A stretch of DNA of 64,000 nt, from positions 1,054,001 to 1,118,000 of the forward strand of contig OZ287071.1 of assembly GCA_965645245.1 (NCBI GenBank), written 5' to 3'. Shown here piece after piece: positions 1 to 64,000 of this stretch (the first letter of the stretch is position 1; every line of letters starts with the position of its first letter). The position numbers were made by a program, and so were the translations under genes. The DNA comes from Massalongia carnosa (taxonomy: Eukaryota). The notes under the pieces are model-generated. The model had not been told where the DNA came from, ran no database searches, and saw nothing but the letters and a program-made list of their open reading frames with translations.

Positions 1-166
1 GAAGTGCACCGCGGGGGGAGCTGGGCGCCTGGCAGCGCTGGAAAGGCTGGCCGGGGCGGCAGAAGGAAATGGAACTTGATGACAAGGGGAGAAGGGAAAA
101 GGCCACGGGTGCGCATGGCACGGTGGGATTTTGGACGACTCGGGTGGTGAGGCGGTAGGTTTGCAT
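1..166 (-). CDS. Possible 5' end of a gene running off the window (partial)
   Basis: ATG at 166 in CCACC-ATG context, open frame MQTYRLTTRVVQNPTVPCAPVAFSLLP... to the window edge. No recognisable domain. Confidence 0.3.
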   Translation of the reverse strand, partial: MQTYRLTTRVVQNPTVPCAPVAFSLLPLSSSSISFCRPGQPFQRCQAPSSPRGAL

Positions 167-1034
167 GGTGGAGTTTAGGTTAGCTATAAGGTGTTCTTTT
201 TTCTGGTTTGGTTTGGTTTGATGGAGATTGTTATGTGTGCTTGTATGAAATATAGATATCAAGAAGAAATATCATCATCTCGCATTCCCATCCATTTTAT
301 ACCCTCCTCCTCATCCTCTAACCCTCTAGAACGTTCCCGTACAGTCTGCGAAGTGCTGAACAATCATCATAATCACTAAACTCCATCGCCGAAACCGAGA
401 GATTTGGAAAGTCAGCTGGGTTAGGTTCGCTTACAAACTGAGAAAGTGAATAGGCACCCAAGAGAGGCGCGTTCATTGTATTGGGAATGAATAATTCAGG
501 TATATGTAGTACCTCTCTATACACATATACTTATGTAAGCACTTCGCCCCCTCCATCCCAAAAAAACGCGCTAACATCTACACCAAGGTTTAGGTTCAGG
601 CTTAGGTATGTATACACATAAGTAGGGAACCTAGTCTGGCTTCCAAGCATGACGAATGGGATGAAGTTGCATTGTTGATACCTACCTTTTTGTAGGATAT
701 GTTATATAGTTAGGAAGGCTAGCTACCTAACCTATGATTTAATGCGGCGCGCGAATGGTAAAGGGGGTAGGTAGACTTGGTGGGGCGGGGCGGGGCTGTT
801 TGCTTTTTTGCTTGGAGACGTAGACGGATAGTGAGACATGAATGTGCGTCCATGATCATTAGGTGGAGCTGGCTAGCTATATATAAACTACCAGAATAGA
901 GGAAGCTCGCGGACTCAGTTGACGTTTTGAGAGATCGAAGACAGCTGCATGTAGTAAGTAGCATGCACCAAGAATACGCCCAGAACTATTGGGAAAGTGC
1001 ACAAAGATTCGTCGCCTTCATCAAGGGATACATG

Positions 1035-4000
1035 CTATTTAGAGGGCATCACGAAAATCGGCACGTCACTTAAATCAACCCCATATCCACGGCTCACACC
1101 TAAGCTCTTCCTGCTGGCACCAGTCTTCATGTTCCTCGTTCCGGCGCTCCCCCCAAGTCCGAGTCCGGGCTCGTATCCGTACGAAAGTCCACCTGCATAG
1201 CGATCGGTAAGGTGTTCCAAGGCTACTGTTGTTGCGCCGGCATGTTTTCTTGGCGTGCTGAAAGAATGGGAAGAAGTTGGTGGGCTGGTCGAGGATGATG
1301 AGTTTTGCGGTTGTGATAACGGCTGAATGGGTGGTGTTGCATTTTGCGGCGATCCAGCCGATCCCCGAATGTTGGCAGAGCTAGGATTGAAGTAGGGTGT
1401 GTACCCGCTAGGTTCCCAGTCCAGATAAGGTAAGCGGGATGGAAAGGGCGTTCCAGAAGCGCCTACAGTCTGAGATCTCAAAAGAAGCGCATCGCCTGCG
1501 GACTTTCGCCGTTGGTTCCATGCTCGTCGCAAAGATTCCCAATCCCTCAAGGGATTAGCGGCGCGCTCTTGCTCCTCTAGAACTGCAACTCTTGTTGATA
1601 CATCAGGTTTCGGACTTCCAGCCAGTTTCTTGATCTGAAGCGGTGGTGGTAGAGCGCTCGATTTTACCGAGTTCGACGACAAGATCTTAGTTTCCCGTTG
1701 TACAACTTCTTGGTTTGTGGGCATGGCTAGCACAGGCGGTGCATCCGCAAACATGCTTTGAGGTCGATTGGGCTTTCCAGGAAACCCAAAACTATTGTAA
1801 AAAATAGCTTGGACCGGCTCGGATGATTTAGACAAACTTTGGCCCTTTTTGTCGATTTGATCCTGTGTAGGTAAGGCTGGAACAGGTGGTACGTCAACGA
1901 ACATACTATGAGGTCGCATCGGTTTGCCAGAAGCTCCACCACGGTCATCAAAGTTCATGGTAGATTGCGTAAATAACCTCGAAAAGCTTTTACTCTTATG
2001 CATACTACGTGCCCTGGCGAATCTGGAAGCTACCTCTTCGTCCATCCCGATCAAAACTCTTGGTTGGGAGGTGAAGTAACTTGCTTGACGCGGATTTGAG
2101 TCATTACTGCATTTGACAGTCCAAGGGCTGACTGTCACAGGTCTTGCGATGTCGTAAGGGCCTACACCTAGCGACCTCGTAACAGTACCAAAGTCGGCAA
2201 TTGCTGTGTGATTCTGGCTCTGGCTTATCCGGCGTTGTGCTTTCGACGGGCTAGTTGAACTTTTATGCAAGCTTCGTTTGGATTTCATGCTCTTAATGGA
2301 TCTTGATGAGGGCCAATCTAAATTCGCTCTTATAACAGAGTTTCCCCTTTCTATGGTACTAGCTGGCGACGGGAATCGGATTGGCACACATATTGGTTCA
2401 TCGATTGACAGGCTATCGCTCGACCTAACATGCTGTAAGCTTGGGAATGTATGTTCCAGTACTGGAAATTCTCGGAGTCTTTCTATATGTTTGGACACAA
2501 TCTCCAACGGTACCGGGGGTATGTTGGATTGACTAATATTCCGAGTACATTGAACGAAGATAAATTCTGCTGGTATTGGCTGCGATGAGGGCCTTGCTTT
2601 TCGAAGCTTGCGAGATTCAACTATATTTTTGGGCAATAATTTCGACGTGGGTTGAGATTTATCGACAGAATCTTTGGTATCTTTCTTATCAACAAGATCA
2701 ACAAGAGGAGCGGAATTTGCCACTTCGGCATTTGGAATAGCCAATGTCAGTGGATTTACTGTACGTATTCTGCTAGGAGCCTCCAGAGCGCGATTGGCAG
2801 CTCCATGTGGTGTACAAGTTGGCATCGTCCGTGGACCTGAAATATATCTAGAAGCTCTCCGACGTGATATATACGATTGCTCAATTTTCAAACCATTGCT
2901 ACCCCTAGAGGCCGAGTTACCAAGACTCTTTAGCGACTCACTCGAGCTATATCCGCTGTCTGCTTTTAAATTTGGTTTGGCAGAAATAGACTCTGGACTG
3001 TTGGCATTGTGATCCATGCTCATTGAAACCGTAGAGAATGAGGCAGGGCGATAAGAGAATTCTGCCTCCGTGGCTGCGTTAGCGGTGAGTTTTTGAAGGG
3101 CAGCCTCCCTTGTTCCCTCATTGGCGTGCCTAGTTTCCACATCGTTTATGAATGATCTCCAAAGACTCATTGCCGGTCGCTGCGATCGTGAGATGACAAT
3201 AGCGTCATCATCAAAGGACTCCTCGCGAGCCGTATCGATCGATGACATGTACCCGAAATTTGGGCTTTTAGAACTGGAAGAATCACCAAAGGAATATGGG
3301 CTACTCGGAAGGTCTTGCAGATATTCTTGCGCAATGCACAACGCCTGATCTGGTACCTGTGAAAAGGCCCTCTGGCATATGGGAGTTTTCTTATACGATG
3401 ATAGGCCTGGAATATTTTGGGGCATGCGTTCCACTACATGACAATCTTCGGCCCCTTGTTCATATTTTAGAGGACTACCGCTCCTATGTTTCGTTTTCCT
3501 TGAGGCATCGGGCTCTCCTCTTGAAATCTTGAAGGTTTTAATTAATTGTTCAGATTGAACCGCCGAGTCTTCCTTTTGCTGTGGTTCTTCATATCCACGA
3601 TGATTATTCACAGACGAGTGGGATTCTCCCAAATTCTCACCTCCCTCGAGAGCCGTAAAGAAATCATCGCAACCCAACGATTCTTGCGAAGGAGGATGCA
3701 TTCGTAAGGGATTAATGCTTTCGGGCGCTGGCGAGGGGGTTCCATTTGTGACTCGAAGTGTACCTGGCCTAAGCCCTCCGAGATGGGAGTAACCCAGATT
3801 GGAAGGAGTCGATCTACCACCGCTACCTTCTCCAATTTCTAAAGCAGCTAGTCGGGTTAAAGGGGAGGATTGGGGTAAATTAGGATTGAAATAATAATCG
3901 CGATCGGCCTGTGATTGTAACCTTTCCGGTGGAGGCGGCTTTCGTAAAATATCGTTAGGCGTTCGTGTTGCAATACCGGGAGTGTAGAGAGAACGTCGGC

Positions 4001-4604
4001 GTATTGGGGACATCATGGAGTCGACATGCATATCTTCAGTGGCTGATGGAGCGACATGGTTCTGGGCTGCAATGCTATCTGCATATGCCTTCTCTTTAAT
4101 CTCCAAAGCGATTCGCGCAGATTCTTCGTGATCTACTACTTGGGGCTGATTGAATAACAATAACTTTACGCTGGACGAGGTCGAGAGCTGAGTTGACGAT
4201 GCAGTTGCGCTCGGTATTTGTGAAATCGAGGATCCTGTTCCTGCTCTGGAAAGGCGGTTTTTGACGCCTCGAGCGATATCTGCAAGTCCCCTCTGCCCAT
4301 CATCTTCCTCATCGGATGCATCTGTATTGGATTTGTCTTGGCTAGCCCCGGATAGGTACGCACGAATCTTTGAGCGTGTACGCTGCCGACTTCTGCGTCT
4401 TGAAGGTACAACAATGGTTTGATCCCCATTCATGTATGTGGCGGAAGGTGAAATTGGAGAGGGGGGCTCGCGATGTTGCTCCACAAGTCTCAATGGACTT
4501 CCAGACGAGGCGTTGGTGCGAGGTTTAGAAAGTCTCTGAGAACGCGAGTCATCCACTGGTTGGGAAATACTGGCCATATCCAAAGAGATGTTCGAGCCTA
4601 GCAA
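1035..4604 (-). CDS. Large Ser/Pro-rich low-complexity fungal hypothetical protein (~1180 aa)
   Basis: 3.5-kb uninterrupted ORF with conserved-looking islands (SPIRRRSLYTPGIATR; GGLSYGYEPGLGLGGSAGTR...GYGVDLSDVPIF). The true start is uncertain (ATG of MASISQP or an upstream exon). Confidence 0.8.
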   Translation of the reverse strand: MLGSNISLDMASISQPVDDSRSQRLSKPRTNASSGSPLRLVEQHREPPSPISPSATYMNGDQTIVVPSRRRSRQRTRSKIRAYLSGASQDKSNTDASDEEDDGQRGLADIARGVKNRLSRAGTGSSISQIPSATASSTQLSTSSSVKLLLFNQPQVVDHEESARIALEIKEKAYADSIAAQNHVAPSATEDMHVDSMMSPIRRRSLYTPGIATRTPNDILRKPPPPERLQSQADRDYYFNPNLPQSSPLTRLAALEIGEGSGGRSTPSNLGYSHLGGLRPGTLRVTNGTPSPAPESINPLRMHPPSQESLGCDDFFTALEGGENLGESHSSVNNHRGYEEPQQKEDSAVQSEQLIKTFKISRGEPDASRKTKHRSGSPLKYEQGAEDCHVVERMPQNIPGLSSYKKTPICQRAFSQVPDQALCIAQEYLQDLPSSPYSFGDSSSSKSPNFGYMSSIDTAREESFDDDAIVISRSQRPAMSLWRSFINDVETRHANEGTREAALQKLTANAATEAEFSYRPASFSTVSMSMDHNANSPESISAKPNLKADSGYSSSESLKSLGNSASRGSNGLKIEQSYISRRRASRYISGPRTMPTCTPHGAANRALEAPSRIRTVNPLTLAIPNAEVANSAPLVDLVDKKDTKDSVDKSQPTSKLLPKNIVESRKLRKARPSSQPIPAEFIFVQCTRNISQSNIPPVPLEIVSKHIERLREFPVLEHTFPSLQHVRSSDSLSIDEPICVPIRFPSPASTIERGNSVIRANLDWPSSRSIKSMKSKRSLHKSSTSPSKAQRRISQSQNHTAIADFGTVTRSLGVGPYDIARPVTVSPWTVKCSNDSNPRQASYFTSQPRVLIGMDEEVASRFARARSMHKSKSFSRLFTQSTMNFDDRGGASGKPMRPHSMFVDVPPVPALPTQDQIDKKGQSLSKSSEPVQAIFYNSFGFPGKPNRPQSMFADAPPVLAMPTNQEVVQRETKILSSNSVKSSALPPPLQIKKLAGSPKPDVSTRVAVLEEQERAANPLRDWESLRRAWNQRRKSAGDALLLRSQTVGASGTPFPSRLPYLDWEPSGYTPYFNPSSANIRGSAGSPQNATPPIQPLSQPQNSSSSTSPPTSSHSFSTPRKHAGATTVALEHLTDRYAGGLSYGYEPGLGLGGSAGTRNMKTGASRKSLGVSRGYGVDLSDVPIFVMPSK

Positions 4605-5639
4605 GCAGCATAGATGGAATTGATGTTACTAGTTTGCCATAGCAGATTGATAGAATTGACCGGTATCATTAGAAGTGGGTAGAAACAATCGATATAGAAA
4701 GAATAAGTAAACAATATCAGCGACAACTTGATGCCATCTAAACTTCAACCATCATAATTTAAAGAAATCTGGCGAGTCAAAATGGATGAGACATATGTAC
4801 CGAGTAGGTAGATCTGAGACGAGGTCTCAAAAGAGGTCGGGAATGCGGAGATTCAACGGCCGCCTTGGCCGATATCAGTTGAGGTGGTTGGAGAAGCAGG
4901 AGAAGGATTTAGCATCGTTACTTGGACAACACCATTTAAGAGGAAAATGTGGCTGGGCTAAGTATCTTACGGAGCATCATCCGCTTAATCTATGGTTGGC
5001 CCAGAAATCCGACTCTGAGAGAGCGCTGCTTTGTTTAGCGGGGTTACAGCACTCTCTGTGGCTGAGCGCCGATCGTTCAACGATCTTTACCTCGTTAAGG
5101 AGCTGTCGCGTCTTGCAAGGATTATGTCTTGATATCATCGGGTTTGCTCCCGCGTCTCAGCCACTCCTATGAGAACTAGGGTAAAAGAAGATCCTGTAGC
5201 GCATGGCCTCGTCAGACTTCAGGAACCAAGCTGTGGATACAGAGTAGAGAAAGTGTGGACTACGAGTTTCAGGGAGTAGTAATCAAAGTAGAACACTGAA
5301 GCCGGACCTGATGAATTAGACTAGTCTGCTTAACTTGACGATTGGAGAAAAGAGCCGTACACCAGCGCCCCGATTGGATAATCGAGAGTTCGGCGGCGAT
5401 GAGCTTGGACAAGGTATTATGTATGTGCTGCACTCTAAATGTTGCATTTGCACGAACTCATAATTGGAGTGGATCTACAGAGTAAATAAAACACATCCTT
5501 AGGAATACATACTCCCTACTACTTAAAAATAAGCAGATACCTACTCTGTACCTGGAAACGTGCATAACGCAACCTTGGTGGTTCCAACCACCTCGATACA
5601 TGTACAAACCACCGTTGAAACCTGCATAATCAAAGCACT

Positions 5640-6650
5640 ATGGATTCAGCACAACAAGATCAAATCCCAGTCATTGTAGATCTTAGGTCTGATCGCCTTT
5701 CCCAAATCTCCGTACAAACCAAAGACTCTGCTTTCATGTCACAGACTGCTTTCAGTGAAGCGTGTCGATACTGGATGGGCAGAAGCCGAGAAGCTGGTTG
5801 CGTTGGGATGCATTGGAGGCTTTGCGGAGAGGTACGACTCGCGCACCTTGTACTTTCCGTTTCCCAGTGAACCTTTAATTGCACCCTTGTACAAGTCAAC
5901 ATCAAATAGGAGCTCGGCTTAAGAGCTTTATCGACTTTTTGTTAGATGTCTTACCTGTATCGATAAATTCTACCTGTCCTATCATTGACCGGATACTCAC
6001 ATCTTTTCGTAGTTGGAGAACCAATACTTAACCGTCTCTCGCTCCTTACAAACACAGTTTTCAGAAAGTTGCAGCTGGTCTTTGGACGATGAAGTGCAAA
6101 CAAACGCTATCACAAATGATAATGAGGATGATGAGGTGAGTTTCGTAGCGACCATGCGATCATAAAATAATTTCTTCTGATGGTAAGAGGTTACAATCCA
6201 TCACCACAGCGGCACGGGCCCTTCAGTAGAATACAGCATCCTCTTCTCCCATACCTACTGCGTCCCGGTTCTCTACTTTTCTCTGAAAGAACTTCCCTCC
6301 AGTAGCGTATGGGGCATCGATGCAATACACGAGCTTCTTGTCCCTGAGCACATGAGAACTGGATTACAGCAGGTTGGCGTGATGGGAGGAATTAGTATGA
6401 GCGTATAAGAACCCTTAACCAGCGTCAGCTATTCGTAAACACTGACGTCAAAAGATAGAATCATCCCGCCACTGACGTGCCGGCATATTTCATACATCCA
6501 TGTAATACTTCCGAAGCCATGCAAAATATAATTGACGGCCGGAATGTGTCACCGCCGGAGTACCTGCAAATTTGGATAGGATTGATAGGGGCCTGCATAG
6601 GGTTGTATCTGCCGAGTCAGCTTATTGCAAGTAAACTGCAAGAAAAATGA
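5640..6650 (+). CDS. ATG10: Autophagy E2-like conjugating enzyme Atg10 (4 exons: 5640-5831, 6013-6135, 6190-6402, 6459-6650; ~239 aa)
   Basis: Spliced translation gives AFMSQTAFSEACRYW...EDDE...VEYSILFSHTYCVPVLYF...GGISMS|NHPATDVPAYFIHPCNTSEAM...EYLQIWIGLIGACIGL, the Atg10/Atg3 active-site motifs with catalytic HPC. Intron 2 acceptor is atypical (see findings). Confidence 0.85.
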
Positions 6651-6811
6651 GTAAAGTTTGTTTTTCTTTGTTACAGTAAACACTGACGATCCTCATAATA
6701 TCCATAATTTTTGAACCTACATTTGCCGGTAAGGTATCATGAATCCAGGTATTATGATCCTCAACGCGCCTCGAGATCATACTCATTCAGTCTTGTGAAT
6801 ATAATCCACAA

Positions 6812-7537
6812 TCAAGAAGAATCTTCATCTGATGAAGCATCCATAGGAGCATCGCTGTCACCCTCTTCCATCGGCACGCCTTCCTCATCACTTTCATCTT
6901 CTCTTCTTCTCTTCACACCTTGTGGCCCTCCGGTATCAACATCTATTCCGTTCGCTCCGGAAGCGGGGACTTTGGTTACGGCAACTGAAACAGCAGCCGG
7001 AGTAGGTGCCACCATCGAAGAAGGTGGAGCGTTGAAGATAGACTGCTGCAGCTCTGTGGTCGCAACTTCGTTACTTGCGGTGATAGGCATACGATAGGTG
7101 CCATCCAATTTTGCGATGGTATTTGATTTCCCCTTTGCATATTGGATTTTCTATCCCTTCCTTAGTAATTCTGAATTATCTAATCGTCCAAGACGGCTTG
7201 CTCACCATCTCTTTCCCGAAGAAGTCAAATCCTTGTAATGCTCGCATTGCTTGTGTGCTTGCTTGGATATCGCGGAACACAACATGTGCCTGGCCACGCA
7301 TCTTCGAATTCTTTACCGCAACGACATCGAGCACAGGGCCATATGTAGAAAACAGGGTGTATAGTGAGAGTTTTAAATCGGGCTTTTGTAGCTTTTCTGG
7401 TAAATTTGTACAGTAAAGCCTATCGAGATCATGAGCAGCGCCTTATTAAAAATCTGGTAATTTCCCTACGTCTGATTTGGAGCTCCAGATAGCTTCTGCG
7501 GCGGTCCATTGAGAGTTGGCATACCCGTTGAAGCCAT
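6812..7537 (-). CDS. MSL1: U2 snRNP B''/U1A-family RRM protein (exons 7537-7470, 7419-7206, 7150-6812)
   Basis: PNQT|LYCTNLPEKLQKPDLKLSLYTLFSTYGPVLDVVAVKNSKMRGQAHVVFRDIQASTQAMRALQGFDFFGKEM|KIQYAKGKS is the characteristic U1A/U2B'' RRM. Canonical introns. Confidence 0.85.
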
Positions 7538-7597
7538 AATGATTCAAATATTGAGATTGCAAAGCAGTGCCTTATGAACCTAAATTATACTTCCGTA

Positions 7598-9765
7598 TCC
7601 CTCTCGCTGTCATTCTAGCACCCCCCTCCCAAGCTAATCTATATTGGACTAGCTTCCGCACCGATGAGTCATCAGAACATTAGTTTTCTCTAGAGTGTTT
7701 GCGCGTTTGTTTACTTTTCAAAGAATACTATTCGGTCATTCAATCAAAATAAATCACATAAATTACTATTCTTCTAGCTTCGGAATTGATATTATAAGTA
7801 TGACGCTCAATGAAGAAGAAATCCCGAGTGTATCAGACAAATCTCCCATTTCAGCGAAGCAACATAAAATAAATCGCAAAAGAAGTGTTCGGGATATTTT
7901 AATCGACCTTCCCCCTATTTCCTCAAAATATACCCCCATTCGGGTTGAAAACAGGCCTTTTGTTCCGCTCGTTGAAAACGATTCTCGAAATCCTTTGGGA
8001 TTATTTCGTTTATTTATAACAAGGCAGCATTGTCGTATCATCGCAAATCATACCAATATCAAGGCAAATAACTACATGGAAAAGGAGAAGGAGAACAATC
8101 ATCGGGTTTGGACTGACACTACTGACTCGGAAATTGAGGTTTTTTTGGGCATATTAATTCTTATGGGACTCGATCATCTACCTGCTACAGAGGATTATTG
8201 GAATCAACGTCCTGACAAACCAGTTATCATGCCTATTCTGTCCGCGATGTCGCTTGGTCGATTTCAACAAATCAAACGATTTTTGAAAATCAATAATGGA
8301 CAGACTGAGCCTATCGGACTTGGTCAAGGACCTGATTGGTGGAAGAAACTGGAACCGTTGGCTACTGATTTCCGAAAGACTTCATTGAAACATTGCAGAC
8401 CAGGAAGTATGATATCTATAGATGAACAGCTGGTGTTATTCAAGGGCCGTTCTCGACATACCTTGCAGATTACTACAAAAAGTGCCCATAAAGGATTTAA
8501 AATCTACAGTCTCTGTCAGGATAATTATCTGTTGTCATTTATGTTTGCCTCGAAGAGTAGCAGAATAAGTGAATTGAAAACAGTCAGACAATTGGGATTT
8601 TTGCCAAAAGATAAACTAACTCCTAGTGCTTTGCTAGTGATTCAGTTATGTAAAGAACTTCCATCCTCACTGAATTATCATCTTTTCTGTGATAATTTCT
8701 TTACTAGTACGAAATTATTCAAGGCACTTCGATCAATCGGAATAGCTGCCAGTGGAACTGCTAAAAAGGGCTCGGGCTTTCCAGAAGAATTGTTGGCCAT
8801 ACGGGACGTCACTTCAAAAGGAAAAGACTGGGGTCTTCAGGCCCATATGGTGGTCGACGATAAGGTGCTTTGTATGGGCTGGGTGGATAATAATGGTGTG
8901 CAGTACATGACCACCGGTCATTCTCCTCAGGACTTGTACGAAATGCACTATATAAATCCGCACAAGAGATATGGAATTCCCGAGACCTCTCTTCAACCTA
9001 TTGTATCGTATTTCCCATCAACTCTGGCTCACTCCATTCCCTTGCTCAATCAAGAGGTTCAACGGCCCTTAGGATTACCGATACCAGCCCCAATCAAAGA
9101 ATATAATCTTCATATGGGGGGATCGGATGGAAACGCTCAGCAACGAGCGATTTACTCATACAATCGTCGAACGGATCGTTACTGGTGGCCTTTGTTCATT
9201 TTTATTTTAGATGCAGCCGGATTGAATGCCTATAAACTTTACTCGCTGAACTCTTTCGATTCCGAGGAGATAAAATTTACTCGTTCTGAATTTCTTCGTC
9301 GGATTGCTCTTGAACTGATATCAAATCAAGCGGGCATCAGGCCCGGCTCATCAAAGATAAGCATCAATACCACGATTGATGCTTTAGTACCATCTCCCAT
9401 TCATCATTACGTTCGTCTTGAAGGCAGAAAAAGATGTGTGCAATGTAACGCCGAGAAAAAACGACCTTCAAAGCGGAAGGGAGAGCCACTGGCTGAAATA
9501 AGTGTCGATGGGCGTAAAAGAAGGCGAAGGGGTGCTCAGACTATATGGGCTTGTGGAGGATGTAATCCAATCAGGCCCTGCTGTAAGAAAGCCAGCTGTT
9601 GGGAAGCTATTCATATGATAGGGGACGAGTAAATAGGTATCTGATACTCCGTACAACTTCTTGTGAATAGGAATAACATTGATTGGTCAAAAGTTTAAGG
9701 TTTAGCGCTTTCTAACCAACAATGGTTTAGCTTGGGGGGGGGTGCTAGAATGACAGCGAGAGGGA
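7598..9765 (+). mobile_element. piggyBac-superfamily DNA transposon 1 (2168 bp, apparently intact)
   Basis: ~40-bp TIRs TCCCTCTCGCTGTCATTCTAGCACCCCCC(T)CCCAAGCTAA at 7598-7637 and 9727-9765, differing by one extra T. Flanked by TA at 7596-7597 and 9766-9767. Encloses a transposase ORF. Confidence 0.95.
7800..9632 (+). CDS. piggyBac (DDE_Tnp_1_7/PGBD-like) transposase, 610 aa, intronless
   Basis: Motifs SIDEQL, FCDNFF, YNLHMGGSDGNAQQR, RYWWPLF and a C-terminal Cys-rich domain (CVQC...WACGGC...CCKKASCWEAIH). First ATG at 7800. Confidence 0.93.
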   Translation: MTLNEEEIPSVSDKSPISAKQHKINRKRSVRDILIDLPPISSKYTPIRVENRPFVPLVENDSRNPLGLFRLFITRQHCRIIANHTNIKANNYMEKEKENNHRVWTDTTDSEIEVFLGILILMGLDHLPATEDYWNQRPDKPVIMPILSAMSLGRFQQIKRFLKINNGQTEPIGLGQGPDWWKKLEPLATDFRKTSLKHCRPGSMISIDEQLVLFKGRSRHTLQITTKSAHKGFKIYSLCQDNYLLSFMFASKSSRISELKTVRQLGFLPKDKLTPSALLVIQLCKELPSSLNYHLFCDNFFTSTKLFKALRSIGIAASGTAKKGSGFPEELLAIRDVTSKGKDWGLQAHMVVDDKVLCMGWVDNNGVQYMTTGHSPQDLYEMHYINPHKRYGIPETSLQPIVSYFPSTLAHSIPLLNQEVQRPLGLPIPAPIKEYNLHMGGSDGNAQQRAIYSYNRRTDRYWWPLFIFILDAAGLNAYKLYSLNSFDSEEIKFTRSEFLRRIALELISNQAGIRPGSSKISINTTIDALVPSPIHHYVRLEGRKRCVQCNAEKKRPSKRKGEPLAEISVDGRKRRRRGAQTIWACGGCNPIRPCCKKASCWEAIHMIGDE

Positions 9766-9943
9766 TAGGATTTCCCGTCGAGTCACCAATCAGAACCTCT
9801 GTTCTCTGTTAGTCAGCTAAGTAGCTCTATCAACGCGTAGACCTGCTACTTGAGCTCTTCAAATCAGAGCAGAGGCTGTAAACATCTCGAAGAAAGAATC
9901 TACTCACTACCTCATCCTTTATTTCACTCACGAAGTCTACATT

Positions 9944-10752
9944 ATGGTAGGAAAGCTCCAACCACATTTTAGATTTAATAATTATTAACCACATCTCTAG
10001 GGATCACCCTTCAGCATAAGTACGCTCTGCGGATTCTAACAGAATGCCCACCATAGCTAATCTCAAACGGCTTTAGATGGTGGCGCTTGCGTAGCAATGG
10101 TCGGCAAAGACTGTGTAGCTATTGCCTGCGACCTGCGCCTTGGCCTGCAATCCCTAACCGTATCTAACAACTTCCCTAAAATCTTCTCCTACGGTGACGT
10201 CTACCTTGGCCTTACGGGCCTCGCTACCGACGTATCCACCGTGTCCGATCTTTTTCGCTACAAAGTCAATATGTACCGCCTGCGCGAGGAGCGCCCAATA
10301 TCTCCGCAGACAATGGCGAATCTTGTATCAACTAGCCTGTACGAAAAGCGCTTTGGGCCATATTTCATAAGCCCCGTGGTTGCGGGCATCAACCATACTA
10401 CGGGAAAACCATTCATTTGCGGATTCGATAGCATCGGTTGTATTGACTTCGCAAAGGATTTCATCGTGTCCGGGACAGCGAGCGATCAGCTGTTTGGGAC
10501 CTGCGAGGGGTTATGGGAACCGGATCTGGTATGTGAAAGATTGCTGTCATGCAGTTCTTTGAAAATAGCTACGAAGTTTAGTTGGCTGACCTTTGACGGC
10601 GACAACAGGAACCGGAGGATCTGTTTGAGACGATATCGCAAGCGCTGCTGAATGCTGTGGACAGAGATGCTCTGTCAGGCTGGGGTGCACACGTATACAT
10701 CATTGAAAAAGATAAAGTTACAAAGAGATTATTGAAAGGGAGGCAAGATTAG
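9944..10752 (+). CDS. PUP3: 20S proteasome subunit beta-3 (exons 9944-9946, 10001-10019, 10077-10528, 10609-10752)
   Basis: [30 protein letters not shown]...[10 protein letters not shown]...[30 protein letters not shown]. Confidence 0.96.
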
Positions 10753-11329
10753 CGGAATTACGGGCATCTCCACAGGCGCATGGCGATCTGTGTAATAAAG
10801 TTTACCTGCGTATCATAGACTCCACCCAAGCGTTCAAGTTCTCGAAGCGTGTGATTACGGTTTATAATTGTGTTTGCCTGAGCTAACTATATTAGATGTC
10901 TTTTGTGACCTACAGTGACGGTCTTACAGACCTTTTATTGCTTCCTATGCAAAAACTCCCAAATACCTTCGTCCAGTCTACCGAGGACGCTAGCGATAAA
11001 GTCTATGGCAGTACATCTTTCAGAATTTCTTTAAGGAGACGATAGGCAATAACAACCTCTCTACGCTGTCAGTCCTTAAATTTCCCAACTAGCAAACGCA
11101 GGAATTCAAGTTTTTTACTATATTGCGAGGCCCGCTGCTCTGCCCATTTTAGATTCTTATCACTCTGCATTTACAGTCCCGTTATTTTGTCTACTTAGTT
11201 GAAACCAATCCATATTTCATTACTTATATAAAAGCAACCGATTCCCCTTTGTTCATCTTCCTCAACGCACAATAGAGAAAGCCCTATATACAGGACGTGA
11301 CATCATTAAATACCCACATACCCATCACA

Positions 11330-12063
11330 TCACACATCCCGAAGCAACCCCTTCAACTCCTCCGCCTGCGCCGGCGTAACCAGATCCCGGAGCTGCTCCT
11401 CCAACAAAAAAGCATGGTCCTCGTATTCGAAGCCCGGTACAACCGTCTACAATTCCACACATCCCACGCAAAATCCATCAACAAACAATCATAAACATCC
11501 GCAAAGGAAAACAGGAGTGGACAGGAACACACAAAACTTACCTCGCTGATCAAAAGGCCCTCCTCTCCCTCTCCCTCCTCGTCCAGCAGAAAACTAGCTT
11601 TAAACTTACCCCCGTCCACGATCCACTGCACCTTCTCTCCCGCCAGTACGTTCTTTCCTACCACAAACGTCTCTATCCTTACCTTTTCGATTCTCTCCTT
11701 CTCCACCACTTCGCCGGCGTGAATGATCACATACCGTCCTCGGCCCCAGTGCAGCGTGTGCACCGTGCGCCCGCGATTTCGATGGAAGGCCCCTTGTGGT
11801 TTCGCAGGTGTGAGGAAGTATAGGATACTCGTGGAGGCGGCGCGGGTGGCGGTTGGTTGGGTGGTGGCAGGTTTGGTGGGTAAGGAGGTAAGAAAAGGGT
11901 TGGGGATACGGAGGGGATCACGGTCGGTTTCGACAAAGTAGCCGCCTTCAATGTGGGAGTTTAGGTGCAGAGCTGTGATGAGTTTTTGAGTGGTGGAGGA
12001 TTCGGGAGGATGTGGAGAGGAAGCATGCAGGTAGTCCGGAATGAGGAGGGGGGGGGCTGGCAT
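11330..12063 (-). CDS. DUF985/Cupin_5 cupin, YML079W (Cff1)-like (exons 12063-11542, 11446-11330)
   Basis: LNSHIEGGYFVETDR, STSILYFLT, FHRN..TVHTLHWGRGRY, QWIVDGGKFKAS, LISE|TVVPGFEYEDH motifs. Confidence 0.85.
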
Positions 12064-13621
12064 TGAAGGGAGGGGGGTGGGAGGTGTTGAGAGAAGTGGG
12101 ATGTGAGAAGATTGAATAGGTGGGTGTTTTGAGCACCAGGAAGGTCTGAGAAAAGATAGAAGATTATGGCCTTGCTAGAAAATGCCATCTGAGATAGGTA
12201 AGCAGTAGGATCATGCTTAATAAGCGTAATTGATAGGCAGTCCTATGGATGAATCCTGCCTGCTCAAGCGTTTTTTCCCTCAGCAAGACACCGCTCCAAC
12301 GGCGCAAGTCTACCCCATTCGCTAGCCCATATTCCCAGCTCCCGGAGTCCAGACCATTGAAACATCCTCTTAACGAAGCTTACGGTGATCTGGATGTTGT
12401 CTTGCGGTCCTATATCGCTCTGAACAAAGATACGGTTAATAACTATTTGCCTCACCCAATATGGCATCCGCCGGCTTTGATGCTCCGTAGCCCTTACTGT
12501 CTGGCAGTTCCAATGGAACTCGCTGGGAAGCCAAAGAGGCACTTTCAAAGGGCTTTAAGCTGGGTTTCTTTCTTCTATGATGGTATTGGTTCGTTATCTT
12601 GTGCTGAACATCTTTTACTCCGTAGAGCGCTAATCAAACATTGAAAGATTTCAAGGCGATTAAGTAGATTAGAGCTTCCATGGATAACACATGCCCTCAT
12701 AGGCTGGCCACTTTAGGTCGGATTGGTAGCAGAAAAACGTCTGATCTAGTGCCCCAAAACCCAGTTAAAACCCTGACGAATAGGTAGTCTCCCGTCATTC
12801 CTTCAGATCTGCCTCAAAAAAGGAGACGCTCTAAGATCCATAGCACGCAGCGTGCGAGTTGTGCAATCCTACTAGAATTATCTAGATTTCCCCTATTTAT
12901 TTTATGGTATTCTCCGGTAAGATGATGAGCCTGTAGCAAGTTTATCTTCCTCAAGTCCCGAAAGCATGAGTGCAAAGAGGCAGGAGAAACTCTGTCTCGC
13001 AACGGTTATCAGTGTTGTATATGTATGTGCCTTTCCACGGTTGTTTCGGTAAGCTGCAAAGTAGCTCTCAACAAGCAGACGGTAAGCAAACAAGCGCCAT
13101 GCAGTCGTAATCTTGATAGAGAGTATGCCTTCTACAAAAGCAATCTTTAGTCATGGCTAGGAGAGAATGGGGAGAAAGTCTTGCGATACTCAGGAGACGG
13201 AGTTCGCAGAATTCATTTCTCGGCAACTTCGACAACGAAAAATTCCTTCATCATCCATTTCGTTTCATCTCATTTATAGATTTTGTAGGAACAAGCTAAT
13301 CGCTAGAGACAGCGCTTTGCTACAGCTTAAATTTTGAGTATACGAGTCTATTGAGATATTCCAGCATTTGCTACGATATAGGTAGGATTCGATCTTGCGA
13401 TCGAAAGCATGGCTTCACCCTCCCAAGCTCCAATTAGGTTATCCAGCTGTCTTCATTAGTTAGGTCTACAAGAGAAAGCGTGGAGAGACACAAGCATGGA
13501 AGAAGCAGTCTGACCACTGTAGGGATGAATCTTCGTTAAGGATATGATACGCATACCGGTGACAGAATCACTTCGTGGACGTTGATATTTAGCCGTGGGG
13601 TATATTCTATGCCAGCCAATC

Positions 13622-15170
13622 CTAGCCTTCCACATTTATCTCTACATTCTTCTCTTCGGATGGGATTATCTTGTCTTCCTTCCCCCCCTTCAAGCTCGGG
13701 AGCTCTTTCATAGCGCTGTCAATAATACTCAACGCTTGTTGGATTTCCTTTTCGGTGATAACAAGCGGAGGGGCAAGGCGGATGATGTTTTGGTGGGTCG
13801 GTTTGGCCTTGGAAATTTATCAGCACCGTGGTAACTCTTCGGAAAGGCAAGCTTTCTATGCTCTGCTCACCAACAAACCCTTTTCCATCATCAACATGCA
13901 CAGATCCCATGCACTGTGGTTTCCTGTCTTGGACTCATCGATGACAATAGCGTTCAAGAGCCCTTTTCCGCGAATGGTGGTTATCATTGGACTATTCAGA
14001 TTTTGCAGACCTTGACGAAATATTTTGCCCAGATGCTCGGCACGCTCTACCATGTTTTCGTCTCGGACGATTTCCAGCGCTCTGATGGCTACGGCGCAAC
14101 CGAGTGGATTTCCACCGTACGTCGAGCCATGCGTGCCAGGTTCGATTGTGAGCATGATCTCTTTAGATCCAAGCACGCACGACACTGGATACATGCCGCC
14201 TGAGATGGCCTTACCCAAAAGAACCAGGTCAGGTTTGATACCGCTCCATTCATGACATAGTAGTTTACCTGTCCTTGCAATACCTGTCTGTATTTCATCA
14301 CAGATCAAGAGAACCCTATGTTTATCACAGAGTGCTCGAGCCTCTTTAAGGTAGTCCTCGTGCGGTACCACAATTCCAGCCTCCCCTTGAATGGGTTCTA
14401 CTAAAAATGCAGCGGTCTTATTCCCATGTGCCTCTAGTGCATAGCGAAGTGAATTAATATCGTTATAATGCAACAGTTGCTTTGTCTTTGGACACGATGA
14501 ACCAATATTAGGTAAATATGGGCCATAGTTGTCTCGAGAGTCAGGATCCGTGGACATTGAAATTGCTGCAAACTGGCTTCTGTCAAATTGATAATATCTC
14601 CTGGTCGTTATTCTTACATACTGTTCTGCCATGAAAATTTTCAGTTACGCTCAGGACCAGCGCTTCGTTCGCTGGTATTCCTTTCACTTTGTAGCCCCAT
14701 TTCCTCGCAATCTTCACCGCTGTTTCGACCGCCTCGGCCCCAGTGTTCATTGGTAACACCATATCGAAGCCAAAAAACGAGGTGACGAACTCTGCAAATC
14801 GAGGAAACACATCATTATAAAAGGCTCTTGAACTCAGAGTCAGCCGCGAGGCCTGTTCCGTCAAGGCTTTGACTAGCTCGGGATGGCAGTGGCCCTGATT
14901 CACCGCGCTGTATGCGGACAAGAAATCCAGATAATGCTTATCCTCGGGATCCCAGACCGAGGTCCCGGAAGCTCGAGCGAAGACTATAGGGAGCGGGTGA
15001 TAGTTGTGGGCGGCGAAGTCATGTTCGGCGTGGATTGCTTCTGCCGTGGAAGCAGAATGGTATCGGGATGGGTCTGGGGTGCCTGTAGAATGGAATTCGG
15101 ATGCCGTTGCCTTCAAGGCTATTCTCCCAATGCTACTTGCAGGGCCGTTTGGCGTTGCGATGGGTGCCAT
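13622..15170 (-). CDS. CAR2: Ornithine aminotransferase (exons 15170-14622, 14572-13871, 13807-13622)
   Basis: [59 protein letters not shown] (PLP Lys), [25 protein letters not shown]. Confidence 0.96.
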
Positions 15171-15778
15171 GTTGGACTTTGCAGTGTAAATATAGGCAAG
15201 GCTTATGGCAAAGGAAATTTAGATGGTCCAATACTTCTTTCTTTGTATCAACCATCAGCTTATAAGGAGGCTTTAAATCAACATTCCCGAGTTCACAAAA
15301 TCACATGCAGTTAAGCGGAGGAATTTTCCTTGACGTATAAGAACTACTCGTCGAAGGCTGACCCAAATCCGAATGCTAGGCCCCTAAGTGCAGTTGTATC
15401 CTCTCCGGTCATAGTTATAGCTGATCACAAGCAAACTTTAGTTCTGCCCGGCACCCCATAAGGTTTTCCACCAATCAGCGCTGCTCTAAGTATGCCGGCC
15501 TCGTGTGTACCTGCTTTTAGGGGTTGCCAACAGATAATGGATTGGTCTTCTTCGTCACGGTCACATATCGGCTGCTTTGCTGGATGCGGGGACTTGGGCT
15601 TTGGGGCTATTGATTGGTCTTGCAACTTTTTGAGGCGGTTCATTCGTACATATGTAGTTAGTTACCCGGCACTTAGTTAATTTTCGCCATGAACTTCTGT
15701 ACTCGAATCCAAACAATATCAACTGGACTGACAAATAGTAAACCATACCTGTACGCAGCCTCCCATCAGCCCAAACTA

Positions 15779-18145
15779 ATGCCTCGCAAACCCCTCCACA
15801 AGAGCGCCTTCGAACGCGCCAGAGAAGCCATCACATCCCGAGATATACTCCTCTTTTTAATCGCCTTCCGCATCCTCAACGCTCTGAGCATCAAGACCTT
15901 TTTTCAGCCCGATGAGTATTTTCAGTCACTGGAGCCGGCGTGGGAAATGGCCTTTGGAGTGGACAGCGGGGCATGGATTACTTGGGTGAGCGCTTCACCT
16001 CTCCCCTTTCCCCTCCCAAACTTGCTGTACTGGAGGGACAAAAACATGCAGATCACTTGGTTAACATATCGATCCTCAGGAGTGGAAGAACCAGCTTCGA
16101 TCCTCGATTCATCCTGCACTCTTCGCTAGCGTCTACCGGCTATCGTCATTCCTCTCCTATATATTGAAGCTTTCCCCCGACTCTCGGGCGGAGCTCCTGA
16201 TCGCCGCGCCCAAACTTCTGCAGGCGGTGTTTGCGGCCGTGGGGGATTATTGTACGTGGAAGCTAGGGGAAAGAATTTATGGGAAGGGAAGCAACCAGGC
16301 GTGGGCAGCTGTATGTAGTGTTCATAGAATTTGTTTTCAGGTTGAAGCAAAACAGCTTCTGCAGCCGATTCTCGTTGTGTGCTTTTCCTGTGCTTCGCTG
16401 ATGTTTCCCGTCTGCTTTCTGAGTCCTGTTAGCTCGTCTTAACCATCTGCAGTCCTTGGCAATGGTTTTGTTCCACCCGGACCCTATCTAATTGCCTAGA
16501 AACAACATTAACGATCGCGGCGCTGAGCCTATGGCCATGGCAATGGTCTTCGAACGGAGTAGACCACCGCAGTGGGGAAAAGGCCGGCTTCCAGAATGAA
16601 GCAGCTGAAAGCTTTGCAAAGGAGCTTGCGAAGTAAGTGGTTTGCGCTATTACAAAGGATGGAGATCTCGAAACCTGTTAACAACGATTTAAAGACTCCG
16701 TTGCTGTCTCCTTCTCGCCGCGCTGGCTTGCGTGCTACGGCCGACGAACATCTTGGTCTGGATCTGCATAGCTTTGTTCACGTTATTTGGCACCCCCAGT
16801 CTCAGCACTCGAGCGCCATTCCGCGAGGCGAATCCCTCGTCCTGGCCGATCACAGCACTATCCCCTCCCTCAACCCAAGCGCGGAAAATCCTCCTTTTCC
16901 GAGAAGCAGTTATATGCGGGTAAAAGCCAAGTAAATATCCATGAGTGCAGGAGCATTGCTAAAATCATTACATCCCTTAGCTCCATAATCCTCATCGTAT
17001 CAGCCCTCAGCGACCGACTCTACTACCACACCTGGACATTCCCCCCCGTCCGCTTCCTACACTACAACCTCGCGCAATCCCTCGCGGTGCTCTACGGCAC
17101 CAGCCCCTGGCACTACTATCTCGTGCAAGGCTATCCTCTCCTGCTCACCACGGCCCTCCCCTTCGCCGTCGCAGGCCTCTATCAATCTCTCTCCATTTCC
17201 CAGCCTCACGCCCGCGGCTCATCCATCACAAAGGCCCAGCTCGCGCTCACCACCCTCCTAGTCCCGCTCCCCCTCTCTCTAATCTCCCACAAAGAAGTCC
17301 GCTTCATCTATCCCCTCCTCCCCTCCATGCACATCCTCGCCGCATCCCCGCTCTCAACCTTCTTTCTCCCTCGCATTTCCCAAAGCCGAAAACGCCTCTC
17401 CCTCCTCTCCGCATTCCTCCTAGCAGCCAACATCCTCCTCGCCCTCCTCGCCACAACCGCCCACCAACCCGCACCCCTCTCCGTCCTCGCCTTCCTCCGC
17501 TCCCAGCATCCCTCCCGCCCCGCGTCCCTAGCCTTCCCGTCCTTAGAACCAACAATGACGACGACAATAACAGTAGGCTTCCTTATGCCCTGCCACTCCA
17601 CGCCCTGGCGCTCGCATCTCGTCCACGCTGATATCCGCGCTTGGGCTCTGACGTGCGAACCACCGCTCCACATCCCCCCAGGCCCTCAACGGGCCGCGTA
17701 CCGCGACGAGGCCGACCGGTTCTACGCGGACCCTATCGCCTTCCTAGCCGAGACTATGGAAGATCCTCCTCCTTTTCTCTCGCTTCGTCCCCATTCGTCT
17801 TTCCAGACGATAGCCACAGCAGCCGCCGTATCATCTAGACCCGAAGCCGAAGAAGCCGAAGCCTCACCCTCCCAGAACTGGGTTCCGGAAACCAACAACG
17901 CGCCACGAAGCGAACGGCCCCCGACAAAGGAGACGACGATGAAGAAGAAGCCATGGCCGCAACACCTGGTATTTTTCGGCCAGCTGGAGCCAGTGCTGCG
18001 GGCGGTGCTAGAGGGGAATGGGACGACGACGGCGACGGGGACGGGGACCGGAGCCTATAGGGAGTGTTGGCGCGGGTGGAATGGGTGGGGGAACGAGGAT
18101 TGGAGGAGGAGGGGGGGGGTGGTGGTTTGGTGTTTGAGTAGGTGA
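15779..18145 (+). CDS. GPI10: GPI mannosyltransferase 3 (PIG-B), about 5 exons
   Basis: [110 protein letters not shown]. Confidence 0.93.
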
Positions 18146-18494
18146 GGGGTAAGGTGAAATGCAGTGGGGCTAGGGTGAGGTGGGGAAAGAGCGGGGAGGT
18201 GGAAGATAGACAGACAGATGGATATGGGATTAGGTCAGGCGAATGGGGAAGGGGGAGAATACATAGATAGAAGAGAGGTGATCGATCGATCCCTGGCTGC
18301 CTTCGAGGAGCAGGGAAGGGCTAGCTAGCTGGGTTGGATGGATGCATGCAAAGACTCCTAGAATAGGAGGATGGAGGAAGGAAGGAGAAGCAAAATTCCC
18401 GTTTCCCCACCATCCTTTTCCGAACCCAGCAAACCCCCTCCCCAAAACCCGAACACAACTTTCCCTGCCTGACCCTCTTCTATTAATTAACCTA

Positions 18495-21156
18495 TCAGAA
18501 ATCGCCTCCCTTCTCCTTCCCATTCCCCTCCCCCTCCATAACCGGCACGACCTGATCCCCGACCCCGATCCGTGCGGCCTCGCCCACCACAAGACCCGTA
18601 TGTACGCCGAAAAACACCTTCCCGCCTACACGTCTCGTTTTCGCCAGCGTGGCGAAAGGCTCCTCGCCGCGCTCGCCTGTGCGCTGGTTCACGCAGACCA
18701 TGTGGCAGCGGCGACATGCGCCCAGGAGCTCGAATGTGGCGGATTCGCGAGGCCTTTGGGGCTCAGGCTCTGGACTGTTGTGGGGGGGGCGGTGATCATC
18801 AATATTCCTGGTGGTGGTGCTGGTGCGAGGGATGAGGCGCATGTAGCGCCAAGTGTCCTCAACGTAGGGCTGCTCCATACCGGGTGGGGAGGAGGGTTCT
18901 TCGACCAGAATGAGGTTGGCGCGGAAGGCTGAGGCGGGGACGGCTTTGCCGGTTGCAGTCCCTTTGATATGTTCGTTCAGCCGGTTGAGGCTGGAGCGGG
19001 AGATGGTGAGGATGGGGCTTTCATTGGAGAGGAGGATCGGTCTTGGCGGAATTGGAAAGGCGCTGGGGGCAGAGGGGGAAAGTGGGAACGCGCCGGGCAT
19101 GTTGTGGCCTCTCGGTGATGAGAACCTGGTTTGATGGGGTTGAAGATGGGCTTTTGAATGTCGAGTGAGCCGCCCCGTGGCGTCAACGGAAAACCTGGCA
19201 AGCGTGCAGGGGGCCCCAACGATAGTGGTGAAGAACGTGACGAGCTCGTTGGATACGTAGATGTCTGCTCTCATGGGATCATCACATACCCGTGAGGTGG
19301 GTCGATCTTCTTGATCTATGAATTGTGCAGGATCGATAGACAAGGGGACGCTGACTTCCGCGGGAATGGAAAGGGGGCCTGGGCCGCTGTATCGGACGCG
19401 TAAAAGCCCATTTTCCAGGTCGATCCAGGGTTTCAGCAATGCCATTTTGGGATATCGTTTCTGGCTCAGAGCCACATGCGTGCCTTGGTGGATCAGGCAC
19501 CATTCCCTATCCCAAGCCAGCCCCTCGGCTCGGACATCCCATAGCATATTCGGTGGTATTGACCAACCCCCACAACTCTTGATCGGGTATATAGCTAGCT
19601 TCTCTATATAGAATTTCGCATGCACGCCAGCAGCTTTTGTTGCCTGATTAGAACCCTCTTCATCATCGATAAAGAATTCCTCGACAAACTGCAAAAAGGT
19701 TGTGACGTCTTGTAAAGTGCTCATGGCACCGAGGCTAAGCCTGATAACACCAGTTGGCTTCCCTCCCATGATATCGTTGTCATTTCCACACCTTTGGCCA
19801 GAGGAGAAATTCCTTTTCATTTCCCATGGTGCTAACTCAAGAAGACTGGCGATCCCACCAGGATTACACAGGCCACCAGTCCTGATTTGGATATTCTTTA
19901 TGAGTGCAAGCTTTTCAATTTCAGAATTGCTGATCCATTCTCCTTTGCTGTTTTGGAGGGAAAGGGCAACTATTGGTCCTTGGGTTGCGGGATCATCATA
20001 CGTAGATGAAGCATCTGCATATATTTTGCAGACCTTTCGGTCATTTTTATGATGTAGGGAAGAAAGCCTTGCATTAAGTTGCTTAGCAAGTAAAGATGTG
20101 TGACACGATACACGTTCAATAGATCCATATAGTCGTTTATGAACATCAAAAGCAGCGCCAAGGGCAACAATGCTATGAATTGGTAGCGTACCATCCTCGA
20201 GCTGCTCGTGCAGACTGTTTTGTTTCTTAATATGCCACTGCTCCTTTGAACAAGTCACCATCTCCACAGTCCCCCCACCAAAATACCTACGGCGCTGTAG
20301 AGGTCGAGCGGTAGCTTTCCGGATAATGATCGCCCCTAGATCAGGGAAGCCAAAAATCTTATAGAAACTCAATACCGTATAGTCAGGCGCCAGAGAGATG
20401 TTGCTAAGGTCAAGCAGAGACGTAGATACAAAAGAGGCTGCATCCAGAAGTGTGTACATGTTTTGGTGTTTAGCATGAATTGAGGAACGAATGCGGCTGA
20501 CCCAAGAAAGTGGTAGTCGCCGTCCGTTCAGGTTTGACTGTGCAGGATATGCAAAAAGCCCAAGACCAGCATCCCTCGTTTGAGAATTTGCAACACCGGA
20601 ACCTCGAATCCATTCTTCCACCTCCAAATCGGATGCAAAGCAATGATGCCCTGATGCGGCTACTTCACGAACGCCCACCACGCTCGTATGCGCATCCTTG
20701 TGGTATCCATACCAGAATCCATTCTCATGATCCCGAAAAGCTTCCATGATTAACTTAATGCCTGCGGTAGCGTTTGCCACGAATACCAGGTCAAAGTCAT
20801 CAGGGCTGGCGTTGAAGAACTGTAACGCCCTTAAGCGGATATCTTCGACCAAGCGCGTTGAGAGTTGAGAGGCTGTGGAAGTTGAGTGTGTATTACCTAG
20901 AAGATTTGACATCATCTGTTGAGAAAAATCGTCGATAAGAGATTTGGGATATAACGTTGTACCTGCGTGATCAAGATAGGTTGTGCCTATAAAACCAAAC
21001 TCAGCGAATTGAATACAATTTTAGGGGAGAAGCACCAGTATTATTACCTTGAAGCATAGGGAACTCCCTCTCCCTCATGGATTCGAGTTCTTCCCCATAG
21101 ATCCTGCCGTCTGCTGTAATCGACTGTGGCCTTGCCACCGCGCTTGAACCATTCAT
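18495..21156 (-). CDS. hxB: Molybdenum cofactor sulfurase (NifS-like + MOSC domains); one intron at about 20988-21047
   Basis: REFPMLQ|GTTYLDHAGTTLY, SFYKIFGFPDLG (PLP Lys), RTGGLCNPGG, YPIKSC, WDREWCL, FRANL, CRRCHMVC. Confidence 0.95.
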
Positions 21157-21723
21157 GGTGGCCGCCGCAGGCAGCTATCTCTTACGTCCAAGAGCGGACG
21201 GTACGAGCAATACATTAGATGACTTGTGGCAAGAAAAGGAGTCGAAGGTTGTTTGCCTTTGAGTATCGGAGAAGGCCGATCGTGAAGTCCCGTCTGACAC
21301 TCTCGCTTCAACATCCACGAACGCTCGTTTCTGACCATCATGCCCTCTGGATCCAGCTACTTCTACTCCTCTTTCCCTTCCAGGTATTTTTAGATACAAT
21401 CCACGTCAATTAGCTACGTAGTCTTATTCTAGTATAACATCGCTCCGAGGCTAGTCAGGGGTAACCAGGGCAGAACCTTGAAAGGGCCTCTTTCGATAAA
21501 AGGGGTGGTGGGTTCACTTCAATTACTTCTGCTCCGGCTTACTAGAAATCGTGGGCCAACAAGCAGCTTGATGTTCAGGCATTTAAAATCTCTATCATGA
21601 ACCGTTGCGCCTGACTTGATTTTGTGCAACAGGCCGGTTGAAATACTTTGAATTTTCTCCTATCAACCCTCACCCTTTAACACTTATAAAACTATGTGGG
21701 AAAAGCCTTCGTTACTTCTAAAG

Positions 21724-23062
21724 TCATGTACGCAGCTTGAAATTCTCCCACCGTTCTTGTCTCGTGCGAATCACTCCAGCGGCACTCGAAGTTTGGCGTG
21801 GCTTTTGCCCCTGGGATTCACCCCCTTTCTTTGTTCTGGATAAAGCGCTATCAATTGTCTGTTGAAGGAATGTCTCGTACGGCAAACCATTGTCTCTAGC
21901 GATCAAGGCCAGATCCGACCAATCTGGAACGATCCCTGCGATGGGGTTGACCTAGTGAATGAATGTTTGCATTGAGCTCCTAAACAAGTATTCCAAGGAA
22001 CAATATTTTGGTGTTTGTGAAGCAATAAAAGTCGAAGAAAGCTAAACTCTTACCTCCATCACATGTGGCATAGCTCCCACTCCCATTTAATCAAATCTAG
22101 TATCAATTCGTCCAGCTGATTGACTTTGCAACCGATAAGATAAAATCCCTCCCTATGAATAACATCCTTATATGGACACGGTGCCCGCCGATTTATCAGA
22201 GAGCAGCATCCAAAGCGTATGCGATCTAGCATTGGCCGCATGGAAACTGCTCGGTTGCCGCGACGCTCGGGAACCGCATCCTGCTCTGACGGCGGCAGCT
22301 TTCTATAAACATATTCATTAGCACCAAGTACTCGAGCGTCCTCGCCAGTGCCGAGGATGCCGACAGTGATTTCGCGCCCCGAGAGAAAAGTCTCCAGCAG
22401 GATATCTTGCCCCTGGTAAAGCGTCCCTAGTTCATCAATGGCATTTTTCAGGTATTCGGACCTCTTGATCTTGCTGGACAATAGAACGCCCTTAGATGTT
22501 GCTTCAGCAACTGGCTCTGCAAACAATAAATATTTGGCGAGAGCTTTCTAAGGCACGTTATATCCTATCTGGGTTTTCTAAAGCAACACCAGCCTTGGGA
22601 TCATTCGGAACAATGGCGAAAGGCGCGGTCTGGATGCCAAAGTGTTCCGAGAATATCTATCATTCGTGACACATGTCAGGTTGTCACAGCAGAAGAATCA
22701 TCAAGGAGAGTCGATACATCTCGACCTTTGTCTTCCCCTTATCCGTGCACAAGGCAGTTGTCGCGGCATCTGCAAAGGTGTACGGTATCTCATAGGCTTC
22801 TCTACCCACGCCATGCACTCCTCAGCATTATTGAACACCACATCCCATTTCACATATTCTCCGCTCGCCAGATGCTTGACGAGGCTTTTCACTCCATCAA
22901 TTGGAATGACTGTGTGGCCTCCCGCTCTTAGACCGGCATGTATGCCCTCGATGGCGACTCTATCGCTCGAGTCGATACGTGTGTCGTCTTCGGGTAGCCC
23001 AGTGCCAACCAGGGAGCCTCGAGGTCGTACACGAACGCAATTGAAAGAGGGTGTGAAGGCAT
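21724..23062 (-). pseudogene. D-alanine--D-alanine ligase-like ATP-grasp pseudogene with frameshifts, a stop codon and an internal inversion
   Basis: MPSHPLSIAFVYDLE..LALGY, WDVVFNNAE, PYTFADAA..DKGKTK|, FAEPVAEATSKGV, LLETFLSGREITVGILG, LGCRDA (on + strand) GRIDTRFD*, ME|VNPIAG..WSDL. Two GT-AG introns remain. Confidence 0.85.
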
Positions 23063-23460
23063 ATGGCCTAGTGACAACGGCTCAGAAAAAGGTTGTACGA
23101 CTACGGACAGTTCAGCGCTGCTTCCTCAACATCTCTAGGATGAGATGCAGGAAAAATCGACATGTGTCCGAATACATTTCGATGGACGACAAATGGCGTC
23201 CATCCCGGCCATGCGCACCCTTGAGTCCATCAAACCAATCCTTCAAAACTTTTGGTAAGCGCATTGGGACCACGAAAGTATGCATTCGCCATGCAGCCAA
23301 AGGAACCCAACATCACACCCCACCCCGGTCGTATCAGTCAAATCTAACAGCTTTTACCTTCTACTCGAAGTAAAAGTGGAACCCAGAACAGAAATGCGCC
23401 AAAACTCAATTCACATGTTGAAACTGCCCTGGACTCCGAGCGCGAAGTAGTGCTGCACTT

Positions 23461-23515
23461 CGGAGTGCAAGCGATGTGTGCATAACGGAGTGCAAGCGAT
23501 GTGTGCATAACGGAG
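23461..23515. repeat. 25-bp tandem duplication (CGGAGTGCAAGCGATGTGTGCATAA x2.2)
   Basis: Two exact adjacent copies plus a partial CGGAG. Confidence 0.85.
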
Positions 23516-24326
23516 CGCATGAGGTTGGGGACTAACTATCTGGTGAGTGGGAGCAAGGTGACAATTTACTGGAATAGGTTTATTAGGTAATTTATAATAA
23601 TCTACCCCAGATTGGCAAAATTCTAAGCGCTTCACAGAACCAAAATGTTTCCGGGACGGGTAGCAAAATTGATCTTAGCCGTTAAGTCTTCAGCATTCCG
23701 ACACTATGATTGTAGATCACTCATTAATGAATGCCGGGACAAATGGAGAAAGGTGATGGTTTTGATTTGATGTTAATATGAGGTATTGGTTTTGGATCCG
23801 GAGTTCTTGCTCCTGATCGCTTCTCTCCACGATGAGAGCAAGCCTTCCTATATACACTGCTACGGCGAAGCCAAGGGCTTCAAAAGCAGAAAGGTTCATA
23901 ACCTCCAGATGCCCTCTATAAGGGAGAATTGGAAAACAAATGTGCGCCGATACCAGTCCATAGGAGGGAGTCGCACTCGACCTCGATGGCGGTTCTCTTC
24001 CAAAACCCCCCGCGTAAATCTAGTTTAGAGTGCGAGATGCAGCAGCGTGGCCGTGATCCCGTGGGATGCAAGATTACAAGAAAGATAAGAAAAAAGCGAG
24101 GATGGGGTATGTTGAGCAAAAAAGCAATAAATCAGAAAACATTTCACCGGTCGTTCCAGCCATTCGTTGTGCTACCTGCACTTTTTCCCCGCCCCAAGTA
24201 CGCCCATGCACAGCAGCCCCGAAAGCGGGGAAAGAGACCGCGACCCAGGATGCGCAGGTGATTATGGGAAATATGATTTCTGGTGTGATGGAGGCACAGG
24301 TCGTCAACGACTTGTTGGCTCATCCG

Positions 24327-26373
24327 TCATATTAATAAGAAATCCCAGCCCTTCTGCTGCATCACGTCCCTCCAGTGGACGTTTCGCGTTTCTCCCGTCG
24401 GGCATTTTTCGCCCGATTGGTGCCATACTTCCTGAAGTAGGCGGACCATTCGGCCGAAGCTCCCGAATTCTGCGTGCTCGCCCAGACCGGCAACCCTGGC
24501 TGCGAACACCTGGCGGAACGAGGAAGCGAGGGTGCTCATGGAACCGGCTATCAGCAAAGGCCAGACTAAAGAGCGATCGAATCCTTCAGGCCCCGAGGGA
24601 ATGTATTCCATAGCGCTGGCAAAGCGAGTTATCAAGTTAAGCATGGTTTGATCATGCTTGGATGCGCCAGGTACCAGGCTGCACAAATATATACGTGCAG
24701 CCAGACGGAAGACTGCAGTCATGTTCTTGGAAAGCTGTTTAGGGCGGATAGCTCCCGTCGACGAATAAGCGTAGTCCAACGAACCTAGCGGTGGCTCTGT
24801 GCGGTTCAGGAAGTCGCTGAGCGTGTTAACGTGCACGCACAGTTGCATGTCGTCAATGCCACCTGTGGTCTTGAGCCCGTCTAGGCAAGCGATCTCGGAG
24901 ATCAGGTACATGATGTTATCTTCGCAACCCATCAGCTCGCACAGCCCGGATGTAGATCCAATCTCATTTTTCTCCCGATATACATGAGCAAAAACCGGCG
25001 ACCTTGCGATCATGGTCGCGCCAAGAATGTCGATCCACGAGGTTAGCGTCATGTTGAAAGGGGGATGCATCTTCGCGTTAGCGGTGTGGCCCATTGCATG
25101 CGGAAGTTCAAGCTTCTTGACCAAACTTGCACCCGCTTGGAAATGCTGATGCCATGCAATGTCGGGGAGAGAGTCGTCTGGTCGGCCAACCGAACATTGG
25201 AAGAATATCATACCTAGAGTCGCCTCCAAGATCTGTTGGTGGTCGGTATCACGAGCCAAGGCCTCGCAAAGCTCCGCTACGGTAGCATAACGATGTCGCA
25301 TTATATCACTATCGATTTGTTCGCCCTGTAATCCTTGGGTAGATTTTAGATGAATAGCGGCAATACTGAGACAGCAATGTAGATAACACTTATTCGACTC
25401 TAGAGCTGGCAGGATTACTTCTGACCTCGCCGAGCCATGCTGATTGACTTCGAGAACGGGAAAGATGAGGCGCAATACATTGTCGACAAAATGATCTAGC
25501 AGAGCTCTGTCGCAATCGTCGACCTGGATGAGCGCTTGTGGAGAGGATTGTTGCACCCCATGCGAAAAGTCGAAGAAGTTGAAATCCAACGCCTCTTCGG
25601 TGCTGAACATGTCCGTGCTCTCATATATATTCTCGTGGATCCATTCGTCTTCCGGGAACGAGGATAGAGTCGGGAGCGACTGCGGCGGCTGGAAGGTGCT
25701 GAAAGTCGAGATCGTGGAATCTCGTCGGGTTGGAACATCGTTTACGTACATTTGTCGTTCGGTCTTGATGTCCACTTCGTATGGCGGGGGGTGAAACGAT
25801 TGAAAGTGTGGGTTCGCGTCGTAAGGTGGGGAGAGATCATGAGATTGGTATGGATCGAATTGGTCCTGTAGATGAGCCTGGCTTAGGTCGTATCCTAGAG
25901 AGTATTGAGATTCTATCGAAGGAGCGCGAGTTCGTGCGGTAATGTCCGAGTATGTGGCGGAGGTCGGTAACGAATGTGATAATCCCGGAGGGCTGTCTAC
26001 GGCCCCTGATCCCATTTGCGTGGACTTTTCCGAGAGCTTTGTACGCTTGATGATGTTTTTGATCGTCTCCTTTTGATTTTTGCGCTGCTCATTATTACTC
26101 CACCACATAGGCCGCTTGTACTCGCACTTTAGTCCTAAATGCTTGCAGGCTTTACATTGGCCCTTGCCCTCGTCGCACTTTTTTCTTCGAAGACGGCAGG
26201 TGAAGCAGCCTGAATCACATGGTTAAAGGAATTCATAGCTCTCAAACGTTGTCCCAGCACTGACCTGATCGCGACCTTCGGTGCATTTTGGTTGTGGTAG
26301 GTTTGGCGGGAGAGGATTTTGGCGCCGTCATCGCTGATGACTTGCTAGACTGCTCAGCCGAAGTAGCCGACAT
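24327..26373 (-). CDS. pro1: Zn2Cys6 developmental transcription factor, Pro1/NosA/ADV-1 family (one intron at about 26210-26264)
   Basis: HRRSRS|GCFTCRLRRKKCDEGKGQCKACKHLGLKCEYKRPMWWSNNEQRKNQKETIKNIIKRTKLSEK plus a fungal-specific TF domain ending VHWRDVMQQKGWDFLLI. Confidence 0.9.
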
Positions 26374-29300
26374 AATGATTCCTCTGCGTTTGCTTGTTAT
26401 TTTTCTTTTGGAGATTCTTGGGATTCGTGACTTGGAATGCGAATGTCTTGGACGAGATAGTATTTGTTGACCGTGGCAGGTACCTAGCTAGACCGGGGTG
26501 GGGAGGTGGGTTGCTATTGCGTGAGCGAATATCAAAGCCCGACCAGCTGGCTTCGATGGATGATAAGGAGGAGGACGAGGTGAATTAATGTTGAGCAATG
26601 TGCACACGATCTGCCGTACCAACCCTTGAAATCTGGCTTTGGGCATGATGGTTATATGTTGAATATGGGCAATCGTGGACCTGGAGGCCGTATTCGCAGA
26701 AGCCACCGTTCTAAATTTACTCGGTGCTATGAAAGTACTAGTGTACGTACCGTATGTTGTGGAACGAATGTCCACTGCTCCACGAGAGTAGCGCAGGACG
26801 CTAGCGAGTCGGCACCAACAGGCTTCGCCGCAAGCACCTAAGCTCCCATAATAGGTAAGCATTTGAGGGGTAAAGCAGGTAATTGTGGTTCATTTAGTGA
26901 GATTGGGTGCTATTTGCCCACTCAAACCCTCAAGATTGGGTGCTATTTTTGCAACCGACGCGCCCAAAGCGGGTAGTTGGCAAAGCAAAGATCGCATCCG
27001 TACCTCCTTGTGAGGGGGGATATCCAAATAAAGCGTCAGAATCTGGAAAGATCACCCGCAGCTTGCAGCTTTTCATCACGAGCTAAGGCACTCGCTACAT
27101 AGCGTGATGCAGCCAGCGAACGTTTAACCATGTTCGATAACCCACGCTGATGCACGCCAAACGTTCTTGCTGTCAGGTCGAAATGAAAGAATCATCCATC
27201 GCATACCCGGCCTTCACTCCGTGCGCCGGCGCCGGCCAAGCCAATGAATATCGCCATCACTCTCGTCACAGCTGCAGAAACGCAAAAACAGCAAACACCT
27301 GTTGCGTGTCCGAGCGAGGCACTATTGAGGTCGGGACGTGCTTTGGATTGTAGTCACTCCGGCTTGTTAACTCTATACTCCTTGCTCGATAATGGTCTCC
27401 GATCTCGAGTCCATTTTCGATAGCTTCCAGCCACAGCGAAATTGAAAAGCCTTGCACCTCGAATCACCCAACCAAGACATTCTTTCCCTGCCTCTGGTTA
27501 GAATCGTAATTCGCTTCCTTCGAACCAATGAGCCATACAAAGTCGCAACGCTAGGTCAAAATCTAGATTTGCCAGGGAGTTAATGCGTTCGCTTTCGGTC
27601 ATTTTGCTCTCAATATAACAGGGTGTGTACTCTGTCATCCTGTCGAGGTCGTGAATGGATGCGCAGGAGCTCCAGTCCGGAGAAGCTAGTGAAGGTGGAG
27701 TAGCGTGTTAAGACGTCCGGCGCTTCTGGTTCGTCCCGCAAGACCGCCTTGGTCCTCCCTAGCGTCTCTAGCGCACTATCGGAATGCATATCAAGTCCTC
27801 AACATTTGAATGTCAACTGCGGGGATGTGACACGGCCCATTGCATGCATATGCAGGCACGCACTGATACCGATAAGGAGGGGCTTGTTCAGACAAAATTA
27901 GCCATCTTTAGTTCGATGTGGGGACATAATAAGGCTGCAAACGTGAGTTTTACTGTCTTAGATTAATACACAGCAATGATCCGACAATTCGTACTCTTTG
28001 GGAAGTATTTCTAAGAATAAATATACATAATTAACGCATGAACTTAGAGTTAAACATATCCAATCACAGTGCTGGCGCCATATCAGCGGAGTTGAGAGCA
28101 TGTGACTTGCTGAATGACCCCGGTTGACGGTCGTAATGTAGATCGGATCATCTGACGTGCTTGATTCGCTGTAAGGTACTGTGTACCTCCTTGCCATGTC
28201 TTTCGGAGTGGCAAAGTCATTCGACAAAGCAGCTGATTCAGTATATTGTGAGAGCCTCCCATAAGGTAGAAAGGACTTTGAGTGGTAGCTGTGCGCCTTG
28301 TGATCAACTCCTTAGGATGCTGTATTTCAATAGCTCAATCCTGATATCAGGTATTTAGCTTGGGTTATTACGATCGCCACCTTTCATCAAAAGGTTTTAA
28401 ATAACGAGATGAACTTTTAGCCAGAGACAGATACCAGTGAAAGTTGTTTCATTAGAGCTGCACCGTCATACTGTCCACTGACAAGATAAAGTCAGCCTTT
28501 TTAAAAAAAACTCATGATATCACGATCCCACTCGTAATTCTGTATGGTTCCTTCGCGGTCTGAACTAAAGAAATGTCTCATTGGCAAATGAGGTTATGAC
28601 GTTGTGCAGGTCGTTGGCCCGTATCTCATGACAAGGCATGAAGCGGAACACGGTGTATTTCCGACATCTCAAACCAATCGAAAACGAAAACAGCGTTTTT
28701 TCTCTGTGAATAGTGAAATGGTCAAAACCCACGATCGCTGAATGCTTGGGTCCCCTGATCTAAAGAACCCGCATGAGAATTAAGTCATGTGAGTTGACCG
28801 TGAGCAGTTTCATTGGGTGCGTTCCTACATATGAAGATTCCAGTTGCTGGATTCTGAGTACAGATTCAGTGTGTGATATTGGCCCACTGTGGACATCGAC
28901 AGATTCTAGGTGTGGCCGTGACTATTGTTCCATCGGAAACTCCTGCTTCTGATTGGCAGGCAAAAACTTCGATGCCGTTAGTAACGGCTGCAGAGCATAT
29001 CAACAGCTTTCCCCCGCATAATGTAGGCACTCGGAACAATGGGATCCACATCAGATAAATCTCGTGCTACCAGCCACCTGACAAGTGAGTGGGCCGACTG
29101 TATGTCGATAAACGTCTTTCTGCACGCGCAAGATGTATGTTCTCTGCAGGTTTATTGCCATTGGCATTGGCATTGTCAGAGTCATTCACACATAGAGTGA
29201 AATCCCTGCTGGAAAACAGCTGTGAAGAACTCAACGTTGTAGCTTGGGTTGGACATAAGGTACGGTGTTGCAGCTATGGGTTGAATATGTTGAATGTGTT

Positions 29301-29988
29301 GATTTCTTTTTTATGATAAGAAACCATCATGATTAGGTAAGTCCGTTGAAGTGAGCCGAGCGCGGATGCAAACAGAAGGATTTCATTGGCTCGAGTAAAG
29401 GGTTATTTGCATTTTCAGTTCAGCGGCTAGAGAACGATAGGCTGTTAGAGACTAGATACTTTCCGGTGTGATATAGTGGGGGGGAACCCGCTGATTGGCA
29501 GCACATGCAGGCACTTACCATCTTAGGGCAACTTAAAACTAGGGCACGAGAGAATATACACTCAACTCTAGACAGGTTTGAGAAGAAACGCACCTTAGCC
29601 AACCTCAAGACGTGCCGCCTATTAACTCGTCACTCCCGCTGCAAGGTGATCGCTCTCGTTTTTTCTACCTTGCTCTCTTTCTGAGGAAAATTCCGCCGCT
29701 ATGGCCCGTGCAAAGCGCTCTCCGCATACCTCCCCCCCTCCCCCTCCCCCAATACCCCAACATCGTGAGCTTCTACAAAATCACCCCGACCCCCCCGATT
29801 GCCCACAGGGCTTTTCTTTTCCTCTTTCTCCGTCCTTCATGCAATTTTCTTTCCTATACAGAATAAATTATAAGACGTTCATCCGCAAGGATAATATACC
29901 TGCTTGTGACCTACATCGAATGTTTGCTGTCCGTTGCTGGTTCGATTGACTAGTAGATCACCACTGCCTTTCGCTCTCCGCACGTATA

Positions 29989-32250
29989 ATGGTAAGCTAC
30001 ACTCGAGGTAAAACATCATGGTAGAGTACTAATGTAGGTCAGGCTTTCACATCGGCAGCGTCATGCCGGAGAGAGACCGAAATGTTCCAAAAGGGACTGG
30101 CACAGCCGATTTTCTCGTCGAGGACGTCGACTGCGCGCCCCCTCTCCGAAGCAACCGAGATGTATGATACGGACTTTGAAGATGAACTAAGCGAGGGAGA
30201 TGATTATTCTGGCCGGAGAAGCGAAGATTCGGTACTGCGTAGCCCCATCCATATGCCTCGGACCCACGGCTAACTGACTGGTTAGTTTGGTAAACGAAGC
30301 GATACTGATACAACCCTATCATCCTTCGATGAACTACGGACACCTAGCTTACATGAATATGACGGCTTCAACTTTCCGCTGGAGAAGAAGTATGTGCCGA
30401 CAAAGCCCGTGGAAGGCCCCACCGGGCCTCATCTCTTTCGAGCCTCGCAAGATGGAACGCAGGAAGTTGATCTCTATCTTTCCATGTCCCCCGTTTGGTT
30501 TCCTGAACAGGACAGGGCCGGTCCCACCGAAACTGTTAGTCTTTACCGTCAGCAGAAGCCGGCTGAAGTCTCTCTTAATTGTGTGCCATTACGAGACTGG
30601 ACGCCACGACATGTCGCTAGTTGGATGACTACTTCGGGCTTCGAGGATTCAGTGGTGGAAAAGTTCCGCATGCATGACATCTCCGGGGCTATCCTTCAAG
30701 ACCTTCAGTTCGGAGATCTTAAGGAGCTAGGCATTCTATCCTTTGGTCAACGTCACTGTTTGTGGAACGAGATTCGAGCATTGAGAAGCAAGGACTTAAA
30801 CAATCTTGCCATGAACGCAGCCGAGTGTCCCAATCCAGCAACACCGGAAGATGAAGCGAGATCACCCACAGCTGGGCAACGCCGAGCTCGACGAGTCCGC
30901 AGATCCGATGACATTATATCTCCTGGGGAGTCTGCCTCAATCGTCGCCATCGAGCAGCTTCTCCCGAAGCCGCACCACTGCTCGAAAGGGGAGAATTGCT
31001 CGAAATGGCAGAAACAACAGCGAAAGCTGGCAAAAATTGCCAAGGAGTTTCCCATGGAACTAGAGCAGATAGGGGAAGCTGGATCTTCTCCTACTAACAC
31101 TTCAATGCGGCCAACGTCCGAGGCTGTGCCTTCGGTCGTTGCTTCGTCTGATGTCTTCGGGCCAGAACGTTTTCCAACCCTCCGCCTTGATGAAGATATG
31201 CTTCGTGTCGTTCAAACACGTGATCCTTTGGAGAATGTACGGCAGTTCCTGAATTTCCAGCACCTGGGTGAGCCAATGGACGAGCCTACGACTCCTCCGT
31301 ATGAGATGTTTCCGCCACTATCACCACCGAGAAACACCCAGGCACCGCATGATAACTTGAGACGACTTCCGAAGTTGACCATTCCCAACAAGCGACAGCC
31401 TGATGCTCTTTCCCCGAACCGCACCGCCATTCCACACAGTGCAATCTCAAATGCTGTCATGGAGCGTAATGGGCGTAACGAACCTAAAGTCATCTACCGT
31501 GTTGGAAGCCCGGCTTCAGAAATGGATGTTCCCATAACTGCCATTCCGCTTGGTCCGGTTGCCCGTGACGAATCTCAGTCCGTCCCCCCGGACATGAGAT
31601 TTGGTGGCCACGGCCTCAGCCGCTCTTCACGAGTTGAACCGCGAATCCAACCCTTCGTCCCTCTCAACCGACCCCAAACTTGTGCGCCGATGGAGCGATC
31701 CGCATCTCGTGTATCCAATCGCCGCCAACCGAGCTTCGCCATGGAGCGAGTTGATGAGGTTGTTATCTCCCCGATCGACGCTCGGGATGAAATGACCCCA
31801 ACTATCAACGACGTGAATCATTCCGGCTGGATGAAAAAGCGCAAGACAAAAATGCTTCGCCATGAATGGCATGAGAACCACTTCCGCCTTAATGGCACTC
31901 GTCTTGCCATGCATCGTGATTCCAAGACTCTTGACGCCCTTGAGTCCATTGATGTGGATGAGTACGCCGTTGCGTGCTCCTCCCTCGCCTCCAACAAGCT
32001 TGGCGCAGCATTTAAGTCACTGAAGCTTAGCGGTAAAAAGAAAGAGAACGACCCAACGGCTTTTAGCTTCCAGCTCGTTCCTGCCGCCGAGAAGAAGGGT
32101 ATGCTCCATGCCGCGACGGGGAAGACGCATCACTTCGCCGTCAAGACCCGGGACGAGCGAATCGACTGGATGCGCGAGCTGATGCTTGCCAAAGCGTTAA
32201 AGCAAAAGGCCGATGGTTGCGAGATCAACGTTAATGGCAACATGATCTAG
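29989..32250 (+). CDS. SAM- and PH-domain protein (Boi1/Pob1-like architecture without an evident SH3); ATG-only first exon and two introns
   Basis: SAM: WTPRHVASWM...FRMHDISGAILQDLQFGDLKELGILSFGQRH. PH: HSGWMKKRK...HHFAVKTRDERIDWMRELMLAKA. Confidence 0.88.
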
Positions 32251-33314
32251 CTTCTCCTATGTGTTCTTTTTATCCCTTTTATGTATAAGTCCCCCCTCCT
32301 CGTCCGTGCCTGGGCTTTTTCTTATTCGTCTGGTACATATCCGTTAGGGTTGGAAACATTGCATAGCGATCACTCATTGGGAGGGTAATATTTGCTTTTG
32401 GTCTGATTTCTATCGTTCTGGGCGGCATAGCGTGGGCCTAAAGGCCATTATTGTTTCCAAGTTTTTCTACCTCGACGAAACCCTTCGGGGAGGTTTCAAC
32501 TTTACGAGCGGTTCTTTAGTCACGTGCTTGACGATACCCATACCCCCAAACTTAACTAGAGATACAAACTAGAAGCACCAGTCTTCCCCGAATATTATAG
32601 CGTCGTTGATTCCACTCACCGTTCACAATACCCAATCCCAATTTGTCATGCCGAGATATGTCATCTCCTCCCATCTCCATCAAGGCGTGTTAGGTTGATC
32701 CTCCGCAAGCAATCGCCAGGCATTCTTCAGAGCACGTTACCCTTCCTTCGTGTCCTTCGATCCAGTGTTTGCATATTGCCAACCTTCAAATAAAGTGCAC
32801 ACCGATATAGATGATACCAAGGTAATCTACCTATCACAATCAAGAGTTCGCGTGATCCATTCCTTCAATCAGGAATAGGGGCGTCCCGGCTCATGCGTCT
32901 GAATGGGTAAAGGTTCTTGCGGAGCGAAAATTTTGGTTCCCTGGGCCCATCACCCGAATTTTCCAGTCCGCTTTCTAATGTTTTCCATATTGATTGATGA
33001 GACCTCACGTTACCATATCCTTAAATAGAAGAGAATAGCAACATTCGAAGCAGCCGTGTACTGAATGAACCCTTTCACTCCGAAGGCCGAAACCCTCGGG
33101 AAATGGTTGTCTCTTCAAGCCTTTTGGGACATCGACAGTGAAGCGAAGTTCAAAGCATGAGACTTTAGGTACCCGGGACAGAAACGGCTCGGTGCAAATG
33201 GCTCGTATGCACCTTTGCGGATTGAACTCTGTAGGCGTCGTCATAGTTCTTTCAACTCACTGTATATCATAGCCCTTCAGCTATGAGGAACTCATTTATC
33301 GCTATCACATCACT

Positions 33315-34089
33315 ATGCATTTTCTCCTCCGTTCGCCTTTGGTGATAGCTCTCCAGGTGGGAATGGCCAATCCCTTACCACAAGATTCAATCAATATGAA
33401 GTCATTCGCATTCAACTATTTTCCCCTGGAGGACTCCTCCACAAAGCCGCTACCTTCAAGTTCAATACAGCCAGATACAGGTCAGGATCAACCTGTCTGG
33501 GAAGCTAATCTTGACGACTCTCCGATAGGCTCAAGCTCGTTTGCCCGAAACGAGCCCATCTTGGATTTTGCCAATCCAGTTATTTTTAGTCCAGGCGAGT
33601 ATATCGCCTTGACGGAATCGAACCAAGACCCTTGCGACATCAGTAGGAAGAACGGTAAAGTAGATGGCAAAGAGTGTCCAGCTCAAGCCGAGACCGACGA
33701 AACCACTGAAGCAAAGCCAAAGCCTGCTGCGCTGGACTATGATGAGAAGAATAGGTGCAAGACGAGACCATATCGAGAGCACCTCTGCTGCGATGGGGAA
33801 CTAGGTCCGCAGAGCAACTTGGGCGGAGGATTGTATTTTTCGTACGTCGATGACTGCTTCAAAAGTAGGCATCCAGCCGATCTAGAAAGGGAGCCGATGA
33901 TGATTGACGCTAGGTGCTTTCAGTTGAGGGAGCGTGTCCGAAAAAGTACGATGTTTGCTGCGTCGGGTGGGCAGTTAGTTGAAGTTCCGTCGGCCTATTT
34001 CCATAACGCAGAAGGCTTACATGGAGCAGATGCTTGAAAAGAGACATTATGGTTACGGTTGCGTTTATGCCTTGTCGCTAATAAACTGA
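33315..34089 (+). CDS. Putative secreted protein with a C-terminal 8-Cys hydrophobin-like pattern (model 33315-33864, 33924-33973, 34030-34089; ~219 aa)
   Basis: Signal-peptide-like start MHFLLRSPLVIALQVGMANPLP. Spliced C-terminus RC..HLCC...DDCFKIEGACPKKYDVCCVGWA|MLEKRHYGYGCVY. Exon boundaries are inferred. Confidence 0.6.
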
Positions 34090-35343
34090 TGAACTCTGTT
34101 ACTTTTCCTTCCCCTTGGTCTTCAAACCTATATGCAAAGATGGGAAACCTCTGCTGCTTATCACTCTGAACCCGATAACACGGCATCCTGAGATACCATA
34201 TGCATCTTTGCGGCCTAAGAAGTGCTGCCATGTTTCCAAATTAAAAGAAAGCCTTCCACTTTCACAACGCCACCAAGCTACGCCGATCAACTGCACAGCA
34301 CGCCCTCAACGATGATCTAGAAAAAATCCCTTCCTAAGGCTGGAGCATCATCCTGCCAGATTCCGAAATCATATACCAAGCCTCAACTTAGCAGCCATGT
34401 CCGCGACTCTTTCCTCTTGGCTAGAAAGCCGCTGCCCAGATAAATTTCGAGAAGTTGAGCTGCTCGAGAATGAACGTGTCTCCGCCGGGTAGTTGCTCCC
34501 CAGCCAGCTCCGTAGGGTTTATGTCTATCTCAATCCCTATCCCCATCTCCCTTCCAAACCTAACTCCTTCACAGAAGGTCCCATGACGAAATACATACCC
34601 ATCTACTACTTAGGTGTCTAGTCTCCTTTTGAGCGTAAAAGCTCGCTCCATCCCCCCCCTCCCCCCCAATCTCTCTCTTCGATTAAGAAGCCTATTCAGC
34701 TGGTCTTTTCGCAAAACGAACGCAACTTTCCGGAACTATATCCGACGATGGGGAAATAGCTTGGTTGCAGCCGAGCGAGGGATCATGGGCATGGAAAAGA
34801 TATCCGTAAATACAATTTCCTTCAAGGGAATGAATCGAAACCCCCCCGGTAGCGTAAATCTGAGAAAGAAAAAAACCACTAAAGTAATAATTCCATTCAT
34901 ACGCACATATCCAAATCAAAACACCAAGGATAGCCCCCCTCTTCTAACCCAGCTAAGCCCCTATCTCTACAGAGTGATACCATCTAAGTTAATTACATAC
35001 TCAATACTCAGCACAAACTAAAAACAACAAATCGCATATCCGAGTCGCAATCCCCAGTGCCGGCCCCTCTGTCGTTTCCTCGAGCTTATCCTGTGGTTTT
35101 CCCAAAATGACCACCCTTTTATTCGTCCGTTTCCTATGGTTCGGGGGAACGAGAATCCGAATGAAGGAACCAAATGGATCGCTATCCCTTCGTCTGGCAA
35201 TTTGGCAGCCACCTTAAATAGGCTTAGTGAGATACCGTAGGGCTGAGTCGCGAACTTCAAAACATTCTCCCCTTTTTTTGTAAATAAGAAGGTAAACATC
35301 AGTTGAAAATCATTAAAACATCTACAATTTCTTTAGAATAATC

Positions 35344-37186
35344 ATGAGAGGCATTGAGATAGAAGTTCCTGACCAATCAGACGCTTTGCCCCCCTCAATT
35401 CTGAAAGAACAGGCCAAAAAGAATAAACCCAGCGTACAAAGCATAATTGACTCCATGCCCCCTCCGTCATCCAATTATTGTCCAATTTCGATCCCATTTC
35501 GAAAACCACAGCCGGACGAGACGTTGCGCTTGATAAATCAGACTCCTTTCAGTTTATTCTGCCTCTTCTTTAGCTTTGAAATGCTTGAAATCATAGCTAA
35601 AAACACCAATCTTAAAGCGAAAAAGAAGTATGCCCTAAACGACATCAAGAGACGTCAATGGCATGACACCTCTTCTTCTGAAGTAGGAGCTTTTCTGGGG
35701 ATTCTGTTATATATGGGGTATACACTGATGCCACGTCTTACTGACTATTGGAACACGTCTCCTAAATTTGCCATACATGACATGGTGATTCAAGCCATGA
35801 GTCTTCGAAGATGGGAGCAACTCAAGCGATTTTTGAAGATATCCAACCCCGACGAAGATGAGATCATTGATACTCGAGGCCCTGATTGGTGGAAAAAGCT
35901 GGAACCATTGGCCACAGACTTTCGAAAAGCATCAAAGAAATACTGGATTCCTGGAAGTCATGTGTCAGTTGACGAGCAATTGATTTTATTCAGGGGTAGG
36001 AGCTGCCATACTATGCAAATAGCCACCAAGGCGGCTGGTGTAGGCTTCAAAATCTATAGTTTATGTCAGGAAAATTATCTTTTTGACTTCTTATTTACCT
36101 CCAAGGTGAGTAGAAAAGGCCTCAATTTGCATCGTACTAATTGCAAGACAGGTGTCCAAAATTAGTGAGTTAAAAACGCCTGGACAATTGAAATTTCCGA
36201 CAACCAAATGGGATTTGTCTCCTTCCTCCCTAGTCGTCATTCAACTGGCTCGAAGTTTACCGTCTGATGAAGGCTTGAAATACGTCATCTTTCTGGACAA
36301 CTTCTTCACAAATACGAAGCTATTCAAAGCTCTGAAAACCATTGGAATTGGTGCCTGTGGGACGGCTAAATCAGGATGCGGTTTTCCTGTTGATCTTCTA
36401 CGTCTGAGGGTTGCAGCCACCAAGAATAAGGACTGGGGAAAGAAGGCATTGATGACGGTACCTGCAAATAAAAGTAAAAAATCAAACATTGATGACGGGG
36501 ACATTCTGTGTATGGCATGGGTGGATTTAAACACCGTGCAATTCATGACCACCGTTCATACAATTGAGGATTTGAAGACTTCTTTCTACAAGAATTCCCG
36601 TCGACGTCATGGAATTCCTGCAAATTCCAGAGTCATCGTTGATGATGAAGAAGAAAAGCTTCCATTTCCCATGCCCATCGTGGAATATAACCAGCACATG
36701 GGCGGGTCAGATGGGAATGCTCAGCAAAGAGCATATTATTCACCTCAAAGATCTGATCGTCGCTACTGGTGGTCAATTTTCATCTTTCTTCTGGATGCAG
36801 CCGTTCTAAATGCCTTCAAATTGTGGAGAATTCTGTATCCGAATTCAACACTCAGCCATTTGGACTTTCAAAAAGAAATAGTAAATGCCCTACTATCCAA
36901 TCAAGCCGGTACCCTACGGAAACGTCCGACAGATGTCATAGTTACTACTAATCAAGACGTTAATAAAGACGTCGAGTCAACTTGCAAATGGGAGCATTTG
37001 AATAAGAAGGACTATTGTTTGGCCTGCAAAAGGCAAGTGCCAAGACTCAAACGACGCCGACCACTTGCGGAAATTGATGAAAATTGCACCAAAAGACGAC
37101 GTGCAAGTCAGACCAGATGGCAATGTAAGAGCTGTGGACCATGTTGCAAAAAGAAGGCATGTTGGGAAATTTTACATAGATCATGA
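35344..37186 (+). CDS. piggyBac transposase, 598 aa, with one 46-bp intron (36106-36151)
   Basis: SVDEQL, FLDNFF, YNQHMGGSDGNAQQR and a C-terminal Cys-rich domain. Intron GTGAGT...TACTAAT...CAG joins the two ORF-track halves in frame. Confidence 0.92.
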
Positions 37187-37256
37187 GGGGTGATTGAGGT
37201 GTTGTACCCATTATCGTTGAAAAGGGAAAATCTGATTGGCCAGATTAAAGTTATTA

Positions 37257-39075
37257 ACGTAATTTACCCTCATTCGGGTCAGCCCCCCATTCGGGTCACC
37301 CCATTAAAATCTAGCGACCGAAAAAATTTCTATCCTGTTTATCTACCACCACCATATATTTATCTATTAATTGTAGATAAAATGTCCATTAATATGCCTA
37401 CACTTGACTCTGCTACTAAATTACAGTTGGCTATCGAAGAATTAGCCAAAAATCCGGGCATTTCGCAGCGGGAAATAGCGCGCCTTTACGGAGTTCCTCA
37501 GTCGACTTTACAGGCCCGGCTCAAAGGCAGGCGGGCCGCAAAACACTATCATCAAGCCGCCCAAAGGCTATCCGTCCACGAAGAACAGGCTCTGATTGAT
37601 TGGATAGAGCGGATGACCTCATGGGGTTGGCCGCCTCGTATCCAACATTTGGAAGGCATGGCCAGAAGTCTCCTGAACGCCAAAGGGGACAAAAATCCGT
37701 TGGGTCGTCATTGGTATCAAAAGTTCCTGAAAAGGCATCCCGATTTCAAAATCAAATACAATAGAAACCTCGATCAATCCAGAAAGGACGCTGGTAGTCC
37801 CGAAATTTTGCGTGATTGGTTCGAATTGTACACGACCACCTGGTCAAATATGGGATTTCAGATGAAGATACTTACAACATGGATGAAAAAGGCTTTGCTA
37901 TGGGCATCGCAGACAGTTCGAAGGTCATAATCAAAGGAACAACAACACCATTCAATGTGCATCCGGGAAATAGGGACTGGGTTTCTCTTATTGAGTGCAT
38001 ATCATCCCGCGGAACAGTTCTTCCGGCTTATATCATTTTCCAAGGTGCCCAAGTTCAACCTGCATGGTATGATGCTATGGAGACGAAGGCAGATACCGTT
38101 CGGGTCAGTCCCAATGGTTGGACGGATGCGGAGATAGGCCTTCATTGGTTGCAAACGGTGTTCAATAAGCATACAAAACCTGAACGAGGCATGTATAGGA
38201 TGCTAATTGTAGATGGCCATGAGAGTCACGTCTCCATTCCTTTTATGGAGTTTTGTGCCCAAGAGAAAACCATACCCCTTTGTTTGCCACCACATTCAAC
38301 TCATTTATTGCAGCACCTGGATGTCGGTGTTTTTGGCCCTTTATCTAAGGCCTATAAACAACTCGTTTCCAGCCAATCACGTTACGGGGCTGTGACTATT
38401 TCTAAGCTAGATTTTTTGCGCCTTATTCAGGTGGCTAGGAAACAGGCCATTACTACTACTAACATCATGAGTGCATGGCGGGGGGCAGGCCTCATCCCAT
38501 TTAATCCAGGGCATGTTCTAGGCAAGTTGCCTAGGCCTATCACACCTCCTACCTATCCAAACACCGTCACCGATGCCCCCCAAACGGAGCAATGAATCCA
38601 GGAAGTCAGTGATGCCCTTATATCCTGTATAACTCCATCTCTTCGCGCGCATGTTGAGTTGCTTAAAACAACTGCTTTGAATGCCGTCGCTGATAGGGTT
38701 ATTCTAAGACACACCAATCAAGAACTGATTGATAAAAAGGCTCAGGGACGTCAAAAAGCATCCAGAAAGGGGGGTGTTAAAGCGAGGGTGCTGACTGTGG
38801 GTGAAGGGCAGGCGATTGCGGAGGAAAAACAGAGGAAGGAAGAAGCATTGGCCAAATAAAAGGAACGGTACCATGCTTTAAATGGTAAAGTAAAGTTCGC
38901 AAAGGCCGTATGGAAGGAAATGCAGATGGATTGTGGTGTTTTTAGTTAGTTTTGGGGATGGTGGACGCAATGTAATATTTTTCTTTGGTGTAGGGCGAAG
39001 ATTTTTTTTGGTGGGGTGACCCGATTGGGTGGCTGACCCGAATGGGGGGCTGACCCGAATGAGGGTAAATTACGT
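37257..39075 (+). mobile_element. pogo/Fot1-family DNA transposon nested in the 3' noncoding region of piggyBac 2
   Basis: 42-bp TIRs ACGTAATTTACCCTCATTCGGGTCAGCCCCCCATTCGGGTCA. TA TSD at 37255-37256 and 39076-39077. Confidence 0.95.
37382..38949 (+). pseudogene. Disrupted Fot1/pogo transposase (HTH_psq, CENP-B HTH, DDE_1)
   Basis: YNMDEKGF, LIVDGHESH, LQHLDVGVF. Frameshift at about 37830 and in-frame stops at 38593 (TGA) and 38857 (TAA). Confidence 0.9.
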
Positions 39076-39744
39076 TAGTCATTACCCGGAGACGGCGCGT
39101 GTAAAATTGAATATTACCTAAATGGCTGCGTGGCTGCCAAATTGCCAGACGAAGGGATACAGTCACCCGGCTTCTGTTCGTAGATGTGGATGTTCGATGA
39201 GACGTAAGATAACGGAATCCATATATGCTACTCGTCGATAAAAATGTTAGGTATGTATCCGCGAGGTGCTGACTACGTTGATTGTCAGCCCCGCCAGCAG
39301 CGCATACTTTGGAATAGTTTCAGCTTCCCCCCAGCTCGGAAGACGTGATGGGTGGGTCAAGTTCGATAGCCAGAGCTGGGGTACTTGCTGGGTCCCTCTT
39401 ACCACCTAGAGGCTGAGGTCTTTTAAGGGAGAGGGTTTAGAGGGGTAGAGCAAATAAATAAACGAATGATAAGAGAGAGAAAATGAACGTATGAAAATTG
39501 TAGGTATGTATGCATGCAGACTCTACAATCCTAAGTTTTTTTTCTTCTTTTTTTGTAGAAAAATGAAACGAACTAAACTGATTAAAATAAACAAGAAGAA
39601 CGGAGCGAGCCCCCGCGCGAGCGACAATCAATCAAAGAAAGCGCGGAATAAAGTGATGATGATGTAGAGATAAAAACACCGATAAAGACAAAGAGACAGC
39701 AAGATATATATAGATAGATGGATATACATATCATCAAGAAACGA

Positions 39745-41235
39745 TCGGAAAATGACTACACTCGAACAATCAAACGCGCTCTCTCGAGAGCGCACAGCGA
39801 AAGGAGGAAAGGTTTGCACGTAAAGATCAAGGAGTATCTTGATCGAGTGGGCACCGTTGGTGACCCGGAGGCGTTGCAGTTGCTGAGAAACTCAGCGGAA
39901 ATTTTGCAAGCGCAAAATCTAGTCGATGACAAAGTTGCAGAAACTCCCAACAATATAGGTGACACATTACAGGCAATCCAACAATCATTGACAGAGCGCA
40001 ATGAGACCACTCCTCGCAGCTATGCCGCTGCTGCCACAGGGCAAGGCCGAGATGAGCCCGCACCCCCATAGAACCAAAACGTCAAGCCTCAACAGGCCCG
40101 CAAAGACAAAGCACCCACACCAAGAGAAGCGCGACGTGCCCGGGAAATCACCGTTCACATCACGGAGGATGCGGACAAGGAAAAAATGAAGCTAATGCCA
40201 ACCAAGGAGTTGGTAGAAACACTACAAAATGGAGCTGAAGGAATAAGGGGAGTGTCGCGTTTGTTAAACGGCGACATCAGGATTCACGCAGAGTCATTGG
40301 AAGCAAAGAAGACCCTGCAGAAGAAGACCGATTGGACCCGCATGGTGGCCGCCTCAGCTGCGGTGCACACCCGCACCTTCACCGTAAGAGCGAATGGAAT
40401 CAGGGTGGAAAACATCAAAGTGGCCAATCAATCAACAGCCATCACCTACCTTCAGGCCGCTAACGCACGCCTGCACCCTTACCTGAAGATCGTCAAAGTA
40501 GCCTGGTCAATCAAGGCCATCAGAGAGAAAAAAGCGTACTCGACGCTTCATATAGAGGTCGCCACCGCCGAGATGGCTAACCGGCTCATCACCGACGGCC
40601 TAATGGAAAGCTACGAAATAAAGGACTGCGAGCGCTTCACACGTGGTTGCACCATGACTCGATGCTTCAACTGCCAAAAATACGGACACATCGGTAGATC
40701 ATGCCGCAATCCCGCCGCCTGTGGTCACTACGCCGGTGGACATCAAAGCAAACAATGCAATCTGGAGACAACGGGGCAATACCGCCGTTGCGCCGTATGT
40801 GGAGAGAAGGGACACGAAGCATGGTCCACAGCATGCAAAGTCTGAAAAGCTGAAAAGCGAAAAACTGAAATAGCAATGCAAAACCGCGCCCCCCTCTATG
40901 CAATCGAATCACAACCGCCCTCATTTCAATTTCAACTTCAACGAGAGTCGACACCCACAGTCACACAAACGGACGAAATTCCGTCAACGTGGAAGATAGT
41001 AAACGGCAAGAAAAGAAAAATACACAACGCTACGCCCTCATCCGGCACACTCCCGGGCCCTCATCGGGGAGACGACGCACCCACCTGGGCTAATATAGGC
41101 ATCATGAATCCTGAAAATATGGTAAAGGCCTTAGCAAAACCAGTGCTGGGTAGGCCTCGTGTAGATTCCGTAGCATTAACGGCAGGAACTCAGGTCACAT
41201 CGAATACAGCGGCCGAAACGATGGAAATCCTATGA
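39745..41235 (+). pseudogene. LINE ORF1 (gag-like, three CCHC-type zinc knuckles)
   Basis: CFNCQKYGHIGRSC, CGHYAGGHQSKQC, CAVCGEKGHEAWSTAC. One frame broken by TAG at 40069 and TGA at 40843. The stop overlaps the ORF2 start (ATGA, 41232-41235). Confidence 0.85.
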
Positions 41236-44200
41236 GGGACACAAAATCCCTCTCTATATTACAGTATAATGTCAGAAATGACACCAGAGTGTGCTTTTAT
41301 GTCAACGACCTAATAGACACTGACAGCTGGGAGGTGGAATTCACCTCGGCCGACATGTGCACTTTGAAAATAAAGACCTACACCGAAGGCGTTATGGAAA
41401 CAATTCACGTCCATAATGTGTATAACCCCTCTCCCGCCTCCTATTCATCCACTGACAGTCCCACGACCTTACCGGCGGCTCGGAGCATGCTTACCGTCGA
41501 TGCGCATCACACACTACTTGGAGATTTCAACCTGCATCATCCCTTTTGGAATGGTCCCTCAAGACCCACACAACACGCTGCTGCTGATCAATTACTAGAA
41601 ATAATCGATGATCATAATCTTTCGTTGACACTGCCGAAAGGCACCGTAACATGGGAAGCAAGAAACACGTCTAGCACGATAGATTTGGGTTTCATGTCAG
41701 AATATCTAGTCGAAAGACTCGAACACTGCATGTCCAGACCAGAATTGAATCAATCGTCCGATCACGTACCGATATCAGCCCGCATCCTACTCGGAAGCGA
41801 GCCGCAACCGAAAATCAAACGCAGAGCATGGAAACTTCTAAACCTGGAAAAATTAAGGGAGGCTGAACGACACGCCCCTATACCAGAGTCTCCCCGCCGA
41901 GATTGATGCGTACACGGAATCGATTCAAAAATTTCTACAAAATGTCATCAACGAAGCAGTTCCATGGGCAAAATCTAGCGAATATGCTAAGCCATTCTGG
42001 ACAGAAGAATGCAGCATTGCCACCAAAGCCACACGGAAACTACGCCGCATTATGGTCCAGCACGTTAGACCTAACGGACTGGTCTAACTATATGAAATCC
42101 AATGATAAAAAACAGAAAATCATTCAAAAGGCAAAGAGAACAAACTTTCGTCAAGAAATCAGTAAGGCCACCGAAACGCCTCAGGGACTATGGCGGCTAG
42201 CGAAATGGGCCAAAGACAAAAGTCGTCTATCTAGAGAAGTATCCAAAATGCCGATGCTAAAATTCAATGACCAAGTAGCAGACACGTTTGACCAAAAAGC
42301 CGAAATGCTGAAAGGTGTCTTCTTTCCCGCACCACCACCGGCCGACCTAAGCGACATAGAAGGATCCTTCTATCCTACATCGCCGCACTGCCTAATAATC
42401 ATCACCAAGTCAGAAGTATCGACGGCCCTGAGTCGACTCAAGTCCGATAAGGCACCGGGCCCAGACGGCATATCTAACAGAATACTCAAAGCATGCAGCG
42501 AAAAACTTGTCGAACTACTAACACCTCTGTTTCAGGCGTGCGTCACCACTCGTACCACCCGCGGGCCTTCAAAATGGCAAACACAATAGCGCTGAAAAAA
42601 ACAGGCAAAGGAGACTATATCACGCCGAAAGCCTACCGACCAATTGCACTGCTCAACACGCTCAGTAAAATTATGGAATCCATCATTGGATCGAAAATAA
42701 CCTATCTAGCGGAAACACACCGGCTCCTACCCGACACACAGATGGGAGCAAGGAAGGGCAGATCCACAGAGTCAGCACTGGAACTGCTAACTGAACAGGT
42801 TCACACGATTTGGGGACAGGGAAAACACAAAGTAGCCACACTGCTAAGCATGGACGTCGCCGGCGCGTTCGATACGGTATCACATCAACGACTAACGCAC
42901 AACCTACGGAAAAAAAAAAATCAAAATGGATCACCGACTGGTTAAACAGCTTTCTAAGCGATCGAAGCACCACTTTAGCAATAAATCGAAAAGTCACCGG
43001 GCGGTTTGGGGTAAGAACGGGTATCCCGCAGGGCTCTCCCCTGTCATCCATTCTTTACCTATTTTACAATGCAGATCTATTGGAAATATGTGATCGACCA
43101 GGCAAAAACACAAGTGCCATAGGATTCGTAGACGACGCAAAAATTTTGGCATATGGAAAAAGCACCGAGGAAAACTGCAAAAACTCTAGAGGCAATACAC
43201 AGACAATGTGAGACGTGGGCTTCCCGGCATGGGTCCGTATTCGCTCCGACGAAGTACGAACTCATACACTTGTCCAGAAATCCCAAAAGATTCAACATGA
43301 CTGCATCCATCAATATTGCTAGCACCGAAATTGAACCCAAAAACGGACATCAGAGTATTGGGCCTACAAATCGACACTAAATTGAAATGGGGACCGCATG
43401 TTCGCAAAACGCAAGAGAAAATGGTCAAACAATCCATGGCATTAACAAAAATTTCCACATCAACCTGGGGTGCCACCTTCGCCAAGGCAAGGCAAGTTTA
43501 CAGTGCCGTGGTGCGTCCGGCCATGACATATAGGTCAACCGTATGGCACATGCCCAAAGAAGTCAAAAAGTCAAACGTCAACGAGCAAGCGCTCCGTCAT
43601 GCAAAACAATTGCCTTCGCACCATAGCCGGTGCCTTTTAAGCAACTCCCATCTCAGTACTAGAAGCAGAGACATTCATAGCGCCCATAGACACGCATCTC
43701 GACATGCTACAACAAGCACAGGCAAGGCACCGGCTCCGAGCCGGAGGCCAATTGAAGATCATCTCCTCCGCATACAACAAAATAGCTGACAAACTTCGAG
43801 GCAAGGCAGGTCGCAAACGACTTCAAAAGCCCACCCCGGGAGAGCTGAAACACATCTGGGCCAAAAGCCTACTGATCGACTCAAAAATAGTTCAACCATC
43901 AAAGGCACACCCACCATGGTTCGAAGTCTACCCGGCGTGGCACCGCGAAGCTACCGTTGCGGCAACGGCCCGACACAAGCAGATGCAAACAATCAAAGCA
44001 CGACAAATGAAGGTCTGGAACGACTCGTGGTGCGCATATCAAAATCGCGTCATCGAACCCTCTATAGCACAATCAGTCCCACTGAGCAAAAAACGGCTGA
44101 AAATACACACGCAGCTAAAAAAGGCAGAAAGCGCTCTAACAACACAAATCCGCACTGGCAAGATCGGGTTAGCTGACTTCCTCTACAAGCGACGGGTGCC

Positions 44201-44438
44201 CTCCATCACCTCACCGGCCTGCTCATGTGGCTGGCACAGACAAACTCCAGAACATGTAATCATGTTCTGCAGACTTATTGACAATAGAGAACAGATGTTT
44301 CGCGCCGCCGGCACGAGCGACTATCAGCAGCTGACCGAATCATCAAAAACTCTGAAGATACTAACTGCTTGGCTAATGAAAAGAGGCTTATTGAATCAAT
44401 TCTCACTAGCATCAACATTATTGTACAATCAACAATAG
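41232..44438 (+). pseudogene. LINE ORF2 (APE endonuclease, reverse transcriptase, C-terminal Cys/His finger) with multiple frameshifts
   Basis: LLGDFNLHHP, STIDL, SSDHVPI; KAPGPDGI, YRPIALL, DVAGAFD, GIPQGSPLS, GFVDD; CSCG..QTPEHVIMFC. Confidence 0.92.
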
Positions 44439-47177
44439 TTGAACCTTTCTTTCTTTCTTTCTTCTCTTTTCACAAGGCATTACAGTTCCCACACGTCTTT
44501 TGCACTGCGTCTCCCGCCCCGACGTCGCCCCGTAGTCACATCGGACGGGTATCAAGGGATATGGTTTTTACACCTGTGAAAGGTTTTCCATGTAACATAA
44601 CTTAGATAGCTTTGCCCGCATGGGCCGGCCTACGGCCGGTGTCATACCGGAGTATGAATACATCATCATCATCATCAAGAAACGAACCGAACCCCTTTTT
44701 TTGTGATTTTATATGGTAGGTTCTGGAATTGGGCGAAAAAAAATATAAAGGTAGAAGAGAGAGAGAGGAATAGAAAAAAAAAAGAAAAATTTACGTAAAT
44801 GCGTTTGTTTAAATAATCATGCGAGTTCCATCTTCATGGCCATTCTTATTCCCTAAGACTCATCGAATTCCTATTTCCGTAATCCATTTTTTCTTATTTT
44901 TCTTCTTCTTCTTCTCCTCCACGTCATCGTCGCCATCCTCCCCCCTCCCCGTAATCAGAGAATTCTATTCCTATTTCTATTTCAGTTTCTTCTCCGCTTT
45001 CCGTTCTCTTTCTCTCTCTCTTTCAAAGATGGCTTGCATTGATTGGCTAATATTAAACAAGAAGGGCAAGAAAAATCTTCGCGGGCGATGAATCACGAAG
45101 CCAGTCATTCAATCAATCACTCCAACAAACAAACAATCCAAGCAATCAAATGAGCGAAGAAAAGCACGACGTAAGATGTGAGCAAGCAAGAAAAGGAGAA
45201 TGATGACTGATAGATAAGAAACCAACTCCTTGTTTTCTTACAAGATTCTTAAATGCAGTGGAATTTCTGCAAAGGAGCGAAGAGAGAGAGAGAGAGATAG
45301 GGATAATTAGTTAGTTAGATGGAGAGATATAGAACGAGAGAGTAGAGAAATTTGTTTCCTTTTCTCATCGTTATCGTTACATTGAAACCCAATTCTCAAC
45401 ACCCGTCGATTTCCGTGTCTATTCTCCTCCTTTTCTCCGGCAACCTCTCCTTTCATACTCCATCAACCCATCGTCCCTATCTTACCTTCCTCCCTTCTCC
45501 AAAGTTATCAATCTCAAAACAGCCTCTCATCTGCCTGGCATTTCCCTTCCTCTTCCTCTTCCTCCCCCTCCTCTTCTCTGACGTCTCTTTTGTCATCCCA
45601 TTTCACCCCCTATTGCCTCCTCCTCTCCTCACCACGCAAAAAAACATATAAGAATAAAAACAACTACAAAAGCCCCTCCCTTAAACCCGACTTTCAGAGA
45701 GAGGGACAACGGTAAAGGAGCAGAGACCAAAAAAAAAAAAAAGCCAGAATGGAATAGAACAGAAAAGGATACAAAGTGTGATGCCTCTTTTTTGTAAAAC
45801 CAACTAAATTCAGAATTCGAAGAAGATCATTCATTCATTCCGCACACGCAAAAGTAGCAAACGCAGGCCCAGGAAGCCAGAAGCCAGAAGCCAGATCAGA
45901 GAGAGTATTCTATGTACAGAGCACACCCGTGACCTAACCAACCAGCCCCGTCCTAGCCTCAGCGCTTACGTACCCCTCCCATATCCACCATCACCACATC
46001 TTATCTCCCTCAAACCCATTCATTTCCCATCCCATATCTATGTAGGTACGTCACAACCTTTGGATTTAGTTATGTAGTTAGCGTGGGCGGTTACAAAAAA
46101 TGAAAGCCTCCCCGGTCCCGTCCATACTCCGTACTCCGCACCTTGACTAGGGACCTAGGTAGTTGTGGGTGGTACAGAAAAAGTGGTACCTACATAGTGA
46201 GCGATCGACCGAAATGGTGGGATTTTTTCCTCAATCTGCGGGTGGGCGGTTGGTTTTCGGGGACGCCGCTTTTATGGTGTGTGTGGGGGAGGGGGGGGTT
46301 ATTTTTAAATCTTCTCATTAGCAGTTCTGCATGGCGATACGAGGGGTGAGGGAGGGGTCTGGCGAGCGGTGATTGGTTGGGTTTCTCTGTATGCTCTCCA
46401 GAGTGATTATGCGGAAAGGGAGTTGCGGGTTTTGGATGGGCGGCTACGGCGACGAGTACGGGCGGTTTTGACCAAAGACGGGTTCGGTGATGATGGTGAT
46501 GATGGGGGGGCAAAGATGGAGAAATTAGTCATGGCGAACGAGTCAGGTTTTCGGACAGAGCGCAAAGGTGGTGTGGATTGCGGAAATTCAATAAATTGAG
46601 GTACAACAAACAATGAGATGGTATCAAAAACAAATGACGCGCTCGGGAGGTGTGCCTTCCCCAACTCGAACCGCTCTCTATCCCCCCGAGATTCAAGAGG
46701 TATATGTACGCCGATACACCAGGTACACCGGCAAACAGGACTTATCCGACAAAGAGCAGCAAAGGCGAAATCAACTCCCCAAATTCGTAAAATATATCCC
46801 CCCCCCCAAAATTCCCAGGTAGTTTTTCTCCATCCCGAGAGCCAAGCTCGAGAGGTTTTATCATGATTCGTGCCCTCCGTGTGGATTGTGGCGTGGATCA
46901 AGTCCGTTTGTTCGTTTGTTCATGGAATGGGTTTGGGTGGGAACTTGATTTTGGTCATCTTGTGTTGGCCGCACGACATCAAGTCGTGCGGAATGGTTCG
47001 TGTTGGATGAATGTTATGTGGTTGGGAAAAGAATGCAATGGTGGAAATGGTGGATTGAGGATCTATCGAGGATATAATGCCAAGGTGTATACGCACAATG
47101 TAGCGTTGAGATGGTTGTAAATGTAGGATCGACGCGGACGTGGAGGAATAGATGACGTGAGAGGCGAACATGATGAT

Positions 47178-47951
47178 TTACTCCAGTTTCCGTCTTTTGC
47201 CTTTCGGGGCTGGATCGAGAGGAGTGCGAGTATATGTGACCGTTCTCGTGACGACTTGGCGCACACTAACCGGCCGATGACACCCTGTTCGTGGCGATTC
47301 GTAATATCGAGTTTTGCCATCGAGAAACCAATCGGCAGGGGAGAAAGGAGAGCGCATGGCGCTGCTCTTGGGCGAGTCGGTCGCAGGAGAATGAATGGGC
47401 GACTGAGGGATCCGGAGTCTTCGTAGCGACGTTGGGGTGCGCGCCGAGTGGGGCGGTCGTACAAAGGGCGACGGGGGAATCATCGGCGCCGAGGATGTTT
47501 TATGAGCTTCGGAGCTGCATGAACATGTACTTCCTGCGCTGGATGGCGCAGACGTGGGTGTGGATTTGCCGGACCGGTCGGAGAAGGTTGGACTCCTCCC
47601 GGTCGAAGGACTAGAGACCGCTGGCGAAAGAGCTTTGAGAAATTCTGTATAAGCGGTGGGAGGCGTAATGGGCGTCCGAATGTCCTCCTCTTGCTTGATG
47701 ATGTCGAGGAAGCCAGACGCTGGACTCTTAGGCAGCTCCGAAGGCAGGGTCGCTGAGCGAGGGGTTTTAAGAGACGGAATACTTCGGGTTGGAAAGCTTA
47801 AGGATGTCTGGAGACTTGGGGTTGGAAGGCTCGAGGACGTCTTGAGGCTTGGTGTCGGAATGGTTGGTAAGGATGGGGACGGCAGGCTTGGAATCTGGAC
47901 TGTCGGGGTCTTGAGGGCCGGCAACGCGGGTTTTGGTGATGTTGAAGGCAT
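47178..47951 (-). CDS. Ser/Pro/Thr-rich fungal hypothetical protein with a basic, NLS-like C-terminus (257 aa)
   Basis: Open frame from ATG 47951 with N-terminal imperfect PSL(K/P/Q)TP repeats, TPITPPTAYTEFLKA and the end SVRQVVTRTVTYTRTPLDPAPKGKRRKLE*. Confidence 0.75.
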   Translation of the reverse strand: MPSTSPKPALPALKTPTVQIPSLPSPSLPTIPTPSLKTSSSLPTPSLQTSLSFPTRSIPSLKTPRSATLPSELPKSPASGFLDIIKQEEDIRTPITPPTAYTEFLKALSPAVSSPSTGRSPTFSDRSGKSTPTSAPSSAGSTCSCSSEAHKTSSAPMIPPSPFVRPPHSARTPTSLRRLRIPQSPIHSPATDSPKSSAMRSPFSPADWFLDGKTRYYESPRTGCHRPVSVRQVVTRTVTYTRTPLDPAPKGKRRKLE

Positions 47952-50786
47952 GATTGCTGGATTGCTGAACGTAATCTTCGTTAAAGAGACCGTGAATAAA
48001 TGATGCCAAACGAATGACACAAGTACTACGTAACTGGCAATGCCTGCAGCGGGCAGTGAGTGAGCCGGGGGCAGCAGCGAAAGTCAAGAGTTCGAGCGGG
48101 GTGAAAGAAGACTTTATGAAGGATACCGGCGGGTGGCTTTTTACTTTGAGGCCAGCTCATAGAGCCAGCGCGTGGTGAATGCTAGTTGCAAAAGTCCGGG
48201 CGGTTACAGAGAGGTTGTCAAGATGGGCATTGAGCTGGTCCTTTTGGGGGGTGGTGAGGGGGTTATTTTTTCAAACAAAAATATTTGTTACAGCAGCGCA
48301 TGAAGTGATGCAATTTTAGAAACAGTCTAACCCCTTGTCGTTACGAAACGGAGGATCTGACGGGGATGAGACGACCGGAATGTCCCGAGAATGGGAATGC
48401 CAATCAGAGAAGGGAAAAGCCACGAGGGCACTTACTTACATTCCGCTTTAGTTTTCTGGGACTAGAGATGCGGAGGGACTAGTACATCAAGTCCTAAGAA
48501 CGATCGTTGGCTGTGGAGGCGCTGGGAGTCTGTGACGGGAATAACGAGGGCGAACGAGCGAAGGTGATTCGTGCCTTGGCCTTGCAGCTGATTAAGGACG
48601 ACTGCGGCCGCTGATTCGATCAAAGCCACCTCATGCCGCCAGCATCAGCACATTCCTCTTCTTCTTCACACTTTTGAAACCACGGAACCGTTAGAGTTCC
48701 CTTCCCTGGGGGTGAAGGACAGAACAAGTGCGACGGGGCCTGACTGAATGGAGACTGGAGTCGATTGCTAAAAGGACAAACACGATCATGCCCGGAGGCC
48801 GGAGGCCAACACCTGCTTACTACCGTAGGACCATAGGACTTGAGTTAAGATCAAGAACCTGGATGAATCTGGATGGATCTTGAGTCTCCAGACTCGGTTC
48901 TCGAATCAGTTGAAGCGCTTAGGAGGCCCGTGTTCTCCAAAAAGCCTAGGGCCGGTTTAGATAACTGTAATAATCTACCTTGCCTAAAATGTACACAGTA
49001 AAGTAGGTGTCTGTACTCCGTACAGCGTGCTTAAGCAGGTTACCGACAACGGTACAGAGGACGGACCACTCCGTACTCCGTACTCTGTACTCTGTACCTT
49101 GTTTGGAAATACTCGGTGCAGATACCGAGTTTCTTCCGATCAACGGATAGTCGATTAGTTGTTCGTCCATTGGCTACCGAAGGTTGTTTCCCTCCCAGTA
49201 TGTACTTTCCTTGCCCTTAAACCGATCAATAGGAAATTTCCAACTGCTAGCCGGCGAAAGTCGTCAAACGGGAACGCCTCCCCCTCCACGCGTGTCTTAA
49301 CCGTCGTACAGGACATATCACTGCATCACAGCGTCACCCAGCGGAGTGTGTGGTAATCATGTCGGATTGCTTCAAATGAGCAAGCCAGATACGCTTTAGG
49401 ACTTGCACAATAAATCCTGTAGAAAGTGTACAGCTTGCAAGCGTCAATGGCCTGGACCATCCCGCCTTCGGCGGCTCTTTTGTGCCCTACGGTCTAGAGG
49501 TAATATATCAAGGACCCAGTCTGAGTTCTGACTGGTCGATTGCAGCTTCAATCATATAAGTGGGATTAGATCACTCTGTACACTGTTGCACAAACGCATC
49601 ATTCAACCCCAAAGCAACGCTTTCATATTACTACCCGACGGTATGGGCGATCCCTGCTTAAAGTGTAGTTACTTTTTCACTTTTGTTTTTTGGGTTTGCA
49701 GATGCCACGTCTAATCCAATGAGCTATCTTCGAAGCCTAGAAAACGTGCATGTGTGACGAATCTAACATCGGCCACACCAAGAAATCGACCTCATACACT
49801 CATTAAGTGAGCGGATTGGGTATCTCAGCGAGCCTCATTAAGTACACAGCACCGCCAGAAATTGCTTCCTAGGTTAAGCTCAAAGCCAAGTGTTTATGAA
49901 AAGCAGGATTTATGAGATGCCCAGGACCCACATATCACCAATCATCTGCGCGAGTAACGTTATTTCATTCTCTGCCAACGCAATTTGCATATTCCTTTAT
50001 GCCGACTCGCTCCCCACAACCGCATTAACGACATAGATCCCGGAGTTTCTAGCCGCACACGTACGAGGTCGAGGCGGCGTAACCAGAGTCAATGCAGAAA
50101 ATTATCAATGTGACGATGAAGCGAATGGTAATGCAATAAGGACAACGCATTACCAGGTGGAGAAGGTAAAACCGGCCCGTGAGACGGCGAGAAAAAAAAC
50201 TCATCTTTCAGTAGATACTTGGGCTTGGGGACAGCGGTGGTGTAGATATTCACAAAAGGTGTTAAATGTAAGATCGACATGATGACTATTATATCTGCAG
50301 CCGGCTCGTGGATGCACAACGCCTACTATCAGCCCATGTGAAAACTTAATCTCGGCTTATGCAGTGCGACGGCTTGTCCACTGAGAAATGCTTTCAGACA
50401 AGGGAAGTTGGTTGATGGACGCACTGACTCAACGTCGGGCGTAAAGTACAACCTGAGATCTTGTGGAAGCGGGTTCGCTACATTCTTTAAAAACAATCGG
50501 TGAAAACAGATCCTGGACCTTTGATGACCGACTTCCAGATGGCCGGTGAAGCTCCCGTCCTATGGTATGATTATTGCTTGGGTATCCCTAGCGAAGAATA
50601 CATATGGAGATGATGACTAGGAGACCACTGAACACCTGCCCAACTCAAAAAAAGGAACAGTATCAAAGATTCAACTTCCGCTTATAGTACGCGATTGTTG
50701 GAGAGATGGTAGCAGAAATAACCTTAGCATGAGGTCCATCTTCCTTCGTGAATGAAGTCTTCTATTGATTGAAGATGAAAAATCCT

Positions 50787-51737
50787 TCACCCAAGGTATC
50801 CAGGCGTGTTCCTCCGTGCCTGTATAACTCGCTCAGTCTGGAGGTATAACTGGTCCATATATGTCATTGCTTCAGCATCCCGTAACATCCGGGCAACCTG
50901 TAAACCGGCCGATACTAATTGGAGCACGTTTCGGTCATCCTTGAGGGGCCTAGACTGATGTTTGGCAGCATGACGCATCTCCAAGGAGTTCTCCAGGACA
51001 GTAACCAACTGCTTGATCTGGCTGTTGTAGAGAACTCGGGCAGGAATGCGTCTTTTGGTTGCGAGTCTTTTCAGTAAATACACCCATTCGGTCCATTCCC
51101 GATCCGAAGGCCTACTCACCGGCCTCTTATCCGGCTCCAGTGGAATGGGGAACTGATACTTGGCAACAAAATCAAAAGCGCATTGGGAAAGACGGTCGTT
51201 GACTTGGGATAGAACGTCATCTTGTTCTTGCACAAATAAATTAGTTGGCACATGTGGGAGTTCCCGGCCCTGTGCTGCCATTGTGTCTGTAGATGGTCTC
51301 TCAAGGAATTGATGAGGGCCGTCAAATTCATCTCGATTTGACGGCCGTCTTTGAGAATGGCTTCGCCCTTGAGGTCTTGGCATATTGGCAGATCCTCTTG
51401 ATACGGAGCCTTCGCTGGGAAAATCCAAGGAATCACGAGGACTTGGGGAATCCTGTTCCCATCCGTAACGATCAGGGGAAGTTTGTGCCACCGGCTCGTA
51501 CTCCGAGTGGCTCTGTGAAGAAGCTGGTAGTTGTCCAGACCCGATAGGTCCATACGTACTATTACTTGATGCTAGCCAGGATGGTGCCTGGGGAATAGGA
51601 GGGTCCAAACGGTGGCTACCGCTTCGGTCAAGGCCACGAAACGACGAATCAAACTCTTGTGAGGCGACTCGCATGCTGGAAGAAACGTCGACAGCGTTGA
51701 CTGGATCAGGAAGATTACTGGAAAAGGATGAAGTCAT
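50787..51737 (-). CDS. Conserved-looking fungal hypothetical protein (3' exon; probable upstream exons to about 52080)
   Basis: 316-aa ORF with a globular C-terminal block (RLSQCAFDFVAKYQFPIP...WTEWVYLLKRLATKRRIPARVLYN...DDRNVLQLVSAG). A CAG acceptor lies just upstream and a GTGAGT donor near 51804. Confidence 0.8.
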   Translation of the reverse strand: MTSSFSSNLPDPVNAVDVSSSMRVASQEFDSSFRGLDRSGSHRLDPPIPQAPSWLASSNSTYGPIGSGQLPASSQSHSEYEPVAQTSPDRYGWEQDSPSPRDSLDFPSEGSVSRGSANMPRPQGRSHSQRRPSNRDEFDGPHQFLERPSTDTMAAQGRELPHVPTNLFVQEQDDVLSQVNDRLSQCAFDFVAKYQFPIPLEPDKRPVSRPSDREWTEWVYLLKRLATKRRIPARVLYNSQIKQLVTVLENSLEMRHAAKHQSRPLKDDRNVLQLVSAGLQVARMLRDAEAMTYMDQLYLQTERVIQARRNTPGYLG

Positions 51738-53564
51738 TGGACGGATAGGGCTGGAGGCTTAGGCATCAGAGTATGGTCACCAGGTCGCACCCCCATGTAC
51801 TCACACTTGAGGTCCCATGCCGTAGTGGTTCGCTTGCACCAAGTTGCTCGTTGGTTGTGTGAACCCCACATCGTCAGGATGCCGTCCGCTTTGAAGTCGT
51901 CAGTGAAGCCGCTTTTGAAAATGAGGTATCGGCATATTTGGGGGAGAATGACCTGCTAGGGAAGCTTCGCTGACTTGTACGGTTAGTAGATAAGGTATAG
52001 TTCCTCTCAGCTCCAGGACCAGGCCACTGATTGGGCTGATATCTTTGGGCCATGGCTATTGGTTGGACTGCAGAAGTCATGGGCAGTATGGGTTGAGGAA
52101 GCAACGACGATTAATATGATAAAGTATTACGATAGAGGCTTCGTCAGGTTTTAGTATCGTGGAAGCCGACGTTGAGTGCGAATGGCCGGATCCAAGAAAG
52201 GCGTGCGATCCTTCTCATCTCCAACGACCTGAGTCTCCCCTTATATGGATCATGCGGTTCCTGGGTGGAGCGGAGATCTTGACGCCCGATGAAGCATATG
52301 TTGAAGCCTTTCAAGGAGACGTGATCGCGATTTTCAAGGATGACGGTGAGCGGGAAGGGGTCCGGCATACTGTGACCTGCTGGGCGACCTTGCTGTAAGT
52401 ATGATGAGTTGGCACACACCGAATCAAACCAGGCTATGAGACCCTTTCACCGCCGAATAACATGCAGACTCGACTGCTGGTGTCCAGTAAACTGGGCGTA
52501 CACAGATAATTCAAATCCAGCAAGGTTTAGTGAGATATTGCCTGCATGGTTTTCGATCATTGCTCAACACAACACGCACCTGGGTGCCTTCGGGCGACCA
52601 AGTATGGGTTGCATGAGATGACGATCGAAAAGGCAACAATGACAAGAGAGGGGAGGGGGTCTGTTCGCTTTTCTCCCGCTTGACATGTCGCTGGGCAACG
52701 AGCGGTTTTGTAGGTATTTCTCTGGAACGAGGCAAGCGGGATCATTGGTTTAGGGTATCAATAGGGCGCTGGTGATCGACAATGGAGCAGAAAGTTCGAC
52801 CGTATTCTTCGAAACTCCAGATGAGGCTGTCTGAACCTGCTTCATGATGATTTGCTCTCCTCTTTCCGCGACGTACGGTGACATACGTCCAGGTTACTGG
52901 ACGTCTATCTTAGGCACCACCCACCAGGTCCGGTGATGCATCTGTTACCAACGCAAGGTCGTTTGGATCCTTAGGCCAAGAGAGGATAGAGGTCCTCCGG
53001 GTTTGCCACGTCTTGTATTGATGGCGTCAATTCGTTCTGCAGCTGTCTTCACATAATGCCCAGCAAGATAGCTTCAAGATTGGCTCATCGCTCGTGGTTC
53101 CTCTTCTAGGCAACCGAAAGAATACCGCTTTTGGCTGAACCGGCATTTGGCCCCATTCAAAGCACAGATCTAGCCAAGTCTTACTCTACGTCTTGTGAAA
53201 AACAAATCATCGTGCGAAAAATCCATCCACGTCGGGTATGAATGCGGTCGCGTGTACGCCCGAATTCTGACTTGTAAATGTATTCGAGCGCTGCTGTATG
53301 AACTGGAAATTTCAAGGTCGTTGGCCCTTGCATGGGCAAATGTCAACCCTCGCACGCCTCTTATTTAGTCTGACACCGTGGCTTTAATCGTGGCTTACTA
53401 CGTTCCTTGCAACAGCTGAATCAGGACAGCCAATGTACGTGATCAAATTCGCACAGACATGTGCCAACTCATTGGAGGCATCTACGTGGTGGTGCGTTTC
53501 ACATTGTCTACCTCGTACATCCCACCAGCTCAGCACTTGAGTCGGGTGGCCTACTACACAAAAC

Positions 53565-55145
53565 TCAGCATTCCTGCTGAGCCCGTTCAAATGCTATGGA
53601 AAAGAATGTTTGCATGGCCAAATAATGGAAAAGAATGCCCCCAAGCACCGCGCAATGCCAGATGTTATGGCTACCACCGATGTAGTCAAACCAGCCATGT
53701 AGCCACCGCTCGGGAACCTATTCGCATGAGCACAAAGCGAGGGAGCGAAAACTGGAAGAGACTTACTTGGCTAGCATATACGACAGCCCCAACAAGATAA
53801 ACGGCGATAGACTTCATGACAGGCGCATAAAAATAGTATGACCAAGCGGGACCTCGAGTCCAGCTCAGCTGAAATACAGGGGCGAAGCCAGTTGCAGCAA
53901 GAGAGACATAAAATGCCACGCGGAACCAGTTCATATCAGCTCGGTTGAAGGTTGGATGCCATGGCAATATTACACCCCCGATGCCCAAGGTAGCGGTCGT
54001 TAGGATGTAGATCCATCGGCTGATGGGCTCGCAGTAGAACGCAGTATATTCGGTAGTCATGATCGAGGCAGCGATCAGAAGGGAGATGCCGGTGTAATCC
54101 ACACATGCAAACCGCTCCATCAGGTTTTGCTCGGCGATACTGCTCATGGTGTGCCACATACAGCTGCAGACCAGGCATTTGCATGCCGCGAAAAAGAAAA
54201 CGGCAGAAAAAAATATGTCGGTCTTGGAAGACTGGGAGAAGTTGACCGAACTAGGATAGAAATAGAAGGCAATTGCCAAGACGATGATCAGGCCGATGGC
54301 ATGGGACCAGATATTCACCAGCTCGTTGGAAATGTTAAATGCCGAACGCAAACAATCGACCTTCGAATTCGAAAACCGATACCCTCGTGTGATATACGGG
54401 TTCACGCGCCAAGGATGGGGCAAGTCCTCGTATCGGATCAAGCCGTGCTCCTGCGCTCGTTTGACCGCATTTTCTATGCTTTCTTTAAGGTTTTCTTTCG
54501 CCCGACGTGCCTTCTCCAGGCTCTCGTCCACGACTTCTTTCGCTTTTCCAAACCCTTCTTCCGCGATCCGCCACCCCCCATCCATGATCTCCGATAGTCC
54601 TGTGTCACGCACCGCATGAGCACGAGCTTCCAAGTCCGAGAGAAACCCCTCCATCAGCCGCATTCCTGCTTGCGCCTTCGCTTCCAACGTTTCTCGCGTA
54701 GCTAATACATTGTTATAGCGATCCTCGAGCGTCTCCACCAAGATCCTCGCCCGCCGTGTGCCAGCCCCGATTAACTCCCCTGACACATGCGAGCATGCAT
54801 CTCGAACGGCTTCCAAAGTTAAATACGCACGGTTGATGCCTGCATCTAGGTGTAGGTTCCCATAATTCTCTATCCAGTCCATTCGCCGCTCCAGCTCGGA
54901 CAGGAAGAGGTCCACCTTTGTTCTCTGGTTAGCATGATTATTTATTTGCCACTAGGTACGCAGAAGCGCACCTTCATAAATATGGCATCAGCATCCAGAT
55001 CGTGGGATCGTCTGCGGATTGCATGGTAGGACGAATGGCGCCGTCTCGGATTCCGGGGGTAACTTGACGATGAGGTGCTAGAGTTTTGTCCAAATAGATT
55101 CCCATCGTACGATTCCACTGTAATAGATGGCGTAGTGCACGCCAT
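53565..55145 (-). CDS. IZH3: PAQR/HlyIII-family membrane protein, Izh3-like (3 exons)
   Basis: LPHPWRVNPYITRGYR, NELVNIWSH, SCMWHT, DYTGI, |VPERWLHGWFDYIGGSHNIWH. Long coiled N-terminus as in Izh3-type paralogs. The paralog symbol is tentative. Confidence 0.88.
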
Positions 55146-55599
55146 GAGGATGGATGGTGAGCGCAGTCGCTGCATTTGCTGCACCGTACTTTGCCAGGAG
55201 TCGATTTATGATAGAAGCCGTAAGCTGTAGGGAATCGGTAGAAGAGAACGCCTTATCTGAACTTCGGAAAGAGAAACGGATGAGAATGACGACAACGAAG
55301 GCGTATATAGGGGGCGTATATACATTATAATCGACAACGCAAAGTGTATGTAAGCCACAAAGCGGCACGTGTAGTGAAGCTGTGGATGAAAATGAAGGAG
55401 TCGATCTCTCAACAATCAACTTTCCTCGAAAACAGGGGATTAGGTTTTCCGAAAGTGGCTAACTAGTTACAGCAGATGACCGATTTGGACCATCTTATCT
55501 TTGACCCGATCTAGTTAGTTAGAAACAATCCCGGAAGCTTAGATAACATATCGAAAACCCTAACCAATTAGCTACCCTTCAAAGATTTCCCATCCATCC

Positions 55600-55634
55600 G
55601 TACAGAGTACAGAGTACAGAGTACAGAGTACAGA
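55600..55634. repeat. (GTACAGA)5 heptamer array in the divergent IZH/THOC5 intergenic region
   Basis: Five exact tandem copies ending 52 bp before the THOC5 ATG. Confidence 0.9.
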
Positions 55635-55686
55635 TTATGTAACATCTCCTAGGCAATCACAACCAAAAGTCTACAATCCATTCACC

Positions 55687-56504
55687 ATGACCAACCCAAT
55701 CGTAACCGACCCTTTCCTGCAAACCGTGCTGGAAACCTCCACCCAAACCCGTTCGCACTGCATCCAGCTCCTCGACCTCGCCGAAGAGTCCGCATCCTCT
55801 CACCCAGCCTCTACCATACCCCACGCCACCCAGATTGAAATATCCAAGCTGCAAAAGACCCTCTACGCCCATCTTGCTCAGCTGCGCGGCCTCAACCGTA
55901 ACGCCACCCTACAGGTCCGCGGCACCAAGCAAATGACGGCGGAGGCGCGGCAAGAAGTCGACCGCTTGCATCTCCATCTGCAGAACCTATACTACGAGGA
56001 GCGTCATCTTCGGGGTGAAATCGCAGCGTGCGAGTCTTACGAGTAAGAAAGTCCTTTTTCCGTTCCGTTTTGGTCCCCCCTCCCCCAACCTTTACATAAT
56101 GCTGATTCCTCCCCCCACAGCCACAAATTCCGACAACTCCCCCTCATCCCCGCAGACGAGTTCCTACGCCAGCGTCCAGAGCACGCTGATGCGGATGAGA
56201 AGACCCTTATGTTCGCGCGCATCGAACACGAGCTGCAGGAGCGGGAGGCTCTAGAGCAGGCGCGGCAAGCTCTTCTGAAGAAGAAGCATAGCTTGATTGC
56301 GGACAATAAGAAGCGGAAAGAGGATTTGGCGAGCTTGGATAAAGATCTGGAGACGTTTATCGACGTGAGTTTTTGATATCTATGATTTTACAGTGAAGGG
56401 AATAGAGTTATTTCTTGCGAGTGAAAGGGAAAAGATATTGACAGCTAACGAAAACCCCTAAGGCCGCAAAACCAATACAGAAGATCTTCGAGAAACAGTA
56501 CTAA
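55687..56504 (+). CDS. THOC5: THO complex subunit 5 / FMIP-domain protein (3 exons)
   Basis: LRGLNR..TKQMTAEARQEVDRLHLHLQNLYYEERHLRGEIAAC, LPLIPADEFL, LMFARIEHEL.ER, LETFID|AAKPIQKIF. Confidence 0.88.
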
Positions 56505-57129
56505 ACCCTATCTATCCACCTCCTCCAAACCATCCATGTTTAGATAACTATGATATCTCTGCACCCAAAAATCTGCATCATCGGGGGTGGGGGGGAGGGG
56601 AGCGCTTGACGTTTGCAAGGATTTTCGGTTCGAGGCGCATCTACTCCGTACATATCTCATATGGGGAACCCGTGCGCTGTTTCTTCCATGTTTAGTGGTT
56701 TGAAACATGGATATGGGAAACGGCGTATTTTGCAATAATGTGGGAGCAATTCGCATTTCATCAAAATAGGAACTCGGTAACTTGGGATTTCGATAAATAG
56801 ATACCATAGATACCCATTACATACGTTACAAGTAACCAAACTAGATACCTACATAAACCCACCTTCAAAACCAAACCGCACGCTCCCCCTCCTTTCCCTC
56901 TCCCAAGCCCCGGCTCCCAGGACATGCAAGCAATACTGCAAATGATCTTTCAAAGAAAGGGGGGTTTCTTTTTTGGTGTAACTAAGATCCAACTATGTCT
57001 ACGTACCATTTCTCGGGTGAGGCATCTTAAGGTAGATCATTAGAGAACTTATCTGCCTTTATAATACTAAGTACATCTATTATTAACGAGCTGTCTTTAC
57101 CGTCATTACAGGACCTTTAGGCTTCCATG

Positions 57130-58267
57130 GCCAGAAGATGCGTGTACCCCTTGGAGAAATGTCAGGTGACTTCAAGATTTGCTCCACTAGAGTTTATAGA
57201 ATCCCACTCAAGCTGCAGCTGATTCGTATCCCTTCTTCAATTCCCACTCTGGGTGCGTACACAAGTATCGGCCGTGCTTTCTCTCCGCTGCAGTACCTAG
57301 TGGCACACGCGTCCATGACGCTTCCCCGGCTCAAGGTGGTTTGGGTTCCGAGAAGCCAGGTTACCCACTCGGCATCATACCCTACGATACAGGCAAGTCG
57401 TCTCGGAATATGGAGTTGAAACGGCGGAAATGCCTAAACTGTCGCCACACGGCCAGACAAAAGTCTCGAAAGGGAATAGGTTCCTCATTGGAGATGAAAA
57501 TAGCTTCGCCAGCAGCAGTTTTCGATGTCAACAGGTTTTCAACAGTGAGAACATGGGCGTCGGCGACGTTGGCCACGTACGTCACGTCCCAGAGGTTTTT
57601 ACCGTCTCCAATGATGGAAGGGGTTTCGCCCTTGGCGATACAAGCGTAAATTGATGGGATAAGCTGGTAGTCCCCCGGACCAAATATCACAGAGGGCCGG
57701 AGAGAACAGGTGCCGAGCTGGTCATCGGAGGCTGCAAGGACGAGAGGCTCAGCGACGGCCTTTTGGGAGTCAATGGAGACCTGATCTAACTACGGCTTGT
57801 TGAAGCGAAATGCTGACTTTGGATTCTCCATAGATAGAGAAATGGCTCGAGGTAGGCCATCGCTCGTCAATATTAGGGTATTAGCATGCCATATCATCCG
57901 TCACGCAAGTGCAGCTGCTGGTCCATACCAGAGCCTGAACCCCATACTTCTGTGCGGCAGCCAGTACGTTGCGAGTACCGTCTACATTGATATTGAAGAC
58001 TCGATCGCGATCTATACTCCCATAGCGGCTTGCAAGCCCTGGCACGATACCAGCAGAGTGTATGACAACAAGTGGGCGAATCATTTTGAAGAGATTCTCT
58101 ACCTCAGCAGGACTAGTAACGTCTCCTGTATGATATCTCACCCCTGCTCTTGGCCGAACAGGCTCTTTCACGTCCAGCACATCTTCCACCCAATTGTCCT
58201 TCAAGGCTTCAACAATCACTGAGCCCACGAAGCCACTTCCGCCGGTGATTAGAACGGAGACGGCCAT
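57130..58267 (-). pseudogene. 3-beta-hydroxysteroid dehydrogenase / ERG26-like SDR pseudogene (3' end approximate)
   Basis: VLITGGSGFVG, INVDGTRNVL, WTSS, YGESK|AVAE, LRPSVIFGPGD, TYVANVADAH. In-frame TAA at 57881 (DDMAC*YPNIDE) and a frameshift at about 57425. Confidence 0.85.
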
Positions 58268-58789
58268 TGAATCATGTGTAACAGAGTGTGATTGAAGGCT
58301 TCGTATGCGCTTCCAAAGCTTGGAATTTGAGACTAATCGAAAATACCTTGCGTCTTTGCTAGATTGAGCGAAATCCCTGAAACGGGAGGCATTTTTACGA
58401 TACGAAAAGCATTAATAGCTAAATGGAATAGAGATTGTCCCTCCTGAGCGTCTATTGGTGCTGAGAAGCTAGGCTCCATTCGGAGTGGGTGGCTTTGAGC
58501 CTGTGAAGCTGAGAATAAGATAAGTTATAGGGATTGAAGAAAAAATTTTTAAATTCTAGTACAGAGTAGCCCAGTGTTCATAAGATAACTTAGAGAAACA
58601 GTAGTAGAGGATGGCAGGCGCCATCCAGGGCGTTAGATAAACGTCACAGTCATAACCTCATAAATCATTGCTGAGTGACGGTGACATAATCATTTCCTGT
58701 TCTACTTGTCCAGTACCATTATCTGCCCTCTCAGGTTTCTCGCCATCGCAGATATCCCCAAAAAACCATCCAGGGATAAGAAACAAACC

Positions 58790-59763
58790 ATGACGAAGAA
58801 TACTGGAATCAGCTCCTGTTGTCTCAGCGGCTCTTTACATGCCGGGAAACCCACCGGCCACGTGGAGACAACCGGAGGGCTGCAAACCTATGTCACAGAG
58901 TCGGAGAGCAACTCAAAAGCCAAAACAGTAGTTTTCCTGGTCGACAGTAAGAGCCCTATCTCCTTCCATTTTCTTGGCCCCTTCGCCACCCCTCATGGGA
59001 CTAAAAATCCTTAACATCGTAGTCTTCAGCTGGGAGCTCCCAAATACCCGTATCCTTGCTGACGAGTACGTGCGCGGGCTTCTACGCCTACGTGCCGGAT
59101 ATTCACTCCGGCGACTCGCTTCCGCTTTCCTTCCTCCAAAACGTGAAACCTCCGCTTAAAGCACAAGAGAACCTCTCCCTCGCCGACAAGGTCAAGAACG
59201 CCGCCGTTGTGCCCGCGACATTGGGGCCGTGGGCTTTGAAACACCGCGAGGGTGTCACGAAGCCGTTGATTGATGGCTTCATTAATGCGGTGCGCATGAT
59301 CCCTGAAACGAACAAAATTGGGGCGGTAGATAGGCGATCCTGCAGGCACATGGCCGTATAATGAACGGGCAGGGGAGCAGCGTTGGTGGGGTCGACGCGG
59401 CGTACGCGTGTCATCCAAGCATGTTATCTGTGCCGGGGGATTTCGAAGCGGTGACGCAGCCAATGAGTCTCGCTGTTGGGAGCAAAGATAGTGTGCTGGA
59501 TGTTGCTACAGTGGGAAAATCCGGGAGGTGTTAGATAAGAAGACAGATGTCCCGCATGAGATCCAGGTAAGTCCTTGGCTCTCCTCAGTCAATGCTTTTA
59601 TGCCGTAAGCATCTGTGCTAACGCAATCCTTTTATGAACAGATTTACGAAGATCAAGTCCATGGCTTCGCGCTTAGAAGCGACTGGAGTAGTGAAAAGGA
59701 TAAGGAAGCAATGAACAATGCAGAAAGCAAGGGAGTGCATGGTTTGAGAAGTACCTTGCGTAA
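58790..59763 (+). pseudogene. Dienelactone hydrolase-family pseudogene
   Basis: SSCCLSG.LH.GKPTG, PNTRILADEY, YVPD, AYACHPS, YEDQVHGFALR, WFEKYL*. Several frameshifts, and the G-F-C-W-G-G nucleophile motif is truncated. Confidence 0.85.
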
Positions 59764-60314
59764 ATGCGTAGCTCCAGCTACGAACAACAGATTCCCTTCC
59801 CGTGGCTTCAGTAACACCGCAGAGCGACTTTTGAAGCATGTTATTCTTACTAGCTATTTTCGCTTGCTTAAGTTGTAGCAATAAGAATGACTTGTGGAAG
59901 TGCTTGAACGGTGAATAGCGTGGTGATGAGTCCCGTTTTACCCGAACCTCGTGTTGAAGACGGAGATACTAAGAGTCATGATGATTTTGATGGGATTCTG
60001 TCTGGTAAGCTAGCATAATCCAAAGTTGCTGCCTCGTATTATGGAGCCATAAGCTCCAAAATGCATGCAAGTAGATGTTGCGTGGCTCGTCTTGAATTGG
60101 CGCTAAAGATCACGCATATTATAGCATGATAGTGATTCTCCGGTCAAACCAAAATGTTTCCACTCTCTTAAAAAATATGTTTAGATTAACATGGAACCTT
60201 GTTTTGTAACTCGGACAGCTTGAAAGAAGAAGTCTTCTCGACTAAACCGATGCAGCGTCAACTGAATGTATTCGGTGCAAGGATTTTCGCTCCGTGAAGG
60301 GTTGGTCCTTGGAA

Positions 60315-61626
60315 TCAGTCTAACACCTCTGGAGGCTTTGGTTCAGGTTTAGATCTAGCAGTAGGTGCGTCCGAATATTTGGTGATCGAGCCTGGATCCG
60401 CTAGTAACCTGGCTTTGAATGGCGATTCTCCACGAGGTGGGCTAAATTCGGTGGGGGGTTCCTCAGCTAATATCTTTGGTTCGTGCCCATCCTCGGGAGA
60501 CTATTAGATGAAAGTACTTATTAGAACTATTGTAGAAATGAAGGTAATAAGCTGAAAGACAACTAACTTTAGGAGCTTCCTCTGGGTTAGCCAAGCCGCG
60601 GCGCTTGGCTAACACTTGCGCTGCTTGTCTTCTTTTCTCTACTTCGGCTTCTTCTGCCCTGCTTACCCGCTCTTCCTCTTGTTTCAGGTCTATCATTGAC
60701 GGAACGTCGTCCTCTTCAAATTCAGCTAAACCAGACACTTTCCTACCAGAAGCAGAAGTCGCTCTTTCTTTCGCAGCTGTAGTAGTTCGTGTATCTCTAG
60801 ATGATGTGGTTTTCGTAGATGCCTGCGATCTAGCGGTCCTCAACCCTTTTGTCTTCCTACTACTGTGATCATCTGAGGTCGCTCCGGTGTTCCTTCTCTC
60901 CAAGACCATAGCAAATTCGTCGTCGAGGGGTATTGCATCGTCTTCATCTTCGCTAGGGAGTAAGTCCCCTCGAGAGCTCAGTGAATTTGTGGTAGATCTG
61001 GACCCTGTAGTCCCACTTCTTGTTCGTCTGTCTCTACCTTGCCCATTGTCCGTGTTACCCCCTTCGTTCTCCTCAATTTGAGGCCCTCCTTCGCCCCTTC
61101 CTCTACCAACGTTTTCTTGCAGGTCCGCCGCCGAAGGTCGATATTTGAAACCTCGTCCCCCGATTTTCCATGGCAATCTCTCCAGAAAACCAAACATGGA
61201 AGACTTTGGAACAACATTCGGATCAGTGCTACCATCCTTAGGAGCTCCCATACTCCTCCTTCTTTGAATTCTTGAACCGTAACTCATCCCTCCGTGTCTT
61301 GCCGGCTGTCCATCACTTCCAGCCAATAGCCGGTCCAGCTCGTCATTTCCCCACTCGCCTTCATCTTCTTCCCAATCATCATAGAAATCAAAAGCAAGAT
61401 CATCGCGTCCGCGCCGAGCGTTGCGATGCGGTCTGCGTTGATCGTCTTTTATTCCAAAGCACGGATGGCAGGAGGCTTCAAGGCAGGTGTGTAGCGATGA
61501 AAGACAAGGGGAGATATAGGTCTGGGAAAAATTGAAAAGCGAGGCCTGAGTAGTAAGATTCACAGATTCGATGTTTTGAGATATCTGATTAAGGGTTTGA
61601 CGAATGCGCGGGTCGGTATGTCGCAT
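60315..61626 (-). CDS. Fungal hypothetical protein (exons about 61626-60568 and 60501-60315)
   Basis: Long ORF (MRHTDPRIRQTLNQISQN...FDFYDDWEE...WGNDELDRLLAG...DEDDAIPLDDEF...LKQEEE). GTTAGT donor and TAG acceptor lead to a terminal exon. Confidence 0.8.
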
Positions 61627-61781
61627 TTTGGAAGGATGAGAGTGTGGAGAGGTTGAGGCTCCGAGGGATTAGCGGCTGAATTGGGGAACGCTACTAAGTA
61701 CAAGGGCAAGCTTGAAGACGTTGTCAGATGGCAAAGAAATGAGATGGCTCCTCAAATTCATTGTTGGTGCTGTTGTTATAA

Positions 61782-61814
61782 TTGTAGTTGTTGTAGTTGT
61801 AGTTGTAGTTGTTG
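61782..61814. repeat. (GTT/GTA)n - (GTTGTA)n microsatellite
   Basis: ttgtagttgttgtagttgtagttgtagttgttg. Confidence 0.7.
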
Positions 61815-61896
61815 CAAGGCTGATTGAACTATCTTCTTGAAGAGAGCAGTTCGAATTGCATCGGGCGTTAACCTTATCTGACTCCAGAAAGTCTTA

Positions 61897-63798
61897 TTCG
61901 TGCCCCACACTTTCGCTCGGTCGACTCGCTTAGTGCTAGCCAGCCATACAGCCAGGACCAGCCATACAGCCAAAATCTTCAAATTTCTACCCACCACCTT
62001 TGAAAAATTCATTATCCACCACCATCATGCCTGAATCTTATACTATAATTGAAAATCGTATTGCAAAGGCCATTGACGCCTTAAACTCACGCAAAAACGC
62101 CAAACTCAGTGCAATTGCGCGGGAATTTAATGTACCTAGAGGAAGACTTCGTTCTCGGGTCAAAGGGGTGTCATCTAAAACGAAAGTACGAGGACTGCAT
62201 AATATACGTCTAAAACCCGATCAGGAGTTGGCCCTACGTCTATATCTTTTGAAACTGGATTCTTTGGACATTCCGGCTCGTCTGCATATAGTGGAAGTGG
62301 CTGCATACTCCATTCTTCGTCAAACGGCTTCCGATTCGACGCCTCCTCCTCCTCTCGGCTCGCATTGGATCAAAAGATGGCTAAAACGTCAGTCAGATCT
62401 TTACAAGGTTAAACGTAAGCCTCTAGCTGCTGAGCGCAAAAATGCGCATGATTTGGAGTTATTGATGGGGCATTTTGAAAAATATCAAGTAGTGAACAAG
62501 TATGGAATAAATCCGAAGGATCAGTGGAATTTTGATGAAACTGGGTTTCGTATTGGTATGGCACGAAGTGATTGGATAATCACAGCAGATTCTTCTCGAC
62601 AATCATACAGTTCCGATCCATCAAATCGAGAATCGCTGACAGCGGTGGAGTGTATCAACGGGGCTGGTCAGGACATTCCCCCTTTTTTAATTGTGTCTGG
62701 CATCAACATCCTCGCTCCCTGGGTCAAAAACGATCTGAGCAATGATGTAGTCATTTCTACAGCTGAATCGGGCTGTACAAATGACTGGTTGAGTTTGCAA
62801 TGGATCAAGCATTTCGACAAACACACTGAAAAAATAAGAGAGGGGGCTTGGAGACTTTTGATAATGGACGGTTATGGATCTCATCATACTCGAGAATTTC
62901 TAGAATATTGTGAAACGAAAAACATCATTCCATTCGGATTACCATCTCATACCACAAATCTCTTACAACCATTGGATGTGTGTGTTTTTCAACCTCTGAA
63001 ACACTGGCATTCCGAGGCCGTCAATAAAGCAATTCAGAATGGAGATCAAACCTTTTCCAAAGTCGAATTTCTGAATGCATTTAGCAAGTTTCGATCGCTG
63101 GCTTTTAAACCTTCCACCATACAGTCTGCTTGGAGAAAAACAGGCTTGATTCCGTTCAATCCATGCATTGTTCTCGACAAAGTTCGAGAACTTCTTCCTC
63201 CCCCTCCTCGTGAATCAACTCCGTCTCATACAGCCCCCTATCTGTACAAGAAACCCCTCGAACCGTGCGACAGTTGGCCACAGTAGCCACAGAAATCATG
63301 ACGCATTCAGCTTGCTCGGATGACCTCGTACAAATTGTTAGCAAATTTGTAAAGGGAGCTGTTGCCGAGGTTCGAAAAGGCGATCTTCTGGAACAACGCT
63401 GGGAACAACAAATCAAGGCCCAAACTGCTCGGAAAGCTCGTAAACGAGAGGCCAATAAGATTCTTCATCACGGAGGCGTACTTACTGTTGGTGAGGCCCG
63501 TTCAATGGTTCGTGGTAGGGAGGAGCGGGAGGAGATAAGGGAGAAAGAGCGAAACGTCGCATGGGAAAAGCGTTATTGTACGGCTCTTACCAAAGTGGTT
63601 AGGCAGTCAAAAGCGCATAGAAAGATGCTTATGACTAGAAGCATTAATAGTCACAAAAGATGGATGATGATCATGAAGGAATTGCTGAAAAAAACCCCGA
63701 TGTATGTAGAATAGTTGATTTTTGGCTGTATGGCTGGTCCTGGCTGTATGGCTGGCTAGCACTAAGCGAGTCGACCGAGCGAAAGTGTGGGGCACGAA
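61897..63798 (+). mobile_element. pogo/Fot1-family DNA transposon 2 (1902 bp) with 79-bp perfect TIRs
   Basis: TIR TTCGTGCCCCACACTTTCGCTCGG...CAGCCAAAA at 61897-61975 and 63720-63798. TA TSD at 61895-61896 and 63799-63800. Confidence 0.95.
62027..63714 (+). CDS. Fot1/pogo transposase with an intact DDD triad and a single frameshift near 63235
   Basis: HTH (SAIAREFNVPRGRLRSR), WNFDETGF, LIMDGYGSH, LQPLDVCVF. The C-terminus (ETPRTVRQL...GGVLTVGEAR) continues in another frame to 63714. Confidence 0.85.
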
Positions 63799-64000
63799 TA
63801 CTCTAGCCAGAGGCGGACAGCGCCCGTGTATGATATGTTTTATCAGCCGCAAAACAGATACGGCACATAGTATACGTACGTACCTGCACCTTTTGGATAA
63901 CGACTCTATTATTACCTATTGTCTCTCTACTCCATACTCCGTACCTTGTGACTAATAGTATGATCGACTCCACGACACCTAATCTATAAAGCCCGTGTCC

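Follow-up and report, generated by a model that had tools for sequence, protein, structure and literature searches.

PiggyBac transposons are conventionally recognized by insertion at TTAA and duplication of these 4 bp, a trait that structural studies connect with the way the transposase dimer is built. The locus considered here raises the question of what such elements use as a target when TTAA is missing from their ends. In a stretch of 64,000 nucleotides of Massalongia carnosa DNA (the window), the preliminary description had reported two piggyBac elements that read TA-TCCC...GGGA-TA, with no TTAA at CCC/GGG, and the PF13843 matches of their transposases and the junctions in the sequence bear this out. 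The coordinates of both elements, and of a third element nested in the second, are collected in Table 1.

Table 1. Positions of the two piggyBac-like elements and their parts within the window
Feature	Positions	Strand	Details	Basis
Element 1, piggyBac-like, net inserted DNA TCCC...GGGA	7598..9765	+	2168 bp	sequence, self-BLAST
Element 1, left junction, putative T-AT	7596..7598	+		sequence and X1 empty allele ccgTATAgg
Element 1, right junction, putative AT-A	9765..9767	+		sequence and X1 allele
Element 1, left terminal inverted repeat (TIR)	7598..7637	+	about 40 bp, 97.5%	self-BLAST
Element 1, right TIR	9727..9765	-		self-BLAST
Element 1, transposase ORF P0001	7800..9632	+	intact, 610 aa	Pfam, alignment to T. 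ni PB 6x67
Element 2, piggyBac-like, TCCC...GGGA	35185..39157	+	3973 bp	sequence, self-BLAST
Element 2, left TIR	35185..35212	+	28 bp, perfect; right arm 39130-39157	self-BLAST
Element 2, transposase exon 1	35344..36105	+	profile 1-174, E 2e-32; 49% identity to P0001	PF13843
Element 2, intron	36106..36151	+	46 nt, GT...AG, tactaat branch-like site	read from sequence
Element 2, transposase exon 2, with stop codon	36152..37186	+	profile 187-349, E 5e-22; 45% identity to P0001	PF13843
Nested pogo/Fot1-like element within the 3' non-coding region of element 2	37257..39075	+	1819 bp, 47-bp inverted repeats	

The element 1 transposase, P0001, matches PF13843 (DDE_Tnp_1_7) along the full profile (1-349 of 349; E 9e-53, 180 bits, the cutoff being 22.4). 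Its residues D208, D298 and D443 align with the DDD triad of Trichoplusia ni piggyBac (PB), D268/D346/D447, and are invariant in alignment A2, the set of four transposase sequences that served as the profile for the locus search; in three relatives (P0013, P0016 and P0028) the second catalytic D is replaced by N. The C-terminus is Cys-rich, with C546, C549, C585, C588, C595, C600 and H605 invariant in A2, and has no match to Pfam zf-Tnp_2. A phmmer comparison with the P0001-lineage transposase found T. ni piggyBac 6x67 (E 3e-17) and also piggyBat 9c0f. Our Pfam search of elements 1 and 2 detected no Tc1/mariner- or pogo-type transposase of their own, only PF13843.

Element 2 differs in having its transposase gene split by a short intron, across which the exons join as ...TSK/VSKISELK, the counterpart in P0001 being ASKSSRISELK. 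Its 3' non-coding part harbors the nested element, which has a TA duplication of its own (37255-37256 and 39076-39077) and a frameshifted transposase, with HTH_Tnp_Tc5, HTH_psq and DDE_1 found by Pfam in two overlapping ORFs. Subtracting this insertion and one TA leaves 3973-1821 = 2152 bp, and the sizes given earlier for the two elements (2168 and 2152 bp, the latter without the nested element) are thus confirmed from the coordinates. The junctions read ccg-TA-TCCC...GGGA-TA-gga in element 1 and cgc-TA-TCCC...GGGA-TA-cag in element 2, where the flanking TA occupies 35183-35184 and 39158-39159. The two transposases are 45-49% identical and, as had been proposed, the elements follow a single rule in independent, diverged copies.

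How general this rule is could be judged from metagenome contigs, in which we found 230 relatives and kept 80 loci; together with the window these gave 64 unique element ends. Counting outward from the junction, every one of the 64 ends has A at position -1 and 61 have T at -2, so that all three departures from a flanking TA sit at the outer base. Inward, 63 ends have T at +1, and C stands at +2 in 63, at +3 in 59 and at +4 in all 64. TTAA adjoins CCC in none of the 64 ends and precedes TCCC in a single one, L042. Position -3 (C 26, G 16, T 16, A 6) shows only a depletion of A, and the shared outer preference once read into the sites GTAG and CTAC finds no support in this count. All 27 complete elements (25 from metagenomes and the two in the window) begin with ATC[C/T]C and finish with G[A/G]GAT, and all except L077 have T and A outside these ends; the outermost bases x and y vary freely, save that x=A never occurs together with y=T among the 27. 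The identical junction recurs in relatives that are only 27-46% identical, with TIRs of 28-136 bp, and the pattern is far above chance expectation. If the element end is placed one base inside TCCC, CCC...GGG piggyBac termini are present. Both elements are thus piggyBac-superfamily transposons, and the large lineage to which they belong, found mostly in fungi, inserts at a site other than TTAA, as the earlier suggestion of a fungal lineage with a non-TTAA target had anticipated. A profile search returned 1587 representatives (50% clustering, E <= 1e-30), counted as transposase matches whatever their junctions; the ESM Atlas gave generic arthropod piggyBac clusters only, and an exact TIR search and a protein-based search of genome contigs gave no match.

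The original target can be read directly where the same site is found without the element. One lichen metagenome contig (X1 record 1; 35,018 bp, depth 26) spans the element 1 site in the empty state, matching the window at 5600-7591 and 9765-11800 and skipping 7592-9764, with the letters CCGT between. The contig reads ...ACT-CCGTATAGG..., so that both TAs are retained and the empty allele is ccgTATAgg. At a distance of 4 bp from the insertion site, one T of 'cttccg' is missing in X1; its TATA site requires one additional event to account for this missing T, and an excision footprint might conceivably be involved in this case. The TATA allele would be compatible with a site that was never occupied and equally with one that was seamlessly excised. 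In X4 and X5 the element is present at this site; X6 contains only low-depth pieces of element 1 with no flank.

A second case comes from a distant relative, L071, whose transposase is 27% identical to P0001. This element (TCTC...GAGA, 2649-5158) sits within the first exon of a fungal NLR gene with NPHP3_N/NACHT-type P-loop, WHD and ankyrin domains according to Pfam. The gene pieces on either side (49 aa on the left, and the right part) align end to end with all 12 of 12 uninterrupted paralogues, and just one column is absent from them, a Tyr in 12/12 paralogues. AGC-TA/TA-AT encodes S-Y-N only if TATA is retained; when the site is rebuilt with a single TA, the frame is shifted and a stop is met 3 codons upstream. 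Support for TATA comes from these two independent empty-site cases, element 1 and L071. Since both sites are TATA, this is the sequence targeted, and what insertion adds to it is exactly TCCC...GGGA. The 2-bp TA duplication of the preliminary description, with empty sites GTAG and CTAC, is contradicted by the X1 allele and by the L071 reading frame.

L071 was the one informative case when we examined the rebuilt sites of the 27 elements for an open frame. The flanking ORF pairs of L010, L056, L040, L077 and element 2 of the window have no Pfam match and are probably chance ORFs; the spacings that fit them are TA for L010, 0/3 for L056, and TA or 0/3 for element 2. We also compared the 80 loci and the window at the DNA level for empty sites, paralogous or orthologous, using 200-400-bp flanks of 29 TIR pairs and five extra elements plus an all-against-all megablast, and found none, only the same insertions in other samples. 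Indels between related copies were other transposons or internal deletions, and a repeat of 29-31 nt shared by L074 and L078, which resembled an empty site, loses similarity short of the junction.

The explanation that we regard as probable is that these are autonomous cut-and-paste piggyBac elements with the palindrome TATA as target, CCC...GGG ends, and a 2-bp AT duplication arising from T^AT^A joining. The termini would remain canonical, 5'-CCC...GGG-3' (in element 1, 7599-9764), and each strand would be joined after the first T of TATA and before the adjoining A, the two joints being staggered by 2 bp. Gap repair would then copy the central AT only, giving x-T-AT-[CCC...GGG]-AT-A-y, which has the appearance of TA-TCCC...GGGA-TA. 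At the left junction of element 1, T7596 would be the outer base of the target and A7597-T7598 the copy of AT adjoining CCC. If excision left 2-nt AT flank overhangs, TATA could be re-formed scar-free, in the way TTAA is in canonical piggyBac, because AT is self-complementary. The positions of the cuts (2-bp stagger or blunt), the chemistry of excision and any activity at the present day are all matters that we infer from sequence. Against this explanation, a 2-bp offset would demand an altered transpososome geometry.

The closest competitor to the T^AT^A scheme has the same TATA target cut centrally on both strands (TA^TA), with nothing duplicated and TCCC...GGGA as the true ends, so that at the left of element 1 the flank is TA and the following T is the first element base. 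The two schemes predict the same filled and empty sequences, an AT duplication with CCC/GGG ends being indistinguishable on that score from a blunt insertion of TCCC...GGGA. The near-invariance of the T/A adjoining CCC/GGG (63/64) is what one would expect of an element-encoded base, and the confinement of the three flank departures to -2 points the same way. Blunt target cleavage is rare among DDE transposases, however. Eukaryotic cut-and-paste elements without a target site duplication (TSD) do exist, the example being Spy (PMC4122938), a PIF/Harbinger element that likewise changed target geometry inside a classical superfamily and is an analogue of blunt insertion here, although its superfamily and target are different. 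Every other piggyBac element has C...G termini, with the conserved terminal motif C[C/A/T][C/A/T]..., and excision depends on the 3' G (PMC5381638); placing the ends at CCC/GGG agrees with both. In PB, Y439 and N440 contact T-3/A-2 of the flank (PMC7351741). These residues are kept as Y435/N436 in P0001 and are invariant in 9/9 aligned members, and the flank T and A are kept as well, which fits T/A as flank. On balance we consider a blunt insertion unlikely.

Readings with a different target fare worse. Tc1/mariner-like duplication of TA, with TCCC/GGGA ends, an empty site xTAy and the X1 TATA as an excision footprint retaining both TAs, would account for the TA beside essentially every copy (-1 A in 64/64, -2 T in 61/64); one Tuber element was read this way by Belfiori et al. 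2013 (PMC3864998), and the nearby 1-bp change in X1 could pass as a footprint. Against it, the L071 pre-insertion sequence, fixed by 12/12 paralogues independently of any excision, needs TATA, and a single TA loses the invariant Tyr; X1 demands one extra event under TATA and at least two under TA; and hairpin-type excision with TA overhangs would leave one TA, not two. We judge this account quite improbable. It is hardly credible that these are ordinary TTAA piggyBacs with mutated flanks, or elements with a 4-bp ATAT-type duplication, even though Bouallegue et al. 2017 ascribed rare ATAG, TTAT, ATAT and ATAA flanks, each in individual elements, to mutation (PMC5381638). TTAA adjoins CCC in 0/64 ends, the outer bases vary freely with the combination x=A and y=T absent from the 27 complete elements, the same junction occurs in relatives that share no more than 27-46% identity, and a 4-bp duplication of any kind would have added 2 bp more than is seen. 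Since the four odd flanks all fit the NTAT/ATAN seen here, they may themselves come from the TATA lineage. Every model with a 4-bp offset, overwriting by the overhang included, predicts GGG-TATA or an ATAT duplication, neither of which was seen; the NTAN target overwritten by the transposon overhang, raised previously, predicts a 4-bp site with one TA and disagrees with both empty sites.

Compared with T. ni piggyBac (IFP2) and piggyBat, the lineage shares PF13843, the DDD triad, a putative Cys-rich C-terminal domain, the CCC...GGG termini, a single ORF, a size of about 2.2-2.5 kb, and the central T-A of the flank tetranucleotide together with Y439/N440. It differs in using TATA rather than TTAA, in a net duplication of 2 bp (AT) or none instead of 4, and in TIRs of 28-136 bp against 13 bp. 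Paramecium PiggyMac, a piggyBac-derived enzyme, excises IESs whose boundaries are likewise defined by TA rather than TTAA, making 4-nt staggered cuts centered on TA and leaving one TA; unlike that system, the empty site here holds two TAs. Y283 of PB, whose stacking partner is the final A of TTAA (PMC7351741), is aligned with the non-aromatic Q223 in P0001, the alignment of that loop being uncertain.

Among fungi, the Paracoccidioides brasiliensis element PBLE resembles the lineage in its unusually long 50-bp TIR (PMC5381638). The closest precedent is Ti_tr1 of Tuber indicum (Belfiori et al. 2013, PMC3864998), of 2351 bp with 52-bp TIRs, pfam13843 and an exon/intron gene, which was described singly, with 'TA TSDs' and an 'unclear' classification. 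Going by that description, it too is an ascomycete piggyBac-like element with TA at both junctions and no TTAA, and it probably belongs to the same lineage as elements 1 and 2; the sections of the account cited here contain no TATA target, lineage-wide rule or empty-site argument. The possibility that the family was already catalogued with this duplication is thus borne out for one element from 2013, while no lineage-wide TATA rule was found in the literature searched.

Element 1 is intact and present in multiple copies, and samples differ in whether its site is occupied: the element is absent from it in X1 and present in X4 and X5. The P0002 cluster has 56 member sequences at 90% identity or above, and summed contig depth, which is not copy number, is 20- to 300-fold higher for element 1 than for its flanks, with 1535 contigs placed in X4. 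Element 1 has apparently been active recently, and to this extent the earlier suggestion of activity is supported.

A large natural lineage departs from the TTAA/4-bp rule in a regular fashion. Annotation tools would set the boundaries of such elements wrongly or label them Tc1/mariner-like, and recent large mining pipelines select elements by the motif TTAACC (PMC13461360). Comparisons with the lineage may help to show what determines target word and stagger, and it is a possible source of transposases with other insertion specificity. More tentatively, and with somewhat less than even confidence, we suggest that a mainly fungal branch of piggyBac has exchanged TTAA for TATA as its target word and changed its strand-transfer spacing from 4 to 2 bp while keeping a self-complementary overhang and scar-free excision; element 1 would then encode a live, natural, TATA-specific, seamless transposase. 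Because element 1 is intact, multi-copy and polymorphic, the question is directly testable; if true, such a branch would mean that even the 4-bp offset imposed by the dimer can change inside the piggyBac family.

The two piggyBac-like copies in the window, element 1 and element 2, each encode a transposase matching Pfam PF13843, and the two proteins are 45-49% identical. The element 1 transposase, P0001, matches the solved Trichoplusia ni piggyBac (PB) and piggyBat transposases and contains the DDD triad, with D208/D298/D443 aligned to PB D268/D346/D447. In a nine-sequence alignment of related transposases, P0013, P0016 and P0028 have asparagine for the second catalytic aspartate (xNNFF), plus many further changes, and are probably dead copies. 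The terminal inverted repeats (TIRs) are about 40 bp and 97.5% identical in element 1, and 28 bp and perfect in element 2. The element 2 transposase is intact, with a 46-nt GT-AG intron read from the sequence and an exon junction parallel to P0001, yet the element carries a nested pogo/Fot1-like transposon. This insertion has 47-bp inverted repeats, its own TA duplication and HTH_Tnp_Tc5, HTH_psq and DDE_1 domains, and its transposase is frameshifted; subtracting it gives the 2152 bp stated for element 2 in the preliminary description. By its gene content the window is ordinary fungal chromosome, with a Zn2Cys6 factor (Fungal_trans_2 domain), aminotransferases and an Alg9-like transferase, and several transposon insertions lie among the housekeeping genes of this region.

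Mobile-element features of the window
Feature	Position	Size	Remarks
piggyBac-like element 1	7598-9765	2168 bp	junctions ccg-TA-TCCC...GGGA-TA-gga
Element 1 transposase P0001	7800-9632	610 aa	single uninterrupted ORF
piggyBac-like element 2	35185-39157	3973 bp	junctions cgc-TA-TCCC...GGGA-TA-cag
Element 2 transposase	35344-36105 + 36152-37186		two exons
Nested pogo/Fot1-like transposon	37257-39075	1819 bp	3' non-coding part of element 2, downstream of stop codon
Nested transposase ORFs	37190-37930 and 37816-38595		frameshifted
LINE-like endonuclease ORF	41154-41903		Exo_endo_phos_2
Second pogo-like ORF	61940-63283		DDE_1 + HTH_Tnp_Tc5

A protein search at E <= 1e-10 gave only 37 relatives, among them a 56-member cluster of near-identical sequences. 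Searching metagenome contigs with a profile built from four full-length sequences gave 230 relatives, the best 80 of which (27-46% identity) were kept as loci (L-numbers), and a script search for inverted repeats around each match defined 25 distinct complete elements. All but one (24/25) start TATC[C/T]C (TATTCC in one) and end G[A/G]GATA; the 25th, L077, reads cATCCCC...GGGGATc. Complete elements and one-sided ends recognised by TIR similarity together comprise 64 unique ends. Counting flank positions as negative and element positions from the first base of TCCC, -1 is A in 64/64, -2 is T in 61/64, +1 is T in 63/64, and +2, +3 and +4 are C in 63/64, 59/64 and 64/64. Position -3 is variable (C 26, G 16, T 16, A 6) apart from a depletion of A relative to the locus background of 28%. 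TTAA adjoins CCC in none of the 64. The junction noticed in the two window copies is thus real and general, and the preliminary description was right to propose a non-TTAA fungal piggyBac lineage; the variability at -3 argues against its reading of GTAG/CTAC symmetry as a shared preference.

The only ends whose outer flank base is not T are those of L077 (1751-4359) and L042 (108), which have C, G and A instead; both loci retain the A adjoining TCCC, and in L042 the TCCC is by chance preceded by TTAA. The TIRs often read TCCCTTAA... (e.g. L001 2803, L010 213, L024 58, L027 2817), with TTAA inside the repeat, 4 bases inward from the end. At L013 (~1590-1620) and L017 (4897-4925), TATATA and then TCCCACCTTGTCAGC come after a right end, apparently the beginning of a further lineage member that adjoins it within a (TA)n tract. 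At L074 (79-2744), inverted 31-bp copies of a repeat enclose a 158-bp MITE (111-266) as well as a full element (620-2712) from the same subfamily, and 29 nt of the repeat also occur alone in L078 (276-304); a possible reading is that a different short palindromic element was hit at its centre. A GC-rich MITE of ~313 bp (L056, 2649-2961), hAT-like by its 8-bp duplication (CATATGGC), lies inside a piggyBac copy; L059, a related copy, lacks it.

Because TA is its own reverse complement, the filled sequence xTA|TCCC...GGGA|TAy is compatible both with an empty xTAy, with TA duplicated, and with an empty xTATAy; the duplication cannot be read from filled sites, and empty sites are therefore needed. 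Public runs with the stretch come from one lichen metagenome and three organisms, and contigs from four runs were compared to window 5600-11800. In the lichen metagenome (run X1), a single contig of 35,018 bp aligns to 5600-7591 and to 9765-11800, with 10 and 13 letters differing in the two matches, one 19-bp gap, and only the letters CCGT between them. The site reads ...ACT-CCGTATAGGATT..., keeping both TAs and lacking element 1, along with one T of the window's 'cttccg'. TATA and one 1-bp indel explain this allele; were the empty site TA, two or more events would have to be assumed. In runs X4 and X5, contigs run from flank into element 1, so that the site is filled and the insertion is polymorphic.

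The second test, in which no excision is involved, is the L071 element (TCTC...GAGA, 2649-5158; transposase 27% identical to P0001), which interrupts exon 1 of an NLR-type gene encoding an intron-split NPHP3_N P-loop domain followed by winged-helix and ankyrin-repeat regions. Its in-frame right flank, used as a query for longer proteins, gave 176 matches, many of them ~136-aa first-exon products at 75-89% identity. When 12 of the best matches were aligned with the two flank pieces, the left piece (49 aa, ...NVLNS) occupied columns 1-49 and the right piece (NNTINVG...) began at column 51, and column 50 is Tyr in 12/12 paralogues. The DNA reads AGC-TA[element]TA-AT-AAC, and removal of exactly TCTC...GAGA leaves AGC TAT AAT AAC, or S-Y-N-N; with a single TA the reading frame shifts and no longer encodes the Tyr, and there is a stop three codons upstream. 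The empty site is TATA in both tests, for the window's element 1 and for L071, one of its most distant relatives in the set, and the net insertion is exactly TCCC...GGGA. The TA duplication and the empty sites GTAG/CTAC rebuilt in the preliminary description are accordingly wrong. That the TATA rule has just these two empty sites behind it is the main weakness, and the cut positions are inferred. The L071 host gene (2500-7151) belongs to a very large NLR-like family (NPHP3_N/NACHT-type P-loop plus ankyrin; 176 paralogue-like matches in one search) with a short Asn-rich N-terminal exon in common (...GNSNQNIGNVLNSYNNTINVG...).

We lean toward CCC/GGG ends and a 2-bp stagger, in which strand joining would occur at T^AT^A, copying AT on both sides, and the donor flanks, left with 2-nt AT overhangs, would anneal to regenerate TATA, keeping excision seamless. 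Blunt insertion at TA^TA, with TCCC/GGGA ends and no duplication, gives the same filled and empty sequence, and we consider it rather unlikely. The 2-bp stagger is preferred because CCC...GGG ends and an essential 3' G are general to piggyBac (PMC5381638); because PB specifically reads T-3 and A-2 of the flank, using Y439, N440 and a hydrophobic pocket (PMC7351741), and both bases are unchanged here; and because their counterparts Y435 and N436 are invariant in 9/9 members. Against it, the same structural paper holds that a 4-bp offset is dictated by how the dimer is built. Such an offset, whatever the tetranucleotide, predicts GGG-TATA or a matching pair of 4-bp flanks (x=A, y=T), neither of which was found, and the earlier suggestion that the transposon overhang overwrites a target base, predicting a 4-bp empty site with one TA, is contradicted by the empty sites. 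PB Y283, whose side of the contact is stacking on the final A of TTAA (PMC7351741), aligns to Q223, non-aromatic in aligned relatives; the alignment is insecure in that loop and this is a lead only.

In reviews and surveys, TTAA counts as a universal feature of piggyBac, and a 2025 mining study required a TTAACC-like motif with <=2 mismatches (PMC13461360). Bouallegue et al. 2017 (PMC5381638) describe a TIR of 50 bp in a P. brasiliensis element and rare ATAG, TTAT, ATAT and ATAA flanks of single elements, the flanks being ascribed to mutation; these four flanks all fit NTAT/ATAN. Belfiori et al. 2013 (PMC3864998) found Ti_tr1 of Tuber indicum (pfam13843; TIRs of 52 bp) to be 'integrated at TSDs represented by TA nucleotides', and regarded its classification as unclear. 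Our literature searches, with Repbase outside their scope, found no paper stating a TATA target or 2-bp AT duplication for piggyBac; the odd junction had been partly noticed before, and the TATA rule had no prior notice in these searches. When 1.84 billion representatives were searched with a profile, 1587 matched at E <= 1e-30 and 24,452 at E <= 0.001; these are protein-profile counts.

Element 1 itself has an intact ORF, near-perfect TIRs and a protein cluster of 56 members; 1535 X4 contigs align to window 5600-11800, and in X1, X4 and X5 the depth summed across the element is 20 to 300 times the flank depth, a ratio that should not be read as a copy number. Together with the empty X1 site, these features are evidence of apparently recent activity of element 1.
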